64,000 bases of DNA from Candidatus Omnitrophota bacterium (lineage in GTDB: Bacteria; Omnitrophota; Gorgyraeia; Duberdicusellales; 4484-171), in the NCBI GenBank assembly GCA_028713415.1, contig JAQTOI010000002.1, positions 16,689-80,688 on the forward strand, in the 5' to 3' direction. The notes beneath the pieces were generated by a model. That model was given only the letters and a program-made list of their open reading frames with translations. It did not search any database and had not been told where the DNA came from. The position numbers and the translations under genes are program-made. This document shows, piece after piece, positions 1-64,000 of the stretch (position 1 is its first letter; the number at the start of each line of letters is the position of its first letter).

Positions 1-783
1 TTTTTTGATAAAAAATTGCGAGAATAGTTTGAAGCTGCGCGATATCTTTAAGATGCCTAATTTTATCTTCTTCGGAAACCGATATCGTGCCGTCTTCTTC
101 AGATACAATAAGGCACAAAGCGTCCGTGCGTTCGGTTAAACCTAAAGCGGCTGCATGTCGCGTTCCCAGGCGGCCAACTTCTTTAATGTTTGTAGAAAGA
201 GGCAGATAGCAGCCGAACTTGACAATCCGGTTTGCCTCAATAACCACGGCGCCGTCATGGCTGGGGGCATGGCGCTCAAAAATACTCTCAAGCAACACCT
301 GGCTTAATAGGCCGTCCAAATTAATGCCGGCTTCGATATGGCGCTCCAGCGGGTCTATTCCGCGCAGGGCGACTAACGCCCCTATTTGTTTACGCGATAA
401 ATTCGCAAGGGCGCTGCTCAATATTTCTATGTTTTGCGAAAATGAAGCCCTAAGGCGACGGCGGGTTATTCCCAGCATAGCGATACTTTCAAAAAAATGG
501 CGTAAATCGTCCTGGAATATCACCACCACCATAATAAGAGCAGCCGCGAAGAACGCCTGCAGCGCCATGGTAGTCAGATATAAACCAAAATAGTTGGCTA
601 AAGCATAGACTGCCCCCACTACAATCATGCCGATAAAGATAAACTTTGCGCGGGGCCTGGCAAGCCAGACTAGTATCAAATAAACGAATAAGGCGATGAT
701 CGCTATATCGACCAGATCGGTTGCCTTAACGTTGTTAAAAAAACGTAGGTAGTGCGTAAATAAGGAATAAATTTTTTCTTTCA
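1..783 (-). CDS. cdaA: Diadenylate cyclase (c-di-AMP synthase) CdaA. The 5' part is complete and the C-terminus runs off the window start.
   Basis: Minus-strand ORF with ATG at 783-781 continuing to position 1. Translation MKEKIYSLFTHYLRFF... has 3 N-terminal TM helices, then a DAC domain with HDGAVVI and GTRHAAALGLTERTDALCLIVSEEDGTISV (RHR/A motif). It is not in the ORF track because it is truncated by the window edge. Confidence 0.8.
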
Positions 784-1012
784 TTTTAATTTACACTTTC
801 ATCGGGCGCAGATTATTAATATCTCTTAATTAGTTTAATCCTTATATTAAAGTATGTCAATTTAGTAATTCTTCATTTCTCTGACTTTTTTCCGCTTTTA
901 TATTAATCGATTAAAAAATTGAGAATTTGGTTTAGCGGCCGGGGTGCAGCAGGAAAAAAATAATTTTTGGTAATATTTTCACAACTTATAGAAGTTATGC
1001 TACTTATAGAAT

Positions 1013-1726
1013 TCAATCTAGATATTCCAAATGACAATCTCCTCTTTTACGAAGCAAATCACGGACTTTCTTTCGAAAAGATTCTTTTTTTATACGCTCA
1101 TCTGCTTTTTCGCACTCCTCCCCAAGTTTTCCGCTATCCCATTTGTACTTTTTCATAAGTGCCGCCATTTTACCGACGATAATTTGTTGAAACTGCTGGC
1201 CATGAGAACCTGCATCTTCCACGGTCATAACCCGTGGCTGCAGAGGGTCAAGCGGTTTTCCCAGCCCAGATTCATTTCTCGCTTGAAACGTAGCGCAATA
1301 AATGTCAGCGGCCTTTTCTACATCAGGATCGATTTTAATATTGGTATTGGTTGCGTATGATTCCTCGGAAGCTGTGACTGTTTTATCTTCTACGGAAATT
1401 GTTTTCTCCTGTTTTTCCTCAATTGTGCTTTCTTCCGGTTTTATAGGATTATTGGCTGACGCAGCAGGGGTTTGATTATTATCTTTTTCAATCGCTTTTA
1501 TAACATTATCAGTTGGTACGATTGGCGCTTGGCCGTCTATACTTTCAATCTCTTCAAAATAATAGGTTATAGGTATACCACTGATATCTACCTTAATAGC
1601 TTTATCTGTTTTCTCGATTATCTTTCCCTCCACGGTGTTTCCGGACTTAAGAATAACGGTCTCTGCAAAAACATGTACAGGAAGAAATAAAAATATCAAC
1701 AATGAAAGTATGATTTCTTTATTCAT
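1013..1726 (-). CDS. Hypothetical secreted protein (N-terminal signal peptide), upstream of cdaA on the same strand
   Basis: 239-aa ORF in the track. An internal Met (MNKEIILSLLIFLFLPVHVFA...) gives a classic signal peptide. The rest is Glu/Lys-rich with no recognisable domain. Confidence 0.45.
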   Translation of the reverse strand: MNKEIILSLLIFLFLPVHVFAETVILKSGNTVEGKIIEKTDKAIKVDISGIPITYYFEEIESIDGQAPIVPTDNVIKAIEKDNNQTPAASANNPIKPEESTIEEKQEKTISVEDKTVTASEESYATNTNIKIDPDVEKAADIYCATFQARNESGLGKPLDPLQPRVMTVEDAGSHGQQFQQIIVGKMAALMKKYKWDSGKLGEECEKADERIKKESFRKKVRDLLRKRGDCHLEYLD

Positions 1727-2088
1727 AAGCAAACCTCCTTAGAGTTTTAATTATATCATTCTTTTCCCGTAGCATTAAGATATTTTCTATGTAGCCAAGT
1801 ATATTATATATCTTAAATAACTTAATAGGCTTGATAATGGTAGTGAAAATCATGAAGAAAATAAAAATAGCGAAATCACTTATTAGGTAAGCAATTTCGC
1901 TATTTCCTTTGAAGCTATTGAGATTACAAAAAATCTTAAAAAAGATGGCGGGGACGAAGGGATTTGTCAACAATCTTCGACGAAGTCGAAGCGATTCCGA
2001 AGGAATCAATTGTTGCCAAATAAGACGTTGGTGTATGAGACAGCTGCGTATGATATTTAGAGCTAACTTGATGTTAAAGAATAAAAAC

Positions 2089-2166
2089 ACGGGGACGAAG
2101 GGATTTGAACCCTCGGTCAGCTGATCGACAATCAGCGGTCTTGAACCGGGCTAGACGACGTCCCCG
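2089..2166 (-). tRNA. tRNA-Asp (anticodon GTC)
   Basis: Reverse complement CGGGGACGUCGUCUAGCCCGGUUCAAGACCGCUGAUUGUCGAUCAGC...GGGUUCAAAUCCCUUCGUCCCCG. It has a 7-bp acceptor stem, a GUUCAAAUCC T-loop, and anticodon loop UUGUCGA. CCA is not encoded. Confidence 0.8.
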
Positions 2167-2383
2167 AAATGGCATATAGCTTACAGCAAATAGCAAGTAG
2201 TGAGTTATTGTAAAGCGATATTGAGAAAAGTCAAAGAATTTTTGTTGATTTTTATAAACCCTGGACTATGCGCCATGAAAAACAATGGGTCCGCCGCGCT
2301 CGTAAAATTTGAAGAAACAAATTTTGCGCTACGGGCGAGACTTCACCATTTTTTTGCAAGCAAAAAAAATGGTGGGCGATACA

Positions 2384-2406
2384 GCCTGCCTGCCGGCAAG
2401 GCAGGG
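2384..2406. repeat. REP-like GC palindrome (CCTGCCTGCCGGCAAGGCAGG), copy 1
   Basis: Near-perfect palindrome. Related copies occur at 10779-10810, 18327-18348, 23946-23967 and 38349-38370. Confidence 0.6.
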
Positions 2407-2661
2407 ACTTGTATAAAATCTTCGACGAAGTCGAAGCGGCCAAAGGCCTCTAATTTTATCCAAGAACTGCCATAGCGCTTTCAAATAACGCGTATTTTGG
2501 CGCATACCGTTGATTGCAAGGAAAACATGGGCGATACAGGACTTGCATGCAATCTTCGACTTCCTGTCGAAGCGCCCGAAGGGCTTTTGCATCCAAGAAC
2601 TGCTACCGCGATTTTAATCAAAGCTTGTTTGCCGCTAGCGCTCTGTTTACAAGGAAAACAA

Positions 2662-2735
2662 TGGGCGATACAGGACTTGAACCTGTGATCCCTTCCATGT
2701 CAAGGAAGTGCTCTAGCCAACTGAGCCAATCGCCC
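2662..2735 (-). tRNA. tRNA-Val (anticodon GAC)
   Basis: Reverse complement GGGCGAUUGGCUCAGUUGGCUAGAGCACUUCCUUGACAUGGAAGGGAUCACAGGUUCAAGUCCUGUAUCGCCCA. It forms a cloverleaf with anticodon loop UUGACAU and a T-loop GGUUCAAGUCC. Confidence 0.85.
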
Positions 2736-3047
2736 TAAATTGCAAATAGCATATGGCAAATAGCTTATAGTTAGATTGCATCCTGCCATAAGCTATATGC
2801 TATAAGCTATTAGCCAGACTGCCGGAGGCGGCTTGTCCGCCGTAGCTTTAGCGTAGGCGGAGACTCGTATCGAATCTGCGACGAAAGTCGCAGCGGTTTC
2901 TCTCTAATTCGATCCGAGATCACCCTTAAGTTTAAAAAAACGAACAATAGAGCAATAGAAAATAGACCGCAATTGAGCTTTAAATCTATTGTTCTATTTT
3001 CGATTGCTCAATTGCTCTGTCTAATTTCGCCACAGGCGAAATTAGAC

Positions 3048-3132
3048 TGCCGGGGGCGGGACTCGAACCCGCACGTCCCTCACGGGACAGCAGATTTTAA
3101 GTCTGCATTGTCTGCCATTCCAACACCCCGGC
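3048..3132 (-). tRNA. tRNA-Leu (anticodon TAA), class II with long variable arm, uninterrupted (no intron)
   Basis: Reverse complement GCCGGGGUGUUGGAAUGGCAGACAAUGCAGACUUAAAAUCUGCUGUCCCGUGAGGGACGUGCGGGUUCGAGUCCCGCCCCCGGCA. It has anticodon loop CUUAAAA, a long variable stem-loop CUGUCCCGUGAGGGACGUG, and a T-loop GGUUCGAGUCC. Confidence 0.85.
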
Positions 3133-3418
3133 TGAAGAATCATAGGGGCTCTGCCCCTTCTGACGTTCGCAAAGTAAGAATTTCATAGAAGCAAAACTTT
3201 GTTCACTGTCAACCCCGCAGTCAAGCCAGGAAGAAAAACTAGTTTCAGCGATTGTTCTAAAGATCAACTAAAGAAAGCTATTTAAAAGAGCAAAAATCTT
3301 TGCTTACGCAAAGAGTCATTACCAACACCCTGGCTTTATTGGTAAATAGCGTATTGCGTATAGCTTATGGTAGAAACTCTTAGCTTTTTGCCATTAGCTA
3401 TGAGCCATATGCCATTAA

Positions 3419-3492
3419 AGGCGGCGAGCGGATTTGAACCGCTGTGTAAAGGTTTTGCAGACCTCCCCCTTAGACCACTTGGGTACGCCGCC
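3419..3492 (-). tRNA. tRNA-Cys (anticodon GCA)
   Basis: Reverse complement GGCGGCGUACCCAAGUGGUCUAAGGGGGAGGUCUGCAAAACCUUUACACAGCGGUUCAAAUCCGCUCGCCGCC. The anticodon loop is CUGCAAA and the T-loop is GGUUCAAAUCC. Confidence 0.8.
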
Positions 3493-3504
3493 AATTCTAA
3501 TATT

Positions 3505-4176
3505 TTAAGAAAGAGCTGATTTATAATTGCTATAAAGTTTATATTTTCTGTCTAGAAAACAAAAGCTCTTATCGCTTGCAGGCCTGAACATAAAATCCAT
3601 TAGCTCCATAGCCTCTTTTGATTTATAAACTAATTGATAACTCCTATGGCTATTGTAAACTTTTTTAACCCGCTGCAAATGGCAGGAGCTTGCAATAACT
3701 TCCGAGAGGCTTTCTAAGAATCGTTTACTTCCAGAAGTAAAAACCGTCCGTGGGATTATTCTATTTTTTGTTTTTTCGCAATAAAATGTTCCATCGCCAT
3801 CAAAATAACCTCGTATGAAATCACCCATAAAATTAGAAGGTATACATTTTGGGAATATCATTGTTAACGATTTTCTTGGTGTTAGCCCTAAATTTATTAA
3901 ATCGCCATAAATATTATGATCGCCTATTCTAAGAAAATAACGGTATTTCCCGTTTGCTGTGCTCGGCGGCAATTTAATAATTTTGTGCTCTGACTCGAAT
4001 GCCCTTCGTATTGTTTGGAGAATTGAGATATCACAACTCGTGATTCTTAAGTATTTACCTCTTAAATAACTGGCATCTTCAAGGCTGCCGTCTGCAAAAA
4101 TATAGCCAAGAATATATGCCATATTTCTGAACCAGGTTTTAAAAAAGTTGCTGTTGACTTTATATTTAAAACCCAT
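3505..4176 (-). CDS. Free-standing double-motif LAGLIDADG homing endonuclease
   Basis: 223-aa ORF with two LAGLIDADG-type motifs, YILGYIFADGSL near the N-terminus and FIRGYFDGDGTF about 100 residues later. It sits directly beside the tRNA cluster and is not embedded in another gene. Confidence 0.75.
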   Translation of the reverse strand: MGFKYKVNSNFFKTWFRNMAYILGYIFADGSLEDASYLRGKYLRITSCDISILQTIRRAFESEHKIIKLPPSTANGKYRYFLRIGDHNIYGDLINLGLTPRKSLTMIFPKCIPSNFMGDFIRGYFDGDGTFYCEKTKNRIIPRTVFTSGSKRFLESLSEVIASSCHLQRVKKVYNSHRSYQLVYKSKEAMELMDFMFRPASDKSFCFLDRKYKLYSNYKSALS

Positions 4177-4252
4177 TCAAGCCTCGCTTCTTAGAAGTCA
4201 AGCTACCGCGCCTAATTTTCAGAAATAGGGCATAAACTTTTGCCGTGGAGCT

Positions 4253-4462
4253 TTACTTTTGCGCGGTATCTTTGACTTGTATTTTGCCCTCAACAATTTC
4301 CCGTAGAGCGTTATCCAAAAGTTTCTCTCCGGGTTTGTCAATCAACGATTTTGCTCCATCAGCAAGGGCAAGCGCGCGTTTGGCTGCCAGAATGGTAATT
4401 TTGAATATTGAACCTTTGCTGGCACCAATTACTCTATCCACTGAAATATACTGCTCATTCAT
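4253..4462 (-). CDS. rpoZ: DNA-directed RNA polymerase subunit omega
   Basis: 69-aa ORF with the ILAAKRALALADG signature of RpoZ. It lies downstream of gmk in the conserved gmk-rpoZ arrangement. Confidence 0.75.
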   Translation of the reverse strand: MNEQYISVDRVIGASKGSIFKITILAAKRALALADGAKSLIDKPGEKLLDNALREIVEGKIQVKDTAQK

Positions 4463-5031
4463 TCGTACCTCCTTGCCAGAAGAATATCCTCCAGATCCAT
4501 TACTGCCGTTTTTATATTCTTGTTAATGACAACATAATCATAATCTTTTTGAGCAAGCATCTCTTTCTTAGCAAGCGCTAGCCGCTCGTCGATTATATTC
4601 TTTTTTTCCGCGCGCGAAAGCAAGCGTTTATAAAGCTCTCCGGAATCCGGAGCAGCTATAAAAATGGTAGTTATTTTACCAACTTTATGGTGTTTTTTCA
4701 AATACATTCCTCCTTTTACGTCTATGCAAAGAATCAGGTTTTTCTGCGCGTGCTTTGCCTGGGTATAGAAATACTTCGGCGTTCCGTAATAATTATCCAA
4801 TACTTTCTGGCTCTCTAAGAAAAATTTTTTCTTCTTGCGCGCGAGGAACTTTTCTTTACTCACAAAGAAATAATCCCTGCCGTTGTTTTCCTTGGGCCTG
4901 CGCTTGCGGGTGGTCCAGGAAATGGCGCGGATGAAATTTTTCTTGAAGATCTTCTTGCGAAATAGTTTATTGAGGAGTGTTGTTTTGCCGCTTCCGCCAG
5001 GACCGGAGAGGATAAAAACTCGAGTGCCCAT
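4459..5031 (-). CDS. gmk: Guanylate kinase
   Basis: 190 aa with a P-loop (ILSGPGGSGKTTL) and SWTTRKRRPKENNGRDYFFVSKEKF, which matches the guanylate kinase TTR...E..G.DY.FV motif. It overlaps rpoZ by 4 nt. Confidence 0.85.
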   Translation of the reverse strand: MGTRVFILSGPGGSGKTTLLNKLFRKKIFKKNFIRAISWTTRKRRPKENNGRDYFFVSKEKFLARKKKKFFLESQKVLDNYYGTPKYFYTQAKHAQKNLILCIDVKGGMYLKKHHKVGKITTIFIAAPDSGELYKRLLSRAEKKNIIDERLALAKKEMLAQKDYDYVVINKNIKTAVMDLEDILLARRYE

Positions 5032-5831
5032 TATTCTATGTTTTGTGCTTGTTCGCGTATCCTGTCCAGATAACCCTTGGCCTCGACGATTAAAAACGCA
5101 AAGTTTTTATCCTTTGTCTTACTGGAAGCTGCGTTTAGCTCGCGTAATATTTCCTGGGTGAGAAAATCTATGGATTTCCCTTTAGGGGATGCGCCGTTTG
5201 CGTGTATCGTTTTTTCGAGCTTATCGGTATAAAAGAGGCCCAAAGAAACTTCTTCGTCGATATCCTCCTTAATATTTGCTTCGTTATTCTTTGCGGGTTT
5301 TACCTTTTTTTGTTTACGCAGGCGGTCTATTTCCGTAATATTATGTTTTAACTGGGCTAAGCTTTTGAGCATCTGTTTGCGGATAGCCTCTCCTCCTTTT
5401 GCCTTAAATTCCAGGAGTTTCGCTAAACCCTCACGCATCCCTGCGATTATAAGGCTCTCCTCGCTTTTATTCTTCTCCTGCGACCAGACAACTTGAGGCA
5501 AGTTAAGAAAATCACTTACCGAAAGCTCAGAACGAAGGTTATACTTTTTTGCGAAATGCCTGGCCTCAGTAATATATTTCGCAAGTGTTTTTTCATCAAT
5601 ATGAATTTGATGGCTTATGGGGCTTTTGGGGAAAATATATACTTCGATTTTCCCACGCTGGATTTTCTTTTTAATTTCCCGTTTAATATTTTCCTCAAGT
5701 AAAATATTCTCAGCCGGTAAATTATGGATCGTGATATCCAGATATTTAAAGTTGAGTGAACGCAAAACGATCTGAAGACTCTGTGAATCTTTACGTTTAA
5801 ATATGCTGGCATATGCTGTCATCGATTTCAT
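5031..5831 (-). CDS. yicC: YicC-family stress-induced protein (UPF0701)
   Basis: N-terminal MKSMTAYAS matches the YicC start MIRSMTGFG, and the C-terminal IDFLTQEILRELNAASSKTKD matches the YicC DFLxQEMNREANTLGSK motif. The ATG at 5831 overlaps the ndk stop (ATGA). The track ORF extends to a GTG at 5837. Confidence 0.7.
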   Translation of the reverse strand: MKSMTAYASIFKRKDSQSLQIVLRSLNFKYLDITIHNLPAENILLEENIKREIKKKIQRGKIEVYIFPKSPISHQIHIDEKTLAKYITEARHFAKKYNLRSELSVSDFLNLPQVVWSQEKNKSEESLIIAGMREGLAKLLEFKAKGGEAIRKQMLKSLAQLKHNITEIDRLRKQKKVKPAKNNEANIKEDIDEEVSLGLFYTDKLEKTIHANGASPKGKSIDFLTQEILRELNAASSKTKDKNFAFLIVEAKGYLDRIREQAQNIE

Positions 5832-6334
5832 TTCCACACCTTCTTCCTGTAGTTCTTAAGGCTAGTCTGCTTTACTGGATACAAATCGCTTACAATCTCA
5901 TCCGGGTTAAACCAAAGTTTTATTTCCCGCTCTGCCTCGCTAGGGTCGCTTGAAGCGTGCACCACGTTTTCATAAAGCCCTGTGGTCAAAATCCTGCCGT
6001 AGGCTCCGCGCACGCTGACCGGATCCGCTTCTTCCGGATTAGTGGCTCCGGAAATCTGCCGTACTTTGGCTATGGCGTCCTTACCGTAATAGATGAGAGC
6101 CATCACCCTGTTTTCTCCGTGCAGCCTGCCGGTAATATATTTGATTAATTCAGGATAAAACGGTTTATCTTTCAGGTGCCGGTAGTGCTGTTGTGCAAGT
6201 TTTTCGCTAACGCTTACGATTTTGGCGCCGATTATCTTAAGTTTCGTCTCAGATAGGCGGCTTAAGATATTACCGGTCAATGACTTCTTCAAACCATCCG
6301 GCTTTATGATAACTAAGGTTGCCTGATTGGTCAT
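5828..6334 (-). CDS. ndk: Nucleoside diphosphate kinase (long form with C-terminal extension)
   Basis: ATLVIIKPDGL...NPEEADPVSVRGAYG...NVVHASSD are classic NDK motifs. Confidence 0.85.
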   Translation of the reverse strand: MTNQATLVIIKPDGLKKSLTGNILSRLSETKLKIIGAKIVSVSEKLAQQHYRHLKDKPFYPELIKYITGRLHGENRVMALIYYGKDAIAKVRQISGATNPEEADPVSVRGAYGRILTTGLYENVVHASSDPSEAEREIKLWFNPDEIVSDLYPVKQTSLKNYRKKVWK

Positions 6335-7155
6335 GATAGCCTCCTCACAATTCTTTCTAAATCATCAAGGCTGTAGTACTCTATAACTATCTTACCGCGA
6401 TTGTTGCGCTTATTTGCGATTTTTACTTTGGTCCCCAAAAATTTCTGCAGCTTCTCCTCTACTTCTGTAACAAAAGGGTCGCTGGTACGTTTCTTTTTTG
6501 AGGCCGCCTTGGCGCGGGCCTCGATTTCCCGCACTGACATGCCTCCGTTTAGAATCTGGCGGAACAATTTTTCCTGTTCCTGTTTATTGTCTACGGCCAA
6601 AAGTGTGCGCGCCTGGCTGCGGCTCAACAACCCGCTTCTAAGCGCATCCTGGATATCTTGCGGTAATTTGAACAGGCGTAGAGTATTAACAATTGTTGTC
6701 TTGTCTTTGCTTATAAACTTGGCTATGTCATCCTGGGTAAATTCAAATTCATCGCTTAAGCGCGCAAAGGCTTCAGCCTCCTCCATGGGATTTAAATCTT
6801 TGCGTTGCAGATTTTCGACAATTGCCACAATAAACGCGTCTTTATCATCGAGCTCTTTAACAATTGTTGGTATCTCATTGAGCCCCAATGACTTAGCAGC
6901 TTCATACCGCCTGCCGCCGGCCACAATTTCATAATCTTCAGGCCCGACTTTACGCACCACGATTGGTTGGATAAAACCCTTTTCCTTGATTGATTGGCAT
7001 AGTTCCTCCAAGTCCTGTTGCTCTATTTCTTTGCGTGGCTGGTATTTACCCGGATGTATCTTGCTTAAAGGCAGCGTAAAATCTTTTGAATATGCCGGCA
7101 GGGGTTTTTTGGGTATAAGCGCGTCTAAACCTTTTCCTAATACTCTGCGTTCCAT
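6331..7155 (-). CDS. parB: Chromosome partitioning protein ParB/Spo0J
   Basis: ParB box (IQPIVVRKVGPEDYEIVAGGRRYEAAKSLGL), an HTH region, and a C-terminal dimerisation region. It is adjacent to parA. Confidence 0.85.
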   Translation of the reverse strand: MERRVLGKGLDALIPKKPLPAYSKDFTLPLSKIHPGKYQPRKEIEQQDLEELCQSIKEKGFIQPIVVRKVGPEDYEIVAGGRRYEAAKSLGLNEIPTIVKELDDKDAFIVAIVENLQRKDLNPMEEAEAFARLSDEFEFTQDDIAKFISKDKTTIVNTLRLFKLPQDIQDALRSGLLSRSQARTLLAVDNKQEQEKLFRQILNGGMSVREIEARAKAASKKKRTSDPFVTEVEEKLQKFLGTKVKIANKRNNRGKIVIEYYSLDDLERIVRRLS

Positions 7156-7329
7156 TGATTTTGTTCCTCCTTAACCCGGCACTTAGTATAAGTGCTGGGT
7201 TAACCCGAAACACTCCGGAAAATTTTCCGGTATGTATATTAGGTACAAGGGTAACTCGTGAATTGTATCAAGTGCCCCAGGCACCTGTTATTTACTGCGC
7301 CCTTATGGTTCAAAAATAGAAAATTGCGA

Positions 7330-8166
7330 TCAACCTTGAGGCATGCTTTTATCTGAAGTCGCACTTTCAAGCGGGCTGCAGGCTTCCTGGACTAAATAAT
7401 TTATTTCTATTTTTTCTTTAATAATTTCCTCGGTAAGGTTGAGGTACGCTTTTGCTCCCACGCATAAAGGATCATAACAATGTATGGGCTTGCCAAAACT
7501 CGGTGCTTCGGCAAGTTTAATATTACGGGGAATAATAGTATTGAAAGTTTTATCTTTAAAAAATTTACGCACTTCCTCTATTACCTGCAAAGTGAGTTTG
7601 GTGCGAAAGTCTGCCATGGTAAGTAAAAACCCCTCAACTTCTAAATGCGAGTTTAAACGCTCTCTAATTAAGTCAATGGTATGGAGCAAATTAGAAACGC
7701 CTTCCAGGGCATAATACTCACACTGGATGGGTATAATCAAACTGTCGGAAGCGGAAAATACATTAACCGTGAGTAATCCCAATGAAGGTGGCGCATCGAT
7801 AATTATATAGGAAAAATCCTCTTTTAATTGCTCTACTTTCTCTTTTAGGCGCAGCTCTCTATTTTCAATATTGACCAACTCTATTTCCCCTCCGGTAAGC
7901 GATATATTAGCCGGAATAATGGAAAGATTAGGCCATTGAGTAGGATATACGCTATCCTTTAATGACGCGTTATCAGCAATGACATCGTAAATAGAATTCT
8001 TCTCTTTGCTGTTAAAGCCTATGCCGGAAGTAGCGTTCCCTTGAGGGTCAATATCGATAAGGAGGGTTTTCTTGTTGCCGAGGGCTAAATAAGAACTGAT
8101 ATTTATAGCGGTGGTAGTTTTTCCTGTTCCGCCTTTTTGGTTGCAAATGCCAATTATACGGCCCAT
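7330..8166 (-). CDS. parA: Chromosome partitioning ATPase ParA/Soj
   Basis: Deviant Walker A motif (ICNQKGGTGKTTTAINIS) and the ParA/MinD fold. Confidence 0.85.
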   Translation of the reverse strand: MGRIIGICNQKGGTGKTTTAINISSYLALGNKKTLLIDIDPQGNATSGIGFNSKEKNSIYDVIADNASLKDSVYPTQWPNLSIIPANISLTGGEIELVNIENRELRLKEKVEQLKEDFSYIIIDAPPSLGLLTVNVFSASDSLIIPIQCEYYALEGVSNLLHTIDLIRERLNSHLEVEGFLLTMADFRTKLTLQVIEEVRKFFKDKTFNTIIPRNIKLAEAPSFGKPIHCYDPLCVGAKAYLNLTEEIIKEKIEINYLVQEACSPLESATSDKSMPQG

Positions 8167-8215
8167 AAATTAGTATCTTATTTTTAAAAAGCTATATTTA
8201 ATAATACTTTTTCGA

Positions 8216-8231
8216 GTTTTCACGTGAAAAC
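8216..8231. promoter_or_regulatory. parS-like centromere site (ParB binding), copy 1
   Basis: 16-bp palindrome GTTTTCACGTGAAAAC. Its 12-bp core TTTCACGTGAAA is identical to the parS consensus core (tGTTtCACGTGAAAca). It sits immediately upstream of parAB. Confidence 0.55.
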
Positions 8232-8731
8232 TTTTTTAATTAATAGTATTCTAATATCCGCCGACTGGACTGTCAAGATAAATCAGAAATAAATTATATA
8301 AAAGCGAAAGCTGTCCGCCAAAGGCTAAAAAATTTGTTTGCCTTTGGCGAGGCCTCGCCATTTTAAACCACTCGCGCAATGGCGGGTGGGCTTCCGGATT
8401 TTGAAATTTGTAAGAGGTAACACATATCCGGTATCAGGCTAAGAATAGTGATAAAGATAAAACATCACCTGTCAAGATGTACGTCACTAGACAATTAGCG
8501 AATTCAAAAAACGTGGTACCTATTACTTGTAATGTAACTTGTTACCTACCTTGCTCGTCTTGCGGCGAAGCCGAGCGCCGGCAGGCAGGCGTGATACATA
8601 AATAAGCCGTAGAGCATTTTCGTTACCCCAAGCCGCTTCGCGCTGATTACACGAAATCTTGCGCAAAATCGTGCTCAAAACTAAGCTAATTTCCTCAAAA
8701 CAAAACTCATTGATTTTATTACGTTTTTAGA

Positions 8732-8747
8732 GTTTTCACGTGAAAAC
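8732..8747. promoter_or_regulatory. parS-like centromere site, copy 2 (perfect 20-bp palindrome GAGTTTTCACGTGAAAACTC)
   Basis: Identical 16-mer to copy 1, with extended flanking identity. The two copies bracket about 500 bp of non-coding DNA between parA and yidC. Confidence 0.55.
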
Positions 8748-8832
8748 TCTAAAAATGCAATGAATTCAAGGGTTTTTAATTTTGGTTTCAGTAATGTGCT
8801 GCGGCTGGTATTGGAATCAAAAAAGATGTAGT

Positions 8833-10278
8833 TTAAGCCCTTTCGCAAGCGTAGCTATGCTGAAATTTAGCTACTTTTAATTGATAGGCAAAAGTGAGCA
8901 GGTTCTGGATAAACCAGTAAAGAGTTAAACAGGCAGCAAAGTTATAGAACATTACTCCCATGAAAATAGCAAAAAATAAGGCCATTGATTGCTGTTCTTT
9001 ATTGGTGGCAGGAGTGGTAATTTTCTGCTGAACCAATGTCAACGCGACCATAAGCAAAGGCAGTAAATTCAGGTATTCGCCGACAAAAGGAATAGTCATG
9101 GGCAATTTCAAAATTCTATCAGGAAGCGTTAAATCTTTAATCCATAAGAAAGATACTCCTTTTACTTCCACAAAGCGCATAAAAACCTGCAAAAGCGCGA
9201 AAAATACCGGCATCTGAAACAAAAGGGGCAAACAGCCGCCTAAGGGATTAATCTTATATTTTTTGAATAATTCCGCCTGTTCTTTTTGCAGCTTAGCCAT
9301 ATTATCTTTGTATAGGCTTTTAAGTTTATCCAATTCCGGCTGGACTTGCGCCATTTTTTTCATGGCTTTTGTGCTTTGCATGGTAAAAGGGAAGAGAACG
9401 ATATAGGAAAAAGTTGTTAGCAAAATGATACTCAAACCCCAGCTTTTAGTCCAGGAATAAAAGAGGTGCAAAAACCAGGCTAAGATAACTCCTATGGCAT
9501 TAAAAAAACCATAATTTAGAACCCCTTCTAAGCCATGTTGCTTCAAATCATTTGTTGTCTGGGGGCCAATATAAAGAGAAATTGACGAAGAAGGCGAGGA
9601 GAGGAACAGTTCAACTTCAGTCTTTGTTTTTTGGGTTTTCAGGCTATATTTGCCTTTCAGAAGTGAAATGCAAAAATATTGGCTGCGGCTTCCGGCAAAA
9701 TTAACATTCTCATAGGATTCATTTTTTACTTTCTTAAAATTTTCGCGCCGGATATCGTTTTCCCGGACAAAAAATAGTTCCTGATACCCCTGTTCTAACA
9801 TATTGGAGGATAGAGAGTTGGAAAACAAAACCGCTTGTCCCTGCAAAGAAGAGGGGAGGGTTATTTTAAGAATATACCCGTCAAAATAAAACTCTTTTTT
9901 CTCGCCGTTTTCAGCCGTAAAAATAATGCTATTGCCTGCAATTTGAGCAGAAAACTTCTTATCGCGATCTTGCGGGATAAATCCGATATTCTTAAAACTC
10001 AACTCTTCCTGGTATTTTAACAGTAACAATTTTTTTATGTAACCACCTGTAGTAGAATAGGTTACATCAAAATTGCCTATTCTTACTTGAGATAGGTTTT
10101 CCTTTTCAGGCAGGTTTAAAGGCGATTCTTTGGGTTCTTCTTTCACTTCCTGCACTGGGGTGGAGGAAGAGGAGGATGCTGTCGGGGGTGTTTTTGGAAG
10201 ATATTTGGGTGCCAAAACACTATAACCTATTAGAAACAAAAGACTTAGCAAAAAAGCGTAAAGAAGGCGTTTTTCCAT
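8833..10278 (-). CDS. yidC: Membrane protein insertase YidC
   Basis: 481 aa with an N-terminal TM helix, a periplasmic domain, and a C-terminal 5-TM core (GGCLPLLFQMPVFFALLQVF). Confidence 0.85.
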   Translation of the reverse strand: MEKRLLYAFLLSLLFLIGYSVLAPKYLPKTPPTASSSSSTPVQEVKEEPKESPLNLPEKENLSQVRIGNFDVTYSTTGGYIKKLLLLKYQEELSFKNIGFIPQDRDKKFSAQIAGNSIIFTAENGEKKEFYFDGYILKITLPSSLQGQAVLFSNSLSSNMLEQGYQELFFVRENDIRRENFKKVKNESYENVNFAGSRSQYFCISLLKGKYSLKTQKTKTEVELFLSSPSSSISLYIGPQTTNDLKQHGLEGVLNYGFFNAIGVILAWFLHLFYSWTKSWGLSIILLTTFSYIVLFPFTMQSTKAMKKMAQVQPELDKLKSLYKDNMAKLQKEQAELFKKYKINPLGGCLPLLFQMPVFFALLQVFMRFVEVKGVSFLWIKDLTLPDRILKLPMTIPFVGEYLNLLPLLMVALTLVQQKITTPATNKEQQSMALFFAIFMGVMFYNFAACLTLYWFIQNLLTFAYQLKVAKFQHSYACERA

Positions 10279-10311
10279 TTTATTGTTTTTTTATGAGGAA
10301 ACTTTGCGCCA

Positions 10312-10548
10312 TCACAACCCGTTGCTGGTCCGAGAATGGTGCGTGGGTAAAGGGTCAAGGCCACCTCTGACAAAAGGATTACAGCGCAAAATTCGCGCGA
10401 TACTTAACATGCAAGCTTTTAAAAATGGGTATTGCAAAAAGGCTTGCCTGGCATATTGGGAACAACTTGGCTCATAAAGGCAATGTGAAGGAAAAAGAAA
10501 AGAAATTCGTTGATAAAGACCTATTAGAAAAAGAGCTAGGCGATTCAT
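10312..10548 (-). CDS. yidD: Membrane protein insertion efficiency factor YidD
   Basis: 78 aa with the YidD motifs ...[15 protein letters not shown]...[12 protein letters not shown]. Its start overlaps the rpmH stop (ATGA). Confidence 0.75.
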
Positions 10549-10685
10549 ACGGTAATTAGCTGCTTGCGCCCTTTTTTCCTTCGTCTAGCCAATACATTCC
10601 TGCCGGAATGGCTTGCCATTCTCTTACGGAAACCGTGCCTTCTTTTGCCGCGCACGTTGGTGGGAGTGGTCAAAGTTAGTTTCAT
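10545..10685 (-). CDS. rpmH: 50S ribosomal protein L34
   Basis: Hand-translated 46-aa minus-strand [49 protein letters not shown]. It is below the track's length cutoff. The bL34 motif HGFR.RM....GR.VL.RRR.KGRK is present. Confidence 0.8.
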
Positions 10686-10778
10686 AGGTCAAGATTTTAA
10701 CACACTGCTTTTTTATGTCAATAATTTTTATGGATATTTCTAAAAAAATGTTAATATGACACCGCAGAATCGCAAAAT

Positions 10779-10810
10779 CCCTGCCTGCGTCGAAACTTCG
10801 GTAGGCAGGC
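10779..10810. repeat. REP-like GC palindrome variant with nested hairpin (CCCTGCCTGC-gtcgaaacttcggt-AGGCAGGC)
   Basis: The same CCTGCCTGC/GCAGGCAGG arms flank an inner CGAA-AC-TTCG hairpin, upstream of rpmH. Confidence 0.5.
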
Positions 10811-11145
10811 CGCAAAAATGCTAAGGGAAGACGAAAAGTAAGCTCGAGAAATAAGCAAATCCATTCTTTGTATCTCTTTTTGCGCTTTTGCGCATCCTTT
10901 GCGTCCGCCTTCGCTAACGCTTCGGCCTGGCTTCGCCGAAGGCTACGCCGAGGCGAGCGAGACCTCTCCGAAGCTCGAAGAACGAAGGAGGGTCTTTACG
11001 GTGTAAAAATATTTCCTGAAAACTCCTGAAAATAATTGTATAGATATTTATCAAAGGAATGATATAATATCCGAGGTTTGCGTGGGCGCATAAGTGTTAA
11101 ATGAGGCTATCTTGCGCTCGCAATTACTAATGGTATAATAAAAAT

Positions 11146-11724
11146 ATGCTTATGGCTGTAGAAAAAGAAAAAAAAGATTTACGTATAAGCCTGCTGGAGA
11201 AGCTGTTGTCTCTGGCCCAAGAAGAAATAAAAAGGAGGAGTAAAAATGTTGAACAACGCCTATCGAGCTTACCTATATATAAAGAAGCAAAAGTTATCAT
11301 GGCTTATTACCCTCTAAAAGGGGAAGTAGATATACTGGAGATGATTAGGAAGGCGAATAAAAAAAGATTTTGTTTTCCCGTGATGGATCTTAAAACCGGG
11401 GGCCTTAGGGCATTTGAGGTTTCCAACCTTGATACCGATTTTATTAGAGGGCCTTTCGGCGTTAGAGAACCCGACAGGGACAAAGCGAAAGAAGTTGATA
11501 TTGCGGAAATAGACTTGGTTATTGTACCGGGCTTAGGTTTTGACCACAAAAGAAACAGGTTAGGCAGAGGCGCCGGCTTCTATGACCGCTTCCTGAAGAA
11601 AATTAAACCTCCCACAAAAAAAGTGGGCATCGCTTTTGATTTCCAAATCTTAGAAAGCCTTCCTATTCATCAGTCGCTTGACGAAACAGTGGATGTTGTC
11701 GTCGGCGAAAATTTCCAAATTTAG
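11146..11724 (+). CDS. 5-formyltetrahydrofolate cyclo-ligase (MTHFS)
   Basis: 192 aa with ...VIMAYYPLKGEVDILEM... and VDLVIVPGLGFDHKRNRLGRGAGFYDRFL, typical 5-FCL motifs. Confidence 0.75.
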   Translation: MLMAVEKEKKDLRISLLEKLLSLAQEEIKRRSKNVEQRLSSLPIYKEAKVIMAYYPLKGEVDILEMIRKANKKRFCFPVMDLKTGGLRAFEVSNLDTDFIRGPFGVREPDRDKAKEVDIAEIDLVIVPGLGFDHKRNRLGRGAGFYDRFLKKIKPPTKKVGIAFDFQILESLPIHQSLDETVDVVVGENFQI

Positions 11725-11911
11725 CATATTTTAATTTTATCAAATTAGCTAGGGAGTAATGAATTTATAATACCCCTACAGCTAAAAACGTCGAAAATTT
11801 AGTCTAAATTTTCTCGTTGCTGTCGGGGTCAATTCGAACTAAGCACTTTTTCTGCAGGCCCGCCTATCGGCGGTCAGCTTGAAAAAGCGCAAGTCTCATT
11901 GAGGAGGAACC

Positions 11912-13462
11912 ATGCAAATTCTTTACACATTTATAGGTGTGCTAATCGGCATATTTTGCGGCTGGTGGCTGGGAGAGATTTTTGAAAAAAATAAACTAAA
12001 AAAAGCACAGGAAGACGCAACAAAGATCTTAAAAGAGGCAAAGGCAAAAGCAGATGAAGTCTTGCGTAAAGCCGATTTAGACGGCAAAGAGCTGCTTTAT
12101 AAGTTGCGTGTTGAATTTGAAAAACAGAACGCTTCCAAAAAAGAAGAATTATTTCAACTAGAGAAAAGACTGACCCAGCGTGAAGAGAATTTAGAGAAGC
12201 GGCTTGATTTCATCGAGAACAAAGAGCAGGAATTAAACCGCAAAGAAGTGAGCTTAAAGAATCTTTCCGAGGAGTTGACCAAAAAAGACGAGGCGTTAAG
12301 GCAGCTAATTGAGGAGGAGAAAGAGAAACTAAAAAGAATCTCTTCGTTGACCCAAACTGAAGCGCGTGAACTGCTCTTAAAACGCTACGAAGAGGAGTTA
12401 CGCAGCGAAAAAGCAAAAATGCTTAAGCAAATGGAAGAAGAGATTAAAGAGGAAGCTGACAAAAAAGCAAAAGAAATAATAACGCTTTCTATACAACGCT
12501 GCGCCGTAGAGCATTCGACAGAGAGCACGGTGAGTGTTGTGCCTCTTCCAAATGATGAAATAAAAGGGAGGATAATCGGCCGCGAAGGAAGAAATATCCG
12601 GGCATTTGAGATGGCGACCGGAGTTGACCTGGTCATTGACGATACTCCGGAAGCGGTAAATCTTTCAAGCTTTGATCCTATCAGGCGCGAAATTGCCCGC
12701 CTCTCACTTGAAAAATTAGTCCAGGACGGCAGAATTCATCCTGCGCGCATCGAAGAAATAGTGGACAAAACCAAACAGGAATTTGATAAACAACTGCTTG
12801 AGGAAGGCAAAAATGCTGCTTTTGAAGTGGGGATTCATAACCTGCACCCTGAATTAATAAAATTACTGGGTAAGCTGCGTTACAGAACGAGTTTCGGCCA
12901 GAACGCCCTGCAACACTGCAAAGAAGTGGCGTTTATCATGAGCGTATTGGCATCTGAACTGGGGCTTGACTCGCGTATTGCAAAAAAAGTCGGGCTCCTG
13001 CATGATATAGGAAAAGCCGTTGACCATCAGGTGGAAGGTACTCACGCCCAAATCGGCGCTGAACTCTTAAGGAAGTATGGAGAGAACGAAGTGGTCATAA
13101 ACGCCGCGGAAGCGCACCATGAAGAGGCAGAGTTTAAATCCATTTATTCTCTGCTTACCCTGATTGCCGATGCAATTTCAGCTTCGCGGCCCGGCGCGCG
13201 CAGGGAAACGCTTGAAACATACATCAAGCGCCTTAATGAACTGGAAACAGTGGCAAACTCTTTTGACGGTGTTGACAAAAGTTACGCTATACAGGCTGGG
13301 CGCGAGATACGCGTTATTGTGCAACCCAACAAGGTTAAGGATGAGGAGATAACACTGCTTGCTCATGAGATTAAGAAAAAAATAGAGCAGGAGATGGATT
13401 ATCCCGGCAACATCAAAATCACTTTAATCAGAGAAACGCGGGCGGTTGATTACGCTAAATAA
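11912..13462 (+). CDS. rny: Ribonuclease Y
   Basis: N-terminal TM helix, a long coiled-coil, a KH domain ([15 protein letters not shown]), and an HD domain ([25 protein letters not shown]). Confidence 0.85.
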
Positions 13463-13615
13463 ACGCGAATCACCACTGATTCGGGACGAATTACCACGAA
13501 TAAAAAAGGTTGTATAATGCGACTTTGACGAGAATTATCGATAATGAGCGTTATAAAAAAAATTCACACTGATTTTAAAGATGATGTAAAATATATTAAC
13601 TTTTAATCTAGGGTT

Positions 13616-14413
13616 ATGAAAATATTATTTCTCGGCGATATTGTCGGCAAGCCGGCGCGTGTTTATCTTAAGGAGCTCCTGCCGTCTTTGCGCAGCACGC
13701 TTTCGCTTGATTTTATTATCGCCAACGGCGAAAATGCAGCTGGTGGCTCAAGCTTAACTCCTGATACAGCTCAAGAAATCTTTGAATCAGGAGTTGACGT
13801 AGTCACTACCGGCGACCATATTTTTAAGAAACAGGAAGCAAAAGAAGTACTGGCCACTATGGATGTAATCCGGCCGTTAAACTATGGAGAGCTCGCCTCT
13901 GGCCGTGGATATATAATTAAAGAATCGAAAGGGAAAAAAATAGGCGTGATTAATCTTCTGGGAAGAGTATTTATGCAGCCGGTGGACTGTCCCTTTAAAA
14001 CGATACGGGATACCTTGGAAAATATTAAAAAAGAGGCTAAGGTTATTATTGTAGACATGCACGCCGAAGCAACCAGCGAAAAATTAGCCATGGGTTATTT
14101 TTTAGCCGGCAAAGTAAGCGCTTGTTTGGGCACGCATACCCACATACCTACGGCGGATGAAAAGATCATTGATAACTACACTGCCTACATAACCGATCTT
14201 GGGATGACCGGAAGTTTTGACTCCGTCTTAGGCAGGGAAAAACATCAAATTATTGAGCGTTTTTTAACCAATATGCCGGTGCGCTTTAACCTTGCGCAGG
14301 GAGATGTGCGCGCGCAGGGCCTCATTATGGAAATCGATGACCAAACAGGAGGAGCGTTATCAATAGAGCGGGTGGAATACAGAAAAGACGATAAAACAGG
14401 AGGGGCGCTATGA
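13616..14413 (+). CDS. ymdB: YmdB-family metallophosphoesterase (2',3'-cyclic-nucleotide phosphodiesterase)
   Basis: MKILFLGDIVGKPAR...IANGENAAGG is the TIGR00282-type N-terminus. The conserved rny-ymdB pairing is present. Confidence 0.75.
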   Translation: MKILFLGDIVGKPARVYLKELLPSLRSTLSLDFIIANGENAAGGSSLTPDTAQEIFESGVDVVTTGDHIFKKQEAKEVLATMDVIRPLNYGELASGRGYIIKESKGKKIGVINLLGRVFMQPVDCPFKTIRDTLENIKKEAKVIIVDMHAEATSEKLAMGYFLAGKVSACLGTHTHIPTADEKIIDNYTAYITDLGMTGSFDSVLGREKHQIIERFLTNMPVRFNLAQGDVRAQGLIMEIDDQTGGALSIERVEYRKDDKTGGAL

Positions 14414-14775
14414 GCTGGGAAGGAATAGAAAAAAGAAGGTTTGTGCGCGCTAATTTTCCTTGCGAGATTGCTATTTTTGCTCCTAAAGAACATACCGTTT
14501 CTACGCATACCGAAAATATCGGTGCCGGCGGCATACGTGTAATCATTGAAGAAAAACTAGATATCGGCTCTTTTGTGAGATTACAGCTCTATCTCTACGA
14601 AGAAAATGAGCCGATTATGTGCGAGGGAAAAATAGTCTGGATGTTTGAAAAAGAGAGCCGTTACCGTAAAAATTTGGTTTTTTTCGATACAGGCATAGAA
14701 TTTCACAGCATGAAAGAGGCAGATAGAATAAGAATAAAAAATTTAGTAGAAGCAATAGTGCTGGGTAAAAAATGA
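14410..14775 (+). CDS. PilZ domain protein (putative c-di-GMP receptor)
   Basis: 121 aa. RRFVRANFPCEIAIF... fits the PilZ RxxxR ... D/NxSxGG pattern (ENIGAGGIRV). It overlaps both neighbouring genes by 4 nt. Confidence 0.6.
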   Translation: MSWEGIEKRRFVRANFPCEIAIFAPKEHTVSTHTENIGAGGIRVIIEEKLDIGSFVRLQLYLYEENEPIMCEGKIVWMFEKESRYRKNLVFFDTGIEFHSMKEADRIRIKNLVEAIVLGKK

Positions 14776-16655
14776 TATTGGATAAAATAACCACACCGGC
14801 TGACCTGAAACGCTTAAGCTTAGAGGAGCTAAAATCGTTAAGCGAAGAAGTTAGGGGCTTGATGATTGACGTTGTCTCGAAAAAAGGCGGCCATTTAGCC
14901 TCATCTCTTGGGTCGGTAGATTTATGCATTGCGCTTCACTATTGCCTCAACGCTCCGGATGATTCGTTACTTTTTGATGTGGGCCATCAGGCCTATGCGC
15001 ACAAAATTATTACCGGCAGAAAAGATTCCTTTGCCAGCTTACGCCAATATAAAGGCTTAAGCGGATTTCCTAATTACCGGGAATCGGCTTTTGACGTCTA
15101 TACCTGCGGGCACGCCTCAACCGCGATTTCCTGGGCGCAAGGCATCGCTGAAGCTAAACGCCTAAAACAGGAAACTTCTAAAACCGTAGCAATTGTCGGC
15201 GACGGAAGTTTAACCGGGGGCATGTGTTTTGAAGCCTTAAACAGCTGCGGACACGCGCAAAGTGACGTTTTAATTATTCTTAATAATAACGAGTTAAGTA
15301 TCGCGCCTAGCGTGGGGGCGCTGAGCAATTACCTTAATAAAATTATTTCTGCTCCGGTATATAACCGCATTAAAGCAGAACTGGAAACTTTTCTTAAGCA
15401 CTTTCAGGTAGTAAAAAAATTATCCCCTACGGTAAGAAAATTCGAAGAAGCAATAAAGGGGTTAATTGTGCCGGGGATATTTTTCGAGGAACTCGGCTTT
15501 CGTTATTTCGGGCCTATTGACGGCCACAACCTGGAAGCGCTTATTCCTACCTTAAAAAACTTACTCACGCTAAAAGGCCCGCGGCTTCTTCACGTTATTA
15601 CCAAGAAGGGCAAAGGGTATAGGCACGCTGAACGTAACCCTGAAGATTTCCACAGCGCCGGAGCGTTTAATGTAGAGACGGGAAAACCCCTTAAAGAGGC
15701 GCAAGATTCTTTCGGCGAAATCTTAGCCAAAAAACTTATTGAGTTGGCGGGCGTTGATGAGCGCGTTGTGGCTATTACCGCGGCAATGCCTAAAGGAACA
15801 GGTTTAAACCTGTTTGCGGATAAATTTCCCAAGCGTTTCTTTGACGTCGGTATTGCCGAGGGCCATGCCGTAGGCTTGGCTTCAGGGCTTGCCAAAAAAG
15901 GCTTAAAGCCGGTGGTAGCTATTTATTCTACCTTCCTGCAGCGGGCTTTTGACCAAATCATACATGATGTTGCTTTGCAAAATTGTGGAGTAATTTTTGC
16001 CATCGACCGAGCGGGGGCAGTGGGAGAAGACGGCCCCACCCATCACGGGGTATTTGATATAGGTTATATGCGCCTCATACCGGAAATGGTTTGCATGGCG
16101 CCCAAAGATAAAGAAGAAATAGAGGATATGCTCAAATTTGCTCTCTCTTTAGATGCGCCTTCGAGCATCCGCTACCCAAAAGGCGAAGCTTATTCTTTAG
16201 GCATACGCAAACCTATTGAGCTGGGAAAAGCAGAGGTCATACTTGAAGGAAAAGATGTCTGCATAGTTGCTCTTGGCTCAATGGTAAAAACCGCGCTTGA
16301 GTGCGCGGAAATTTTAAAAGAATCCGGCATAAGCGTTTTTCTGGTGAATGCCCGCTTCATAAAACCGCTTGATGAAGCCCTCTTGCAAGATGTAGCCAAT
16401 AAATTCAATCTGATCGTTACCCTGGAAGAAGGAAATCTCAATGCAGGTTTTGGCAGCGCCGTCTTAGAATTTTACGATAAAGAGGAACTTTCTCGCAACA
16501 TGAAACTTATCAGGGCAGGTTTTCCTGATGAGTTTATCACAAACGCAAAGCGCGAAGACCTCTTGAAGATGTACGGACTGGATGCCAAATCGCTTGCGCG
16601 AAGGATAAAAAAAGTGCTTCTGAAGGAAGAGCCCATATGGCAGAAGTCACGATAA
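14772..16655 (+). CDS. dxs: 1-deoxy-D-xylulose-5-phosphate synthase
   Basis: 627 aa with a TPP-binding N-terminus (GGHLASSLGSVDLCIALHY...GHQAYAHKIITGR) and the transketolase-like central and C-terminal domains. Confidence 0.9.
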   Translation: MILDKITTPADLKRLSLEELKSLSEEVRGLMIDVVSKKGGHLASSLGSVDLCIALHYCLNAPDDSLLFDVGHQAYAHKIITGRKDSFASLRQYKGLSGFPNYRESAFDVYTCGHASTAISWAQGIAEAKRLKQETSKTVAIVGDGSLTGGMCFEALNSCGHAQSDVLIILNNNELSIAPSVGALSNYLNKIISAPVYNRIKAELETFLKHFQVVKKLSPTVRKFEEAIKGLIVPGIFFEELGFRYFGPIDGHNLEALIPTLKNLLTLKGPRLLHVITKKGKGYRHAERNPEDFHSAGAFNVETGKPLKEAQDSFGEILAKKLIELAGVDERVVAITAAMPKGTGLNLFADKFPKRFFDVGIAEGHAVGLASGLAKKGLKPVVAIYSTFLQRAFDQIIHDVALQNCGVIFAIDRAGAVGEDGPTHHGVFDIGYMRLIPEMVCMAPKDKEEIEDMLKFALSLDAPSSIRYPKGEAYSLGIRKPIELGKAEVILEGKDVCIVALGSMVKTALECAEILKESGISVFLVNARFIKPLDEALLQDVANKFNLIVTLEEGNLNAGFGSAVLEFYDKEELSRNMKLIRAGFPDEFITNAKREDLLKMYGLDAKSLARRIKKVLLKEEPIWQKSR

Positions 16656-16840
16656 AAAAAGATAAATGCAAAGGCTGCCAGTTATGCCTCATCCACTGCC
16701 CCGCAGGGCATCTTGTATTATCATCAAAATTAAATAAAAGAGGGGTTAAGTCTGTCGAGATTAAGCCCGGTACAAAATGTTCCGGGTGTACTTTCTGCTT
16801 TTTGATGTGCCCGGATGCGTGCATCGCGATAAGTAAATAA
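16637..16840 (+). CDS. 2-oxoacid:ferredoxin oxidoreductase delta subunit (2x[4Fe-4S] ferredoxin)
   Basis: 67 aa with two CxxCxxCxxxCP clusters (CKGCQLCLIHCP, CSGCTFCFLMCP). It overlaps the dxs 3' end by 19 nt. Confidence 0.65.
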   Translation: MAEVTIKKDKCKGCQLCLIHCPAGHLVLSSKLNKRGVKSVEIKPGTKCSGCTFCFLMCPDACIAISK

Positions 16841-16873
16841 AAGCTATCAGCGATCAGCCATCAGTTGTCAGCT
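16841..16873. repeat. Word-repeat inverted repeat, left arm (AGCTaTCAGCgaTCAGCcaTCAGTtgTCAGCT)
   Basis: The reverse complement of 17229-17260 (AGCTctCAGCcgTCAGCtcTCAGTcaTCAGCT) differs only in the dinucleotide spacers between TCAGC words. The two arms bracket the AT-rich ORF 16874-17203. Confidence 0.6.
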
Positions 16874-17203
16874 ATGAAAAAAAATATTAAGGTCTCGTTA
16901 TTTTACAATGTTTTCATTGTGATTTTTGTGTTTGCGCTTGAAATAAATGCAGACGATACAACGGGAATGGGATTACTTTGGATTCTAATCCTATTAATAC
17001 CGATAACCGTACTCCACGCTGCTCGGATTCTTTACGTTTTTTTCAAAAAACATGATAAAAGCTTTAATAAGGCTTTGTTAAACGTTTTGGGAGTAGTTGG
17101 TATCAATATCTGTGCGTTTTTTATGGATATTTTACTCGTAGTAGTAACGCTCAACTTATTGGATAGAGTAAATATTATCCATACAGAACTCATTGGCTCT
17201 TGA
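16874..17203 (+). CDS. Hypothetical small membrane protein, AT-rich insert inside the oxidoreductase operon
   Basis: About 109 aa from ATG 16874 (the track ORF starts at TTG 16865). It is very hydrophobic, Ile/Phe/Leu/Asn-rich and has about 33% GC against about 48% in the flanking genes. It is flanked by inverted word-repeats at 16841-16873 and 17229-17260. Confidence 0.4.
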   Translation: MKKNIKVSLFYNVFIVIFVFALEINADDTTGMGLLWILILLIPITVLHAARILYVFFKKHDKSFNKALLNVLGVVGINICAFFMDILLVVVTLNLLDRVNIIHTELIGS

Positions 17204-17228
17204 ACGCATCAGTTTATAAGAGATAAAA

Positions 17229-17260
17229 AGCTGATGACTGAGAGCTGACGGCTGAGAGCT
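17229..17260. repeat. Word-repeat inverted repeat, right arm (AGCTGATGACTGAGAGCTGACGGCTGAGAGCT)
   Basis: See the left arm at 16841-16873. Confidence 0.6.
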
Positions 17261-18313
17261 ATGAATAATAAAATATTACTATCAGGCAACGAAGCTATGG
17301 GCGAAGCCGCTATACGTGCCGGCTGCCGCTTCTATGCCGGCTACCCCATAACGCCACAAAACGAGCTAACCGCATACATGGCAAAAAGAATGCATCAGGA
17401 AAAAAGGATTTTTATCCAGGCGGAAAGCGAATTGGCGGCGATTAATATGGTTTTTGGCGCATCTTCCACGGGGGCCAGGGCAATGACCTCTTCTTCAAGC
17501 CCGGGAATTTCTTTAAAACAAGAAGGTATTTCATATATGGCCGGAACACAATTGCCTGCGGTTATAATTAATGTGATGCGCGGAGGGCCGGGATTAGGGA
17601 ATATCTCTTCAAGCCAGAGTGATTACTTCCAGTCAACACGCGGAGGCGGACATGGAGATTACTTTACGCCCACACTTGCACCCGCAAGCGCTCAAGAAGC
17701 TGCAGAGCTTACGATGCTCTCGTTTGATATGGCGGATTATTACAGGACGCCCGTATTAATCTTAGCTGATGCGATTATCGGGCAGATGATGGAACCATTA
17801 ATCCTGCCGCAGAAAAGCACCTTTACAAAAAAACTCGCGGCAAAAAGCTGGGCTTTAACTGGAGCGGACAAGCGGGCTCCCAACATCGTGCGCTCACTGT
17901 TTTTAGGGGAAGGGATGCTCCAGGCGCACAACGAAATGTTGCGTAAAAAATGGGAAACTATAAAAAATAACGAACAGCGCCATGAGGCCTATAAAACAGA
18001 AGATGCCAGATATCTGATTATCGCCTACGGTTCACAGGCGCGCATAGCAATTGATGTAATCGATTCTTTAAGAAAACAAAATATAAAAGCCGGGCTATTT
18101 CGCCCGGTGAGCCTCTGGCCCTATCCTGAAAAAGCATTGCGGCAAATCAGCAAAAAAATAAAAAAGGTTTTTGTCGTTGAGCAATCACTGGGCCAGATGA
18201 TAGAGGATGTGCGTTTGAGTTTGCCGGGCGAAGAAATACATTTTTTTGGAAAAGCCGGAGGAGGAATCCCGACGGTTGAGGAAATTATAAAATTTGTAAA
18301 AAGAAATTACTAA
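17261..18313 (+). CDS. 2-oxoacid:ferredoxin oxidoreductase alpha subunit (KorA/VorB-type)
   Basis: 350 aa. The N-terminus MNNKILLSGNEAMGEAAIRAGCRFYAGYPITPQNEL is typical of KOR/POR alpha subunits. Confidence 0.8.
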   Translation: MNNKILLSGNEAMGEAAIRAGCRFYAGYPITPQNELTAYMAKRMHQEKRIFIQAESELAAINMVFGASSTGARAMTSSSSPGISLKQEGISYMAGTQLPAVIINVMRGGPGLGNISSSQSDYFQSTRGGGHGDYFTPTLAPASAQEAAELTMLSFDMADYYRTPVLILADAIIGQMMEPLILPQKSTFTKKLAAKSWALTGADKRAPNIVRSLFLGEGMLQAHNEMLRKKWETIKNNEQRHEAYKTEDARYLIIAYGSQARIAIDVIDSLRKQNIKAGLFRPVSLWPYPEKALRQISKKIKKVFVVEQSLGQMIEDVRLSLPGEEIHFFGKAGGGIPTVEEIIKFVKRNY

Positions 18314-18326
18314 AACGAAATTAAAA

Positions 18327-18348
18327 ATCACAAATTCCCTGCCTTGCC
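18327..18348. repeat. REP-like GC palindrome (CCCTGCCTTGCCGGCAGGCAGG), copy 3
   Basis: Lies just after the korA stop and probably serves as a terminator or stabiliser hairpin. Confidence 0.6.
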
Positions 18349-18490
18349 GGCAGGCAGGCAAATTACAAATAAATTCCAATAACCAATGGCCGAATTATCT
18401 AAAACGGAAAGCTGTTTGGAATTTTGGTAATTAAAATTTGGATATTGTTTGTAATTTGATGCTTGGAGATTGGAATTTTAAAAAGTTATT

Positions 18491-19231
18491 ATGAATAAAG
18501 TATTTACTCAATCAAAGTCTCTACGAGACATTGACACCCATTACTGCCCGGGATGCGGCCATGGAATATTGCACCGGCTTGTTGCAGAAGTTATCGACGA
18601 GCTTGGGTTGCGCGAGAAAACAATTGGAGTCGCGCCGGTTGGCTGCGCGGTCATTGCTTATGATTACTGGAGTTTTGACTGCACGGAGGCAGCCCACGGC
18701 AGAGCATTGGCTGTTGCCACAGCAATTAAACGCTGCCGGCCGAATCTGGCAGTATTCACTTATCAAGGAGACGGAGATTTAGCCTCTATAGGCCTCGCCG
18801 AAACCGTGCACGCAGCAAATCGAGGCGAGAACCTTACATGTATATTCGTGAATAATGCCTGCTATGGCATGACCGGCGGGCAAATGGCACCCACGACAAT
18901 CATCGGACAAAAAACTACCACAACACCCTGGGGAAGAAGCCCCTCAAACGGCGATGGCTGGCCGCTTAAGGTGAGCGAAATGTTAGCTCCTTTGGAAGGC
19001 GTATGTTTTGTTGCGCGAGCAACCATTACAAACCCTAATGCTGTGCTGAAAACAAAAAACTATATTAAGAAGGCCTTTTGCAATCAGATGGAAAATAAGG
19101 GGTTTTCTCTGGTGGAAATTTTAAGCCCTTGCCCGACAGTCTGGCAGAAAGAACCAACGCAGGCGATGAGGTGGATAGAGGAAGAAATGGTTAAAGTGTT
19201 TCCATTGGGAGTAATAAAGGATAAGGCATAG
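18491..19231 (+). CDS. 2-oxoacid:ferredoxin oxidoreductase beta subunit (TPP-binding)
   Basis: 246 aa with HYCPGCGHGILHRLV... and a TPP-binding GDG motif (YQGDGDLASIG). Confidence 0.8.
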   Translation: MNKVFTQSKSLRDIDTHYCPGCGHGILHRLVAEVIDELGLREKTIGVAPVGCAVIAYDYWSFDCTEAAHGRALAVATAIKRCRPNLAVFTYQGDGDLASIGLAETVHAANRGENLTCIFVNNACYGMTGGQMAPTTIIGQKTTTTPWGRSPSNGDGWPLKVSEMLAPLEGVCFVARATITNPNAVLKTKNYIKKAFCNQMENKGFSLVEILSPCPTVWQKEPTQAMRWIEEEMVKVFPLGVIKDKA

Positions 19232-19302
19232 CGCAAAGAGCAGAGCGCAAAGCGTTAAAATTTTTCATACGCTATGCGCTATGCGCCACGCGCTTAGCGA
19301 AT

Positions 19303-19845
19303 ATGAAAGTAGAAATACTATTATCCGGCTTCGGCGGACAGGGCGTAATGAGCTTGGGCAAGGCCTTGGCAACTGCTGCGCTTATGCAAGGAAAGCACCC
19401 CATTTATTTTCCTTCCTATGGGGCTGAAGTGCGGGGAGGAACCGCCTATTGTTTCGTGAAGATATCTGACGAAACTATCGGCTCGCCTTTAATAGAGAAA
19501 CCTGATATCGCTATTATTTTAAACCAGCCTTCATTGGATAAATTTGAGAAGGACTTAAAAACAAGCTGTCTTTTAATCGCAAATTCAGATCTTATCACGC
19601 GCAAAATTGTGCGCAAAGATATAGAGGTGGTGCTGGCACCGCTTAATACTATAGCTCTTGACTGCAAAAACAGCAAAGTAGCAAATACGGTTGCGCTGGG
19701 GATTCTTATCGCGCTAAGGCCACAGCTGCTTAAGAAAGAAACCATATTAAAATTTCTTGAGCAAACATTTCCACCGGGAGAATTGTTAGAGCAAAACAGA
19801 GAGGCGTTGAACAAAGGCATACAATACGCTTTGTCAAAAAAATGA
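19303..19845 (+). CDS. 2-oxoacid:ferredoxin oxidoreductase gamma subunit
   Basis: 180 aa. MKVEILLSGFGGQGVMSLGKALATAA is typical of the POR/KOR gamma subunit. Confidence 0.75.
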   Translation: MKVEILLSGFGGQGVMSLGKALATAALMQGKHPIYFPSYGAEVRGGTAYCFVKISDETIGSPLIEKPDIAIILNQPSLDKFEKDLKTSCLLIANSDLITRKIVRKDIEVVLAPLNTIALDCKNSKVANTVALGILIALRPQLLKKETILKFLEQTFPPGELLEQNREALNKGIQYALSKK

Positions 19846-19936
19846 TTCCAGCGATTAGGGAAAGATTACGGAGATTTCTAATCACTGTAATCGTTCTCAT
19901 AATCTGTGTAATCAAAACCAATAAAAGAATTATTTA
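19846..19936. repeat. Intergenic word-repeat element (GATTACGG/TAATC words)
   Basis: ...gattacggagatttctaatcactgtaatcgttctcataatctgtgtaatc... lies between korC and gltX. Confidence 0.5.
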
Positions 19937-21223
19937 ATGGTAAAAGTAAGATTTGCTCCCTCACCTACGGGGTATCTGCATATCGGCGGCGCACGCACCT
20001 GCCTTTTTAACTGGCTCTATGCCCGCGCTAAAAAAGGTAAATTTATTTTGCGCATCGAGGACACCGACCTTGAACGCTCAAAAAAGGAATATCTCGATGA
20101 AATTTTAGAAAGCATACGCTGGCTGGGGCTGGACTGGGATGAAATTTATTACCAGTCACAGCGTTTTGACCTCTACAAGCAATACGCGCAGAAATTAATA
20201 GAGTCGGGCAACGCTTATCAAAAAGAAGGCGCGGTTTTTTTTAAATACCAGTTTAGCAAAATAGAAATTAATGACTTAATCCGCGGGAAAATCATCTTTA
20301 CCGAATTACCCAAAGAAGAAGAAGTGATAATAAAAAGCGATGGCTCTCCGACATACAATTTTAGCTGCGTGATAGATGACGCTACTATGGGCCTTACCCA
20401 CGTGATAAGAGGGGAAGACCATATTTCCAACACTCCCAAACAAATACTGATGTATAAGGCGCTGGGCTTAAACACTCCTGAATTTGCGCATGTGCCGTTA
20501 ATTCTATCTCCTGACGGAGGCCGCCTTTCCAAGCGTTACGGCGCAACTTCTATACGCGAATACAAAGAAGCCGGTTATCTGGCTGATGCAATCGCCAATT
20601 ACTTATCGCTTTTGAGCTGGTCCCCAGGCAATAACCGCGAAATTATCTCGCTTGACTCAGCAAAAGAAATTTTTGATATAGCGGATGTCAATAAAACCGG
20701 AGCAGAATTTTCTCTGGAGAAATTAAACTGGTTGAATTCAGAATACATCAAAGCCAAAGACACTAAAACTTTGGCCGAAATTGTAGCCAATTTTCTGAAA
20801 GATAAAAAATTCCTTCCGGAAAATGTTTCACAAGATTATTTAGAAAAGGTAACGCAGCTTTTCAGGGACCGTTTGGTGAAACTTTCTGATTTTCTTGATC
20901 GTGCGAGGTTTTGCTTCTATGATGATTATGTATATGCGCCGGATACTCAAGAAATATTGCAAAACAACCTTTCTAAACAAATAGATGCGCTCGCGCAGAA
21001 GATGTCTGACATAGCCGATTTTAATAAGCTTGCGATAGAGACGGAATTTCGTGCAACCTGCACAAATTTAGGCCTAAAGACAAAAGAGCTGGTGCATCCG
21101 GTGCGCGTAGCCCTTAGCGGAAACAGGGTAGGCCCGGGTTTGTTTGAAACTATGGAAGTGCTTGGGAAAAATGAAGTGGTAAAGAGGCTTAAACGCCTCA
21201 TTCAATATTGGCAAAGTACGTAA
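19937..21223 (+). CDS. gltX: Glutamate--tRNA ligase
   Basis: 428 aa with RFAPSPTGYLHIGGARTCLFNW (the HIGH motif) and a KMSKS-like LSKRYG. Confidence 0.9.
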   Translation: MVKVRFAPSPTGYLHIGGARTCLFNWLYARAKKGKFILRIEDTDLERSKKEYLDEILESIRWLGLDWDEIYYQSQRFDLYKQYAQKLIESGNAYQKEGAVFFKYQFSKIEINDLIRGKIIFTELPKEEEVIIKSDGSPTYNFSCVIDDATMGLTHVIRGEDHISNTPKQILMYKALGLNTPEFAHVPLILSPDGGRLSKRYGATSIREYKEAGYLADAIANYLSLLSWSPGNNREIISLDSAKEIFDIADVNKTGAEFSLEKLNWLNSEYIKAKDTKTLAEIVANFLKDKKFLPENVSQDYLEKVTQLFRDRLVKLSDFLDRARFCFYDDYVYAPDTQEILQNNLSKQIDALAQKMSDIADFNKLAIETEFRATCTNLGLKTKELVHPVRVALSGNRVGPGLFETMEVLGKNEVVKRLKRLIQYWQST

Positions 21224-21231
21224 GGAGGCCT

Positions 21232-21405
21232 ATGAAAAAATTTTATTTTATTCTTATCGCGTTAATTGCAATCATTTCTCTTTCAGGTTGCGCGACAGTA
21301 CGCAATGTTTCAGAAGGTTTAGGCAAAGGTGTGGTTGAGGACGGAAGAAATACGGTCAATCACCTAAAAACCGCTAACGCCTGGTGGCGCGAGCATACGT
21401 GGTGA
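21232..21405 (+). CDS. Small lipoprotein (58 aa)
   Basis: MKKFYFILIALIAIISLSGC has a lipobox. The RBS AAGGAGG lies 7 nt upstream. The track ORF starts 24 nt earlier, inside the gltX 3' end. Confidence 0.4.
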   Translation: MKKFYFILIALIAIISLSGCATVRNVSEGLGKGVVEDGRNTVNHLKTANAWWREHTW

Positions 21406-21480
21406 AAATTGATTACAGAGATTACGGAAAGATTACGGAGATTGTAAATCTCTGAAATCTTTTCCTAATCTCCGGAATCG
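21406..21480. repeat. Intergenic word-repeat imperfect palindrome (GATTAC/TAATC words)
   Basis: gattacagagattacggaaagattacggagatt-gtaa-atctctgaaatcttttcctaatctccggaatc. The two arms pair about 75%, with mismatches confined to dinucleotide positions. Confidence 0.55.
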
Positions 21481-21499
21481 TTTAATTTAAGGAGGTGCT

Positions 21500-21895
21500 A
21501 TGAAGATTTTAATGTTGGTTTTCGCAGCATCGTTGTTCCTGAATATGACTGCTTACGGAGAAAATAGTTATACTGCAATGGGGAATAGTTATACTGTAAC
21601 GGGGGATGGTAATACTACAATGGGAAGCGATCCTTACGTGGCTGCTTGCGCCAAAGAATGCAGCTTTTTAACCAAAGACTGCACCGCGTATCTGGACTGC
21701 CGGGTGGCCAAAACAACCTGCACGGAAAATTGCATGCAGCGTAAAGTATGGGAGAAAGTGGCAATATCTTTGGATAAATTAATTGTTTCACTCGAAGAAC
21801 AAACTCAAGCGTCTCTTAAAGAAAAAGAAATATTTGCGCAATTAATTAAAACTCTTTCAGCCGGGGCCCAAAAAAGCGAAACAGGCGCCGAATAA
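21500..21895 (+). CDS. Secreted Cys-rich hypothetical protein with N-terminal NSYT tandem repeats
   Basis: 131 aa with a signal peptide and ENSYTAMGNSYTVTGDGNTTMG, which is encoded by about 3 imperfect 21-nt DNA repeats, then 6 Cys residues. The RBS GGAGG is upstream. Confidence 0.45.
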   Translation: MKILMLVFAASLFLNMTAYGENSYTAMGNSYTVTGDGNTTMGSDPYVAACAKECSFLTKDCTAYLDCRVAKTTCTENCMQRKVWEKVAISLDKLIVSLEEQTQASLKEKEIFAQLIKTLSAGAQKSETGAE

Positions 21896-21955
21896 ACCGG
21901 CGCTCAATAATCTTTTAAACAATTAGGGCCTCGATTGGCAGGAAAACAAACAGAA

Positions 21956-22111
21956 ATGGCTAAAAAATGTAAAAAGTGTGGTGTGCCTCTGGAAGGATTC
22001 TTATATAACTGGATTGCTTCAAAAATACTGGGGATAAAACCCTCTACGCAAGATACAGACATCTGCAATAAATGCGAAGATAAGAAAAATATGCAAGGTA
22101 AACGACTATAA
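21956..22111 (+). CDS. Putative 51-aa zinc-ribbon-like small protein
   Basis: Hand-translated MAKKCKKCGVPLEGFLYNWIASKILGIKPSTQDTDICNKCEDKKNMQGKRL with two CxxC pairs. Its stop overlaps the next ORF's ATG. It is below the track cutoff and speculative. Confidence 0.3.
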   Translation: MAKKCKKCGVPLEGFLYNWIASKILGIKPSTQDTDICNKCEDKKNMQGKRL

Positions 22112-22410
22112 TGAGCCCCCTTCTAACTCAATTATTAGCACTAAGCTTATATGTTTTAACCATGGGGTTCTGTTTTTGCGACGGTTTTAAGCTGCATATC
22201 GCAAGAAAACTCGCCTGGTTTCTTGTGTTCCTTTTAATCAGCGCCTATACCTTTCAATTAAAAGGAGAATATGATCTGGCGCTGATCTTGCCTATTCCTT
22301 CTTTGCTGGCAATACTATTATGCAATTACCAAAGAAAGGAAGCGTTGCTTCGGGAAGCTCGGGAAATAATGGCACGCTCAGCGCAACGCCAAAAAATGCT
22401 ACAAAGATGA
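22111..22410 (+). CDS. Hypothetical small membrane protein (99 aa, 3 TM)
   Basis: ORF in the track, hydrophobic, with no known domain. It overlaps its neighbours translationally. Confidence 0.4.
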   Translation: MSPLLTQLLALSLYVLTMGFCFCDGFKLHIARKLAWFLVFLLISAYTFQLKGEYDLALILPIPSLLAILLCNYQRKEALLREAREIMARSAQRQKMLQR

Positions 22411-22526
22411 GGCTGTTATTTCTGGCGTTTCTTACGCTTTTTTTATGCGCTTGCCTGTTCGATAAAAAACCTGTCAGGAAAGGTTATGTTACCTATTACC
22501 CCGCAAAAGCCACAAAGCCGCGATGA
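22407..22526 (+). CDS. Tiny lipoprotein (39 aa) with a GYVTYYPAKAT motif
   Basis: The ATG at 22407 overlaps the previous stop (ATGA). MRLLFLAFLTLFLCAC has a lipobox. It is a paralog of the next gene. Confidence 0.4.
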   Translation: MRLLFLAFLTLFLCACLFDKKPVRKGYVTYYPAKATKPR

Positions 22527-22714
22527 AAATATTGTTTATTGTATTGCTTGCCATCCTCTGCGGCTGCTCTAATCAAAAACCTTATACTGAAGGTTATACC
22601 ACTTATTACCCTGCGAAATCCACAACGCCCACCGTCTATCAAACTCCTTATGACATCATCGAAGAGGGCAATAAAATAACAACCAGAAAAACTACCTACG
22701 AAGCCGCTCAATAA
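22523..22714 (+). CDS. Small lipoprotein (63 aa) with a GYTTYYPAKST motif, tandem paralog of 22407-22526
   Basis: MKILFIVLLAILCGCS has a lipobox. It shares the GY(V/T)TYYPAK(A/S)T motif with the upstream gene. Confidence 0.45.
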   Translation: MKILFIVLLAILCGCSNQKPYTEGYTTYYPAKSTTPTVYQTPYDIIEEGNKITTRKTTYEAAQ

Positions 22715-22725
22715 TTTGTTGTTAT

Positions 22726-23034
22726 TTACCGGCCGCGATAATCACCCCTGTGATTATATTGACCATAAAACCTGGCTCGTTTTTCCCAGTGGCCGCCAAT
22801 CCAAACATACCTTCGGAATCTTCCTTGCCGCTCCCAATGCCCAGGGACCCAGATAAAATCACGATGCTGCCTTGAATTTATGTTGATTTGGAATCCGGGA
22901 AAACGCGCCTGAATAACCGGAACAACTACTGTAGATTTATCCCTGTGCTGGTCTCTTGGCGATGCAAAGGCATTGTTGCTTGTAAAAATAACACCTGAAA
23001 GCAAAAGACAAACTACCAAAATCAGCCGTTTCAT
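22726..23034 (-). CDS. Secreted basic hypothetical protein with duplicated W(V/I)(P/G)GHWE(R/K) motif
   Basis: 102 aa with a signal peptide MKRLILVVCLLLSGVIFTSNNAFA and an internal repeat ...IWVPGHWERQGRFRRYVWIGGHWEKRARF. Confidence 0.45.
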   Translation of the reverse strand: MKRLILVVCLLLSGVIFTSNNAFASPRDQHRDKSTVVVPVIQARFPGFQININSRQHRDFIWVPGHWERQGRFRRYVWIGGHWEKRARFYGQYNHRGDYRGR

Positions 23035-23661
23035 AAACCCTCCTTTTTAATGAGCGCGTGACTTATGGAGCGAACGCATGTGAGCGCTCATAAGCCACAT
23101 GCGCGAATGATCCCGTTTTTGCCTCCATTGATATTTTCGCAATTTCCCCGTGCCGCCCTTAGCGGCAGGAAATTGCGAGAGAAACCTATTGGGCGCAAAA
23201 ATGGGACAAATTCGACCTAGCATTTTTCCTGCGTATTAACTTGTAAAAATGCTGGTCTCATTTGATTAGACGATAGAGGGTCAAAAAAAGTCTACATGCA
23301 ACTCTACTGCCACCAATAGTATTTCAATCTGCGTAATCTTTCTTCAATCTGTGCAATCAAGTTCTTTCCCTTTACTACAAGCTTGGGAAAGAACTAAAAA
23401 TTCTACTTGCGATAATCCCTTGAAAATAATACAATAATTCAAGTTAATGAGGCAGTTAAAATTTAAGCCGAAGGCTTAACTTTTACGTAGCCGAATTAAT
23501 CCCGCCGGAGTCATGGTAAATTTGCGAAGTAAATTTACCGTGTATACAGCGAAGGCGGGATAACACGTTTTCTGGATAGTCTAATATTTGTCCCAACTAA
23601 CGTTGGGACAAATCGACTAGAGGCTTTTGTGCACCTTCAGCTTCAAAAGCCTGAGTCTCAT

Positions 23662-23736
23662 TGCCCGGTAGTGTAATTGGCAACATGACAGACTCTGGAT
23701 CTGTTGTTCATGGTTCGACTCCATGCCGGGCAGCCA
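23662..23736 (+). tRNA. tRNA-Gln (anticodon CTG), CCA encoded
   Basis: UGCCCGGUAGUGUAAUUGGCAACAUGACAGACUCUGGAUCUGUUGUUCAUGGUUCGACUCCAUGCCGGGCAGCCA. It has a U1-A72 pair, discriminator G73, anticodon loop CUCUGGA, and T-loop GGUUCGACUCC. The overlapping track ORF 23661-23972 is spurious. Confidence 0.85.
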
Positions 23737-23744
23737 TAATAAAA

Positions 23745-23776
23745 AATCCTCCTCATTTTTTTGAGGGGGATTTTTT
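23745..23776 (+). terminator. Rho-independent terminator after tRNA-Gln
   Basis: AATCCTCCTCA-TTTTTTT-GAGGGGGATT hairpin followed by TTTTTT. Confidence 0.45.
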
Positions 23777-23945
23777 ATTTATAGTTTTAGGCATGGAGGA
23801 GAACCATCAAAGGGAGCTCAAGGGAAAAGACATTTTTCCCTCGAATTACGTACGCTTCTTTGCAAGGGAAAGAAGTGACAGTCCGCCACACAAGTGGCGA
23901 GGCGTCAGAGAAGAAAACCGTAGGTTGTCTTTTATGAGGAGCGAA

Positions 23946-23967
23946 GCCTGCCTGCCGGCAGGCAGGG
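23946..23967. repeat. REP-like GC palindrome (GCCTGCCTGCCGGCAGGCAGGG), perfect 20-bp palindrome core, copy 4
   Basis: Lies in the non-coding region downstream of tRNA-Gln. Confidence 0.6.
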
Positions 23968-24461
23968 AGTGAGCGACTGGTTCGCCGCAGGGAAATTCCA
24001 TGCGACCGGAGGGCTCATGCCCGAAGGGAGTGCCGAAATTTTACCTGAATGTAATTATATAGATGATTTCGGCCCGGGCAGCCAGGCTTCATCGCGCTTG
24101 CGCGCGTTTCTTCGAATAGAGGTTTTCCTTCAACCGAATGTTATTTTCTCTTACGCCCCGATATTAATCGGGGCGTAACTCTTTAGGGTTTGGGCCCCCA
24201 AACTAAGGTTGTTCATATGAAGCCTCATGAAGGGCGCTGCCTCTTTCTGATGCTTCGCTGTAAGCTTACGCAAAGAAGAAACTTACGCTTCGCTGGTCAA
24301 TCCCCGTAAGAATTTCAGAGAAGAATTTTTATGCTAAATGTTTTGCATTTTAGCTCGATAGCTTTAATTTTTTAAAAGGGTAGTTGGAACAACGGGTTCG
24401 CTGAAGGAAGGGAGTTTTTATTCGTTGATTGTCCCGGCAGGCGAGAACCTGTTAGCCGCGG

Positions 24462-24836
24462 CTATTTCATCTTTAGCAGTAATTTGATATTTTTCAGAAG
24501 TTCGTCCATCTCAAAAGGCTTACGCACATAACAGTTTGCGCCGAGTACCCTGCCTATTACTTTATCGGTATCTGAATTTTTGGCGGTAAGCATAATTATG
24601 GGCAGCGATTCATATTTTTCTTCCTTGCGCAGTTCTCTGCAAATTTGTTCTCCGGGCAAACCCGGAAGTCCTAAATCAAGGAGAATTAGGCTGGCTCCGG
24701 AAGTCCTTGCCTTGTATATACCTTCATAACCATCGCCGGCCGTAATAATTTCGAATCCTTCCATCTCCAGCCTAAGCTTAAGGATTCTTACCATGTCGAC
24801 GTTATCATCTATAATCAAAATTTTTTTCTTTTCCAT
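24462..24836 (-). CDS. Single-domain response regulator (CheY-like receiver)
   Basis: MEKKKILIIDDNVDMVR...LILLDLGLPGL...IIMLTAK is the REC domain. The ATG at 24836 is preceded by a G-rich RBS. The track ORF is extended by 16 codons. Confidence 0.75.
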   Translation of the reverse strand: MEKKKILIIDDNVDMVRILKLRLEMEGFEIITAGDGYEGIYKARTSGASLILLDLGLPGLPGEQICRELRKEEKYESLPIIMLTAKNSDTDKVIGRVLGANCYVRKPFEMDELLKNIKLLLKMK

Positions 24837-25021
24837 GGCAGCCCCCCGTCTTGTTTCTTTGTTTAACTTAGTAAGAGTAGCCAATTATTTTTACTATATA
24901 AATTGCCTTCAGTCAATTGATGATTTCCGCATCCGTAGTTAAAAAAGCTATACCTTAAATTTATTATCGGTGATATTATATATCCGAATATAGATAATTT
25001 TGCGCCGAGCCCAAGGTAGAT

Positions 25022-26122
25022 ATGAAAAAGGTTATCGCCATAACCCTCATCTTAGGATTGATTTTCTGTTTAAATCTACCGCAAAATGCGGATGCAGAAC
25101 TTTCTTTGCGCGTGGCAAGTTACTGGAGAAAATTAAAAGAAAATCTGGTGCAGTGCGAGCTTTGCCCGCGTAAATGCGTTATCGCGCCAAATCAAAGAGG
25201 CTTATGCACCGCGCGCATAAATCGCGGCGGAACTCTCTATACTCTAGCTTACGGAAATCCTGTTTCACTTGCCATTGACCCCATCGAAAAAAAACCTTTC
25301 TTCCATGTTGCTCCAGGAGAACCCATATTTTCCCTGGCGGTGGCAGGCTGCAATATGCGCTGCTTATTCTGTCAGAACTGGCAAATCTCTCAATCAAAGC
25401 CGGATGAAACGGTAAATTACAATATGCCTCCGCAGGCGGTGGTGGATACAGCAATAAAAAATAAATGTAAATTTATCGCTTTTACCTATACGGAGCCGAC
25501 TATTTTTTACGAATATATGCTGGATATCGCAAAAATAGCAAAGGCCAGCGGGCTTAAAAACACGATGCATTCCTGCGGCTACATAAATCCCAAACCTCTG
25601 GAAGAACTGCTTAAATACATGGATGCCGTAAATATTGACCTTAAATCCTTTGACGACAAATTTTATAATAAGATGGCAATGATGGCACAAGTCGGCCCGG
25701 TGCTTGAAACTATTAAAACTATAAAAAAGAACGGCGTATGGCTTGAGCTGACAAATCTGATTATCCCGGGAGAAAACGACTCGCCTGAACAAATACGCCG
25801 GATGTGCCTCTGGATTAAGGAAAATCTGGGTGATGATGTGCCTTTGCATTTTAGCCGGTTTATACCTACGTTTAAGTTGACTAATCTTCCGCCGACACCC
25901 ATTGAGAAACTGGAGGAAGCGCAAAAAATCGCAAAAGAGGCCGGTTTAAAATATGTATATATAGGAAACGTGCCCGGGCACGCCGGAGAGAATACCTATT
26001 GCCCGCATTGCGGAAGAGTTGTAGTTTCGCGCCTGGGCTATGAAATCAGGGAACTGAATATAAAAAACGGTAAGTGCGGCTTTTGCGGAGAAAAAATAGC
26101 CGGCCTCTGGGAAAATGGGTAA
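25022..26122 (+). CDS. Radical SAM enzyme, AmmeMemoRadiSam/PFL-activase-like, with predicted N-terminal signal/anchor
   Basis: 366 aa with CELCPRKC, a radical SAM cluster GCNMRCLFCQNW (Cx3Cx2C), and a C-terminal CPHCG...CGFCG cluster. The N-terminal 25 residues (MKKVIAITLILGLIFCLNLPQNADA) resemble a signal peptide. The alternative start GTG 25112 lacks an RBS. Confidence 0.7.
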   Translation: MKKVIAITLILGLIFCLNLPQNADAELSLRVASYWRKLKENLVQCELCPRKCVIAPNQRGLCTARINRGGTLYTLAYGNPVSLAIDPIEKKPFFHVAPGEPIFSLAVAGCNMRCLFCQNWQISQSKPDETVNYNMPPQAVVDTAIKNKCKFIAFTYTEPTIFYEYMLDIAKIAKASGLKNTMHSCGYINPKPLEELLKYMDAVNIDLKSFDDKFYNKMAMMAQVGPVLETIKTIKKNGVWLELTNLIIPGENDSPEQIRRMCLWIKENLGDDVPLHFSRFIPTFKLTNLPPTPIEKLEEAQKIAKEAGLKYVYIGNVPGHAGENTYCPHCGRVVVSRLGYEIRELNIKNGKCGFCGEKIAGLWENG

Positions 26123-26787
26123 TGTTAATAAATTTTATTGAGATTTTCGCTATAGGCTTTGGATTAGGCCTGGCCGGGCCCTGCCTTTTTTACTGTATCC
26201 CGCCTATTTTCGCCTTTACTCTCGGCTCAATAAAAAATTATGGAAAGTGCCTTATGGATATTTGTGTTTTTTTGTGCGGCCGGACAATTGCCTATATTTT
26301 TCTTGCATTTCTCGCAGGGGCCTCCGGCATGCTTCTGCATAATTTTATTGGCTGGCATTTTGCCTCTTACCTAAAGCCTCTGGCCGGTTTAATAAGCATT
26401 GGCCTTGGTATTTTTATCCTGTTTGAAAAAGAGAATAAGCAAAAGAGGTGCCTGCCGAAATTTGAAACCAATTATACCAAGGGGAGTTTGTTTGGCCTGG
26501 GTTTTATCTTAGGAATAACGCCTTGCGCGCCGCTGGTGGCCTTGCTGTCTGAAATAACCTTAATTTCAAAAGAAGCTTTCTCCGGCGCTCTTTACGGCCT
26601 TGCTTTTGGTTTAGGTACCTTTATTCCGGCGTTTCTCATCACCGCAGCTCTAGCGGGTATTTTTAAAGAGGCGCCGCGGGTGTTATTAAAATCAGTCAAT
26701 ACAAGGCGCTACCTGAAAATAACCTCATCGATTCTGCTTATAGCATTAGGTTTATTATTTATCGCAGGATCATTTACTGGTCGCTGA
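26122..26787 (+). CDS. DsbD_2/CcdA-like transmembrane protein with conserved Cys pair (putative thiol-disulfide or electron transfer)
   Basis: About 221 aa with 6 TM helices. Cys lies within TM1 (GLAGPCLFYC) and TM4 (GITPCAPLVA). The ATG at 26122 overlaps the radical SAM stop (TAATG). The family call is tentative. Confidence 0.5.
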   Translation: MLINFIEIFAIGFGLGLAGPCLFYCIPPIFAFTLGSIKNYGKCLMDICVFLCGRTIAYIFLAFLAGASGMLLHNFIGWHFASYLKPLAGLISIGLGIFILFEKENKQKRCLPKFETNYTKGSLFGLGFILGITPCAPLVALLSEITLISKEAFSGALYGLAFGLGTFIPAFLITAALAGIFKEAPRVLLKSVNTRRYLKITSSILLIALGLLFIAGSFTGR

Positions 26788-26915
26788 ACAACTATCTTGA
26801 CACCGCAGAGGCGCAAAAAGGAAAAAAAGAATGCACTTAGTTATTTTTAAATTTTTTATCTCACTTTTGCGTTTTTGCGCACTTTTGGCGGTTTAGCGGT
26901 GTAAAAATTTAAACA

Positions 26916-29174
26916 ATGAAAAAAACTCTTTTCTTTTCAGTAATCTGCGCCGGGCTTACCGCTATGGCAAGCCAGATTATCTTAGTGCGGGAATTTCTGG
27001 TGCTTTCGGGGGGAGATGAATTATCCATAGGAATAATCCTCGCTTGCTGGCTGATAAATACGGCCTTGGGAAGCATGGCGCTGGGTAATTTTATTCCTAA
27101 AATAAAATCTAAAATTTATTGGCTTTGGTTTTCTTTTCTCTTTCTGGCGGTATACCTGCCGCTGGCAATTTTCCTCTGCCGGGGAGTTAGAGTAGCCCTC
27201 CGGATAAACCCCGGAGAAATTTTGCAGTATCAGGTGCTTGGATTCTGCGCTTTTTTTATCCTGCTTCCTAGCTGTGCGCTTCTTGGCTTTATATTTTCTC
27301 TTGCCTGCAGATTATATGAAGATAATTCGCCTTTAGGCTCAGTAAACATAGCGAAGGTTTACGCTCTTGAGGCTATAGGCTCAATGCTGGGGGGATTATT
27401 GACAAGCTCGGTTTTAATAGGTATGTTCAACAGCTTCGAGGCAATTGCTTTATTGAGCTTGTTAAATATCCTGCTTGGTTTTTTTATCATTTTAGGCTTG
27501 CCTAAAAAAAGGCTGGTAGCTGTAGGCATAAATTCCATTTTTTTTATTATCTGTATATTTTTATTCCTGACAGGTGCCTGGAAGAATTTGGAGACTTATT
27601 CTCTGAAAAGGCAGTGGCCCGGATTTGAAGTCTTAGAAAGCAAGAATACAATTTACGCAAACCTCCTTAGCCTTAAAAGAGGAAATCAGGTCTCTTTTTT
27701 TGAAAACGGGACAAGGCTCTATACAGTTTTTGACAAACAGTTAAGCGAGGAGGCAGTGCACTTCTGCCTTCTGGAACACAAAAACCCCCGCAATATACTT
27801 CTTATCGGCGCAGGCTTTGCGGGTTTATTGGATGAAATATTAAAATATCCTGTAACCTGCGTTGATTACGTAGAGCTTGACCCAGCGCTCGTTACAATGG
27901 CAAAAAAACATCTTCCGCCTCTTTATACTTCCAGCCTCCAAAATACGCTGGTGCATGTGATAAATACTGATGCGCGATTTTTCCTAAAAACTACCCCAAA
28001 AAAATACGATTGCATAATTCTGCATCTGGGCGCGCCTTACAGCGCCCAGATAAACAGGTTCTATACTTATGATTTTTTCAGGCGCCTTAAGCTGAATTTA
28101 AAAAATGAAGGCATATTATCTTTTTACCTTAATGCTTCAGAAAACTATATCAACGCGGAAGGAGCGGATTTCCTGCGCTCTGTTTATAGCACCTTGAAAA
28201 CTGTGTTTAAAGAAGTTAAGGTTATTCCCGGAGAGACGGTATATTTCCTGGCTTCTGATACAAAGGGAGAATTAACTTTAGATTTTAATATACTCATGCA
28301 AAGGGCAAAGGATGCGGGTTTAAATTTGCAATATGTGCGGGAATATTACTTAATCAGCAGATTGAACCCTGACAAAATTAATTATTTAAATTCTATTCTG
28401 GAAAGAAATGTCCCGGTAAGAATTAACCGCGATTTTAAACCTCGCTTGTATTATTACGGAATTATCTCATGGGGCTCCCGTTTTAGAGAATCAATATTTA
28501 CTAAAGTTTTGAAACAGGTAAGTGAAAAAAAGATTTACCTAATTTTCGCTCTTTTTTTATTTGGCATAGCTTTTTTTGGAGCAAGGCAGCCAAGAAACTC
28601 AATTTCAGCCGCATTAATAACTGCCGGGTTTTGCCAGAGCGTATTGCAGATAATCCTGATTTATGCCTTTCAAGTTATTTACGGCTACCTCTTCTATAAA
28701 ATCGGAACTCTATTTGCCTCTTTTATGCTGGGCCTGGGCGTGAGCGCCTGGCGTTTTACTAAAGCAAAAGCGCCTGAACAAAAAACATATTCGCGCCTAT
28801 TAGGCATCCAGCTGGCAGCCGCCGCGCTTTTTTTGATTTTACCGCTGATTTTATCGCGACTGGCTAGTTTGAACCTTGCTTCCATATCCTGGCTTGGCGC
28901 AAACTTATTTTTCCCAGCACTTTCCTTGCTTTCCGGACTCCTGGGCGGCGCCATATTTGCTCAAGCCAACCACATATATCTTTTCCAAGCAGAAAGCGCC
29001 GGGATAGAAAAAACAGCCGCGTTTGCTTATGGCTTAGATTTATTGGGTGCGTGCTTCGGGGCCTTAAGCGTTGTTTTTTTAATCCCGATTATGGGCATTT
29101 TCTCGACTTGCTTTTTACTGGCTAGCCTGAATCTAGTTGTCTTTATTGTGCTGCGTTATGGCAGGAACCGCTAA
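26916..29174 (+). CDS. Polytopic membrane protein with embedded spermidine/spermine-synthase-like (aminopropyltransferase-fold) domain
   Basis: 752 aa with about 7 TM helices, then a soluble domain with RNILLIGAGFAGLLDEI...VELDPALV...DCIILHL (a Rossmann or SpdS-like GxGxG...D motif), then about 6 more TM helices. Confidence 0.65.
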   Translation: MKKTLFFSVICAGLTAMASQIILVREFLVLSGGDELSIGIILACWLINTALGSMALGNFIPKIKSKIYWLWFSFLFLAVYLPLAIFLCRGVRVALRINPGEILQYQVLGFCAFFILLPSCALLGFIFSLACRLYEDNSPLGSVNIAKVYALEAIGSMLGGLLTSSVLIGMFNSFEAIALLSLLNILLGFFIILGLPKKRLVAVGINSIFFIICIFLFLTGAWKNLETYSLKRQWPGFEVLESKNTIYANLLSLKRGNQVSFFENGTRLYTVFDKQLSEEAVHFCLLEHKNPRNILLIGAGFAGLLDEILKYPVTCVDYVELDPALVTMAKKHLPPLYTSSLQNTLVHVINTDARFFLKTTPKKYDCIILHLGAPYSAQINRFYTYDFFRRLKLNLKNEGILSFYLNASENYINAEGADFLRSVYSTLKTVFKEVKVIPGETVYFLASDTKGELTLDFNILMQRAKDAGLNLQYVREYYLISRLNPDKINYLNSILERNVPVRINRDFKPRLYYYGIISWGSRFRESIFTKVLKQVSEKKIYLIFALFLFGIAFFGARQPRNSISAALITAGFCQSVLQIILIYAFQVIYGYLFYKIGTLFASFMLGLGVSAWRFTKAKAPEQKTYSRLLGIQLAAAALFLILPLILSRLASLNLASISWLGANLFFPALSLLSGLLGGAIFAQANHIYLFQAESAGIEKTAAFAYGLDLLGACFGALSVVFLIPIMGIFSTCFLLASLNLVVFIVLRYGRNR

Positions 29175-29245
29175 ATTCGGTTTCAAATAGTTTTAAGCTT
29201 GACACTCACAGCTTGAAATAGTATGCTTAGCATTAAGAACAGTTT

Positions 29246-30052
29246 ATGGCTACGATAATTAAATTTCTAAAACGGCCCCACCTTTCAATTTTAATCCTGC
29301 TTACATTTCTGTCTCATTATCCTCAATGCCAGTCGGAAAATATATATTATAAAGACGGTAGAGCAATAAACGTTAGAATAATCTACCGCGATAAAGATAC
29401 TCTCTGGATAAAACAAAGCGTGGGCTCTACGGGAATAGACATCAATACCATCAGCAGAATTGAAAATAACGACGGTTCAATTTCAAAATATGACGTCGCT
29501 TTTCTCACCAAGCAAATACAGGAATTTATAAAACAAAAAAAATATGCCGAGGCGGAAAAACTTTGCGGCACATTATTGGAAACTTCTCCTAATAATGTCG
29601 AAATCCGTTATCTGCGTGGCATGCTAAGCCAGAAGGCGGGCGACACAGAGATGGCAATTGAAGACTATGAATATCTTATAAACCACGATGACGCTGATGA
29701 GAGAATTTTTAATAATCTGGGCGCTATTTATGCCGGGCAAAAACGTTACAAAACGGCTGAAGAATTATTTTATAAGGCCCTGGGCTATAACCAGAATAGA
29801 GCGGAAATAAGGAATAATTTATCTGAACTATTCATGGAGGCGAAAGAATACGCTAAGGCCATAGAAGAATACAACAAGCTGATTACATTGGAACCGGATA
29901 ACGAATCAGCTTTATATAACCTGGGCATTGCATACAAAAATACAGGAGATTTTACTAAAGCAAAAGAGCTCTGGGAAAGAGTTTTAGCCCTGAAGCCCGA
30001 AGACGCAGACGCAAAAAATGCCCTGGAATACCTCTCAAAGCAAACGCAATAA
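29246..30052 (+). CDS. Secreted TPR-repeat protein
   Basis: 268 aa with a signal peptide and several TPR-like repeats (AEAEKLCGTLLETSPNN..., AIEEYNKLITLEPDNESALYNLGIAYKNTGDFTKAKELWERVLALKPED). Confidence 0.65.
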   Translation: MATIIKFLKRPHLSILILLTFLSHYPQCQSENIYYKDGRAINVRIIYRDKDTLWIKQSVGSTGIDINTISRIENNDGSISKYDVAFLTKQIQEFIKQKKYAEAEKLCGTLLETSPNNVEIRYLRGMLSQKAGDTEMAIEDYEYLINHDDADERIFNNLGAIYAGQKRYKTAEELFYKALGYNQNRAEIRNNLSELFMEAKEYAKAIEEYNKLITLEPDNESALYNLGIAYKNTGDFTKAKELWERVLALKPEDADAKNALEYLSKQTQ

Positions 30053-30136
30053 AATCCCGGGGGCTCGAAAAAGTTTGAAGCTTGTTATTTAGGATTTTTT
30101 GTGGTATCTTCGAACTAAGGGAAAAACCCTTAAATT

Positions 30137-31345
30137 ATGCATAAAATTAAAAGGAAAAGCTTCAGTTTACTTGAATTAATCATTGTTTTAGTGGTGGTAG
30201 GGATCTTGGCTGCAACGGCACTTCTTATATATAACGGCACCATAGAATATGCTAAAAGAAATGAAGCAATTCATAATGCGGCTCTTATCAGAGAAGCGGA
30301 ATTTGCTCAAAAAACCCAAAACGGAACCTTCATAGCAGCTGGTAATGCCGAAGAAGTTAACAATCTTTTATCCCTCACTATTGTTCCCAAAGATTATGAA
30401 TATAAAGTGGTTGGAGTAAGCGATGACGATTTTACTATTTTAGCCACAAAAATTGATACTGATGAAATAGTCCTGGCTTTAAATAAAGATGGGGTGCTTC
30501 AGGTAACAGACTCTGGCCAGGGCGGCGACACAGGCGGCGGCACTGGCGGTTCAGGCTCCGATAGTGGTGAGGAGGGCGGTGGTGGTGGCTCTGGCGGAGG
30601 GGGCGGCGGAGGCTCTGGCGGAGGCTCTGGCGGTGGTGACAGCGGTGGCGGCACTGGCGGTGGCGGTGGCGACACTGGCGGTGGGGGCGGCGGCTCTGGT
30701 GGCGGCGGAGGCTCTGGCGGCGGCGATGACGGAGGCGGAGATGACGGAGGCTCTGGCGGTGGGGGCGGCGGTTTTGGTTCTGTTTCTCACTCTGGAGGCG
30801 GTTGGTCCAATATCCTCGCTAGAGGCGGAGAGGCTGGGACAATAGATGATGGCTTACAAAGCGCTTTAAGCCTTCTTGAAAGTTCTACTTCTGCACTATA
30901 TGTTCCAGAATTAATAGAAGATAACCACATTAGCGTGCTGTATCAAACTGCTCCGTCTTATATCGGGGCGTGGTGGATGAGCAGTACAAATACAATATAC
31001 GTTAATACAGACCAGCAGGGCAACCCTACTGCGGCAATCGCAGCCTTAATCGCTCACGAGGCAACGCATGCTGATTATGATTATCACCAGGAATATTGGA
31101 TTAATACCACCATAGAGAGGCATCCGGAGCTAACAAGAGAGCAGCTTAGCGTACCTGATAATTCCGTTAACCAGGAATATGATTGTTTTTGTAATCAGAT
31201 GGCAGCGTGGCAAGAATTGAAACAAACCGCAACAGATGTCAATAATGATGCTTGGTTAGGCATATATAATCAAGGTGAAGATTATATGAAGTCGACCATA
31301 AAAACCCAGTATGCTTCTATCGGAATAATATTACCCAATTATTAG
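30137..31345 (+). CDS. Type IV pilin or pseudopilin-like protein fused to a C-terminal HExxH (DUF4157-like) putative metallopeptidase domain through a Gly/Ser/Asp-rich linker
   Basis: 402 aa. The N-terminus KRKS/FSLLELIIVLVVVGILAA is a prepilin cleavage/methylation motif with E at +5 and Ser instead of Gly at -1. Residues about 125-225 are more than 70% Gly/Ser/Asp. The C-terminal domain is ...NTIYVNTDQQGNPTAAIAALIAHEATHADYDYHQEYW...EYDCFCNQMAAWQEL. Confidence 0.6.
   Translation: MHKIKRKSFSLLELIIVLVVVGILAATALLIYNGTIEYAKRNEAIHNAALIREAEFAQKTQNGTFIAAGNAEEVNNLLSLTIVPKDYEYKVVGVSDDDFTILATKIDTDEIVLALNKDGVLQVTDSGQGGDTGGGTGGSGSDSGEEGGGGGSGGGGGGGSGGGSGGGDSGGGTGGGGGDTGGGGGGSGGGGGSGGGDDGGGDDGGSGGGGGGFGSVSHSGGGWSNILARGGEAGTIDDGLQSALSLLESSTSALYVPELIEDNHISVLYQTAPSYIGAWWMSSTNTIYVNTDQQGNPTAAIAALIAHEATHADYDYHQEYWINTTIERHPELTREQLSVPDNSVNQEYDCFCNQMAAWQELKQTATDVNNDAWLGIYNQGEDYMKSTIKTQYASIGIILPNY
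30525..30790 (+). repeat. Low-complexity coding repeat (GGC/GGT/TCT units encoding a poly-Gly/Ser linker)
   Basis: Reiterated ggcggtggc, tctggcggaggc and gatgacggaggc units. The antisense alanine-rich track ORFs here are artefacts of this repeat. Confidence 0.7.
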
Positions 31346-31358
31346 TCAGGGAGATGGT

Positions 31359-31943
31359 ATGAAATTAAGTTTAAAAAAATATTATTTTTTAATATTAGGA
31401 GCGGTTCTTATGATGAATACTTTTGGCTGTTCCGCTATAAAATTCGAGAAATATTCCAGTAAAGACCCTTTAATAAATATTTCCATGGATTATATCGCAG
31501 GTTGGCGATATAGCGAAACCAGGGGTGCTGATACCAGTTATGCCCAGGTACTTTTCTTTCCCTTTGAAGAAGGCAAAAAAAGTCCAAGAGTGCTTATTGA
31601 CTTAACCGTGAAAGATATTTCAAAAATTAAACTCGAGGCCCCTACTTTAAAGGCGGCGGAAGATGGCTTATTGGCAAAAAGAATGAAATTGAAAGATGCT
31701 AAGATATTGTCTATATCAAAAAATAAAGTTCTCGATGCAGAGGCTACTGTTATAGAGTTATCTTATCTGATGTTGGAAAATACTCTTGATGTTAAATCGA
31801 AATTAATTCCTGTGAAAGAAAAAATTATTATTTCAAAGAAAAATAATAATTTTTATTTTTTAAGATACGAGAGCCCGGCGCAAGAATTCAGCAAATACGA
31901 TTCGGCCTTTATGCGCATCGCGCGGTCAATGAAAATAAAGTAA
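31359..31943 (+). CDS. Hypothetical lipoprotein
   Basis: 194 aa. MKLSLKKYYFLILGAVLMMNTFGCS has a lipobox. No known domain was recognised. Confidence 0.45.
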   Translation: MKLSLKKYYFLILGAVLMMNTFGCSAIKFEKYSSKDPLINISMDYIAGWRYSETRGADTSYAQVLFFPFEEGKKSPRVLIDLTVKDISKIKLEAPTLKAAEDGLLAKRMKLKDAKILSISKNKVLDAEATVIELSYLMLENTLDVKSKLIPVKEKIIISKKNNNFYFLRYESPAQEFSKYDSAFMRIARSMKIK

Positions 31944-32153
31944 GTCGCATATTTAAGCTAAGTCTGCACCAAAACCTCACTCCTTCAGGGGTGGGGTTTT
32001 AAAGTTTCTGGATCAAAGCAATAAAAAATCGAAGTTTTGCAGGTAATTTATACGTGGTAATTTTCTTAAGCCGCCTTGAAGGTGAGAAATAAAGGAGGTT
32101 AAATAAACACCAAAATAAAAGTTTTAATTAGCCTTTTTTTCCTTCTCGTTTCA

Positions 32154-32663
32154 TTGAATACTATTGCTCAAGCAGAAATAGGCAATTTTCAAGGCATAGA
32201 GATAGTCGGCAGCCACGAATTCGTATTGCATGTAGGAAAAGCATTGGGGCTTCTTAACAAAAATGCCTTTTTTGCTTTTAATACCGTTAAAGAGTACGTG
32301 GGCAGGATACAGGAGTCGCCTCGTAGCGGAATGAACGTATACATTAATCCGCCGACATTCGAATTAAGCGCCAAAAGCGCATTTTACTCTCTTACCTGGT
32401 GCGCGGGGATCATTGCTCATGACGCCTACCATTCACAGCAATATTTTTCTTATCAGAAAATTCATGGAGATCCGGTACCTGCTGGTGTCTGGACAGGAAA
32501 AGATGCTGAGATAGAATGCCTCAATTTCCAAAAAGAAGCGATGCGCGCTATAGGCGCTCCGGATAAAGAGATAGACTATGTGGCTTCCGTAGAGCCAACA
32601 TATTATGATGTCAATAAAGATGGCCGATACGATCAAGAAGATTACCTCTTGCGGGACTGGTAA
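32154..32663 (+). CDS. Secreted protein with an HxxxH (HExxH-like, DUF4157-like) domain, paralog of the pilin-fused C-terminal domain
   Basis: ...NVYINPPTFELSAKSAFYSLTWCAGIIAHDAYHSQQYF...EIECLNFQKEAMRAIG aligns by eye with the pilin-fusion region TIYVNTD...ALIAHEATHADYDYHQEYW...EYDCFCNQMAAWQEL. The true start is probably upstream (the in-frame KIKVLISLFFLLVSLNTIAQA signal peptide has no ATG), so the 5' end is uncertain. Confidence 0.5.
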   Translation: MNTIAQAEIGNFQGIEIVGSHEFVLHVGKALGLLNKNAFFAFNTVKEYVGRIQESPRSGMNVYINPPTFELSAKSAFYSLTWCAGIIAHDAYHSQQYFSYQKIHGDPVPAGVWTGKDAEIECLNFQKEAMRAIGAPDKEIDYVASVEPTYYDVNKDGRYDQEDYLLRDW

Positions 32664-32739
32664 AACTTTTTAATATAACCCGCCCTTTGCGATTTACAAT
32701 GATTTTTTTAATAGATATGTTACAATAATCCCTCCTATT

Positions 32740-34413
32740 ATGAAGCCGAATTTCATTACCGAAATTATTGACGAGCACAATAAAATAGGGAAGTTTTCCG
32801 GTAAAGTCCACACCCGATTCCCTCCTGAACCCAACGGATATCTGCATATAGGCCATGCCAAATCAATTTGCTTAAATTACGGCCTTGCCTGCCAGTATAA
32901 CGGCAAGTTCAACCTGCGTTTTGATGATACCAATCCCTGCAAAGAAGAACAGGAATACGTAGATTCTATTATCGAAGATGTCAGCTGGCTGGAAGCAAAG
33001 TGGCAGGAGCCTACTCTTTATGCTTCTGATTATTTTGAGCAGATGCACGAGTATGCTGTCGCGTTGATTAAAAAAGGGAAAGCCTACGTTTGCGATTTAA
33101 ACGCAGAGCAAATGCGCGTATATCGCGGTACTTTAACCACCCCAGGCAAAGAAAGCCCCTATAGAAACCGCTCCATAGAGGAAAACTTGGATTTATTTGA
33201 ACGCATGCGCAAGGGAGAATTCCCTGACGGCGCAAAGACTTTGCGGGCAAAAATAGACATGAGCCATCCTAATCTTAACATGCGCGATCCGGTTATGTAC
33301 CGTATTTTACATGCGGCTCATCACCGCACGAAAGATGCCTGGTGCATATACCCGACCTATGATTGGGCGCACGGCCTGGAAGATTCCGTAGAAGGAATTA
33401 CCCACTCCATATGCACCCTGGAGTTTGAAAACCACAGGCCTTTATATGATTGGTTCTTGGCACAGCTTCAAATATTTCATCCGCAGCAAATAGAATTCGC
33501 CCGTCTTAATATGACCTATACTATACTTAGCAAGAGAAAACTGCTCGAACTTGTCCAGTCAAAACTTGTAAGCGGCTGGGATGACCCGCGTATGCCCACT
33601 ATTGCGGGCCTGCGCCGCAGAGGTTTTCCCGCGCAGGCGATACGCAATTTCTGCGATGAGATAGGCGTTGCTAAATTTAACAGCACCATCGATATAGCCA
33701 TACTTGAAGAAGCAGTGCGCGGCCTCTTAAATAAAACGGCGCAGCGCCTTATGGCGGTATTGCACCCGCTTAAAGTTGTTATTATAAATTATCCGGAAAA
33801 TCAGACAGAAGAACTGGAGGCTATAAATAACCCCGAGGATGCAAACATGGGCAGCCGCAAGGTGCCTTTTTCGCGGGAACTTTTCATAGAAAGAGACGAT
33901 TTTCGCGAAAACCCTCCAAAGGAATTTTTCAGGCTTGGCCCGGGGCGTGAAATACGCCTGCGTTACGCCTATTTTATCAAATGCGTGGATGTGGTTAAAG
34001 ACTCAAGCGGCGAAATCAAAGAACTGCATTGTACCTACGACCCACAAACGCGCGGGGGCAATGCTCCTGACGGAAGAAAAGTAAAATCAACCATACACTG
34101 GGTTTCCGCGAAACAGGCTCAAAGCGCTGAAATCAGGTTATACGACAGGCTATTTATGAAAGCGAACCCGGATGATGCGCCGGAAGGCTTCAAGGCTAAC
34201 ATCAACCCGCGCTCACTGGAAATTATAACGGACTGCAAACTTGAGCCGGCTATCATGGAAGCTAAACCAAGAACGCATTATCAGTTTGAACGCCTGGGCT
34301 ATTTTTATATTGACGAGAAGGATTCGATTGGCGAAAGATTAGTCTTCAACCGCACTATAAGCTTGCGGGATACCTGGGCAAAAATAGAAAAAGTCTTAAA
34401 GGGGCGTTCCTGA
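32740..34413 (+). CDS. glnS: Glutamine--tRNA ligase
   Basis: 557 aa with [26 protein letters not shown] (HIGH) and ...LSKRK.. (a KMSKS-like motif), and about the length of a GlnRS. Confidence 0.9.
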
Positions 34414-34595
34414 AACATTGGCAGACGATTTTAATAATCGTGGCAGAAAAAAATATTTTGAAAGAGGCTATCTGAAGTAACTCCTGCGTAAATTTCCAGC
34501 CCTAAATACATGCGATTCAGCATCCAGAAAACACTTTAAAGTTGCGCCAATACGCACTATAATCAGAAGTGGACTTACCTTAATAATATAATAAT

Positions 34596-37500
34596 ATGCG
34601 CAGCAAAAAAACTTCCCCTAAAAACAAAAATGCAAAAACCCTAATAAGCGCAGAGGGTTCTTATTTCTTCAAGAAGCTGGCCGAATTGGCGGGTTTTGGC
34701 ATATGTTGCTATAGCCTTGACGATGAAAAGATACTCTTCGCTAATCAGGGGCTGGTCAATATACTGGGCCTGCATTATAAGCCAAAGGATTTAATAGGAA
34801 AATATCTGGAAGATATATTTGTATATGGCCAGAAGCCGGAAAATATCAGGAAAACGGACTTGGCGGGAGGCCAGCTTCGCCAATGCGAATACTATTTTAA
34901 AACCTTAAAAGGCGAAGACAAATGGGTGCTTTATGACGCTTTCGTCCGGGCTCCGGGCGCAAAAGGGAAACGCATCGTCGAAGCGCTCGTCAAAGATATC
35001 ACTTATCTAAAAATTTCTCAAAAAAATTTAGAAACTCTTAATAGAAAATTGCAGATGCTTACCGAATGCTCGCATGCGCTGGTGCACGCTTACGATGAGG
35101 TTGAGCTTTTGCAAAATATATGCAAGATAGCGATTGACGTCGGGCAGTACCGTTTTGCCTGGGCCGGATTTGCGCAAAGCGATGAAAAGAAAAGCGTGCG
35201 TCCTGTTGCATGGGCTGGCTATGAAGATGGTTATCTGGCGGGTTTAGAGCTAAGCTGGGGAGATAATGAGCTTGGCCAGGGCCCGACCGGGATAGCTATC
35301 CGTACCGGCAAGCCGAGCATAAACAGAAATATCCTTATTGACCCGCAATATGGCATATGGCGCTCCAGGGCACTCGAGAGAGGCTATGCCTCTTCCATCG
35401 CCCTGCCTCTGGTCATCGGGGATAAAACAATAGGAACGCTTAATATTTATTCAAGCATACCAGACGCTTTCAATGCAGACGAGGTCAGTTTGCTTGTGGA
35501 AATGACAAACGATATATCTTACGGCACAACAGTGCTGCGTTCCCGTATAGAACAAAGCAAAACAGAAGCGGCGTTGAGCGAGAGCGAAGAACGGTTTAGG
35601 CGCGCATTTGAAAATGCGGGGATAGGCATGGCGCTGGTTGACCTTGACGGAAGATGGCTAAAAGTTAACCGCGTGCTTTGTGAAATCGTAGGGTATTCAG
35701 AAGAGGAACTTCTCACCATGAGTTTCCAGGAAATTACTCATCCTGATGATTTGGGCGCCGACGTTAGTTACGTGCAAAAAATGTTAAGCCGCGAAATTCT
35801 TTATTACCATAAAGAAAAACGCTATATACATAAATCAGGCCATATCTTATGGGTCCTATTAAGCGCGGCACTGGTCAGTGCCAAGAGCGGTGAGCCGCTC
35901 TATTTTGTTTTTCAAATCCAGAATATTACCGACCGCAAAGAAACAGAGGAGGCATTACGGGAAGGAGAGAGGTTCTTGTCGAGCTTTTTCGCGAGTATCC
36001 AAGACGGCATCAGTATTCTCGATAAAGAAATGAATATTGTGCGGGTAAACCCGGTAATGGAGCAATGGTATGCTCACGCCATGCCTCTGGTAGGAAAAAA
36101 ATGTTTTCAGGCTTACCACGGGCGCAAAGATTATTGCGAAGTATGCCCGACAAAACACACTCTCGAAAAAGGCATCGCGGCGCATGAAGAAGTGCCTAAG
36201 CGAAACGCCCAGGGAGAAATTGTCGGTTGGCTTGACCTCTATAGTTTTCCGCTCATCGATAAACAAACCGGCTCAATGAAAGGAGTTATTGAATACGTAC
36301 GCGATATATCCAGCCGCAAAGAGGCAGAAGAAGCTTTGCGTTTAAGCGATAAGCGCTTTACGCAAATAGCGGATAACGCATGCGAGTGGATCTGGGAAGT
36401 GGATAAAGACGGATTATATGTCTATTCTAACCGCGCTGTAGAGAAAATATTAGGATATACGAGGGAAGAGGTCGTGGGCAAAAAATATTTCTATGATTTT
36501 TTTGCCTGCGAACTACAGGGCACATTAAAAGATGAGGTATTCGGGATTTTCAGCAAAAAGGAACCGTTAACAAACTTTATTGCCCCTTACTTAAGTAAAA
36601 CCGGAACTCCCTGTATGCTTGAGGCAAGCGGCACTCCAATAGTAGATGCTCGAGGTAACTTTTTTGGATATAGGGGAATAGCCACGGATATAACCAAACG
36701 CCAGGCGCTTGAAGATTTAAAAGATGATTTCATCAATACCATCTCCCACGAGCTAAAAACCCCTCTTGCCATCACCAAGGAAGCGATAAACCTTGTTTTA
36801 GGTAAAGTTATCGGGGAAATTAATGAACAGCAGGAAAAAACATTAAACATAGCCAAAAACAACACTGACCGCTTAGCGCATATTATTAATAAACTTCTTA
36901 ATATTTCAAAAATAGAATCCGGGGCAAAAGAGTTTAAAAGGGACTTTGTTGATATCGTTTTCCTGATACGGCAAGTGGCGGATTTATTACGCCAGAGAAT
37001 AACCGAAAAAGGCCTGGGATTAAAGCTTCTGTTTGCTAAAGAAAAAATTGAAGTTTATATCAACGAAGAGGGGATAAAAGAAGTTTTTATTAACCTTATA
37101 GAAAATGCTTCAAAATTTACGCAAACAGGGTTTATAGAAATTTCCGTAAAAGAAACAGAAAGTATGATCACCTGCAGCGTAACTGATACCGGCTGCGGCA
37201 TAACCGGCGAAAATGCGAAGAAAATTTTCAGCAAATTCCAGCAATTTACGCGCTCTGGCCAAGAAGGCGAAAAAGGGCTGGGTATCGGCCTGTCTTTAGT
37301 AAAAAGCATAGTAAACATGCACGATGGGCAAGTTTGGGTTGAAAGTAAACCAGAGCGCGGCAGTAGCTTTATTTTTACCTTACCAAGGTATAGCGCGAAA
37401 ACCCTCTTAAAGAAGTGCCTTGCCTGCGACATAGAAAAATCGATTAAAAATAACGCTAAAGTTTCGCTGGTTATAGTATCGATACTTTCTTTCGAAAGCC

Positions 37501-37808
37501 TGCAACAAAAACTTTCAGCCCAAGCGCTGCCTGCGTTGTTAAAAACACTGGGGGAGATAGTAAAAAGCAGTTTGCGGCGCGGAGAAGATGTCGTAATCGA
37601 AGATGCCGGAGAAATCATCGCTGTTTTGCGCGAATGCGATAAAGAAAATTCACGAGTCTTTCTGGAGCGCCTGCAGCAATCTTTACAAAATTATATAAAT
37701 GGGCAAAAATTAAATGATATAATAAAACTCCATTGCGGGGTAGCGACATACCCTGACGATGGCGCAGACGAGGAAACCTTAATTAAAAAAGCAAAGGGGA
37801 TGCAGTGA
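34596..37808 (+). CDS. Multi-sensor histidine kinase (PAS/GAF/PAS-HisKA-HATPase) with C-terminal degenerate GGDEF-like tail
   Basis: 1070 aa with an H-box (ISHELKTPL), N/G boxes (NLIENASKFT, DTGCGI, GLGIGLS), and a tail ...EDAGEIIAVL...IKLHCGVATYPDDGADEETLIKKAKG that resembles a GGDEF C-terminus with DAGEI in place of GGDEF. Confidence 0.8.
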   Translation: MRSKKTSPKNKNAKTLISAEGSYFFKKLAELAGFGICCYSLDDEKILFANQGLVNILGLHYKPKDLIGKYLEDIFVYGQKPENIRKTDLAGGQLRQCEYYFKTLKGEDKWVLYDAFVRAPGAKGKRIVEALVKDITYLKISQKNLETLNRKLQMLTECSHALVHAYDEVELLQNICKIAIDVGQYRFAWAGFAQSDEKKSVRPVAWAGYEDGYLAGLELSWGDNELGQGPTGIAIRTGKPSINRNILIDPQYGIWRSRALERGYASSIALPLVIGDKTIGTLNIYSSIPDAFNADEVSLLVEMTNDISYGTTVLRSRIEQSKTEAALSESEERFRRAFENAGIGMALVDLDGRWLKVNRVLCEIVGYSEEELLTMSFQEITHPDDLGADVSYVQKMLSREILYYHKEKRYIHKSGHILWVLLSAALVSAKSGEPLYFVFQIQNITDRKETEEALREGERFLSSFFASIQDGISILDKEMNIVRVNPVMEQWYAHAMPLVGKKCFQAYHGRKDYCEVCPTKHTLEKGIAAHEEVPKRNAQGEIVGWLDLYSFPLIDKQTGSMKGVIEYVRDISSRKEAEEALRLSDKRFTQIADNACEWIWEVDKDGLYVYSNRAVEKILGYTREEVVGKKYFYDFFACELQGTLKDEVFGIFSKKEPLTNFIAPYLSKTGTPCMLEASGTPIVDARGNFFGYRGIATDITKRQALEDLKDDFINTISHELKTPLAITKEAINLVLGKVIGEINEQQEKTLNIAKNNTDRLAHIINKLLNISKIESGAKEFKRDFVDIVFLIRQVADLLRQRITEKGLGLKLLFAKEKIEVYINEEGIKEVFINLIENASKFTQTGFIEISVKETESMITCSVTDTGCGITGENAKKIFSKFQQFTRSGQEGEKGLGIGLSLVKSIVNMHDGQVWVESKPERGSSFIFTLPRYSAKTLLKKCLACDIEKSIKNNAKVSLVIVSILSFESLQQKLSAQALPALLKTLGEIVKSSLRRGEDVVIEDAGEIIAVLRECDKENSRVFLERLQQSLQNYINGQKLNDIIKLHCGVATYPDDGADEETLIKKAKGMQ

Positions 37809-38167
37809 TAAAAAAAGATCTCATTCTTGTCGGAGACAAGGTCCTCATAGAACCGGATGAAGGCGAAGGAAGGACCGATGCCGGGCTGTATCTTCCGCAG
37901 AACGTAAAAGAAAAAGAAAAAATTCAAACCGGTAAAATCGTAAAGACCGGCCCCGGTTACCCCGTGCCTGATCCGACAGCCCTGGAACAGGAGCCCTGGG
38001 CAAAAGCTGCGATAGATAAATATTTTCCCCTGCAGGCGCAAGAAGAGGATTACTGTATATTCCTGCGTGACCAGGGGGTTGAAATTGAATTTGAAAAAAA
38101 ACATTATATAGTCATACCGCACTCGGCTATTCTTGTTTTAATCAGAGGCTCAAACACAGAAGACTGA
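37805..38167 (+). CDS. GroES-like (Cpn10-fold) protein, 120 aa, stand-alone
   Basis: LILVGDKVLIEPDEGEGRTDAGLYLP...GKIVKTGPGY...YIVIPHSAILVLI follows the GroES pattern with an insertion. The GTG start overlaps the kinase stop. No groEL is adjacent. Confidence 0.5.
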   Translation: MIKKDLILVGDKVLIEPDEGEGRTDAGLYLPQNVKEKEKIQTGKIVKTGPGYPVPDPTALEQEPWAKAAIDKYFPLQAQEEDYCIFLRDQGVEIEFEKKHYIVIPHSAILVLIRGSNTED

Positions 38168-38348
38168 GTATAATTAAGGTTACATAATGCATCTTTATTT
38201 AAATGCCCAATGATGCAATGACGAATAAAATCCCAATGGCCAAATATCCCAATTGGATATTGGTGTTTAGGTCGTTCATTGTATAATTCGGGAGATGTGT
38301 TTACATTTTGTCATCGCGTCATACGTTAAACGGTTGCGAGGCTCGTTA

Positions 38349-38370
38349 CCCTGCCTGCGGCAGCCAGGGG
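38349..38370. repeat. REP-like GC palindrome variant (CCCTGCCTGCGGCAGCCAGGGG) at the centre of a ~400-bp imperfect palindrome
   Basis: Lies at the centre of the 38168-38592 intergenic element. The flanking arms reuse the words CCAATG/CATTGG, GACGAAT/ATTCGTC and GGTTGCG. Confidence 0.5.
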
Positions 38371-38592
38371 TTGCGTTGTAGGGTTGCGTTAAAAAATATC
38401 AGCAAAAATAACGACGATTTACGTTTACCGCCCAACGATACGAGCTGTGCAACCGATAGACGTAAGACGTAACCTTAAGTTTAAGAATTGTAAACTTGAC
38501 ATCCAAATAATACACATTCATTCGTCATTCGGATTTAGGCATTGGACATTAAATTTTATTATTGAGATGTAACTTCTTAAAGAGGAGGTATC

Positions 38593-39465
38593 ATGGGTAA
38601 GAAAGTTTGTATTTCTATAGCAGTGGTTACTATTATGTTCGCAGCAATGGTAACAAGCGCCTTTTGCGCTCAAAACACAATAGAAAAGTTGCGCTCAAGC
38701 GACCCTAACGAACGGGCTATGGCCGTTACTGAATTAGGAAGAAAGAGTGACCCCTCTAGCGTGCAGGCGTTAATAAATGCGCTTGGCGATGCCTCGGAAG
38801 ATGTAAGAAGGCGTGCGGCGCAATCTTTGGGAAAAATAAAAGATGGCAGCGCAGTGGAACCGTTAATCGCCGCGCTTCGCGATAAAAACGCAAATGTGCG
38901 CATGTGTGCAGCGCAGGCCCTTGGTTTTATACAGGATACAAAAGCCACCGAAGCACTATTAGCTTTACTTAATGATGCAAACACCGAGGTCAAAAAATTT
39001 GTTATAAAAGCTTTGGCGCAACTTCGCGATAACCGCGCCAGCGATTCTCTCATCGCCGCCCTAAAGGACGCTGACTCAAGCGTCAGGCAATTATCCGCAG
39101 AAGCTCTGGGAGAAATGAAAGACGCTAAATCAGTAGATTCTCTTATCGAGCTCCTGAAAGATAACGCGGCTTTAGTACGCATGGATGCAGCGGGCGCTCT
39201 TGGCAAAATAAAAGACTCAAAAGCCGTAGAACCGCTAATTTCTGCTTTGAACGATAAATACAAAGAGGTGCGCGCAGCGTCCGCAGAGGCGCTTGGAGAG
39301 ATACAAGACGCTAAGGCCACTGATGCGCTTAAGAAACTTGCCGGCGACGAATATAAAGAAGTACGCGATAAAGCCAAAACAGCCTTGCAAAACATAGGGA
39401 TTGCTAAACCGCAGGAAGAAGAGCCAAAGCCCACGGGCACAAACACAAACCTAGAGCTTAAATAA
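38593..39465 (+). CDS. Secreted HEAT-repeat (PBS-lyase-type) protein
   Basis: 290 aa with a signal peptide and about 8 tandem 31-residue repeats ((D/N)..VR..AA.ALG.I.D..A(V/T)(E/D)(P/A)LI.AL.D). The 272-aa antisense track ORF is an artefact of the repeats. Confidence 0.7.
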   Translation: MGKKVCISIAVVTIMFAAMVTSAFCAQNTIEKLRSSDPNERAMAVTELGRKSDPSSVQALINALGDASEDVRRRAAQSLGKIKDGSAVEPLIAALRDKNANVRMCAAQALGFIQDTKATEALLALLNDANTEVKKFVIKALAQLRDNRASDSLIAALKDADSSVRQLSAEALGEMKDAKSVDSLIELLKDNAALVRMDAAGALGKIKDSKAVEPLISALNDKYKEVRAASAEALGEIQDAKATDALKKLAGDEYKEVRDKAKTALQNIGIAKPQEEEPKPTGTNTNLELK

Positions 39466-39529
39466 GAAAGCTGGACTAAGAATAACAATAATAGCTCGTG
39501 AGCTCATCAGCTCATGAGCTCGCGAGCTA

Positions 39530-41449
39530 ATGATTACCCTTAATAACCTATCCAAAAGCTACGGCACAAAGATTCTTTTTAAGGACGTTTCTCTTTCTAT
39601 AAACCGCGGAGAGAAAATAGGGCTCATCGGCCCTAACGGCGCAGGTAAATCAACTCTTTTCTCCCTCATCTTGGGTGAAAGCGAACCAAATTCTGGCCAT
39701 ATCCACACCTATAAAAACATTCGTATAGGTTATCTGCCACAGGAATCGCACTTTGCTTCAGGAAAAAGTGTTCTTGCGGAATTGCTCGAAGGTGACAAAA
39801 CAATAATGGACTTAAAGCAGGAAAAGGAACGCTTAGAGGCCAAAAACGAAACCGCCACAAAGCGTTATGGAGACATAATACACCAACTAGAAATATTGGG
39901 CTATATGAGCCTTGAGCATACCGCAAAAAAGATACTTGCCGGCTTAGGGTTTAAACAAACAGACTTTGCGCGGCCGGTGCAAGATTTAAGCGGCGGATGG
40001 CAGATGCGCGTTCTCCTGAGTAAGCTTTTGACTTACGAATATGACATCCTGTTGTTGGATGAACCCACCAACCACCTTGACTTAAATGCTGCGATTTGGT
40101 TTAAAGACTACCTGGCTTCCTTCAAAGGGACATTTATCATAATTTCTCACGATAGAGATTTCCTGGATGAAGTAACAGCTCACACGCTGGTTCTGGAGAA
40201 TGGCGAGCTTGTAAAGATACATGGAAATTATGAGCAGTATTTAACGATACGCGGGGAACGCACAACGCACCTGACCAAACAATTCAAGGAACAGGAAAAA
40301 AAGATAAACCAATTACAGGAATTCATCGACCGTTTCCACGCGCAACCGAACAAAGCTTCACAAGTGCGCGCCAAGCGCAAAATGCTTGAGCAGATGGAGC
40401 CGATTTTAATCCCGCCTGACATACGTGAAAGCATCCGCACCTTTCGCTTTCCTTTGACCGAATCAAGCGGGCAGAGAATAATAACGCTTAGTAAAATATC
40501 TAAATCCTACGGGAACATAAACGTTTATAAAGATTTTGATTTCGAAATCACCAAAGGCGAGAAAGCGGTGCTTGCAGGAGAAAATGGTGCAGGTAAATCC
40601 ACTCTTTTAAAAATCCTGGCAGGCGTGGTAAATATTGACGCAGGAGAACGCATTTTAGGGCATAATGTAAAAACAGGATATTTTTCGCAAACCCGCATGG
40701 ACGTGTTAAGCGCCGACAATACCGTGCTTGGTGAGGCGCACTCTGCGGCGCAAAAGTATATGTCCGAAGAAACCGTCCGCACTATTTTAGGGGCGTTTCT
40801 GTTTAGCGGAAATGACTCTGATAAGAAAGTAAGCGTGCTTTCGGGGGGAGAAAAAAGCCGGCTTATACTGGCTAAACTCCTCATTAACCCTCCAAATTTT
40901 CTGCTGCTGGATGAACCCACCACGCATCTTGACGTGGATGCCGTAGATGCCCTGATTAAGGCGCTTGGGGAATACGAGGGAACGCTAGTTTTTATCAGCC
41001 ACGATATCCATTTTGTCCGTTCTCTTGCCAATGTAGTCTTTGAGGTAAAAAGCGGGCGAGTGATAAAGTACCCGGGGAATTTTGATTATTACCTCGAAAA
41101 AAAAGCAAAAGGAGAAATAGCCGGCTCAAAGCCGCATGTCTCAAAAGGAAAATGGCACGCAACCTACCAGGCACTCGAGAAACAATCAAAACAAAAAGCA
41201 GACGCTAGCTACGAGGAAAAACAGAAATCTTATAACGCTTTCTTATCTGCCCAGATAAAACAATTAAGAAAAGAAAAAGAAGAGCTCCAGGCGGAGCGTT
41301 ATGTCAAAGAACGCATCATCGTAAACAAATACAGCCATCACAGCAACGAAACAAAAAAACAATATGCGCAGCGTATCCATGATATTGATGCGCGGATTTG
41401 CGAAATTGATAATCAAATAAAGTCCCTTAAGACCAAGTTTTTAAATTAG
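39530..41449 (+). CDS. ABC-F family ATPase (tandem ABC domains, no TMD; EttA/Uup/YheS-like)
   Basis: 639 aa with two Walker A motifs (GPNGAGKST, GENGAGKST), two LSGG signatures, and a coiled-coil C-terminus. Confidence 0.85.
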   Translation: MITLNNLSKSYGTKILFKDVSLSINRGEKIGLIGPNGAGKSTLFSLILGESEPNSGHIHTYKNIRIGYLPQESHFASGKSVLAELLEGDKTIMDLKQEKERLEAKNETATKRYGDIIHQLEILGYMSLEHTAKKILAGLGFKQTDFARPVQDLSGGWQMRVLLSKLLTYEYDILLLDEPTNHLDLNAAIWFKDYLASFKGTFIIISHDRDFLDEVTAHTLVLENGELVKIHGNYEQYLTIRGERTTHLTKQFKEQEKKINQLQEFIDRFHAQPNKASQVRAKRKMLEQMEPILIPPDIRESIRTFRFPLTESSGQRIITLSKISKSYGNINVYKDFDFEITKGEKAVLAGENGAGKSTLLKILAGVVNIDAGERILGHNVKTGYFSQTRMDVLSADNTVLGEAHSAAQKYMSEETVRTILGAFLFSGNDSDKKVSVLSGGEKSRLILAKLLINPPNFLLLDEPTTHLDVDAVDALIKALGEYEGTLVFISHDIHFVRSLANVVFEVKSGRVIKYPGNFDYYLEKKAKGEIAGSKPHVSKGKWHATYQALEKQSKQKADASYEEKQKSYNAFLSAQIKQLRKEKEELQAERYVKERIIVNKYSHHSNETKKQYAQRIHDIDARICEIDNQIKSLKTKFLN

Positions 41450-41530
41450 ATAATTAAATTACAGGTTTGAAAAATTTATGGTATAATTAATTTTAAAATA
41501 TATTAAATTTTTATATTGACGGAGGATTTT

Positions 41531-42043
41531 ATGGGTTCTATCGTTGTTATTTTAGTTTTAATAGGCGTTGCCTTAATCGTTATCATGCTGCGCTCTCCGA
41601 AAAAAGAAAACGGTCAAGAAGGGGCAGCGGGAGCATCTGAAGATAAGCTGCACTTGGAAAACGAAGCTGCCGCCATTAAAGATGAGCGCGACAAGTTAAA
41701 GGCAGATGTTGAAACGTTAAAAAATGAGCTTCAGGAAATAAAAAAAGAGGATTCTGACTTGCGTGACCAACTGGCAAGAGCGAAAGAGGGATACGCAAAA
41801 AATCAGGAAACCCTTTCTAAATGCATGAAAGAAAATCAGGACTTAAAAGATAAACTGGCGCAACAGCAAAAAGCTATTTTAAAAGCTTCCGTAGAAGCTG
41901 AGAAAGTGAAAAAACAGCCACAAATTACCCCTGCCTCGCCTGGAACGAGTCAAGGCGGGCAGCCGCAGCAACCTCAAGTAACAAAACAAGACGAAATTAA
42001 AAAACCGCAAGACGAAGGAAAGCCTGGCCCTGCGAGCGAGTAA
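41531..42043 (+). CDS. Membrane-anchored coiled-coil protein (hypothetical)
   Basis: The ATG at 41531 has a GGAGG RBS 7 nt upstream. It has an N-terminal TM helix, then a coiled coil and a Pro/Gln-rich tail. Confidence 0.4.
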   Translation: MGSIVVILVLIGVALIVIMLRSPKKENGQEGAAGASEDKLHLENEAAAIKDERDKLKADVETLKNELQEIKKEDSDLRDQLARAKEGYAKNQETLSKCMKENQDLKDKLAQQQKAILKASVEAEKVKKQPQITPASPGTSQGGQPQQPQVTKQDEIKKPQDEGKPGPASE

Positions 42044-42052
42044 TCCCCGTTA

Positions 42053-43816
42053 ATGAACTCCTTTTTACCTACTTCAAAAGCCGACCTAAAAAAGACAAAT
42101 TGGGAGAGCCTGGACATCATCCTTATCAGCGGTGATGCCTACGTGGACCACCCCTCTTACGGCACCTCCGTAATAGGCAGGGTTTTGGAAAATTCCGGCT
42201 ATAAAGTAGGGATTATCGCCCAACCCAATTGGCGCAAGCCGGATGATTTTGTCAGATTAGGTAAACCCCGCTTATTTTTTGGAATATCCGCCGGAAACCT
42301 TGATTCTATGGTGGCAAATTACACAACCAACATGCACCGCCGCCGGTCCGACGATTATTCACCAGGCACAAAACCGAATTTACGGCCAGACAGGGCGGTA
42401 ATTGTTTACGCAAATATGGTGCGCAAGGCCTATAGCGATACTTGCATTGTAATAGGGGGGATAGAAGCATCGTTACGCAGATTTGCGCATTATGACTTCT
42501 GGGAAAATCGCGTGCGCGGCTCAATTCTCCTGGATTCAAGAGCAAACATTTTAGTTTACGGCATGGCTGAAAAACAGATAGTAGAAATAGCGCGCCGCAG
42601 GAGAAAAAATTTGCCTCTGACAAATATTCCAGGCACAACCATTGCGCAAAAAGATACAAGCGGGCTTGGAGAATATTTGGAGCTTCCCTCTTGCGAAGAA
42701 ACAAAAGCAGACAGAGATAAATTCAATGAAGCATTCAGGATATTTTACCGCAACCAGGACCCTTTTAGAGGGAAAACGCTTATTCAGCGCCACAGCGGAC
42801 GCTTAATAGTGCAATTTCCCCCTGCCCCGCCACTGGCGCAAGAAGAGCTTGGTAAAATATTTGAGCTGCCCTATATGCGCGCGCCTCATCCGGATTATAA
42901 CACTCAGGGCGGCGTATCCGGTTTTGAAACAGTGCGTTTTTCTATTATTTCAAATAGAGGCTGCTGCGGAGAATGCAACTTCTGCTCTCTTTATGCGCAT
43001 CAGGGAAGAATTGTTACCTCGCGCAGCAAAGAATCTATACTTCGCGAAGTCCTGCTTTTAACGCGGCAGAAAAATTTTAGAGGAACAATCACCGACGTAG
43101 GAGGCCCTACCGCTAACCTATACTACAGCCGTTGCGGCCGCTGGAACAGGGAAGGCGCCTGTGCTCATAAACAATGCTTAATGCCAAAACAATGCCCGCA
43201 TTTAAAATTAGGGTATAGAGAAAGCCTGGAACTTTATAAAGCGCTGCTGGCCCTGCCAAAAGTAAAACATGTTTTTATAGAAAGCGGGTTTCGTTACGAC
43301 TTGCTTACCGATGAAACAGCGGAAAACTACCTGAAAAATATATGCGCAAGCCACATAAGCGGCCAGATGAAGGTAGCCCCGGAACATAATGTTGAAAAAG
43401 TATTAAAAGTTATGAATAAACCAGCCCTGGCTTCTTATGAAAAGTTTGTGGAAAAATACCGCGCAGCGTCCGCAGAGGTTAAAAAAGAACTTTATCTGGT
43501 AAATTATTTCATCTCAGGACACCCAGGCACAACCCTGCAAGATGCTTTGGATTTAGCGCTATATCTAATACGCAAAAAAATCAGGCCGCAACAGATACAA
43601 GATTTTATACCCCTGCCCCTGACCCTAAGCGGCTGCATTTTTTATACAGGAAAAGACCCTCTGACTTCGCAAATTATTTATGTGCCCAGGGCACAAAAGG
43701 AAAGAAAAATGCAGCGGGCGCTTATACAGTATTTTAATCCGAAAAATAAAAGGTTGGTCTTAGAAGCCTTAAAGATTTTAAAGAAGGTTCACTTAAGGGG
43801 CCAGTTTCATGTTTAA
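42053..43816 (+). CDS. ygiQ: YgiQ-family (UPF0313) radical SAM protein
   Basis: 587 aa. The N-terminus ...ILISGDAYVDHPSYGTSVIGRVLENSGYKVGIIAQPNW is the hallmark of YgiQ, and a CxxxCxxC motif (CGECNFC) is present. Confidence 0.8.
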   Translation: MNSFLPTSKADLKKTNWESLDIILISGDAYVDHPSYGTSVIGRVLENSGYKVGIIAQPNWRKPDDFVRLGKPRLFFGISAGNLDSMVANYTTNMHRRRSDDYSPGTKPNLRPDRAVIVYANMVRKAYSDTCIVIGGIEASLRRFAHYDFWENRVRGSILLDSRANILVYGMAEKQIVEIARRRRKNLPLTNIPGTTIAQKDTSGLGEYLELPSCEETKADRDKFNEAFRIFYRNQDPFRGKTLIQRHSGRLIVQFPPAPPLAQEELGKIFELPYMRAPHPDYNTQGGVSGFETVRFSIISNRGCCGECNFCSLYAHQGRIVTSRSKESILREVLLLTRQKNFRGTITDVGGPTANLYYSRCGRWNREGACAHKQCLMPKQCPHLKLGYRESLELYKALLALPKVKHVFIESGFRYDLLTDETAENYLKNICASHISGQMKVAPEHNVEKVLKVMNKPALASYEKFVEKYRAASAEVKKELYLVNYFISGHPGTTLQDALDLALYLIRKKIRPQQIQDFIPLPLTLSGCIFYTGKDPLTSQIIYVPRAQKERKMQRALIQYFNPKNKRLVLEALKILKKVHLRGQFHV

Positions 43817-43852
43817 CTAGTTTTTCTCTAAAAGATACTTGTTCGGCGAAAA

Positions 43853-44728
43853 CTACTTACGGCTATATTTATTTACAAAGGCTGTAAAAGCTCTGATAAA
43901 TTCCTCCTGATACGCATAAGCGCCTTCATTGTGCCCGCCGCGCATTATCAAAAACTCTTTAGGGGCTTTGGCCGCGGCAAAAAGCTTCTCTCCTAGCCTA
44001 AAAGGCACCATCTCATCCTCTCTGCTGTGGATAATAAGTTTGGGAATAGATATCTGTTTGATTTTAGACAGAGAATCAAATTTGACGCTTGAAAGCGCGC
44101 GCAGGAGGAATTCCGGAAACCAGGGAAATATAGCCTTGCCCATATCCGCAGCAGAGCTAAAACCGCTATACAGAACCAGAAGCCCTGCGGGGGCGCGTGA
44201 AGCTAGATCTACTGCTGCTTGAGTGCCAATTGATTCTCCGTAGATTATCACATCTCCGGGAGAAACGTATTTTTCTTTAAGAAGATATTGATAGGCAGCG
44301 AAAGCATCATCATAAATTCCCTGCTCGGATGGTCTGCCGGTACTTCGGCCGTACCCTCTGTAATCGAAAATAAAAACGCTAAAGCCGGCCTGATGAAAAA
44401 GTTCAAGGAGCGGTATTCTGTGGCTTATATTCCCGGCATTACCGTGACAGAATAAAATAACAGGCGCTTGACTTTTGCCCTGAATAAACCAGCCGTTTAA
44501 GGTGACTTTACCCTGCGGGCCTGAGCCGAGCGAAGCGGAAAAACTTACATCTTCGTAATCTAGCCCTGCGTCTTTTGGGGTAGCGCTAATTTTCCGTGAA
44601 GGATAGAATATGTTGTTTTTCTCGAAATTTTTAAGATAAAACAGGAATGCAGCAAACAGTAGGCATATAGCTATTCCAAGGTTTATCTGCATCCCCATGA
44701 TTTTTTTTATGTCAATTTTAATACACAT
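43853..44728 (-). CDS. Alpha/beta hydrolase (membrane-anchored, S9/S33-like)
   Basis: HGNAGN...GESIGT (nucleophile elbow GxSxG) ...HSREDE... gives the catalytic triad pattern. An N-terminal TM helix is present. Confidence 0.7.
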   Translation of the reverse strand: MCIKIDIKKIMGMQINLGIAICLLFAAFLFYLKNFEKNNIFYPSRKISATPKDAGLDYEDVSFSASLGSGPQGKVTLNGWFIQGKSQAPVILFCHGNAGNISHRIPLLELFHQAGFSVFIFDYRGYGRSTGRPSEQGIYDDAFAAYQYLLKEKYVSPGDVIIYGESIGTQAAVDLASRAPAGLLVLYSGFSSAADMGKAIFPWFPEFLLRALSSVKFDSLSKIKQISIPKLIIHSREDEMVPFRLGEKLFAAAKAPKEFLIMRGGHNEGAYAYQEEFIRAFTAFVNKYSRK

Positions 44729-44903
44729 ACTCCCTTTAAATTATATTATAAAATGAAGCCCCCTGCAACTCTCCGGCTAGCCCCGAGGTTCCAGGGCGGA
44801 ATACTGAGCGCCGCCGGCATAATTTTGGCGGCGCGAATGTACAAATTTTCTTTATAACAATAATTCTATTTTCTGCTATAATTGTCCACTAAATTGTTTT
44901 AAG

Positions 44904-44995
44904 TGATTACGGATGCAGACGGATTACTACGGATGCCGCAGATTATCGATAAATTCATCCGTCCAATCCGCAACAATCCGTGACATCCACACTTA
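44904..44995. repeat. Intergenic word-repeat imperfect palindrome (CGGAT/ATCCG words)
   Basis: gattacggatgcagacggattactacggatgccgcagattatcgataaattcatccgtccaatccgcaacaatccgtgacatcc lies upstream of maf. Confidence 0.5.
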
Positions 44996-45009
44996 AATAA
45001 AATTAAGTT

Positions 45010-45594
45010 ATGCATATAATCCTTGCATCCAAATCTCCTCGCAGGAAAGAACTATTTAAAAAAATAGTGCGCCGCTTTACTGTGGCACCAAGCCGGGTAG
45101 ATGAAACAAAAATACAGGAGATTGACCCGGTAATCTTTGCCCTGCAGGCGGCTCAAGAAAAAGCTTGCGTAGTAGGAAAACGGTATCCGCACGCAATAGT
45201 TGTCGCGGCAGACACAATAGTTGCCTTAAAGAGCACAATTTTTGGAAAACCAAAAAATCTCTTAGAGGCAAAAAAAATGCTAAAGAGGCTATCGGGCACT
45301 ACTCATCGCGTAATTACCGCGGTAACTTTATATAAACACGATAACGGGAAAATATTAAACGATTACGAAATAACGTCTGTAACTTTTAGAAAACTAAAAA
45401 AGGAAGAAATCGAAAGTTATTTAAAAAACGGCGATTTCAGAGACAAGGCCGGCTCTTACGCTGTACAGGCTATCGGCGATGTATTTGTCGAAAAAATTGA
45501 AGGCGATTATGACAATGTGGTCGGGCTTCCCACCAGAAAAGTGAGAAAGCTTTTAAAACAATTCAAACGAACTTTAGAAGCGGATACCCGCTGA
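45010..45594 (+). CDS. maf: Maf-like nucleoside triphosphate pyrophosphatase
   Basis: MHIILASKSPRRKELF...VVAADTIV... matches the Maf/Ham1 N-terminus. Confidence 0.8.
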   Translation: MHIILASKSPRRKELFKKIVRRFTVAPSRVDETKIQEIDPVIFALQAAQEKACVVGKRYPHAIVVAADTIVALKSTIFGKPKNLLEAKKMLKRLSGTTHRVITAVTLYKHDNGKILNDYEITSVTFRKLKKEEIESYLKNGDFRDKAGSYAVQAIGDVFVEKIEGDYDNVVGLPTRKVRKLLKQFKRTLEADTR

Positions 45595-45596
45595 TT

Positions 45597-45655
45597 AAAA
45601 CGCGGATGAACGCGGAGTCAGCGTTGTTCCGCGTATTGTTCCGCGGCAATCCGCC
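45597..45655. repeat. Intergenic word-repeat imperfect palindrome (CGCGGA/TCCGCG words)
   Basis: aacgcggatgaacgcggagtcagcgttgttccgcgtattgttccgcggcaatccgc lies between maf and the surA-like gene. Confidence 0.5.
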
Positions 45656-45677
45656 TCTACCATTAAAGGAGGGCTTC

Positions 45678-46658
45678 GTGAATAAAGCTGTGATTATTTC
45701 AGTTGGTTTCGCATTATTGGCCGTCATCACGACAGGCGCTTTTGCGCAGGCGCAACAGTCAGCCGCGCCAATACAGGGAACTACAATCAGCGCAAATCAA
45801 GAGGCGCAAAAGAATGATGTTTTGGCAAGAGTGGGAGACTGGTCCGTAACGTTGGATGAATTCAATAAAGCATTGGAGAAGTTAAAACCTTATCTTGCGC
45901 AACAGCAAATCGAGATAGACCCTGATTTTAAAGAAAGAATGCTTAACGAGCTTATCGAGCAAGAAATCTTGGCGCAAATTGCCGAAAAAGACGGCAGGGA
46001 CCAGGACCCGGAAGTTATTGCGGCGCTTAAACGTTATCGCAGCGCGATGCTGGCGGTAAAAGCAATGGAAGGGCTGCAGGCTAATATTGCCATAAACAGC
46101 GCTGAAATTAAAAATTTTTATGACAGAAATAAAGATCTTTTTGCCACGCCGCCTAAAGAGGTAAAAATATTAAGTATTGCCTTCGAAACAGAAGCGCAGG
46201 CGCAAGATATAAAAGCAAAACTGCAAAAAGAGGGAAATTTCGAAAAAATTGCGCGCCAATACCCGGATTCCGCATTCGGCGTAAAAAGCGCAGAGTCAGG
46301 ATTTATTCCGGTTAAAGATGTAATTTTAAAAAATAATGACATTGAGCCTAATGAAACCGGCATGGCGGACAAAAGCGATACGCCTAACTTGCCTGATAAA
46401 CCAAAGGAATTCTGGGATAAATTGCTTGCCTTAAAAAAGGGAGAAACCTCTGATGTTTTTAAGGCTTCCGATGGTAAATTCTACATTATCAATTTAAGCG
46501 ATGTAAAGGGCGGCCAAAATATTGCCCCTTTTGAGCAGGTAAGCTCTTATATCGAAGAGTATTTGAAAATAAAAGAACTTAATCAAGCGGTCCAGAAGCT
46601 GGTCGAAGGTTTTAAGGCAGAGAAAAAGGTTGAAGTAAACAGGGATTTGCTGAAATAA
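45678..46658 (+). CDS. Periplasmic SurA/PpiD-like chaperone (SurA N-terminal domain plus a parvulin-like region)
   Basis: The GTG at 45678 is preceded by AAGGAGG and gives a signal peptide VNKAVIISVGFALLAVITTGAFAQ. The track ORF starts 72 nt earlier, inside a word-repeat element. Confidence 0.6.
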   Translation: MNKAVIISVGFALLAVITTGAFAQAQQSAAPIQGTTISANQEAQKNDVLARVGDWSVTLDEFNKALEKLKPYLAQQQIEIDPDFKERMLNELIEQEILAQIAEKDGRDQDPEVIAALKRYRSAMLAVKAMEGLQANIAINSAEIKNFYDRNKDLFATPPKEVKILSIAFETEAQAQDIKAKLQKEGNFEKIARQYPDSAFGVKSAESGFIPVKDVILKNNDIEPNETGMADKSDTPNLPDKPKEFWDKLLALKKGETSDVFKASDGKFYIINLSDVKGGQNIAPFEQVSSYIEEYLKIKELNQAVQKLVEGFKAEKKVEVNRDLLK

Positions 46659-46786
46659 CTCTTTTCATAAGCTTAAAAATAACCGTTTTTTCCTAAATCT
46701 CTGTAATCACTCCCCTAATCTACGTAATCAAGTCTTTACTGAAAAAACTTGACGCAAAAAGCTTTCTGTGTTAATATCTCTCCCTT

Positions 46787-47098
46787 ATGTGGGCAGTTAT
46801 AGAAATCGATAATAAACAATACCTGGTTAAAGAAGGGGATTCTATCGAAGCTGAGAGGCTCAAGCAAAAAGAAGGAGAAATCACCTTTGATAAGGTACTC
46901 CTCTTGGTTGACGACTCTTCGGTAACAGTCGGCACCCCTTATGTCTTAAAAGCTACGGTAAAAGCTACGGTAAAAGGCGAAGCCAAAGGCAAAAAGGTCA
47001 TCAGCTTCAAATACCGCCGGAGAAAGAAATCGCGTTGGATTAAGGGGCATCGTCAAATTCACACTCTCCTTGCTATTTCCCGCATTATCCCCGCCTAA
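46787..47098 (+). CDS. rplU: 50S ribosomal protein L21
   Basis: MWAVIEIDNKQYLVKEGDSIEAERL... matches the bL21 N-terminus MYAVIETGGKQYKV.EGD. Confidence 0.85.
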   Translation: MWAVIEIDNKQYLVKEGDSIEAERLKQKEGEITFDKVLLLVDDSSVTVGTPYVLKATVKATVKGEAKGKKVISFKYRRRKKSRWIKGHRQIHTLLAISRIIPA

Positions 47099-47281
47099 TT
47101 TATAAAATCTTTTTTACGCAGATAATCGCAGATTAGAAGCTACAGATAACCGCAGATAGATAAAAAAGGTTTTGTATAATATGATTAGCCTTATCTGTAT
47201 TTTCCATCATATCTGCGATCATCTGCGTTGATTTATTAATTTTTTATTCAGGTTGTTTCATCTGCGCTAATCTGCGTTTAT
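47099..47281. repeat. Intergenic word-repeat imperfect palindrome (CGCAGAT on the left arm, ATCTGCG on the right arm) with a TGnTATAAT extended -10 box in the centre
   Basis: ...acgcagataatcgcagattagaagctacagataaccgcagatagat...tgtataat...atctgcgatcatctgcgttg...tcatctgcgctaatctgcgttta-ATG(obg). Confidence 0.55.
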
Positions 47282-48223
47282 ATGATTATCGACCAGGCAA
47301 AAATATATTGTAAGGGTGGGAACGGCGGAGAAGGGGACTGCTCTAAGCTAACGCTTTCAGCCAGGCGCGTTATCGGCGGAGGCGGAGACGGCGGAGGAGG
47401 CGGCGATGTTATCATTAAGGTAAGCCCCCATCTTTATGATTTGAATAAATTCCTCATTAATAAAAAATTTATCGCAGCGTGCGGTGAACGGGGCAAGCGG
47501 AATAATAGAAAGGGGGCTAGAGGAGAAAACCTCATTGTCAATGTCCCACAAGGCACACGAATATTAGATTTAGAGGGAAATCTCATAGTTGATTTAGCCC
47601 AAATGGCTCAAGAATTCCTCATTTGCCGCGGAGGGGAAGGGGGCAGGGGTAATTATAAAAAAGAGTATAGCCTTCCAGCTCAAGCTGGGGAAGAACGCGA
47701 TTGTTACCTGGATTACCGCATTCCAAATGACGTTGCTATTCTGGGCTTCGCCAATAACGGGAAAACCTCACTGCTCAATAAGCTAACTTCTAAAAACTTC
47801 AAGGTCGCTGATTATCCTTTTACTACAAAAGCCTGCGCATGGGCGCAATTTGAATCTGCGTACAGGAAGTTCGTAATCATGGATATGCCTCCGCTTAAAA
47901 AAAATGTAAAAGATGCTTATGCGGAAAATAATTTTATTAAACATCTATATCGTAGTAAAATAATTTTATTTGTGAGTGATAATTTTTCCGCCTTTAAAGA
48001 GGAATTTTCATCGCTCAAAGAACAGGTTTCTTCTCTCGATGAGGAGTTGCTTGCGGGTAAAAAAATTCTGTATGTATTGAATAAAGTTGATACAATAGAT
48101 AAAAATACCTCGGATTTAAAGAATATTATTCCGGTATCGGCACTTAACGGCGCGGGAATAGAAGAATTGAAAGAAAAGATAATTAAAACGCTTCAAGCCG
48201 CAAGTCACAGGTCGCAAGCTTAG
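47282..48223 (+). CDS. obg: Obg-family GTPase, short (313 aa) with degenerate G3 motif
   Basis: Obg-fold N-terminus (KGGNGGEGDCS...GGGGDGGGGGDV), G1 GFANNGKTSLL, G2 YPFTT, G4 NKVD. G3 reads DMPP where DxPG is expected. There is no C-terminal OCT domain. Confidence 0.7.
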   Translation: MIIDQAKIYCKGGNGGEGDCSKLTLSARRVIGGGGDGGGGGDVIIKVSPHLYDLNKFLINKKFIAACGERGKRNNRKGARGENLIVNVPQGTRILDLEGNLIVDLAQMAQEFLICRGGEGGRGNYKKEYSLPAQAGEERDCYLDYRIPNDVAILGFANNGKTSLLNKLTSKNFKVADYPFTTKACAWAQFESAYRKFVIMDMPPLKKNVKDAYAENNFIKHLYRSKIILFVSDNFSAFKEEFSSLKEQVSSLDEELLAGKKILYVLNKVDTIDKNTSDLKNIIPVSALNGAGIEELKEKIIKTLQAASHRSQA

Positions 48224-48271
48224 AACTTTTTAAGCCTGAGACCTGAAGCCTGTAGCTTGTAGCCTGAACTT

Positions 48272-49318
48272 ATGAAAAAAATTGTCGTAAAAATTGGCAG
48301 CAGTGTTATCGCGCCAACCGGGAAATTGGAGCAAAAGCTGGTGGAGGGTTTCGTCAGCGATATACTCTCTGCGCAAATGCAAAGCTGTAAAGTTATATTA
48401 GTAACATCGGGGGCCATCGCCGCCGGAGCCGATGCTTTAGGCCTTAAGAAAAAACCCGCAAGTCCGCATTCTTTAATGGCGATTGCCTCCCTGGGCCAAA
48501 TAATCCTGATGGATGCCTACAAAAGCGCTTTCTCCAAACATGGCGCTAAGTGTGCGCAAATACTGCTCACTTGGGATGATTTTGATATACGCAGGCGTTT
48601 TTTAAACGCCCGCTCAACCATAGAAACATTACTTAGTATGGGCATAACTCCGGTAATCAACGAAAACGACGCTGTTTCCAGCGAAGAGATAAAATTCGGA
48701 GATAACGACAGGCTCTGCGCGCTTGTCGGCGACTTGATAGGCTCCGATAAAGTAATAATCTTATCGGACGTTGCCGGCCTCCTGGATGAAACGGGCCAAA
48801 TAAAGAAAACTGTCGAAAAAATTGATTCAAAAATCTATAAACTTGTCAAAACAAAGAGCGGAAAATTTACTTCAGGGGGCATGTATACAAAACTGCAAGC
48901 GGCCCAAATCGCTACAGCCAGCGGAGCGACTCTTTTTATCGCAAGCGGCAAGGAAAAAGATGTAATCAGCCGGATCGTGCGCGGGGAAGCTCCGGGAACG
49001 CGGTTCTTGCCGGCTGTAAAAATAGAGAAAGCTCGCAAGCGCTGGATTGCCTTCAGCAAAAAAATAAAAGGTAAAATCTGCATTGATGATGGGGCCAGGG
49101 ACGCGGTTATAAACCGCGGCAAAAGCCTGCTTTGCGTAGGCATACTCAATATTGAAGGCGATTTCAAACGTAAAGACTCCGTGTGTTTGGTTGATAAATC
49201 AGGTAATATCCTAGGCTGCGGCCTGGCAGAATATTCCTGTGACGAGCTTAAAGATTCCAAAAACAAAAAACTCCAGAAAGAAGTAATCCATAGAGATAAT
49301 TTTGTTATTAAAAAATAA
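48272..49318 (+). CDS. proB: Glutamate 5-kinase with C-terminal PUA domain
   Basis: MKKIVVKIGSSVIA...VTSGAIAAG... is the amino-acid-kinase fold, followed by a PUA domain. Confidence 0.85.
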   Translation: MKKIVVKIGSSVIAPTGKLEQKLVEGFVSDILSAQMQSCKVILVTSGAIAAGADALGLKKKPASPHSLMAIASLGQIILMDAYKSAFSKHGAKCAQILLTWDDFDIRRRFLNARSTIETLLSMGITPVINENDAVSSEEIKFGDNDRLCALVGDLIGSDKVIILSDVAGLLDETGQIKKTVEKIDSKIYKLVKTKSGKFTSGGMYTKLQAAQIATASGATLFIASGKEKDVISRIVRGEAPGTRFLPAVKIEKARKRWIAFSKKIKGKICIDDGARDAVINRGKSLLCVGILNIEGDFKRKDSVCLVDKSGNILGCGLAEYSCDELKDSKNKKLQKEVIHRDNFVIKK

Positions 49319-49419
49319 CGCAGATAATCGCTGATTACACACAGATGGTCGCAGATTATTTATCTGCGTAAATCTGCGTTAGATGTGCGGTAATCTGCGT
49401 TTGAAGAAATAATATTATT
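49319..49419. repeat. Intergenic word-repeat imperfect palindrome (CGCAGAT/ATCTGCG) ending in TAATCTGCGTTTGA before proA
   Basis: cgcagataatcgctgattacacacagatggtcgcagattatttatctgcgtaaatctgcgttagatgtgcggtaatctgcgtttga. Confidence 0.55.
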
Positions 49420-50670
49420 ATGCAAAAATACGTTAAAACATTAGCCAAACAGGCAAAGGAAAACAGTTATAAGCTGGCGGCATTGACCAGCGACCAGAAA
49501 AATGCCGTGCTGCTTAAGATGGCTGATTATATTATCGCGGAAAAAGAATTTATTCTTAAAGAAAATAAAAAGGATGTTGCGGCAGCGCTAAAAAATAAAT
49601 TGCAGAAAAGCTTTATTGACCGGCTTTCCTTAAACGAACAGCGCATAAATGAGATGGCGTCCGGCTTGCGGGAGGTGGCGGGGCTGGCTGATCCTGTAAA
49701 CAGCATAATCAGCCAAAGCAGGAGGCCCAACGGCATTTCTATTAAAAAAGTAAGGGTCCCTATCGGAGTTATCCTTATAATTTATGAGGCGCGTCCTAAC
49801 GTTACCTGCGACTGCATCGGGCTGCTTTTTAAATCTTCTAACGTAGCTATTTTGCGTGGAGGCAGCGATGCCATACGTTCTAATCTTGCTATCGCTAAAG
49901 TTTTAGAAAAAGCTATAAAAGAAAGGGGGGTTAATTTTAATCCTTTTTTTGTGGTGGAGAAAACTGGCTATAGCGTTACGGATGCATTACTGGCCCAAGA
50001 TAAATATATTGACCTGGTTATTCCCAGAGGCGGAGAAAGTTTAATACGCAAGGTCGTGGAAAAATCGCGTATCCCTGTCCTTAAACATTATAAAGGCGTC
50101 TGCCACTTATTTATCGATAAAGACATAGATACGCAAAAGGCGCTTAAAATATGCGTAAATTCAAAAGTCCAGCGCCCCTCTGTCTGTAACGCGGTTGAAA
50201 AAATCCTCATTCACCAGGATGTAGCAAAGTCTTTTTTACCGCTCTTAAAAAATGAATTCGATAAATATCGCGTTGAGATTAGAGCTGACACCCAAACTGC
50301 AAAAATCATAAAGGGCGTAAAAAAAGCCACTGAAAAAGATTGGTTTGCCGAATACCTTGACCTTATTATCGCTATAAAAGTAGTAAGGGGTATTGACGAA
50401 GCGATTAGCCATATAAATAAATATGGCTCGCACCATACAGACAGCATAATTACCAACGATACAGCAAACGCTGAAAAATTTATTAAGGAAGTTGATTCTG
50501 CCTGCTGTTTTGTGAATATCTCGACGCGTTTTTCTGACGGGTATCAGTTTGGTTTAGGCGCAGAAATTGGAATTTCCACCGACAAGCTTCATGCGCGCGG
50601 GCCTATGGGATTGGAAGAACTGACAACCTATAAGTGGGTGGCAGAGGGCGACGGACAAATTAGAGAATAG
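49420..50670 (+). CDS. proA: Gamma-glutamyl phosphate reductase
   Basis: 416 aa aldehyde dehydrogenase-fold protein with catalytic Cys context (...PSVCNAVEKILIHQD...) and of ProA length, downstream of proB. Confidence 0.85.
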   Translation: MQKYVKTLAKQAKENSYKLAALTSDQKNAVLLKMADYIIAEKEFILKENKKDVAAALKNKLQKSFIDRLSLNEQRINEMASGLREVAGLADPVNSIISQSRRPNGISIKKVRVPIGVILIIYEARPNVTCDCIGLLFKSSNVAILRGGSDAIRSNLAIAKVLEKAIKERGVNFNPFFVVEKTGYSVTDALLAQDKYIDLVIPRGGESLIRKVVEKSRIPVLKHYKGVCHLFIDKDIDTQKALKICVNSKVQRPSVCNAVEKILIHQDVAKSFLPLLKNEFDKYRVEIRADTQTAKIIKGVKKATEKDWFAEYLDLIIAIKVVRGIDEAISHINKYGSHHTDSIITNDTANAEKFIKEVDSACCFVNISTRFSDGYQFGLGAEIGISTDKLHARGPMGLEELTTYKWVAEGDGQIRE

Positions 50671-50685
50671 CATAGCGCATGGTGC

Positions 50686-51273
50686 ATGGTGCAAAGCGTA
50701 GAATACAAAAAACATAAACAGATGGATTTTGAGATAGTATTAAAAAACCTGGCAGATGAGTTTGAAAAAAATAAAATAGGCTATGCGCTCATTGGAGGAT
50801 TTGCGTTAGGAATATATGGCGTGGTACGTTCGACGAACGACCTTGATTTTCTTATCGATAAAAAACACCAAGCTCTCCTCAAGAAAATAATGAAACAAAA
50901 TGCATACGATATTATTCATGAATCTGAAGATGTTATCCAGTTTGAACATCCTACGGGGGCGTTCGGCAGCATAGATTTTTTGTACGCCTTTAGGCAACCT
51001 TCATTGGAAATGCTAAATCGTGCTGTTAAAAAAATAATATTTGAAGAAACCATAACCCTTAGCGTGCTTCTACCAGAAGATCTTATCGGCCTGAAAGTGC
51101 AGTCGCTTCAAAACAATCCTCAACGAAAAGTTCTTGACCTTGAGGACATCAAAGGCCTGCTGGAAGCAAACGCAGCAAATCTTAATTGGGGACTTATTGA
51201 AAAACATTTTGCGTTATTTGGGCTCAATGGTATATATGTAGAATTAAAAAATGCCTATGCTAAAAAACAATAA
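50686..51273 (+). CDS. Nucleotidyltransferase-fold protein (pol-beta superfamily, MNT/AbiEii-like), stand-alone
   Basis: YALIGGFALGIYGVVRSTNDLDFLI fits hG[GS]..........[DE]h[DE]h. The start may be the ATG at 50722 (MDFEI...). No partner gene is seen. The family is uncertain. Confidence 0.45.
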   Translation: MVQSVEYKKHKQMDFEIVLKNLADEFEKNKIGYALIGGFALGIYGVVRSTNDLDFLIDKKHQALLKKIMKQNAYDIIHESEDVIQFEHPTGAFGSIDFLYAFRQPSLEMLNRAVKKIIFEETITLSVLLPEDLIGLKVQSLQNNPQRKVLDLEDIKGLLEANAANLNWGLIEKHFALFGLNGIYVELKNAYAKKQ

Positions 51274-51494
51274 AATTATACCTTGTACTGTTCCGGAAAA
51301 AGAACGTATTAAAAGATACCTTCGCTTTGTAGTATTTTTTAACAAATTCATTAATCATAAGAAAAAAATTCACCGCCTGTTCATCGCGCGCGATATGAAA
51401 ATGTGAACGAAATTTTATGGCTCATCTCAATAGTAGAATTAAGCAACAATAAAATAAAGAATTAAGTATTCGTGGAAATTCGTGTATAAAAATC

Positions 51495-52055
51495 ATGAAA
51501 ATAGGCATACTCGGAGGCACGTTTAATCCGCCGCACATAGGGCATTTGATACTGGCGCAGGAAGTATATCAAAAACTTAATTTAGATAAGATTTTTTTTG
51601 TTCCTACCAATATACCGCCGCATAAAGAAAGCCATAACGTAAAAGCCGCAGACCGCTTAAAGATGCTGCGTCTTACCGCCGAAGAAGATAAGAACTTTGA
51701 AGTGCTGGACCTTGAGATAAAACGCGGCGGTGTTTCTTATACTATCGATACGGTAAAGGAACTAAAAAACCAATATCCTAAAGCCGAATTTTACCTTATC
51801 GTAGGTTCGGACCTGGCAAATGATTTTCCCACCTGGAAATATTTTGAGGGGCTTAAGAAAGCGGTAAAAATAGTGGTCGCAAAAAGGCGCGCCTTTCCGC
51901 TCCAAAGCAAGAATAGATTCATCATTTTAAGAATAGTGCAGATGGGAATTTCTTCTTCCTATATACGGGGGTTGATAAAAAAGGGTTTTTCGGTAAAATA
52001 CCTCGTTACCGATTCGGTAGCTAGGTATATAGAGAAAAGAAAGTTATATAAATAA
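51495..52055 (+). CDS. nadD: Nicotinate-nucleotide adenylyltransferase
   Basis: MKIGILGGTFNPPHIGHL is the (H/T)xGH motif of NadD. Confidence 0.85.
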   Translation: MKIGILGGTFNPPHIGHLILAQEVYQKLNLDKIFFVPTNIPPHKESHNVKAADRLKMLRLTAEEDKNFEVLDLEIKRGGVSYTIDTVKELKNQYPKAEFYLIVGSDLANDFPTWKYFEGLKKAVKIVVAKRRAFPLQSKNRFIILRIVQMGISSSYIRGLIKKGFSVKYLVTDSVARYIEKRKLYK

Positions 52056-52158
52056 CTAACGCAGATGCACACAAATCTAACGCGGATTCCCGCAGATAAA
52101 TCATCTGCGATTATCTGTGTTGTGTCTGCGATAATCTGCGTTTGAAAAAAGGAGTCAA
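52056..52158. repeat. Intergenic word-repeat imperfect palindrome (CGCAGAT/ATCTGCG) ending in TAATCTGCGTTTGA before the phosphohexomutase gene
   Basis: aacgcagatgcacacaaatctaacgcggattcccgcagataaatcatctgcgattatctgtgttgtgtctgcgataatctgcgtttga. Confidence 0.55.
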
Positions 52159-53550
52159 ATGATCAAATTCGGCACTGACGGCTGGCGCGCGGTTATCGCG
52201 CAGGATTTTACTTTTGATAACGTAAAAATAGTCACTCAAGCAATTGCCGACTATTTACATAAACAACCCGGGGAAAATAAAAAAGTAGTTATCGGCTACG
52301 ATTGCAGATTTTTATCCGCGGAGTTCGCAAAGACAGTTGCCATAGTTCTTTGCGCAAACAAAATAAAAGCGGTGCTCTCGGACAGAGCAATACCCACCCC
52401 GGCAGTAAGCCTACATGCCCTGGCCGGTAAATACGATTTAGGCGTGATGATTACCGCATCTCATAACGGGGCAGAATTTAACGGCCTAAAGATAAAAACT
52501 AAAGACGGGGGGGCGGCTGATAAAGCGCTTACTGATAAGGTCGAAAACCTGCTTTATAAAACAAAACCGAAAATATTAGCAGAAGAAGAAGCCAAGAAAG
52601 CCGGCCTGCTTAAAATACAGGATTTAACTGAAGCCTACATAGCATTCTTCAAAAAATTCGTCAACATAGATAAAATAAGAAGGCTCAAACTACATATCCT
52701 GGTGGATGTCATGTACGGCGCAGGAGATAATTTCATTGAAAAAGTCTTAGGTTCCTGCAATATCAAATTTAGTTATCTTAACAATGAATTTAACCCCTCT
52801 TTCGGGGGGATACATCCTGAGCCCATAGAAGAATACCTTAAAGACATGAGTTTAGCCATGAAAACCGGAAAGTATGACTTGGGAATAGTGCTCGACGGAG
52901 ACGCGGACCGGATAGCTGCTTTTGATTCTACCGGTAATTATGTCAACGCCCAAATCCTTCTGCCTCTCTTAAGCGTACATATGAACAAAAACAGAAAAGA
53001 AGCCGGGGGTATAGGAAAAACCGTAGTGGGCAGCAACATTATTGATGAGGTCGCTCTTTCCTTGGGGGTTGCCTGTTACGAAACGCCGGTGGGCTTTAAA
53101 TATATCTCCAGCCTCTTCAAACAAGGCCTAATTTCCGTCGGGGGGGAAGAAGCCGGAGGCATAGGCTTTAAGGGGTATATCCCGGAAAGAGACGGTTCCA
53201 TGTCCTGCCTGCTGCTTTTGGAGATGATTGCTTACGAAAATAAAAACTTTGATACTTTGCTTAAAGAACTTTATTCACAGTTCGGCAGATGGTATTATAG
53301 CCGCACAAGCCTTCCGGTAAAAAGCGTTAAAAAAAGCATAAATGATATGAAAGTTCCGCAAGCGCTCTTAGGAAAAAAAATAGAAAGAGTCAATACGCTT
53401 GACGGCGTAAAACTAATTACTAAAGATAGCTGGCTGATGTTTCGTCAATCAGGCACCGAACCTATTGTCAGGGTCTATGCGGAAAGTAAAAGCAAAGAGG
53501 AAGCCGACAGGCTTCTTGCTTTGGGCAAAAAAATGATTTATGCTCTATGA
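52159..53550 (+). CDS. Phosphoglucomutase/phosphomannomutase family protein (alpha-D-phosphohexomutase)
   Basis: The active-site loop TASHNGAEFNGLK (TASHNP-like), the metal-binding DGDADR, and four-domain length all fit. Confidence 0.8.
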   Translation: MIKFGTDGWRAVIAQDFTFDNVKIVTQAIADYLHKQPGENKKVVIGYDCRFLSAEFAKTVAIVLCANKIKAVLSDRAIPTPAVSLHALAGKYDLGVMITASHNGAEFNGLKIKTKDGGAADKALTDKVENLLYKTKPKILAEEEAKKAGLLKIQDLTEAYIAFFKKFVNIDKIRRLKLHILVDVMYGAGDNFIEKVLGSCNIKFSYLNNEFNPSFGGIHPEPIEEYLKDMSLAMKTGKYDLGIVLDGDADRIAAFDSTGNYVNAQILLPLLSVHMNKNRKEAGGIGKTVVGSNIIDEVALSLGVACYETPVGFKYISSLFKQGLISVGGEEAGGIGFKGYIPERDGSMSCLLLLEMIAYENKNFDTLLKELYSQFGRWYYSRTSLPVKSVKKSINDMKVPQALLGKKIERVNTLDGVKLITKDSWLMFRQSGTEPIVRVYAESKSKEEADRLLALGKKMIYAL

Positions 53551-54109
53551 GATATTAAAAAGCATAGGCCTTTTTATCTTTACCTGTTTCTTTGGGCTGT
53601 GCGTTAAGGGAAAGAAAGTTTTCCCAAGAAGCGGGCCCTTCATCGTCGCCTGCAATCACATAAGCAATCTTGACCCTATTGTTCTTGGTTGCGCCTGCCC
53701 CAGGCAATTGTATTATCTTGCCAAAGAAGAACTCTTTGAGAATAAGCTTTTTGGCCTCCTGCTGCGTAACATTAACGTCCTGCCCTTAAAAAGAGGGAAA
53801 TCTGACATACGTATAATGCGAGCCGCCCTTTCTATATTAAAAACAAGCCCGCTTGCACTTTTTCCTCAAGGAACCAGGGGCGCAAATTTCGATAACTTTA
53901 AAGCCGGCGTGGGTTTCTTATATAGGAAGGCTAAAACCCCTGTTATTGCGGCAAAAATCTCCGGAACTGAAAATATCCTGCCCAAGGGGGCGAAATTCTT
54001 AAAAAAAGGCCGCATAACCATCATTTTTGATGAGGTAAGAAACATAAAAAACGAAGATACAAGCGAAGAAGTCGCTCAAAAAGTAATAGAAAAGATAAAA
54101 AGCCTCTAG
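53540..54109 (+). CDS. plsC: 1-acyl-sn-glycerol-3-phosphate acyltransferase
   Basis: The HxxxxD motif (ACNHISNLDP) and FPQGTR are present. It overlaps the previous gene by 11 nt. Confidence 0.75.
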   Translation: MLYEILKSIGLFIFTCFFGLCVKGKKVFPRSGPFIVACNHISNLDPIVLGCACPRQLYYLAKEELFENKLFGLLLRNINVLPLKRGKSDIRIMRAALSILKTSPLALFPQGTRGANFDNFKAGVGFLYRKAKTPVIAAKISGTENILPKGAKFLKKGRITIIFDEVRNIKNEDTSEEVAQKVIEKIKSL

Positions 54110-54117
54110 AAATTAGG

Positions 54118-54232
54118 TAAAGGCCAGGGTAACGAGGCCAGTATCGGTCAACGGTAAAGGTTACGTGCAGAAAATAAAAGACGTTTTACCGTAACCGATA
54201 AACGAAACGGGCGTCGTAACCGTTACCTTATT
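54118..54232. repeat. Intergenic word-repeat element (GGTAAC/GTTACC/CGTAAC words)
   Basis: aggccagggtaacgaggccagtatcggtcaacggtaaaggttacgtgcag...gttttaccgtaaccgataaacgaaacgggcgtcgtaaccgttacc lies after plsC. Confidence 0.5.
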
Positions 54233-54247
54233 GTGATGTATTTTATA

Positions 54248-54276
54248 TTGACAAGCCTAGCATTTTCAGAGATAAT
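54248..54276 (+). promoter_or_regulatory. Consensus sigma70-type promoter for rpsA (TTGACA-17 bp-GATAAT)
   Basis: TTGACA at 54248-54253 and GATAAT at 54271-54276 with a 17-bp spacer. This predicts a structured, GC-rich 5' UTR of about 220 nt before the rpsA ATG. Confidence 0.5.
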
Positions 54277-54506
54277 TGGTGAGCTTTTCCCAAAGGGAAA
54301 AAGCGCTTAATCCCTTTGCCGGCCCCACGGGGCGTCCTGGGGGACAGAATTCCACGGGCACGCCTTCGGCAGCCTGTGGGCAATGGCGGATTAGGGACGT
54401 CGCCCACCAAGGCAGCACACCAAGGCGTGCCGTGAGGGTCGAATAAAAAGTCCACGGGTATAGCTCGTGGGCTCCAGACAAAATCTTTTAAGGAGGATTT
54501 TAACTA

Positions 54507-56075
54507 ATGGCTGATGTGTCTACCGAATTACAAAAAGCGTATTACGATTCTATCAAAGAGCTAAAGGAAGGGGAAATCATCAAAGGAAAAATCTTAAGCG
54601 TATCCCCTAATGAAGTTGTCGTTGATGTCGGCTATAAGGCCGAGGGTATGCTGCCCAGAGAAGAATTCGCAGGGTTTGACATCGAAAATACCAAAGAAAT
54701 TGAGGTTTATGTAGAAAATGTTGAGGATGAGGAAGGCAAAATCATCCTTTCCTTTAAAAAAGCCCGCGAAACCAAGGGTTGGCAGAACTTGGCCACTAAC
54801 TATAATGAAGGCGACCTTGTCGAAGGCATCATCACCCGCAGGGTAAAAGGCGGCTATATGGTCAGTGTCTTTGGCGTAGAAGGATTCCTGCCGCAAAGCT
54901 TGTCATCATTTAGAAATATCAGCGACGAGGAAATAATTACCAAAAAATTCTACTTCCAGATAGTCAAAATGAGCCGCGCGAAAGAAAACTTCATTCTTTC
55001 CCGCAAGGACGCTTTAAAGATAGAAAGAGAGCTTTCCCGCAAGAAAATCTGGGAAGAAATAGAAACCGGCAAGTTAATGAAAGGGAAAGTGAAAAGCATT
55101 GCTAATTTCGGTGCTTTCATAGACCTTGGCGGAGTCGACGGCCTCCTGCACATAGCCGATATGAGTTGGAAAAAGATTTCGCACCCCTCTGAAGTTGTTG
55201 CGGTGGGGGATGAAATTAACGTGCTGGTGCTTGGTTTTGACCGCGAGAAAAGCAAAATTTCCCTTGGCCTAAAGCAAACTACCCCTGACCCCTGGAAAGA
55301 AATCGACAAGAAATACCTTGTTAACTCAATGGTCAAGGGAAGAATTACCAATATTCAGAATTACGGCATTTTTGTGGAGCTGGAAAAAGGAATTGAGGGC
55401 CTTGTGCACATAAGCGAAATATCCTGGACTAAAAAGTTCATTAATTTATATGAAACTTACGCTATAGGCGATGCTATCGAAGCAAAGATTATTGGGGTTG
55501 ATGCGGCGGAACGGAAAATTTCCTTGAGCATTAAACACCTGGAAAAAGACCCTTGGGAAGATGTAGAAACCCTCATAACCATCGATACCACCACAAAAGG
55601 TAAAGTCGCGAGTTACGGCGAAGGTTGCGCCTACATGGAACTGGAAAACGGCCTTGAAGGCGTTATCTACAATGAAGATATTTCCTGGACAAAAAGAGTT
55701 ACCCGCGCGCAGGAAATGCTCAAACGAGGCCACGCCTATGATGTCAAAATCCTGGGTATAGATAAAACCAGCAGAAAAGTCATCCTGGGAATGAAACAGC
55801 TAAAGGACGACCCCTGGCCACAGATCTTAGAACGCTATAGGGTAGGTACTGTGCTTGAGGGGGAAGTGGTTAAAGTCACCAATTTCGGCGTGTTCGTTAA
55901 AATAGAAGAAGAGCTTGAAGGTTTGGTTTTCTCCGGAGAAATTGAAAAAGAAACGTCTGAAAAACTGAAACCCAAAGATAAGCTAAAAGTTAAAATAATC
56001 AAGATAGACGCAGGCGCTGCAAAAATCGGACTTTCGGCAAAAATAGATGAAGAGCCAAATACGGCAGCATCTTGA
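54507..56075 (+). CDS. rpsA: 30S ribosomal protein S1
   Basis: 522 aa with repeated S1 domains (GKVKSIANFGAFIDLGGVDGLLHI, GRITNIQNYGIFVEL, GEVVKVTNFGVFVKI). The RBS AAGGAGG is upstream. Confidence 0.85.
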   Translation: MADVSTELQKAYYDSIKELKEGEIIKGKILSVSPNEVVVDVGYKAEGMLPREEFAGFDIENTKEIEVYVENVEDEEGKIILSFKKARETKGWQNLATNYNEGDLVEGIITRRVKGGYMVSVFGVEGFLPQSLSSFRNISDEEIITKKFYFQIVKMSRAKENFILSRKDALKIERELSRKKIWEEIETGKLMKGKVKSIANFGAFIDLGGVDGLLHIADMSWKKISHPSEVVAVGDEINVLVLGFDREKSKISLGLKQTTPDPWKEIDKKYLVNSMVKGRITNIQNYGIFVELEKGIEGLVHISEISWTKKFINLYETYAIGDAIEAKIIGVDAAERKISLSIKHLEKDPWEDVETLITIDTTTKGKVASYGEGCAYMELENGLEGVIYNEDISWTKRVTRAQEMLKRGHAYDVKILGIDKTSRKVILGMKQLKDDPWPQILERYRVGTVLEGEVVKVTNFGVFVKIEEELEGLVFSGEIEKETSEKLKPKDKLKVKIIKIDAGAAKIGLSAKIDEEPNTAAS

Positions 56076-57246
56076 CGTAATCAGTGAAAATGTCGTAGAC
56101 TTGCTTTCAAAAGAAGAACTGATTGCCAAGTTAGATAATTCTCTAGCCACCAACACCCCCCTTAAGCTAAAAATCGGTTTTGACCCTACCTCGCGCGATA
56201 TACACTTAGGCCATGTAGTGCTCTTGCGTAAATTGCGCAAATTGCAGGATTTAGGCCATTTTGTATATCTTATCATCGGTGATTTCACCGCTAAAATCGG
56301 AGACCCTTCGGGAAGAAACATTTTGCGGCCGATTTTAAGCGATGAAGAAATCAGAGACAATGCCGCCAGTTACAGCGAGCAAGCCTTTAAAATCCTCGAC
56401 GAAGGAAAAACAAAAATAATCTATAACAGCATCTGGTATAAACAAATGAAGCTGGCTTCGTTTCTGGCCTTGCTTTCTTCATACACAATAGCGCAGATAC
56501 TGGAAAGGGAAGATTTTTCGCAACGGCTAAAAGAAAACCGTCCGCTAACGTTACTGGAAATTATCTACCCGTTAGTGCAGGGGTATGATTCGGTGATGCT
56601 TGAAGCTGACGTTGAATTCGGAGGCACTGATCAGAAATTCAATTTAATCGTAGGCAGGCACCTGCAGCAAGTTTACGGCCAGAAACCGCAAATTATTGTT
56701 ACCATGCCTCTATTGGTAGGTTTGGACGGTAAAAATAAGATGTCAAAATCGCTGGGAAACTATATAGGGGTGACTGAAGAGCCAAAAGAAATGTTCGGAA
56801 AATTAATGAGCATCAATGACGAGGTAATGTGGGAATACTTCAGGCTTCTTACCGGACACGATGCCGCTCAAGCAAAAAAAATGCATCCCAAAGAGGCAAA
56901 ATTATTACTTGCGCAGTTAATCGTTTCTTTTTTTACCACGGAAGCTAAAGGCGCAGCCGCGCGGGAAGAATTCCAGAGGGTATTCTCCCAGAAAGAAATA
57001 CCCCAGGATATCGCAACCTACAAGGCCTCTGGCCCGAATGTCGATATATTAGAGGTATTATTATCTGCGAAATTAGTGGCTTCGAAAAATGAAGCGCGGC
57101 GCCTGATTACGCAGGGCGGAATTTCTCTGCTTAGCGCCGGTAATTCCTCGATAAGCACTACCGTTAGCACGCAAACGCTTTCTATACCCGAGAGCGGAAT
57201 AATTCTTAAAATAGGTAAAACTAAATTCCTTAAAATAATTTTGTGA
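56047..57246 (+). CDS. tyrS: Tyrosine--tRNA ligase
   Basis: GFDPTSRDIHLGHVV (HIGH) and KMSKSLGN (KMSKS) are present, with a C-terminal S4-like domain. The annotated ATG overlaps the rpsA 3' end by 29 nt. An in-frame TTG at 56101 is an alternative start. Confidence 0.85.
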   Translation: MKSQIRQHLDVISENVVDLLSKEELIAKLDNSLATNTPLKLKIGFDPTSRDIHLGHVVLLRKLRKLQDLGHFVYLIIGDFTAKIGDPSGRNILRPILSDEEIRDNAASYSEQAFKILDEGKTKIIYNSIWYKQMKLASFLALLSSYTIAQILEREDFSQRLKENRPLTLLEIIYPLVQGYDSVMLEADVEFGGTDQKFNLIVGRHLQQVYGQKPQIIVTMPLLVGLDGKNKMSKSLGNYIGVTEEPKEMFGKLMSINDEVMWEYFRLLTGHDAAQAKKMHPKEAKLLLAQLIVSFFTTEAKGAAAREEFQRVFSQKEIPQDIATYKASGPNVDILEVLLSAKLVASKNEARRLITQGGISLLSAGNSSISTTVSTQTLSIPESGIILKIGKTKFLKIIL

Positions 57247-57270
57247 AGAGAAAAATCAAATAAGTAAAAA

Positions 57271-57660
57271 ATGTCAGAACAGTTAAGCGAAAGACGACAG
57301 TTTGCACGTATACCGGTTGTTTTTGTAGCCACTTATAAAGTGCGCGAACCGGTGAGTTTGCGCATGTTTATCAAAAGTGAAGAAACGCCTGCTACTATGG
57401 TCGATTTAAGCGAGGGTGGCATAGCTATTAACACAAGCTGTGACATTCCTGTCGCAAGCATACTTTTAATAGAATTTACCTTTATAGACATGACAGCTAC
57501 AGCTGATGAACCGATACATAGAATGAAAATAGTGGGCGATGTACGCTATAACGTCTTAAAAGAAAACGGTGTACACAGGCTTGGTATACGCTTTACTGAA
57601 ATCAGTGAAAGCGACAAATACATCATCTCAATGTTCTGCCGTAAAGCCCTAGCGAAATAA
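57271..57660 (+). CDS. PilZ domain protein
   Basis: RRQFARIPVVFVATYKV... (RxxxR) and DLSEGGIAI (DxSxGG) are present. It lies directly upstream of the T2SS/T4P ATPase gene. Confidence 0.6.
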   Translation: MSEQLSERRQFARIPVVFVATYKVREPVSLRMFIKSEETPATMVDLSEGGIAINTSCDIPVASILLIEFTFIDMTATADEPIHRMKIVGDVRYNVLKENGVHRLGIRFTEISESDKYIISMFCRKALAK

Positions 57661-57723
57661 AGTTTAGCGGCTCAAGCTGTTGAGAATATTTAGTTTTAAA
57701 TTTTCGTAAAGTATAATTATTGT

Positions 57724-59436
57724 ATGCCGACAAAAGAAAATCTTCTGGTAGGCAGGATTCTAGTAGAAGAAAACATCATAACTTCCGAACAGCTTGAGGC
57801 GGGGCTCAAAGAGCAAAAGCGCACCGGAGACTTTATTTGCACTACACTGGTAAAACTGGGGTTTGCGCCGCAAGAGAAAGTATTCAGCGTTCTATCTCGC
57901 CAATTAAATATCCCTTATGTAAAATTGAAGGACAAAGAAATCCCTCAAAACGTTATCGAAAAAGTATCCGCTAAGTTCGCAAGCCACTATAAAATCGTCC
58001 CCATAGAGTATCGCGACAATACCCTGGTAATAGCCATGGCAAACCCGCTGGACACCCGCACGCTTGACGATATTAATCTATTATTGGGCATTGAAGTTAA
58101 GGCAGTGCTCTCCAGCGAAGTCGAGATAAACGAAGAACTTCGTAAATATTACGGAGTAGGCGCGGATACTCTGGAACAAATTATGGCGCAGAAAGAATTT
58201 TCCGGGGAAATACAGATGCAGGCTGAAAAAACCGAGGACATAGAAACGCTGGCGGAAGACGCCTCTATTATCAAATTTGTCAACCAGATACTTTCAGAAG
58301 CGGTTAAAGACAGGGCGACTGATATACACATTGAACCTTTCCAGGATGAACTACGCGTGCGCTTTCGTATCGATGGCGTGCTTTATAAAATAAATATACC
58401 CGGGACAATAAGGTATTTCCATCCCGCAATAATCTCGCGAATTAAAGTTATGGCGCAGATGAATATCGCTGAGCACCGCATGCCACAGGATGGACGCATC
58501 AAAATCAAAGTTGCCGAAAGAGAACTTGACCTGCGAATTTCTACACTACCTACGGCATTTGGCGAAGGCGTGCATATGCGCATATTGAGCTCGCATAGCT
58601 TTCTGGAATTAGAAAAACTGGGATTAGCGCAGTGCGATCTTGCTATTATTGAAAATGTCATTAAAAAACCTCACGGCATTATCTTTGTTACCGGGCCCAC
58701 GGGAAGCGGGAAATCCACAACGCTATACGCCTCCCTGGCAAAAATAAATTCCATGGAAACAAAAATAATTACCATAGAGGACCCCATAGAATATCAGTTA
58801 AAAGGCATAAACCAGATGCAGGTTATCCCAAAAATAGGGTTTGATTTTGCCATAGGACTGCGCCACATATTAAGGCACGACCCTGATGTCATAATGGTGG
58901 GTGAGGTCAGGGATTATGAAACCGCTGAAATTGCAATACGTTCTGCACTCACAGGACACTTGGTGTTTTCCACGCTGCATACCAACGACGCTGCCGGGGC
59001 GATAACACGCCTTGTTGATATGGGCGTTGAGCCTTTTTTAGTTTCATCAAGCCTTGAGTGCCTGATTGCGCAGCGGCTTGTGCGGTTAATCTGCCCGAAA
59101 TGTAAAACGGCAATAAGCGGGCACAAAAAAGCTGACATCTTAAAACAGGCTCATGAGGAAAAAATCGAAACTTCCGAAATTGAGTTGTTTGAAGGTAAAG
59201 GGTGCCAGGAATGCCGCTTTACAGGCTACCGCGGCCGGACAGGCATATACGAGATACTGCGTATCAGCGAACCTATAAGAGAAATGATTGTTACCAAGTC
59301 AACCAGCCAGCAAATAAAGCAAAAAGCTATTGCCGAAGGAATGCGCACCCTGCGCCGAGACGGCCTCTGCAAAGTATTAAGGGGGTTGACTACTTTAAGC
59401 GAAGTGATGCGCGTTAGCCAGCAGGAAACAACTTAG
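57724..59436 (+). CDS. Type II secretion/type IV pilus assembly ATPase (GspE/PilB family)
   Basis: 570 aa with an N-terminal T2SE_Nter domain, Walker A GPTGSGKSTTLYA, Asp and His boxes, and a tetracysteine motif (CPKC...CQEC). Confidence 0.8.
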   Translation: MPTKENLLVGRILVEENIITSEQLEAGLKEQKRTGDFICTTLVKLGFAPQEKVFSVLSRQLNIPYVKLKDKEIPQNVIEKVSAKFASHYKIVPIEYRDNTLVIAMANPLDTRTLDDINLLLGIEVKAVLSSEVEINEELRKYYGVGADTLEQIMAQKEFSGEIQMQAEKTEDIETLAEDASIIKFVNQILSEAVKDRATDIHIEPFQDELRVRFRIDGVLYKINIPGTIRYFHPAIISRIKVMAQMNIAEHRMPQDGRIKIKVAERELDLRISTLPTAFGEGVHMRILSSHSFLELEKLGLAQCDLAIIENVIKKPHGIIFVTGPTGSGKSTTLYASLAKINSMETKIITIEDPIEYQLKGINQMQVIPKIGFDFAIGLRHILRHDPDVIMVGEVRDYETAEIAIRSALTGHLVFSTLHTNDAAGAITRLVDMGVEPFLVSSSLECLIAQRLVRLICPKCKTAISGHKKADILKQAHEEKIETSEIELFEGKGCQECRFTGYRGRTGIYEILRISEPIREMIVTKSTSQQIKQKAIAEGMRTLRRDGLCKVLRGLTTLSEVMRVSQQETT

Positions 59437-59474
59437 AAACAAAACCCTGCGGATTTCCCTTAATCTCTAAATTA

Positions 59475-59891
59475 ATGTTACATTTAACTTCCGGCCGCTT
59501 GCGCTTAAGCGTCTTATTTCTCACCAGCATATTAACTTTCTGCTTCTTTTCTCCGCTTGTTTGCCGGCCCACAGAAAACCTTCAGGAATCCGTACAAAGC
59601 AAAATCTGGGATTTTGGCCGGGTAAAAGAAACTAAAATTCTAAAGCACAATTTTATTTTTAAAAATGAAACAGGAAAAATTTTACATATCGTCAATGTCA
59701 GCACCTCCTGCGGCTGCATGGTTTCTAAAGTAAATAAAACAACTCTTCTGCCTCGAGAGACCGCCGTCATCGCGGTTGAGTTTAACCCTGCTAGTTACAG
59801 CGGCAAGATCACTCAATACGTTTACCTTCATACCGATAATATTAAAAACTTACTGATTGAGTTTGCTTTAAGGGCTGAAGTGATGAGTTGA
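59475..59891 (+). CDS. DUF1573 domain protein (secreted)
   Basis: 138 aa with an N-terminal hydrophobic segment. The conserved DUF1573 motifs FxFxNxG (FIFKNETG) and SCGC (VSTSCGCM) are present. Confidence 0.6.
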   Translation: MLHLTSGRLRLSVLFLTSILTFCFFSPLVCRPTENLQESVQSKIWDFGRVKETKILKHNFIFKNETGKILHIVNVSTSCGCMVSKVNKTTLLPRETAVIAVEFNPASYSGKITQYVYLHTDNIKNLLIEFALRAEVMS

Positions 59892-59940
59892 TCTTTACTT
59901 TAAGCCGAAAAAAGAGCAAATTTAAGCAAATATTTTACTA

Positions 59941-59969
59941 TTGACAATAATTTAAGCTTCTCCTACAAT
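59941..59969 (+). promoter_or_regulatory. Consensus sigma70-type promoter (TTGACA-17 bp-TACAAT) upstream of the RHS toxin gene
   Basis: TTGACA at 59941-59946 and TACAAT at 59964-59969. The strong RBS AAAGAGGAGG at 60001-60010 is downstream of the predicted TSS. This implies the real start codon is near 60016 (non-ATG) and not the track's GTG at 59974. Confidence 0.5.
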
Positions 59970-59973
59970 TGAA

Positions 59974-62900
59974 GTGCTTTTTCCTCCGGTAAACCAGTTA
60001 AAAAGAGGAGGTTATATTAAAAACATTCCCTGTTTGCGGCTAATTTGCGCGCTTCTTTGCGCAACGCTTGCCTTTAACCCCCTACTCAGCTATGCCCAGC
60101 CAGAAAACTACGCAGCCATTAGTCTTTTCAAATCAGCTCAAGAAGACCAAAAGAACCTGAAATGGCAGGATAGCCTTGCCAAATTTGGGCAGGTTATTGC
60201 TTCTTCTCCAAAAAGTCCTGAGGCACAAAAAGCCTTTATTGAAATAGGTAAATATTATAAATACAACCGGGACTGGCAGAAGGCTCTCCAACAATACGAC
60301 CGGGCGATTAATATTTCCTCCGCTTCCCGCGACGCCCAGGACGCCAAAACCGCAAAAGCCGCTGTCTATTATTTCCGTCAGGATTTCCCGACCGCTTTAG
60401 GAATGTTTCAGGAAGTCTTAGCTCAAACAAAAGACTGGGACCAGATAAACTACTGCTCTTACTGGATTAAGGAAGTAAAACGCAAAATGGATTTTTCCCG
60501 GGCCGATTCATTTGCCTGCGGGCCGCAGGCGCTCAAAATTGTTTTTAATATCCTGGGCTTGCCCGCGAATAATAAAGAAATAGCCGGATTATTCCAAACT
60601 GAAGATAAACAGATTTCGCTTGCCCAATTAACCAAAGCGGCTAAACAAAAAGGGTTAAAGCCGAAAGTCGCCAAACTCAAATCCGCTGATCTTGCAAATG
60701 TAAACACTCCCTTTATCGCCTTAGTGAATCCGGAACATTATGTGGTAGTTACTGATACTGCGGATAACCAAGTGCGCTATATCGACCCCAGCTACCAAAG
60801 CCAAACGCAATCGGCAAGTTTAGAAGAGTTTAATAAAAATTTTAAAGGCTACGCCCTGATCTTCATTGAGGATCAGACCCGCTTGGCAAAAGTAAAAATT
60901 GTTTCGCCTGAAAATAAAGAGTTAAATGAACTAAAAGGCGGTATCTGCTGGTGCTGCCCGCCTTCAGGCTTAGGCGACTGCCCCAATGCTGAAAAAGACG
61001 GAAAAAAGCCCTGTTCGCCGGGTATGCCTTCATGGATGGTCAATACCGTCAATCTTAATCTCATCATCCAAGATATTGATTTTCAATATACCTCGCGCGG
61101 TATGCCTGTTGAGTTCATTCGTACCTACAACGCTGACGATCCCAGAGATGGCGTTTTCGGCCACTCCTGGACTTTTAATTACAATGTCTATTTGGTAGAA
61201 AATCCGGATAAAAGCATAGATATTAGAAGGGGCGACGGCAGGATAGACCACTTCTTCTGGAACGGCAGCCGCTATCAGGCACCTGAAGCTATTTACGATA
61301 CTCTCACTAAAAACGGGGATAACACTTACACTTTAAAGCTAAAGGCTGATAAAACCAGCTATAACTTTAATGCGCAGGGGAGGCTTATCAATATCAAGGA
61401 CAGAAATAATAATACCATCGCCTTTTCTTACGATGCTGAAGGCAAACTTACGCAAATAACCGACCCCAATGGCAAAAATACCGCACTTGCTTACGGGACA
61501 AACAAAAAAGTCTCAAGGCTTACCCTGGCTGACGGCCGCTTTGCCGAGTTTTTCTATGACAGCAATAATAACCTCATCCAGACTAAAGACATGGTGCAGG
61601 CCACCGCCGCATTTACCTATGACAGCGCAAGCTACATAACTGCCATCACCACTCCTCATCAAGGAAAAACCACCATCGAATACGGCACAACCAGCTATGA
61701 AGGCTATTATATTAAATCCATTACCGACGCTTTAGGCAATAAGCGCAGCTACTCTACTTACCAAACCCACACCCAAATACAGATTCTGGACAGTAAAAAC
61801 AACTCTACGCTCTATAAAAATAACTATGACGGTTATACTACCTCAATTACCTCCCCCAGCGGTAACGCAGTAAATTTTGAATATGATACTTTTGGAAACC
61901 GCACTAAAATCATAGATACCTTGGGTAACGCTACCGCCTTAACCTATGACGCAAACGGCGGCATTACCTCAATAACCGACGCCTTAAATAACAAGGTTAT
62001 TCTTGATTATGATGCCAATGATAACCTGATAAAAGCAACCGATCCTAAAGGCAACATCATCAATTTCACCTACGATACAAAAAGTAACCTGCTTTCCTTA
62101 AAAGACCCGGACAGCCAGACTACATCTTTTACTTATAATTCTTTCGGCCAACTGCAAAGATTAACCGACGCAAAAAATGGGATCACTGATTTTGCTTACG
62201 ATGCAAGCGGTAACCTGATTAAAATGACCAACCCCTTAGGTAAGATCAGTAATTACCTCTGTGATACTCTAGGCAGACTAACCAAGCTCACCGATCCCAA
62301 AGGCCAGGCGTTTACCTATATTTATGACGGGGTTGATCATTTGACTAAAGTAACCTATCCGGATTCAGGCACAATAACCTATACTTATAACTGCTGCAAC
62401 CTTAATCAGGTGGAGGATAAAAACGGCACGTTGAAATTTACTTACGATGCTCTTGGCAGGCTGAAATCTTTTACCAATTATGATAACAAGATAATTTCCT
62501 ACGATTATGATGGCGAAGACAATTTGATCAGCCTTACTTATCCTGACACAAAAAAAGTAAATTACCAATACGATAAAGACAATCGCCTCACAAAAGTTAT
62601 TGACTGGCTCAATAATATTACCACCTATAGTTATGATTCGCGGGGAAATTTAGCCTTTAGCCAGTCGCCGGCCTTGCTCAGCGTATATAAATACGATGCG
62701 CTTAACCGCTTGACTAAACTTCTTAATTATAACTCTAATACCATGACGATCAGCTCTGGTTTTGAATTTACTTTAAATGAGCTCTCTAACCGCGCTAAAA
62801 TCAAACGCTACCTTCCTTTGAGCGCACCCACTTTTGCTCTTTCGGGAAGCGCCTACTCCTACAACTCCGACAACCAGCTTACTTCTGCCACCGGAAAAAC

Positions 62901-63807
62901 ATTTACTTATGATGATAACGGCAACTTAATCGGCATAGCGCAAAGCGCAGGCAATATCGGCTTTAGCTATGATTATGACAACCAACTTACACAATACACG
63001 CAGGGTACAACAACTCTAACTTACCAGTATGACGCACTTGGTAACCGCATCAAGAAAACCTCTGGCTCTACAGTAACCAAGTATATCGTTGACCCCAACA
63101 GAGGATTACCCTCTGTGCTCTGTGAAACCAACTCCTCCGGCGCTATCACTGCTTACTATGTCTATGGTTTAGGGTTAATCTCCAAGATAGAGGGAAGCAA
63201 TGCCTATTACTACCAATACGATGGGATAGGTTCAACGGCAGCGATAACCGATAAGAACGGGGTGATAAAGAACAAATACGCCTACGATGACTTTGGAAAC
63301 TTGGCTACGAATTCTACGGAAACAATCGCAAATCCATTCAAATATATCGGGCGGCATGGTGTTGTGACTGATACAAATGATCTTTTTTATATGCGCGCAC
63401 GTTATTACATGCCAAGTATGGGAAGATTTGTAAATAAGGATCCAATTGGATTGGCAGGTGGATTGAATTTATATGGGTATGTCAGCAATAACGCTATAAA
63501 CATAGTTGACCCAAACGGTCTTTTCGATACAAGCACAGTTCCCATTCAGATTATCAATTCCGATTTAGTCATGCCCCCCATGTTCAAATCGTCACTACCT
63601 CTTTACTCATCTTCTTATTATTCTTCGTCGAAAGGTTACAAAAGGATAAGATGCGATTTAATTGATATACCCACCATTAAAGGAGATAAAAAAATTTGTA
63701 AATACAGGTGTGTGGATGAACATGGGAACTTCATCTCAATCTGGTATCATATCATATTAGCGGATTCTAATTGTGATTCGGTATTTTTTAAAATAGTGCC
63801 AAAATAG
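59974..63807 (+). CDS. RHS/YD-repeat polymorphic toxin with N-terminal peptidase-C39-like domain and novel C-terminal domain
   Basis: 1277 aa with a signal peptide, a TPR-like region, a Cys/His papain-like block (CGPQALKIVFNILGL...NPEHYVVVTD), about 20 YD repeats, an RHS core (YYQYDGIGSTAAITD...RARYYMPSMGRFVNKDPIGLAGGLNLYGYVSNNAINIVDPNGL), and then an unrelated 95-aa C-terminal tail. The 5' end is uncertain (see promoter feature). Confidence 0.8.
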   Translation: MLFPPVNQLKRGGYIKNIPCLRLICALLCATLAFNPLLSYAQPENYAAISLFKSAQEDQKNLKWQDSLAKFGQVIASSPKSPEAQKAFIEIGKYYKYNRDWQKALQQYDRAINISSASRDAQDAKTAKAAVYYFRQDFPTALGMFQEVLAQTKDWDQINYCSYWIKEVKRKMDFSRADSFACGPQALKIVFNILGLPANNKEIAGLFQTEDKQISLAQLTKAAKQKGLKPKVAKLKSADLANVNTPFIALVNPEHYVVVTDTADNQVRYIDPSYQSQTQSASLEEFNKNFKGYALIFIEDQTRLAKVKIVSPENKELNELKGGICWCCPPSGLGDCPNAEKDGKKPCSPGMPSWMVNTVNLNLIIQDIDFQYTSRGMPVEFIRTYNADDPRDGVFGHSWTFNYNVYLVENPDKSIDIRRGDGRIDHFFWNGSRYQAPEAIYDTLTKNGDNTYTLKLKADKTSYNFNAQGRLINIKDRNNNTIAFSYDAEGKLTQITDPNGKNTALAYGTNKKVSRLTLADGRFAEFFYDSNNNLIQTKDMVQATAAFTYDSASYITAITTPHQGKTTIEYGTTSYEGYYIKSITDALGNKRSYSTYQTHTQIQILDSKNNSTLYKNNYDGYTTSITSPSGNAVNFEYDTFGNRTKIIDTLGNATALTYDANGGITSITDALNNKVILDYDANDNLIKATDPKGNIINFTYDTKSNLLSLKDPDSQTTSFTYNSFGQLQRLTDAKNGITDFAYDASGNLIKMTNPLGKISNYLCDTLGRLTKLTDPKGQAFTYIYDGVDHLTKVTYPDSGTITYTYNCCNLNQVEDKNGTLKFTYDALGRLKSFTNYDNKIISYDYDGEDNLISLTYPDTKKVNYQYDKDNRLTKVIDWLNNITTYSYDSRGNLAFSQSPALLSVYKYDALNRLTKLLNYNSNTMTISSGFEFTLNELSNRAKIKRYLPLSAPTFALSGSAYSYNSDNQLTSATGKTFTYDDNGNLIGIAQSAGNIGFSYDYDNQLTQYTQGTTTLTYQYDALGNRIKKTSGSTVTKYIVDPNRGLPSVLCETNSSGAITAYYVYGLGLISKIEGSNAYYYQYDGIGSTAAITDKNGVIKNKYAYDDFGNLATNSTETIANPFKYIGRHGVVTDTNDLFYMRARYYMPSMGRFVNKDPIGLAGGLNLYGYVSNNAINIVDPNGLFDTSTVPIQIINSDLVMPPMFKSSLPLYSSSYYSSSKGYKRIRCDLIDIPTIKGDKKICKYRCVDEHGNFISIWYHIILADSNCDSVFFKIVPK

Positions 63808-63817
63808 ACGAATAAGT

Positions 63818-64000
63818 ATGCAACCATCTAACACTCATAAGGTAGAAAAATTATTATACAATCGAACAGCTAAAACATTGGTTACCCAAGTAAGGCTGGA
63901 ATCTTCAAGGCTCTATATTTCCAGAATTTATTCACGGCATATAAAAGAAAAACAATATCGTATGATTGGATATTCTTTTAGGCCAGATTGTTCTTATGAG
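63818..64000 (+). CDS. Candidate immunity protein for the RHS C-terminal toxin domain (partial, runs off window)
   Basis: The ATG lies 11 nt after the RHS stop. The translation MQPSNTHKVEKLLYNRTAKTLVTQVRLESSRLYISRIYSRHIKEKQYRMIGYSFRP... continues off the window. The call rests on position only. Confidence 0.3.
   Translation, partial: MQPSNTHKVEKLLYNRTAKTLVTQVRLESSRLYISRIYSRHIKEKQYRMIGYSFRPDCSYE

Follow-up and report, generated by a model that had tools for sequence, protein, structure and literature searches.

Layout of the locus and the pilin-like module

In the window, by which we mean the whole analysed stretch of 64,000 nucleotides, ORF 30137-31345 encodes a protein composed of a short basic leader, a pilin module, a glycine-rich linker and a zincin-like domain. 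It is preceded by a gene for a TPR protein and followed by a gene for a PsbP-like lipoprotein, a hairpin and an ORF for a separate secreted protein (Table 1).

Table 1. Coordinates of the genes and features of the locus.
Feature	Position	Strand	Remarks
Secreted TPR protein, 268 aa	29246..30052	+	Many TPR Pfam matches
Modular type IV pilin-like protein, 402 aa	30137..31345	+	Leader, pilin module, Gly linker, zincin domain
Basic leader peptide MHKIKRKS	30137..30160	+	Predicted prepilin-peptidase site after Ser8
Pilin module, residues 9-125	30161..30511	+	Small head behind a hydrophobic alpha1-N (Glu at +5)
Gly/Ser/Asp-rich flexible linker, residues 126-226	30512..30814	+	72% GC, imperfect short tandem repeats
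Compact zincin-like (minigluzincin/DUF6782-like) domain	30815..31342	+	C-terminal end LPNY-COOH
HEATH (H307, E308, H311)	31055..31069	+	Residues 307-311; predicted metal ligands and catalytic base
QEY (Q346, E347, Y348)	31172..31180	+	E347 predicted third metal ligand
PsbP-like lipoprotein, 194 aa	31359..31943	+	Lipobox TFGC, Cys24; start 13 nt past pilin stop
Hairpin, 13-bp stem, then UUUUAAAGUUU	31971..32000	+	Probable intrinsic terminator of the pilin-lipoprotein unit
Secreted protein from a separate orphan family, zincin-like fold	32103..32663	+	HDAYH (nt 32418-32432); outside the module

The N-terminus of ORF 30137-31345 reads MHKIKRKS/FSLLELIIVLVVVGILAA and matches Pfam N_methyl (PF07963) over residues 5-29 with 24.9 bits (cut-off 21.2, E 1.4e-5), and TIGR02532 is only just over its cut-off (16.4 against 16.3 bits). 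The type IV prepilin N-terminus with Glu at +5 and Ser at -1, as an earlier note on this DNA had described it, is thus borne out by both profiles. The stretch after the leader, FSLLELIIVLVVVGILAATALL, has E at +5 and agrees with the roughly 20-25 hydrophobic residues and Glu+5 of such N-termini. The last residue of a type IV pilin leader is Gly or Ala (PMC10191384, review), and because the Ser at -1 departs from this rule, prepilin processing of the protein is only putative. At -1 the family representatives have mostly G (32), less often A (15) and S (5), and the closest relative (L004) has T. Since the leader deviates while the family overall is canonical, we call the protein pilin-like. Its N-terminus also has a weak similarity to GspG/GspH, far under the curated cut-offs, and the pilin module is kept across the family with a mean column identity of 45-55%.

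The protein has the layout of a modular pilin, in which a pilin module (9-125) carries an extra C-terminal domain that is not specific to pili (zincin, about 236-402), here after an intervening linker (126-226). This linker of 101 residues is 64% Gly and 93% G/S/D/T/E, in line with the Gly/Ser/Asp stretch of about 100 residues reported earlier, and 61 of the 86 long family representatives have a linker of 30 residues or more. An independent assembly breaks within the linker region.

ORF 30137-31345 is the sole pilin-like ORF found in the window, and neither the window nor any of 42 loci shows a pilin cluster, a prepilin peptidase or assembly genes close to the pilin-zincin gene. No prepilin peptidase was detected among the scanned ORFs of the window, which lie beyond 24 kb. 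The PilZ protein and GspE/PilB-type ATPase that had been placed at 57.3-59.4 kb are present there as PilZ and MshEN/T2SSE ATPase genes (the ATPase at 57.7-59.4 kb), and the scanned ORFs between 42 and 57.2 kb are housekeeping genes. From the co-directional run of neighbours listed in the earlier note, the TPR gene is kept, as a homolog immediately precedes the pilin-zincin gene in 14 related loci, whereas the genes for the radical SAM, DsbD_2 and spermidine-synthase-like proteins are not kept beside the pilin gene elsewhere, and a functional link to them was rejected. Other loci do have radical SAM genes upstream, but these are no more than distant members of the superfamily and lie beside a pseudouridine synthase. 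The TPR protein was also considered as a PilW/PilF pilotin and rejected as such, as NCBIfam returned generic TPR matches only (PilW 59.8 bits against 154).

Fold and family of the C-terminal domain

The C-terminal domain is ordered in the AF2 model from residue ~236 and comprises about 170 residues instead of the ~120 first estimated, while the HEATH motif reported for it is real. The domain is modelled confidently as a compact zincin fold. In the domain model HExxH lies in the active-site helix (79-97), which is preceded by a mixed beta-sheet, and QEY lies in the consecutive long helix (125-142), where the invariant E128 of the domain model corresponds to E347. The structure prediction that had been proposed as a check of the domain thus places HExxH on a helix and, on the long helix that follows, an invariant Glu as the putative third ligand. 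In an alignment of 27 sequences HExxH is invariant, as are Q and E of QEY, and Y is nearly so. We infer catalysis, metal binding, the ligand role of E347 and the binding of a partner by this domain.

Searches of PDB and Pfam with the single sequence of the C-terminal domain gave nothing usable. The family profile matched selecase with an E-value of 3.5e-5, covering the sheet and the active-site helix, and Foldseek related the domain to the minigluzincins with a probability of 0.99, at TM-scores of only 0.3-0.5. By sequence profile and by fold, the domain thus resembles the minigluzincins, and like selecase MJ1213, projannalysin and proabylysin (PDB 4qhf, 4jix, 4jiu) it has helices, a three-stranded sheet and the HExxH helix. 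In contrast, those enzymes have about 110 residues against the ~170 here and are soluble archaeal proteins, not pilin fusions, and the C-terminal half of the present domain (the QEY helix, QGE and an invariant LPEY-COOH tail) has no counterpart in the alignment.

The other close family is Pfam DUF6782 (PF20573, gathering score 27), a putative metallopeptidase family with a profile of 241 positions of which only about 22-143 align. It matches 6 of 27 family members, most of the pilin-fused members being under the threshold, and two relatives from Chloroflexota score 33.3 (L043) and 28.3 bits (L040). The window's own domain has no match to DUF6782 at E up to 1 and reaches no Pfam threshold, so judged by sequence it is related to DUF6782 and not a formal member. 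We found no mention of DUF6782 in the literature. DUF4157, the label first given to the domain (eCIS_core or PVC-metallopeptidase, PF13699), was rejected: it reaches 13.1-14.7 bits against 22 and the segment HEATHADY is without the Gln of HExxHxxQ. Both are zincin-like HExxH domains. The match is weak and local, round the active-site helix (E 0.036-0.11), and unlike eCIS_core the domain here has no contractile-injection-system context; selecase and DUF6782 are the nearest relatives.

A word-indexed homolog search gave only six relatives of the zincin domain and one of the pilin module, and relatives in number came from an exhaustive profile search and a genome scan. For the metagenome scan the pilin-module alignment A5 was too diverse and was replaced with the closer alignment A6. 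The family comprises 155 clusters at 50% identity, most of them 360-440 aa long and ending in the domain, and is present in 42 GTDB species; it is mostly from Omnitrophota, and the zincin domain stands at the end of all complete metagenomic ORFs with this pilin module (27/27). The search for the same architecture that the earlier note had suggested therefore found it kept in many genomes, and the pilin-zincin architecture is a conserved and undescribed gene family. The novelty that had been claimed for it holds at the level of this family; modules on pilins as such, predicted peptidases included, had already been published (PMC8179133).

The lipoprotein gene and the downstream ORF

The conserved partner of the zincin domain is the PsbP-like lipoprotein encoded at 31359-31943, not the downstream ORF. 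Its gene is directly downstream of the pilin-zincin gene in 24 of the 26 genome loci and 23 of the 25 metagenome loci, on the same strand and with gaps of 0-30 nt, which is the position of the small partner gene in polymorphic toxin systems, and in four loci (L017, L043, L053 and L055) both genes are duplicated together. The lipoprotein of the window stays below the Pfam cut-off for PsbP (16.4 bits against 23.5, E 0.0096), and its homologs match PsbP (9/20), PsbP_2 (8/20, best 2.9e-10) and also LpqN and DcrB. This linked gene, lying between the two ORFs, had been overlooked in the earlier note.

The zincin/PsbP pair was also found in Chloroflexota, there without the pilin and with both proteins devoid of signal peptides. 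In one of these loci (L040) the pair lies between a WXG100 gene and a gene for an FtsK/SpoIIIE (EssC-type) ATPase about 1.1 kb downstream. A Pfam search of the N-terminal helical region of the Chloroflexota proteins detected no LXG or other toxin-trafficking domain. The compartment of the partner thus tracks that of the zincin domain, which argues for a direct binding of the two in the producer cell.

The downstream ORF had been taken for a secreted paralog in the same operon with a visibly homologous domain. BLASTP found no similarity between ORF 30137-31345 and ORF 32154-32663, and what is left of the homology is a remote match of the two families in hhalign (45-60% probability, P 2e-4 to 9e-5), which places HEATH on HDAYH and QEY..F.NQ on AE..C..Q; the proposed pairing of TIYVN with NVYIN is out of register with this alignment. 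Both ORFs are modelled with a zincin-like fold, in which H[ED]xxH and a later Glu occupy equivalent helices. HDAYH is present as described, and its reading as a degenerate motif fails, as the Asp of HDxxH is nearly invariant in the ORF's own family, for which PDB and Pfam searches gave no meaningful match. The signal peptide is less secure: TTG 32154 is the only canonical start, and the signal peptide, encoded upstream of it, requires a start at ATA 32103, right after the in-frame stop TAA 32100 and 4 nt past GGAGG. Initiation at this codon would give MNTKIKVLISLFFLLVSLNTIAQA/EIG.

The downstream family belongs to a different, orphan group that is absent from the 72 related loci (42 genomic and 30 metagenomic) and was found elsewhere in unrelated neighbourhoods. 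In L004 the lipoprotein gene is followed directly by GlnRS, with no homolog of the downstream ORF. The hairpin at 31971-32000 sits in a 160-nt gap and is more stable than expected (z -2.88, with 1 of 200 shuffles folding as well), which makes a shared operon doubtful; a consensus terminator scan missed this hairpin. The downstream ORF is best explained as an unrelated bystander from the wider zincin-like fold class with a remote similarity to the domain of the pilin.

Interpretation and comparison with known systems

We consider it somewhat probable that ORF 30137-31345 is a modular pilin-like protein displaying a metallopeptidase of the minigluzincin/DUF6782 type, that the co-transcribed PsbP-like lipoprotein is its cognate partner, either inhibitor or chaperone, and that the downstream ORF is unrelated. 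The class III signal peptide would insert the protein in the inner membrane, and the peptidase domain would fold in the periplasm, where the lipoprotein may bind it and keep it inactive or stable. After processing by a prepilin peptidase the pilin module could be incorporated into a type IV filament, as a rare subunit or at the tip, and the filament would take the peptidase on its tether out of the cell, where the enzyme may cleave proteins of a host, of prey or of a substrate surface. Pilins with grafted modules are established, which supports this explanation: in Streptococcus sanguinis, PilB carries a vWA module and PilC a lectin module, and InterPro lists pilin architectures with predicted peptidase modules, S74 and M26 (Raynaud et al. 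2021, PMC8179133). The present protein differs from these in its module, an unannotated minigluzincin/DUF6782-like zincin that is invisible to Pfam in this protein, in its linker of about 100 residues of nearly pure Gly/Ser where theirs are short, and in the dedicated PsbP-like partner gene and the Omnitrophota lineage. No experimentally characterised enzyme-bearing pilin was found in the literature searched. PsbP/MOG1-like (DUF1795/Eag-type) genes are known neighbours of T6SS toxins, and the PsbP-like proteins beside these toxins have been proposed to be adaptors, not inhibitors (PMC3482391), a proposal that counts against the inhibitor role. In contrast to the T6SS genes, the partner gene here is downstream, in the slot that is usually that of immunity genes.

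The pilin-like N-terminus may instead be an inner-membrane anchor only, cleaved or not and without polymerisation, so that the peptidase would work in the periplasm as if on a leash, the linker giving it reach to periplasmic, peptidoglycan-associated and outer-membrane substrates and the lipoprotein regulating it. This is a rather unlikely reading that nevertheless has several observations on its side, namely the atypical -1 residue (Ser here, Thr in the closest relative), the orphan position of the gene far from pilus genes in all loci examined, the periplasmic location of the lipoprotein partner and a conserved gene order of the housekeeping kind (TPR, GlnRS, pseudouridine synthase) that points to a core role in the envelope. 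A mere anchor, however, would not need the Gly/Ala at -1 and Glu at +5 of most members or their conserved head module, and the non-pilin homologs in an export context (WXG100/EssC-type) suggest that the domain acts outside the producer. The same export genes, together with the order of the two genes (toxin, then a small, translationally coupled partner directly downstream), the tandem duplication of the cassette at some loci and the zincin toxin domains known from polymorphic toxins (PMC3482391), would also suit a contact-dependent antibacterial toxin with its immunity protein, a cassette of the polymorphic-toxin type delivered by a type IV filament in Omnitrophota and a T7SS-like system in Chloroflexota. 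The likeness to the systems surveyed by Zhang et al. 2012 (PMC3482391) extends to a small C-terminal HExxH domain on an export-related module with a small partner gene adjacent, but pilin or pilus occurs 0 times in that survey, and C-terminal polymorphism, the hallmark of those toxins, was tested for and not found, the same domain recurring in all 27 ORFs with this pilin module. No toxin-trafficking domain (LXG or other) was detected with Pfam. The partner resides in the cytoplasm in one phylum and in the periplasm in the other, which suits a protein that shields its producer until export more than one guarding a fixed site of action in a target cell. We regard the toxin reading as decidedly unlikely.

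It is very improbable that the HExxH domain is an oxygenase dependent on alpha-ketoglutarate and Fe(II), of the ChlH/PflC kind, and not a hydrolase. Its similarity to 8s5f is at the level of the fold only, the sequence-profile matches are peptidases, and in NCBIfam neither ORF matched the alphaKG-HExxH family (IPR026337, which we take to correspond to TIGR04267) at E up to 1. Further, there is no RiPP precursor or radical SAM fusion, and the domain is exported to where alpha-ketoglutarate is unlikely to be present. The original proposal that the pilin head and ORF 32154-32663 are paralogs cooperating in one operon could draw on their common fold and motifs, an hhalign P of about 1e-4 and the distance of 0.8 kb on the same strand, but with no similarity in BLASTP, a terminator hairpin between the genes and a second family that is missing from the related loci, the closest relative included, and has unrelated contexts elsewhere, it is hardly tenable.

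We speculate that the pair may be an effector-inhibitor cassette delivered by a type IV filament in Omnitrophota, with the same effector and partner exported by a T7SS-like system in Chloroflexota, so that in Omnitrophota the extension of a pilus would expose host or prey surfaces to an active protease. We hold this only tentatively, and it is on the unlikely side. If it were true, type IV pili would be a trafficking route for enzymatic effectors, and there would be a molecular entry point to the way in which ultra-small Omnitrophota attack other cells.

The Omnitrophota, an uncultured phylum of wide distribution, are suspected of being parasites or predators. What is new here is a large and conserved family, undetected by Pfam, in which a protease-like domain is attached to a pilin, in this protein by a tether of about 100 residues, and accompanied by a PsbP-like partner; in another phylum the same enzyme and partner occur together in an export setting of a different kind. 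Type IV pili are regarded as adhesive and motile fibres, and enzyme-bearing pilins have so far been predicted only from domain databases. If the protease is active and displayed on the pilus, DUF6782-like domains and a family of bacterial PsbP-like proteins would gain their first function, and the enzyme would widen the known roles of type IV filaments and be a candidate for the host-interaction machinery of Omnitrophota.

The pilin-zincin protein and its family

The pilin-zincin protein begins with the leader MHKIKRKS, followed by the hydrophobic segment FSLLELIIVLVVVGILAATALL, in which Glu occupies position +5. The type IV prepilin N-terminus proposed in the earlier note is supported by two profiles whose curated thresholds it exceeds, Pfam N_methyl (24.9 bits, E 1.4e-5; threshold 21.2 bits) and, barely, TIGR02532 (16.4 vs 16.3 bits), and no other pilin-like N-terminus was found in the 64-kb window. 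According to a current review (PMC10191384), the last leader residue of pilins is Gly or Ala, and thus the window member, with Ser at -1, is atypical and its processing unproven. Of the family representatives, 32 have Gly at this position, 15 have Ala and 5 have Ser, and Thr stands there in L004, the closest relative of the window (L numbers denote related loci on genome or metagenome contigs). The linker (residues 126-226) is 64% Gly and 93% G/S/D/T/E, and its DNA consists of imperfect short tandem repeats with 72% GC vs 40% in the remainder of the gene. A second, independent assembly of this organism is broken within this DNA, which explains why the protein database lacks the full-length protein.

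An AlphaFold2 model of the C-terminal domain (7-sequence alignment) is confident (pLDDT 88.5, pTM 0.85) and shows a three-stranded sheet with two helices, then a long H-E-x-x-H helix, a long helix with an invariant QEY and two more helices. The helical HExxH suspected earlier is thus borne out in the model, with an invariant Glu on the next long helix. Foldseek matched selecase, abylysin and jannalysin (probability 0.97-0.99) and also ranked ImmA/IrrE-like and ArdC protease domains alongside minigluzincins, and a 27-sequence family profile matched selecase by sequence alone (E 3.5e-5). The model and its matches point to a compact zincin fold. Across the diverged family H88, E89, H92, S124, Q127, E128, G161 and the final Tyr183 are invariant (307, 308, 311, 343, 346, 347, 380 and 402 in the full-length protein), and this is the gluzincin pattern, in which one helix bears two His and the catalytic Glu and the following helix a Glu ligand; E347 is the predicted Glu metal ligand. 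In Pfam, DUF6782 ('putative metallopeptidase') was matched by six of the 27 family members (best E 1.3e-6), SprT-like and M48 by fewer and eCIS_core/DUF4157 by only two; the earlier label 'DUF4157-like' was dropped, as the window's domain reaches 13-15 bits against a cut-off of 22 and lacks the HExxHxxQ signature. The family C-terminus is nearly universally LPEY-COOH with an invariant last Tyr (LPNY in the window), and this end is common to the pilin-fused and Chloroflexota zincins, the latter carrying one extra Ala after it. This tail may be autoinhibitory, or it may serve as a docking peptide, the TPR protein being one conceivable target.

An exhaustive profile search gave 155 clusters at 50% identity, most of them 360-440 aa long and carrying the domain C-terminally. 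The 42 loci in GTDB species representatives belong mostly to Omnitrophota, with Ratteibacteria and Chloroflexota in addition. All Omnitrophota genes share one build, a pilin N-terminus, a small pilin module (45-55% mean column identity across the family), a Gly/Ser linker and the zincin domain. The pilin-linker-HExxH architecture recurs in metagenomes: in a reverse scan 27/27 complete ORFs found with the pilin module end in the zincin domain, and the module is therefore dedicated to it and not shuffled among C-terminal domains. In Chloroflexia, signal-peptide proteins of 460-520 aa (L030, L032, L035, L036, L038, L044) end in a more distant HEATHA zincin domain, without LPEY and with no PsbP-like neighbour or Pfam match detected.

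Features of the locus and of the pilus-type ATPase region
Feature	Position	Strand	Remarks
AmmeMemoRadiSam-type radical SAM enzyme	25022-26122		
Membrane protein, central spermidine-synthase domain	26916-29174		752 aa
Secreted TPR protein	29246-30052		upstream neighbour of pilin-zincin gene in 14 loci
Beta-domain of TPR protein	29246-29480		N-terminal
Pilin-zincin protein	30137-31345	+	402 aa; leader, hydrophobic segment/pilin module, linker, C-terminal domain
C-terminal domain	last ~170 residues	+	HEATH at residues 307-311
LPNY end	31331-31342		
PsbP-like lipoprotein	31359-31943	+	start 13 nt past pilin stop; lipobox TFGC
Hairpin	31971-32000		13-bp stem then U-rich tract; z -2.9; separates lipoprotein gene from second ORF
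Second ORF	32154-32663	+	HDAYH
Dockerin/EF-hand-like loop	32580-32663		C-terminus of second ORF
DUF1573 protein, MshEN/T2SSE ATPase, PilZ protein	57271-59436 and 59475-59891		
RHS-repeat protein	59974-63807		1277 aa

The PsbP-like partner and neighbouring genes

Homologs of the lipoprotein match PsbP, PsbP_2 (best E 2.9e-10), LpqN and DcrB. Of 26 genome loci, 24 have such a homolog as the co-directional gene directly downstream of the pilin-zincin gene, as do 23 of the 25 metagenome loci with enough sequence and the N-terminally truncated contig L002. The cassette of zincin and PsbP-like genes is duplicated as a unit, in tandem or nearby, in L017, L043, L053 and L055. It also occurs in Chloroflexota and Anaerolineae, where the zincin domain stands alone or after a ~190-aa helical region and neither protein has a signal peptide. 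At one such locus (L040) a WXG100 gene (E 5e-9) precedes the zincin protein, which is above the DUF6782 threshold, the PsbP-like gene, a ~1.1 kb gap and a 1096-aa FtsK/SpoIIIE ATPase, and the setting is T7SS-like. As the cassette occurs with the pilin in Omnitrophota and without it in Chloroflexota, the zincin and its PsbP-like partner form the conserved core. The partner's compartment tracks that of its producer's zincin domain, cytoplasm in one phylum and periplasm in the other, and we read this pattern as evidence that the partner binds the domain directly, with the role of a chaperone, an inhibitor or a pro-domain in trans. Zhang et al. (PMC3482391) reported PsbP/MOG1-like genes beside T6SS toxins and suggested that they act as adaptors; they also describe zincin toxin domains but name no pilin carrier.

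The TPR protein obtained generic TPR scores only. Its small beta-domain matches NCBIfam Lepto_7_Nterm (E 4.4e-5) and resembles the N-terminal extension of P0010 and P0011, members of the second-ORF family (BLASTP E 5e-4, 32 aa); the common domain may be an envelope-targeting module. The N-terminus of the radical SAM enzyme, whose match to TIGR04337 (E 1.9e-119) starts at residue 33, is hydrophobic and resembles a signal peptide (MKKVIAITLILGLIFCLNLPQNADA). This is unexpected in a cytoplasmic Fe-S enzyme, and the start codon may be miscalled. The spermidine-synthase-like protein scores 46.9 bits for NCBIfam fused MFS/spermidine synthase (cut-off 40), and L010, L013 and L014 carry distant copies of its gene downstream of the cassette. 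The RHS-repeat gene, which also encodes a Peptidase_C39 domain and DUF6531, directly follows the DUF1573, ATPase and PilZ genes and possibly represents a toxin-type locus next to the window's only pilus-type ATPase.

The second ORF

The second ORF had been taken for a secreted, co-operonic paralog with a visibly homologous domain. Its product, which shares 99% identity with the 'Candidatus Omnitrophica bacterium' protein PHQ96_00670 (NCBI), belongs to a distinct family with 16 detectable relatives, no Pfam or PDB sequence match, and the conserved motifs SGM.AY..PPT, YSLTWCAG.IAHDAYHSKLY, AE..C..Q and C-terminal R-x-W. The model, of very high confidence (pLDDT 93.4), is likewise zincin-like, with HDAYH and the near-invariant Glu135 on helices equivalent to those modelled in the pilin's domain. 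BLASTP detected no similarity between the two, and profile-profile comparison gave 45-60% probability (P 2e-4 to 9e-5); what stands of the homology is a distant superfamily kinship, not recent paralogy. Since the Asp is conserved in the family, HDxxH is a family trait and not a degenerate HExxH. Homologs occur in unrelated neighbourhoods and are absent from all 72 loci holding the pilin-zincin gene (42/42 genome, 30/30 metagenome), including L004 (GlnRS 76% identical to the window's), where TPR, pilin-zincin, lipoprotein and GlnRS genes follow with nothing between. With the hairpin also intervening in the window, a paralog working with the pilin-zincin protein was rejected. A signal peptide is indeed encoded (32103-32156), but it lies upstream of the sole canonical start (TTG 32154), after an in-frame TAA at 32100, and its translation requires an ATA start at 32103, which follows GGAGG by 4 nt. 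L045, a second assembly, is identical across this region. The C-terminal loop DVNKDGRYDQEDY (Pfam Dockerin_1, E 0.013) is common to some family members.

Alternative explanations and proposed mechanism

Modular pilins are an established concept, and the authors of PMC8179133, who list InterPro architectures with S74 or M26 peptidase modules, warn that unannotated modules are undercounted; the pilin-zincin family is such a case. Its DUF6782/minigluzincin-like module, ~100-residue Gly tether, obligatory PsbP-like partner and T7SS-type cassette link in another phylum are undescribed in the searched literature, which held no mention of DUF6782 and nothing relevant combining polymorphic toxins, pilins and metallopeptidases.

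The main rival explanation holds that the protein is a periplasmic protease anchored in the membrane and never enters a polymer, and both the atypical -1 residue and the lack of a pilus gene near the locus in any genome examined argue for it. A toxin-immunity pair is a weakened alternative, as the pilin module shows no C-terminal polymorphism, with the same zincin domain in every complete ORF, and the partner switches compartment between phyla. At the level of the modelled fold, the HExxH domain could possibly be an alphaKG/Fe oxygenase of the ChlH kind, although no sequence support was found for this. The analysis establishes the architecture, the fold class, the invariant motif and their conservation, as well as how the partner is linked and localised. 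Beyond this, we propose that the zincin domain would be an active Zn peptidase, which the lipoprotein would bind in the periplasm, restraining or stabilising it. The pilin module would be processed and would enter a type IV filament, where it would probably be a minor or tip subunit, and the filament would carry the tethered enzyme out of the cell.

Follow-up and report, generated by a model that had tools for sequence, protein, structure and literature searches.

A probable chromosomal Rhs polymorphic toxin of an Omnitrophota bacterium, with a C39 peptidase beside a conserved double-glycine signal and a candidate AUU start codon

Near the end of a 64,000-nucleotide stretch of DNA from a Candidatus Omnitrophota bacterium (the window), a single open frame on the forward strand spans 59974..63807 and encodes 1277 residues counted from a GTG codon. 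The features at this locus are listed below, with residues numbered from the proposed AUU codon unless the GTG is named.

59941..59969, + strand: sigma-70-type promoter TTGACA-17-TACAAT, matching the consensus at 11 of 12 positions
60005..60011, + strand: Shine-Dalgarno sequence GAGGAGG, read from the sequence
60016..60018, + strand: proposed AUU initiation codon, 4 nt past GGAGG, from orthologue alignment
60016..63807, + strand: Rhs polymorphic toxin coding sequence, 1263 residues if started at AUU
60016..60096, + strand: predicted Sec signal peptide, residues 1-27, MKNIPCLRLICALLCATLAFNPLLSYA followed by QP, read directly from the sequence
60103..60495, + strand: helical TPR-like region, residues ~30-160, weak Pfam TPR matches
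60511..60867, + strand: Peptidase_C39, residues 166-284 (180-298 from the GTG), Pfam E=1.4e-20
60517-60519, 60736-60738 and 60784-60786, + strand: C39 catalytic residues Cys168, His241 and Asp257, respectively
60919..60942, + strand: double-glycine site ELNELKGG, residues 302-309, from motif conservation
60943..61038, + strand: Cys-rich linker ICWCCPPSGLGDCPNAEKDGKKPCSPG with a conserved [IV]-C-x-C-C-P motif
61039..61254, + strand: DUF6531, residues 356-427 (GTG numbering), opening the Rhs core, Pfam E=1.8e-12
61255..63282, + strand: YD/RHS-repeat shell, 14 stretches by Pfam RHS_repeat and 13 by TIGR01643
63283..63522, + strand: Rhs-associated core with aspartyl autoprotease motif DPIGLAGGLNLYGYVSNNAINIVDPNGL, from TIGR03696 and a regular expression
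63523..63804, + strand: orphan C-terminal tail of 94 residues after DPNGL, presumed toxin
63523-63636, + strand: tail linker of ~38 residues, disordered and Ser/Pro/Tyr-rich in a single-sequence AF2 model
63637-63804, + strand: tail beta domain of ~55 residues with 4 Cys and five strands, AF2 pLDDT ~80
63818..64000, + strand: putative immunity gene, ATG 10 nt past the toxin stop, first 61 codons within the window

The sequence-only reading of this locus had proposed an RHS toxin with a DPxGL-containing core, and Pfam, NCBIfam and a motif search all confirm this assignment. RHS_repeat matches the 1277-residue frame at E=3.6e-77, and the NCBIfam Rhs-associated core model TIGR03696 covers residues 1090-1169 with E=2e-21, exceeding its cut-off and ending exactly at the leucine of DPNGL. 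The C-terminal autoprotease motif found by regular expression fits the published consensus DP(I/L)GxxGGx5Yx8D(P/S)xG(L/W), for which a role has been described (PMC11461821), except that its final spacer has 9 residues rather than 8, and C-terminal cleavage is predicted after L1169. The helical N-terminal region also gives weak BamD-like and Tgl-like TPR matches in NCBIfam and is all-helical in a low-confidence AF2 model. The predicted signal peptide, with its basic n-region, hydrophobic core of 12 residues and small residues at -3 and -1, has an A/S-x-A junction before Q that aligns across most orthologues, and it would carry the 1263-residue precursor from the cytoplasm by the Sec route. Housekeeping and signalling functions account for most of the genes examined at 21.5-60 kb of the window, and none of those genes belongs to a type VI or Tc system.

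For comparison we used 13 related loci, whose N-terminal regions share 37-68% identity; 12 of these orthologues cover the C39 and double-glycine region and 7 are complete. The earlier reading had left the N-terminal domain as C39-like or transglutaminase-like. The first option stands on the Pfam match and the profile matches, and the transglutaminase assignment is rejected, the nearest relatives being the ComA/LahT/PCAT1 double-glycine peptidases: a profile built from the 12 orthologues matches ComA (8hf6, 3k8u) with E~1e-10, LahT150 (6mpz) with 5e-10 and PCAT1 (4ry2) with 1.5e-8, in each case with Cys, His and Asp aligned, and this triad is invariant among the orthologues.

Beside the C39 domain lies a conserved classical double-glycine signal that the earlier reading had overlooked. 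The pattern E-[LVM]-x-x-[LIV]-[KR]-G-[GA] is kept ~20 residues past C39 in all 12 orthologues covering the region and, of 20000 shuffled versions of the protein, 13 contain it; with its Glu-8, Leu-7, hydrophobic -4 and GG or GA, the site fits the known consensus, in which the last pair may be GG, GA or GS (PMC6363468). Because a substrate signal of this class stands next to a C39 domain, self-cleavage is predicted, with G309-I310 as the predicted scissile bond, and the TPR-C39 module would be a double-glycine peptidase that cuts its own chain after ELxxLKGG, in cis or between copies. Such a cut would free an Rhs cocoon starting ICWCCPP, within a linker in which C172 and C174 are invariant and C175 and P176 at least 90% conserved (alignment A2 numbering). 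Only ~22 residues separate the end of C39 from the GG bond, so that cleavage in cis may be sterically difficult; the single-sequence AF2 model has a pLDDT of 42. Compared with the C39 domains of the PCAT/AMS ABC transporters ComA, LahT and PCAT1, which give the best sequence matches, align at the triad and recognize a fitting substrate signal, the domain described here lacks an ABC transporter fusion, has its presumed substrate site C-terminal to C39 in the same polypeptide and belongs to a toxin predicted to be Sec-exported; in addition, the oxyanion Gln, six residues ahead of the catalytic Cys in ComA, is not conserved in this family.

The C39 domain could instead take no part in self-processing, cleaving target proteins as a second effector or serving as a peptide-binding or anchoring module, with xxKGG-CWCC a structural element. 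C39 has been recorded as a toxin domain in Rhs and other polymorphic toxins, for example Tox-PLC39 (PMC3482391), and the C39 toxin StbD-CT, carried by CdiA, cleaves GyrB and ParE (bioRxiv 10.64898/2026.05.07.723447). The non-conserved oxyanion Gln points the same way, and inactive C39-like domains are known (HlyB), which our profile also matches, albeit more weakly. However, the catalytic triad does not vary here, whereas the HlyB domain lacks the Cys; in all 12 orthologues the adjoining motif matches the known recognition signal of the protease at -8, -7, -4, -2 and -1, which is improbable by chance; and the C39 module is accompanied by no immunity-like gene. Moreover, the variation lies in the C-terminal tails and adjoining small ORFs, against a conserved N-terminal C39, a pattern that marks the tails, and not C39, as the polymorphic toxin. 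We therefore regard a role for C39 outside self-processing as possible but rather unlikely. StbD-CT also provides a precedent for the self-processing reading, as it combines intramolecular cleavage after Gly-Gly, demonstrated in cis, with redox control (bioRxiv 10.64898/2026.05.07.723447). Both proteins carry a C39 domain within a polymorphic toxin and a diglycine site ~25 residues from it, but in StbD the C39 domain is itself the C-terminal toxin, with the GG site upstream, whereas here a conserved C39 domain sits in the N-terminal part and apparently serves in processing.

All eight sequenced tails differ among the related loci, and they include Tlde1-like and PLA2-like sequences and membrane helices; the tail of L011 matches Tlde1 (E=1e-6) and that of L009 weakly matches PLA2 (E=0.0025). 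A small ORF lies at or near the stop codon in 7 of 7 complete orthologues, within ~20 nt or overlapping the stop in six of them and 175 nt downstream in L010, and orphan cassettes of an Rhs C-terminal tail plus small ORF trail the toxin gene in L007, L009 and L011. The tail of the window's own protein, taken earlier for a 95-residue domain resembling nothing recognized, has 94 residues. Pfam, the PDB and an index of 5.8 billion proteins indeed yielded no credible homologue of it, nor did 1.84 billion representatives scanned exhaustively, and its single-sequence model had no fold match. The downstream ORF had rightly been placed in the immunity position, although the gap is 10 nt and not 11; the visible 61 codons gave no homologue or family match and contain no signal peptide or membrane helix.

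We propose that the toxin is the tail, whose beta domain is small and basic and contains four cysteines, and that the ORF behind it, judged by its position, would encode the immunity protein. Alternatively, the tail could be what is left of a decayed or truncated domain, or a binding module devoid of toxicity, with the downstream ORF unrelated; we consider this reading unlikely. The failure of every homologue search, a folded part of only ~55 residues, small for an enzyme, and a downstream ORF that is anonymous and partial in the window would all suit it. Yet the tail has a length typical of the family (86-136 residues) and is modelled as a compact beta domain with a confidence that is high for single-sequence prediction. 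The reading frame is unbroken, and in 63808-64000 the ORF is the sole open frame out of six. Furthermore, the tail and the ORF together make up a cassette of low GC that begins exactly at the cleavage motif, with 34.4% GC in the tail and 32.8% in the downstream ORF, both ~9 points below the 42.8% of the core. If the tail is a toxin, the sibling tails and the Sec-dependent route tentatively suggest the envelope of a neighbouring cell as its most likely target, a target with which an immunity candidate devoid of signal peptide and membrane helix would fit poorly.

Translation of this gene is predicted to open at a non-canonical codon. The promoter, with TTGACA at 59941-59946, a 17-nt spacer and TACAAT at 59964-59969, is the sole site scoring above 9/12 within 59400-64000, and TTGACA or TTGACT -35 elements with 17-18 nt spacers also stand upstream of the orthologues L001, L003, L005/6, L008, L009 and L013. 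Transcription is predicted to start at ~59976, which puts the GTG at 59974 outside the mRNA or at its extreme end, and would yield a leader of ~40 nt. An in-frame TAA at 59953, within the promoter spacer, leaves this GTG and a TTG at 60034 as the only canonical in-frame starts, and the TTG lies 22 nt from the Shine-Dalgarno sequence, compared to the 4-10 nt usual in this genome. The AUU at 60016 would be used at the genome's normal distance of 4 nt: the AAAGAGGAGGT context precedes ATG starts at the same spacing at three other window genes (38593, 11912 and 21500). The sequence-only reading had already pointed to a textbook promoter with its start site 3' of the GTG, no canonical codon at suitable spacing and a possible ATT start 4 nt past the ribosome-binding site, and had named orthologue alignment among the means of fixing the start codon; this alignment bears it out.

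ATT or ATC lies 4-5 nt past the Shine-Dalgarno sequence in six loci (L001, L003, L005/L006, L008 and L009; five distinct sequences, as L005 and L006 are identical), so that the closest relatives also retain the codon, while ATG holds the aligned position in L007, L010 and L013. No conventional upstream start was found in any orthologue. A conventional start at TTG 60034 or GTG 59974, with the ATT falling behind the Shine-Dalgarno sequence by coincidence, is very improbable. Both codons are canonical and in frame, the TTG would still give a plausible signal peptide of 21 residues (MRLICALLCATLAFNPLLSYA), as in L001, and the TTG of L001 is one codon off the homologous position. But L001 offers no equivalent of the GTG and carries an in-frame TAG 15 nt 5' of its ATT; in L003, L008 and L009 no canonical start codon stands in frame either ahead of the signal peptide or inside it; and the sole canonical codon of L005/6 lies deep inside the hydrophobic core. 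The comparative evidence thus supports an AUU start.

A second apparent non-canonical start in the window, likewise overlooked before, is ATA at 32103, 4 nt past AAGGAGG, in a gene with an in-frame TAA directly upstream whose canonical TTG would remove its signal peptide.

A weak AUH codon yields ~1-2% of the output of AUG in E. coli (bioRxiv 10.1101/063800), where such starts are policed by IF3; by analogy, the AUU codon may hold toxin production low or make it dependent on growth state. The AUU/AUC codons could also be without regulatory meaning for the toxin, in a lineage with relaxed start-codon selection, and the apparent AUH gene at 32103 in the same 64 kb would suggest such a lineage habit. 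We find this somewhat unlikely. The flanks of the related loci yielded no other convincing gene with a Shine-Dalgarno sequence and AUH, whereas the Rhs orthologue shows this arrangement in six loci. AUH starts also fill a core clade of 54-67% identity despite ATG being one base change away, and the ATG users of that clade (L004, L007 and L013) lack a strong Shine-Dalgarno sequence; both observations fit selection for low initiation. Orthologue-conserved non-canonical starts behind a good Shine-Dalgarno sequence are likewise found in E. coli infC and pcnB, which initiate at AUU, and in Streptomyces sigR, whose GTC start is repressed by IF3, but the gene described here encodes a toxin and not a translation or RNA-metabolism factor, and its codon alternates between AUU and AUC.

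Bacillus subtilis WapA is an example of a Sec-dependent Rhs/YD toxin. Like the members of this group (the 'T2SS' class; Zhang et al., 2012), the protein has an N-terminal accessory module and an RHS shell behind a predicted signal peptide, and it ends in a presumed polymorphic toxin followed by a putative immunity gene; it differs in that its accessory module would consist of TPRs and an apparently active C39. The signal peptide-TPR-C39-RHS architecture is absent from PMC3482391, where C39 occurs only as a C-terminal toxin. The type VI Rhs effectors TseI, RhsP, RhsA and Tse15 share the YD-repeat cocoon, a removable N-terminal module and an aspartyl autoprotease motif (DPxG...DPxGL), behind which come a variable toxin and a neighbouring immunity gene, the latter putative in our case. 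In contrast to them, the present toxin lacks PAAR, VgrG-binding and clade domains and carries in their stead a predicted Sec signal peptide. None of the orthologues contains PVxxxxGE, the motif known for N-terminal autocleavage in Rhs proteins (PMC11461821), and where type VI effectors have an x/PVxxxxGE or a Tse15-type Glu motif for autocleavage, both of which are absent here, there is C39 with a double-glycine site.

Taken as a whole, from promoter to immunity, our scheme of a chromosomal stand-alone Rhs/YD-repeat polymorphic toxin is probable. By analogy with other Rhs proteins, the aspartyl autoprotease would cut after DPNGL, leaving the 94-residue tail inside the cocoon, and the C39 cut would replace the Glu-dependent N-terminal autocleavage of the type VI Rhs effectors.

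The gene under study is a single open frame of 1277 codons from its GTG (window 59974-63807, + strand), or of 1263 amino acids from the ATT at 60016; residue numbers count from the ATT unless GTG numbering, which adds 14, is stated. Pfam found RHS_repeat in 14 stretches (E=3.6e-77) and DUF6531 at 356-427 (GTG numbering), with weak TPR matches as well, and NCBIfam matched TIGR01643 in 13 stretches, YD_repeat_2x and the Rhs-associated core TIGR03696 (residues 1090-1169; 76.2 bits against a cut-off of 32.5), which ends on the L of DPNGL. A regular-expression search located the DPxG...DPxGL aspartyl-autoprotease motif in the Rhs core as DPIGLAGGLNLYGYVSNNAINIVDPNGL, in agreement with the signature described for Rhs proteins (PMC11461821) save for one extra residue in the final spacer. 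Because these domains and the autoprotease motif are present, as the sequence-only reading had held of the Rhs repeats and the DPxGL core, we conclude that the protein is, by its sequence, a genuine Rhs/YD polymorphic toxin whose tail past the cleavage motif is 94 aa long.

Type VI Rhs effectors carry a PAAR/VgrG-interacting N-terminus and the x/PVxxxxGE motif for Glu-dependent N-terminal autocleavage, and have type VI genes nearby, whereas the window protein and its locus have none of the three: Pfam found no type VI Rhs effector domain in the protein, x/PVxxxxGE is absent from all orthologues, and among the genes examined at 21.5-60 kb none belongs to a type VI, Tc or ABC-exporter system. 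The genes examined are mostly chromosomal housekeeping and signalling genes, listed here with the gene next to the toxin:

21.5-60 kb, among the genes examined: GlnRS/GluRS-type tRNA synthetase, Tyr tRNA synthetase, ribosomal protein S1, Obg and ProB
21.5-60 kb, among the genes examined: phosphoglucomutase, a PilZ protein and an MshE-type ATPase
59475-59891 (+): secreted DUF1573/HYDIN-VesB-like Ig-domain protein that carries a TSCGC motif and immediately precedes the Rhs gene

The DUF1573 gene was considered as a conserved partner and rejected, since it precedes the Rhs gene only in the window and in one orthologous locus from an Omnitrophota MAG (L001, 382-777), the other loci having unrelated housekeeping neighbours. 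Elsewhere in the window, the gene at 30137-31345 (+), which precedes two genes for uncharacterised secreted proteins, encodes 402 aa with a pilin-type methylation motif at the N-terminus and long GGCGGx repeats rich in Gly (30521-30751). Units of 7-10 nt form short tandem arrays at 17229-17264, 19270-19294, 39493-39533, 48232-48268 and 49362-49400; their units all differ (AGCTGAG, CGCTATG, AGCTCATG, AAGCCTG, ATCTGCGTAA), and each array either overlaps the start codon of a housekeeping gene without a Shine-Dalgarno (SD) sequence or lies no more than about 20 nt 5' of it. The locus shows a new architecture within a well-known toxin class and is not a new kind of system, and two of its features are moderately surprising and directly testable: a conserved AUH (AUU, AUC or AUA) start, and a C39 peptidase with its site in cis.

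Two scans, of species-representative genomes and of metagenome contigs, yielded 13 loci with relatives (L001-L013, of which L005 and L006 are identical in sequence), 37-68% identical over the N-terminal 420 aa; the closest named relative is from a Candidatus Omnitrophota MAG (64% identity). A word-indexed homology search with the N-terminal 336 aa surprisingly gave no match, though the DNA-level scans had given these 13. The N-terminal region is conserved and all eight sequenced tails differ: that of L011 resembles Tlde1/YkuD (E=1e-6, narrowly missing the Pfam cut-off), that of L009 is weakly phospholipase-A2-like (E=0.0025), a YGNYGGP...HD tail is common to L004 and L007, and the tails of L001, L006 and L010 contain hydrophobic or glycine-zipper segments. 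Of the seven complete orthologues, six have a small ORF, usually multi-membrane-spanning, that overlaps the toxin stop or lies within about 20 nt of it; L010 has no ORF of 40 aa or more until 175 nt downstream of the toxin. Three loci also have, beyond the main gene on its downstream side, orphan Rhs C-terminal fragments that bear alternative tails:

L007, 4405-4587: orphan Rhs C-terminal fragment
L009, 14266-15593: orphan Rhs C-terminal fragment
L011, 14880-16046: orphan Rhs C-terminal fragment

Each of these cassettes comes with another small ORF (a small membrane ORF in L009), and the fragments are substrates for tail swapping. Gene order thus presents what is, to judge from sequence, a textbook polymorphic-toxin organisation. 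As separate observations, two independent loci have a gene for an IS200-like Y1 transposase at 0.6-2.2 kb downstream of the Rhs locus (L004, 14388-15056; L009, 15951-16439), and the 'Planctomycetales' orthologue in L002 has a Pro/Thr/Ser-rich insertion of about 250 aa inside the YD-repeat shell (about 12900-13800).

The tail of the window protein had been described beforehand as unclassified, and every search left it so. A family search gave no match at E up to 10, a word-indexed search of 5.8 billion proteins gave none, PDB sequences matched only at E above 0.7, a viral-contig scan returned nothing, and local tblastn of the tail and the downstream-ORF fragment against all fetched loci was equally empty. 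Exhaustive phmmer against 1.84 billion representatives gave two matches at E about 5e-6, which were rejected as homologues, both being tandem-repeat proteins whose score adds up over repeats of a short DEGGNFIDV-like strand. In a single-sequence AlphaFold model the first 37 residues are disordered and Ser/Pro/Tyr-rich and are followed by a five-strand beta domain (pLDDT about 80), for which Foldseek against the PDB gave a best E of 0.2. GC content is 42.8% in the core but 34.4% in the tail and 32.8% in the downstream fragment, a drop of the kind that usually marks an exchanged toxin-immunity cassette. In 63808-64000 only one of the six frames is open; its ATG, at 63818, lies 10 nt past the toxin stop, and 61 codons of it are visible before it runs off the end of the window. 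A frameshift from the toxin into this ORF was rejected, as that frame has a stop at 63758-63760. The adjacent ORF that the sequence-only reading had proposed as an immunity gene is present, and its visible 61 codons gave no homologue by word-indexed search and no NCBIfam match; by its position it is a putative immunity gene.

The N-terminal domain, previously left between a C39-like peptidase and a transglutaminase-like domain, proved to match the former. Peptidase_C39 (PF03412) is found at 180-298 (GTG numbering; E=1.4e-20, 73.9 bits against a cut-off of 22), the match beginning at profile position 11, and a profile of 12 orthologues matched the solved structures of ComA (E about 1e-10), LahT150 (E=5e-10) and PCAT1 (E=1.5e-8) and, more weakly, the Cys-less C39-like domain of HlyB. 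Cys168, His241 and Asp257 align with the ComA triad and are invariant in the 12 orthologues; conservation does not extend to the oxyanion Gln, the residue six positions before the Cys being R, G, T or similar in the orthologues. In PCAT/AMS exporters C39 is fused to ABC membrane and ATPase domains, whereas the window protein has no ABC domains, and NCBIfam transporter models match its peptidase part only, far below their cut-offs. The single-sequence AlphaFold model of the N-terminal 348 aa (pLDDT 42) was too poor for use.

About 20 residues past the C39 domain, all 12 orthologues have E-[LVM]-x-x-[LIV]-[KR]-G-[GA] followed by [IVG]-C-x-C-C-P, which in the window reads ELNELKGG/ICWCCPP (residues 302-316; the slash marks the predicted cut). 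The recognition signal of C39 peptidases comprises Glu at -8, Leu at -7, a hydrophobic residue at -4 and GG, GA or GS (PMC6363468), so that the ELNELKGG site is, by its residues, the predicted recognition signal of exactly the C39 double-glycine peptidase family; the sole element missing is Leu at -12, where these proteins usually have Pro. The strict pattern arose in 13 of 20000 shuffles of the protein and has just two other occurrences in 85,000 residues of open frames. Within polymorphic toxins, the C39 domain of StbD-CT cleaves itself in cis after a diglycine under redox control (bioRxiv 10.64898/2026.05.07.723447), and a 2012 census lists C39 only as a C-terminal toxin domain (PMC3482391). 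The C39 domain here might instead be a second effector or a binding module with no part in self-processing. Variable tails with small ORFs beside them argue that it is the tails which act as toxins, and not the conserved N-terminal module. Given the conserved matching signal, the absence of Glu-type motifs and the StbD-CT precedent, we lean somewhat towards self-processing, in which the TPR-C39 module would cut itself off the Rhs cocoon between G309 and I310. In L012 the orthologue (6927-7967) ends directly past the double-glycine site (...LRGGVCEC*), so that a signal peptide-TPR-C39 protein stands on its own; this is a pseudogene, a frameshift or the module in a natural stand-alone form.

The start codon was examined by alignment with orthologues, as had been proposed. 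A TTGACA-17-TACAAT promoter (59941-59969), the only site above 9/12 matches in the region, puts the predicted transcription start near 59976, right at the GTG of 59974, and an in-frame TAA at 59953 rules out starts further upstream. The SD sequence GAGGAGG (60005-60011) is followed after 4 nt by ATT 60016; GGAGG, 4 nt and ATG is a normal arrangement in this genome (11912, 21500 and 38593, the last in the near-identical context AAAGAGGAGGTATC-ATG). An Ile codon stands at the same place behind an SD sequence in the orthologues, ATT in L001, L003 and L009 and ATC in L005/L006 and L008, and the protein alignment pairs these codons with the Met of L007 (MKK), L010 (MKR) and L013 (MNK). In L001 an in-frame TAG lies 15 nt upstream of the ATT; L003, L008 and L009 lack ATG, GTG and TTG altogether from the upstream stop to where the signal peptide ends; and in L005/L006 the first canonical start codon lies deep within the hydrophobic core. 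The comparison thus points to a near-cognate codon at normal SD spacing, conserved in orthologues and with no usable canonical alternative, and translation very probably starts at AUU 60016, the non-ATG start that the sequence-only reading had suggested.

Initiation at AUU, AUC or AUA in E. coli reaches about 1-2% of that at AUG, and the only confirmed AUU starts are those of infC and pcnB (bioRxiv 10.1101/063800). All AUH starts fall in one core clade (54-67% identity) whose outgroups use ATG, in a neighbour-joining tree without support values, and the nested L004 and L007 have ATG without a strong SD sequence. Within this clade the ATG orthologues (L004, L007 and L013) all lack a strong SD sequence and those with ATT or ATC (the window, L001, L003, L005/L006, L008 and L009) all have one; strong SD with AUH and weak SD with ATG appear to be interchangeable solutions for weak initiation. 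That AUH persists though one substitution gives ATG suggests that the weak start is maintained. A hairpin sequestering the SD sequence through CCUCC at 59983-59987 was rejected, the leader folding no better than shuffles (z = +0.8) and the element being absent from orthologues. The window has a probable second non-canonical start in 32103-32663 (+), where AAGGAGG is followed after 4 nt by ATA and an in-frame TAA stands directly before the ATA; this start gives a complete signal peptide, MNTKIKVLISLFFLLVSLNTIAQA/EIG, which the annotated canonical TTG at 32154 would remove, and the 186-aa protein has no Pfam or NCBIfam match. Given this ATA, the lineage may simply tolerate AUH starts; the flanks of the related loci speak against this, having yielded no further SD and AUH case.

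From the domains, motifs, conservation and start-codon comparison we infer the cleavage events, toxicity, immunity and a regulatory meaning of the AUU, which would combine as follows. A strong promoter and SD sequence with a weak AUU start would give a low or IF3-sensitive yield; the protein would be exported by Sec and then cut by C39 at the double-glycine site; aspartyl autoproteolysis after DPNGL would leave the 94-aa tail enclosed; the tail would intoxicate a neighbouring cell, its site of action probably being the envelope, to judge from the sibling tails; and the downstream gene would protect the producer. Taken jointly, and only tentatively, a Sec-exported Rhs clade may have swapped Glu autocleavage for a captured bacteriocin-type C39 with its own GG site, cutting perhaps under redox gating through the conserved CWCC as in StbD; AUU or AUC behind a perfect SD sequence may be selectively kept for IF3-sensitive output; and the cargo may be the founding member of a new family of small disulfide-rich beta toxins. 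The sequence-only reading holds as a whole, its finding being real and its interpretation supported.

Rhs toxins are a major class of bacterial weapons, and how their N-terminal module is removed and the cocoon armed are active questions, which to our knowledge have so far been studied in type VI and Tc systems only. The presence of a leader peptidase and its recognition site on the same chain offers a simple, testable processing model which, if true, would place a second case of C39 self-processing in polymorphic toxins beside StbD, and the orphan tail adds one more toxin candidate without known relatives. Gene callers restricted to ATG, GTG and TTG will mis-start or truncate the Rhs orthologues and at least one other secreted protein in the window. 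We know of few bacterial cases in which a start codon has stayed AUU or AUC across deeply diverged orthologues, and its conservation here provides a clean natural case in which to ask whether weak start codons throttle dangerous proteins.
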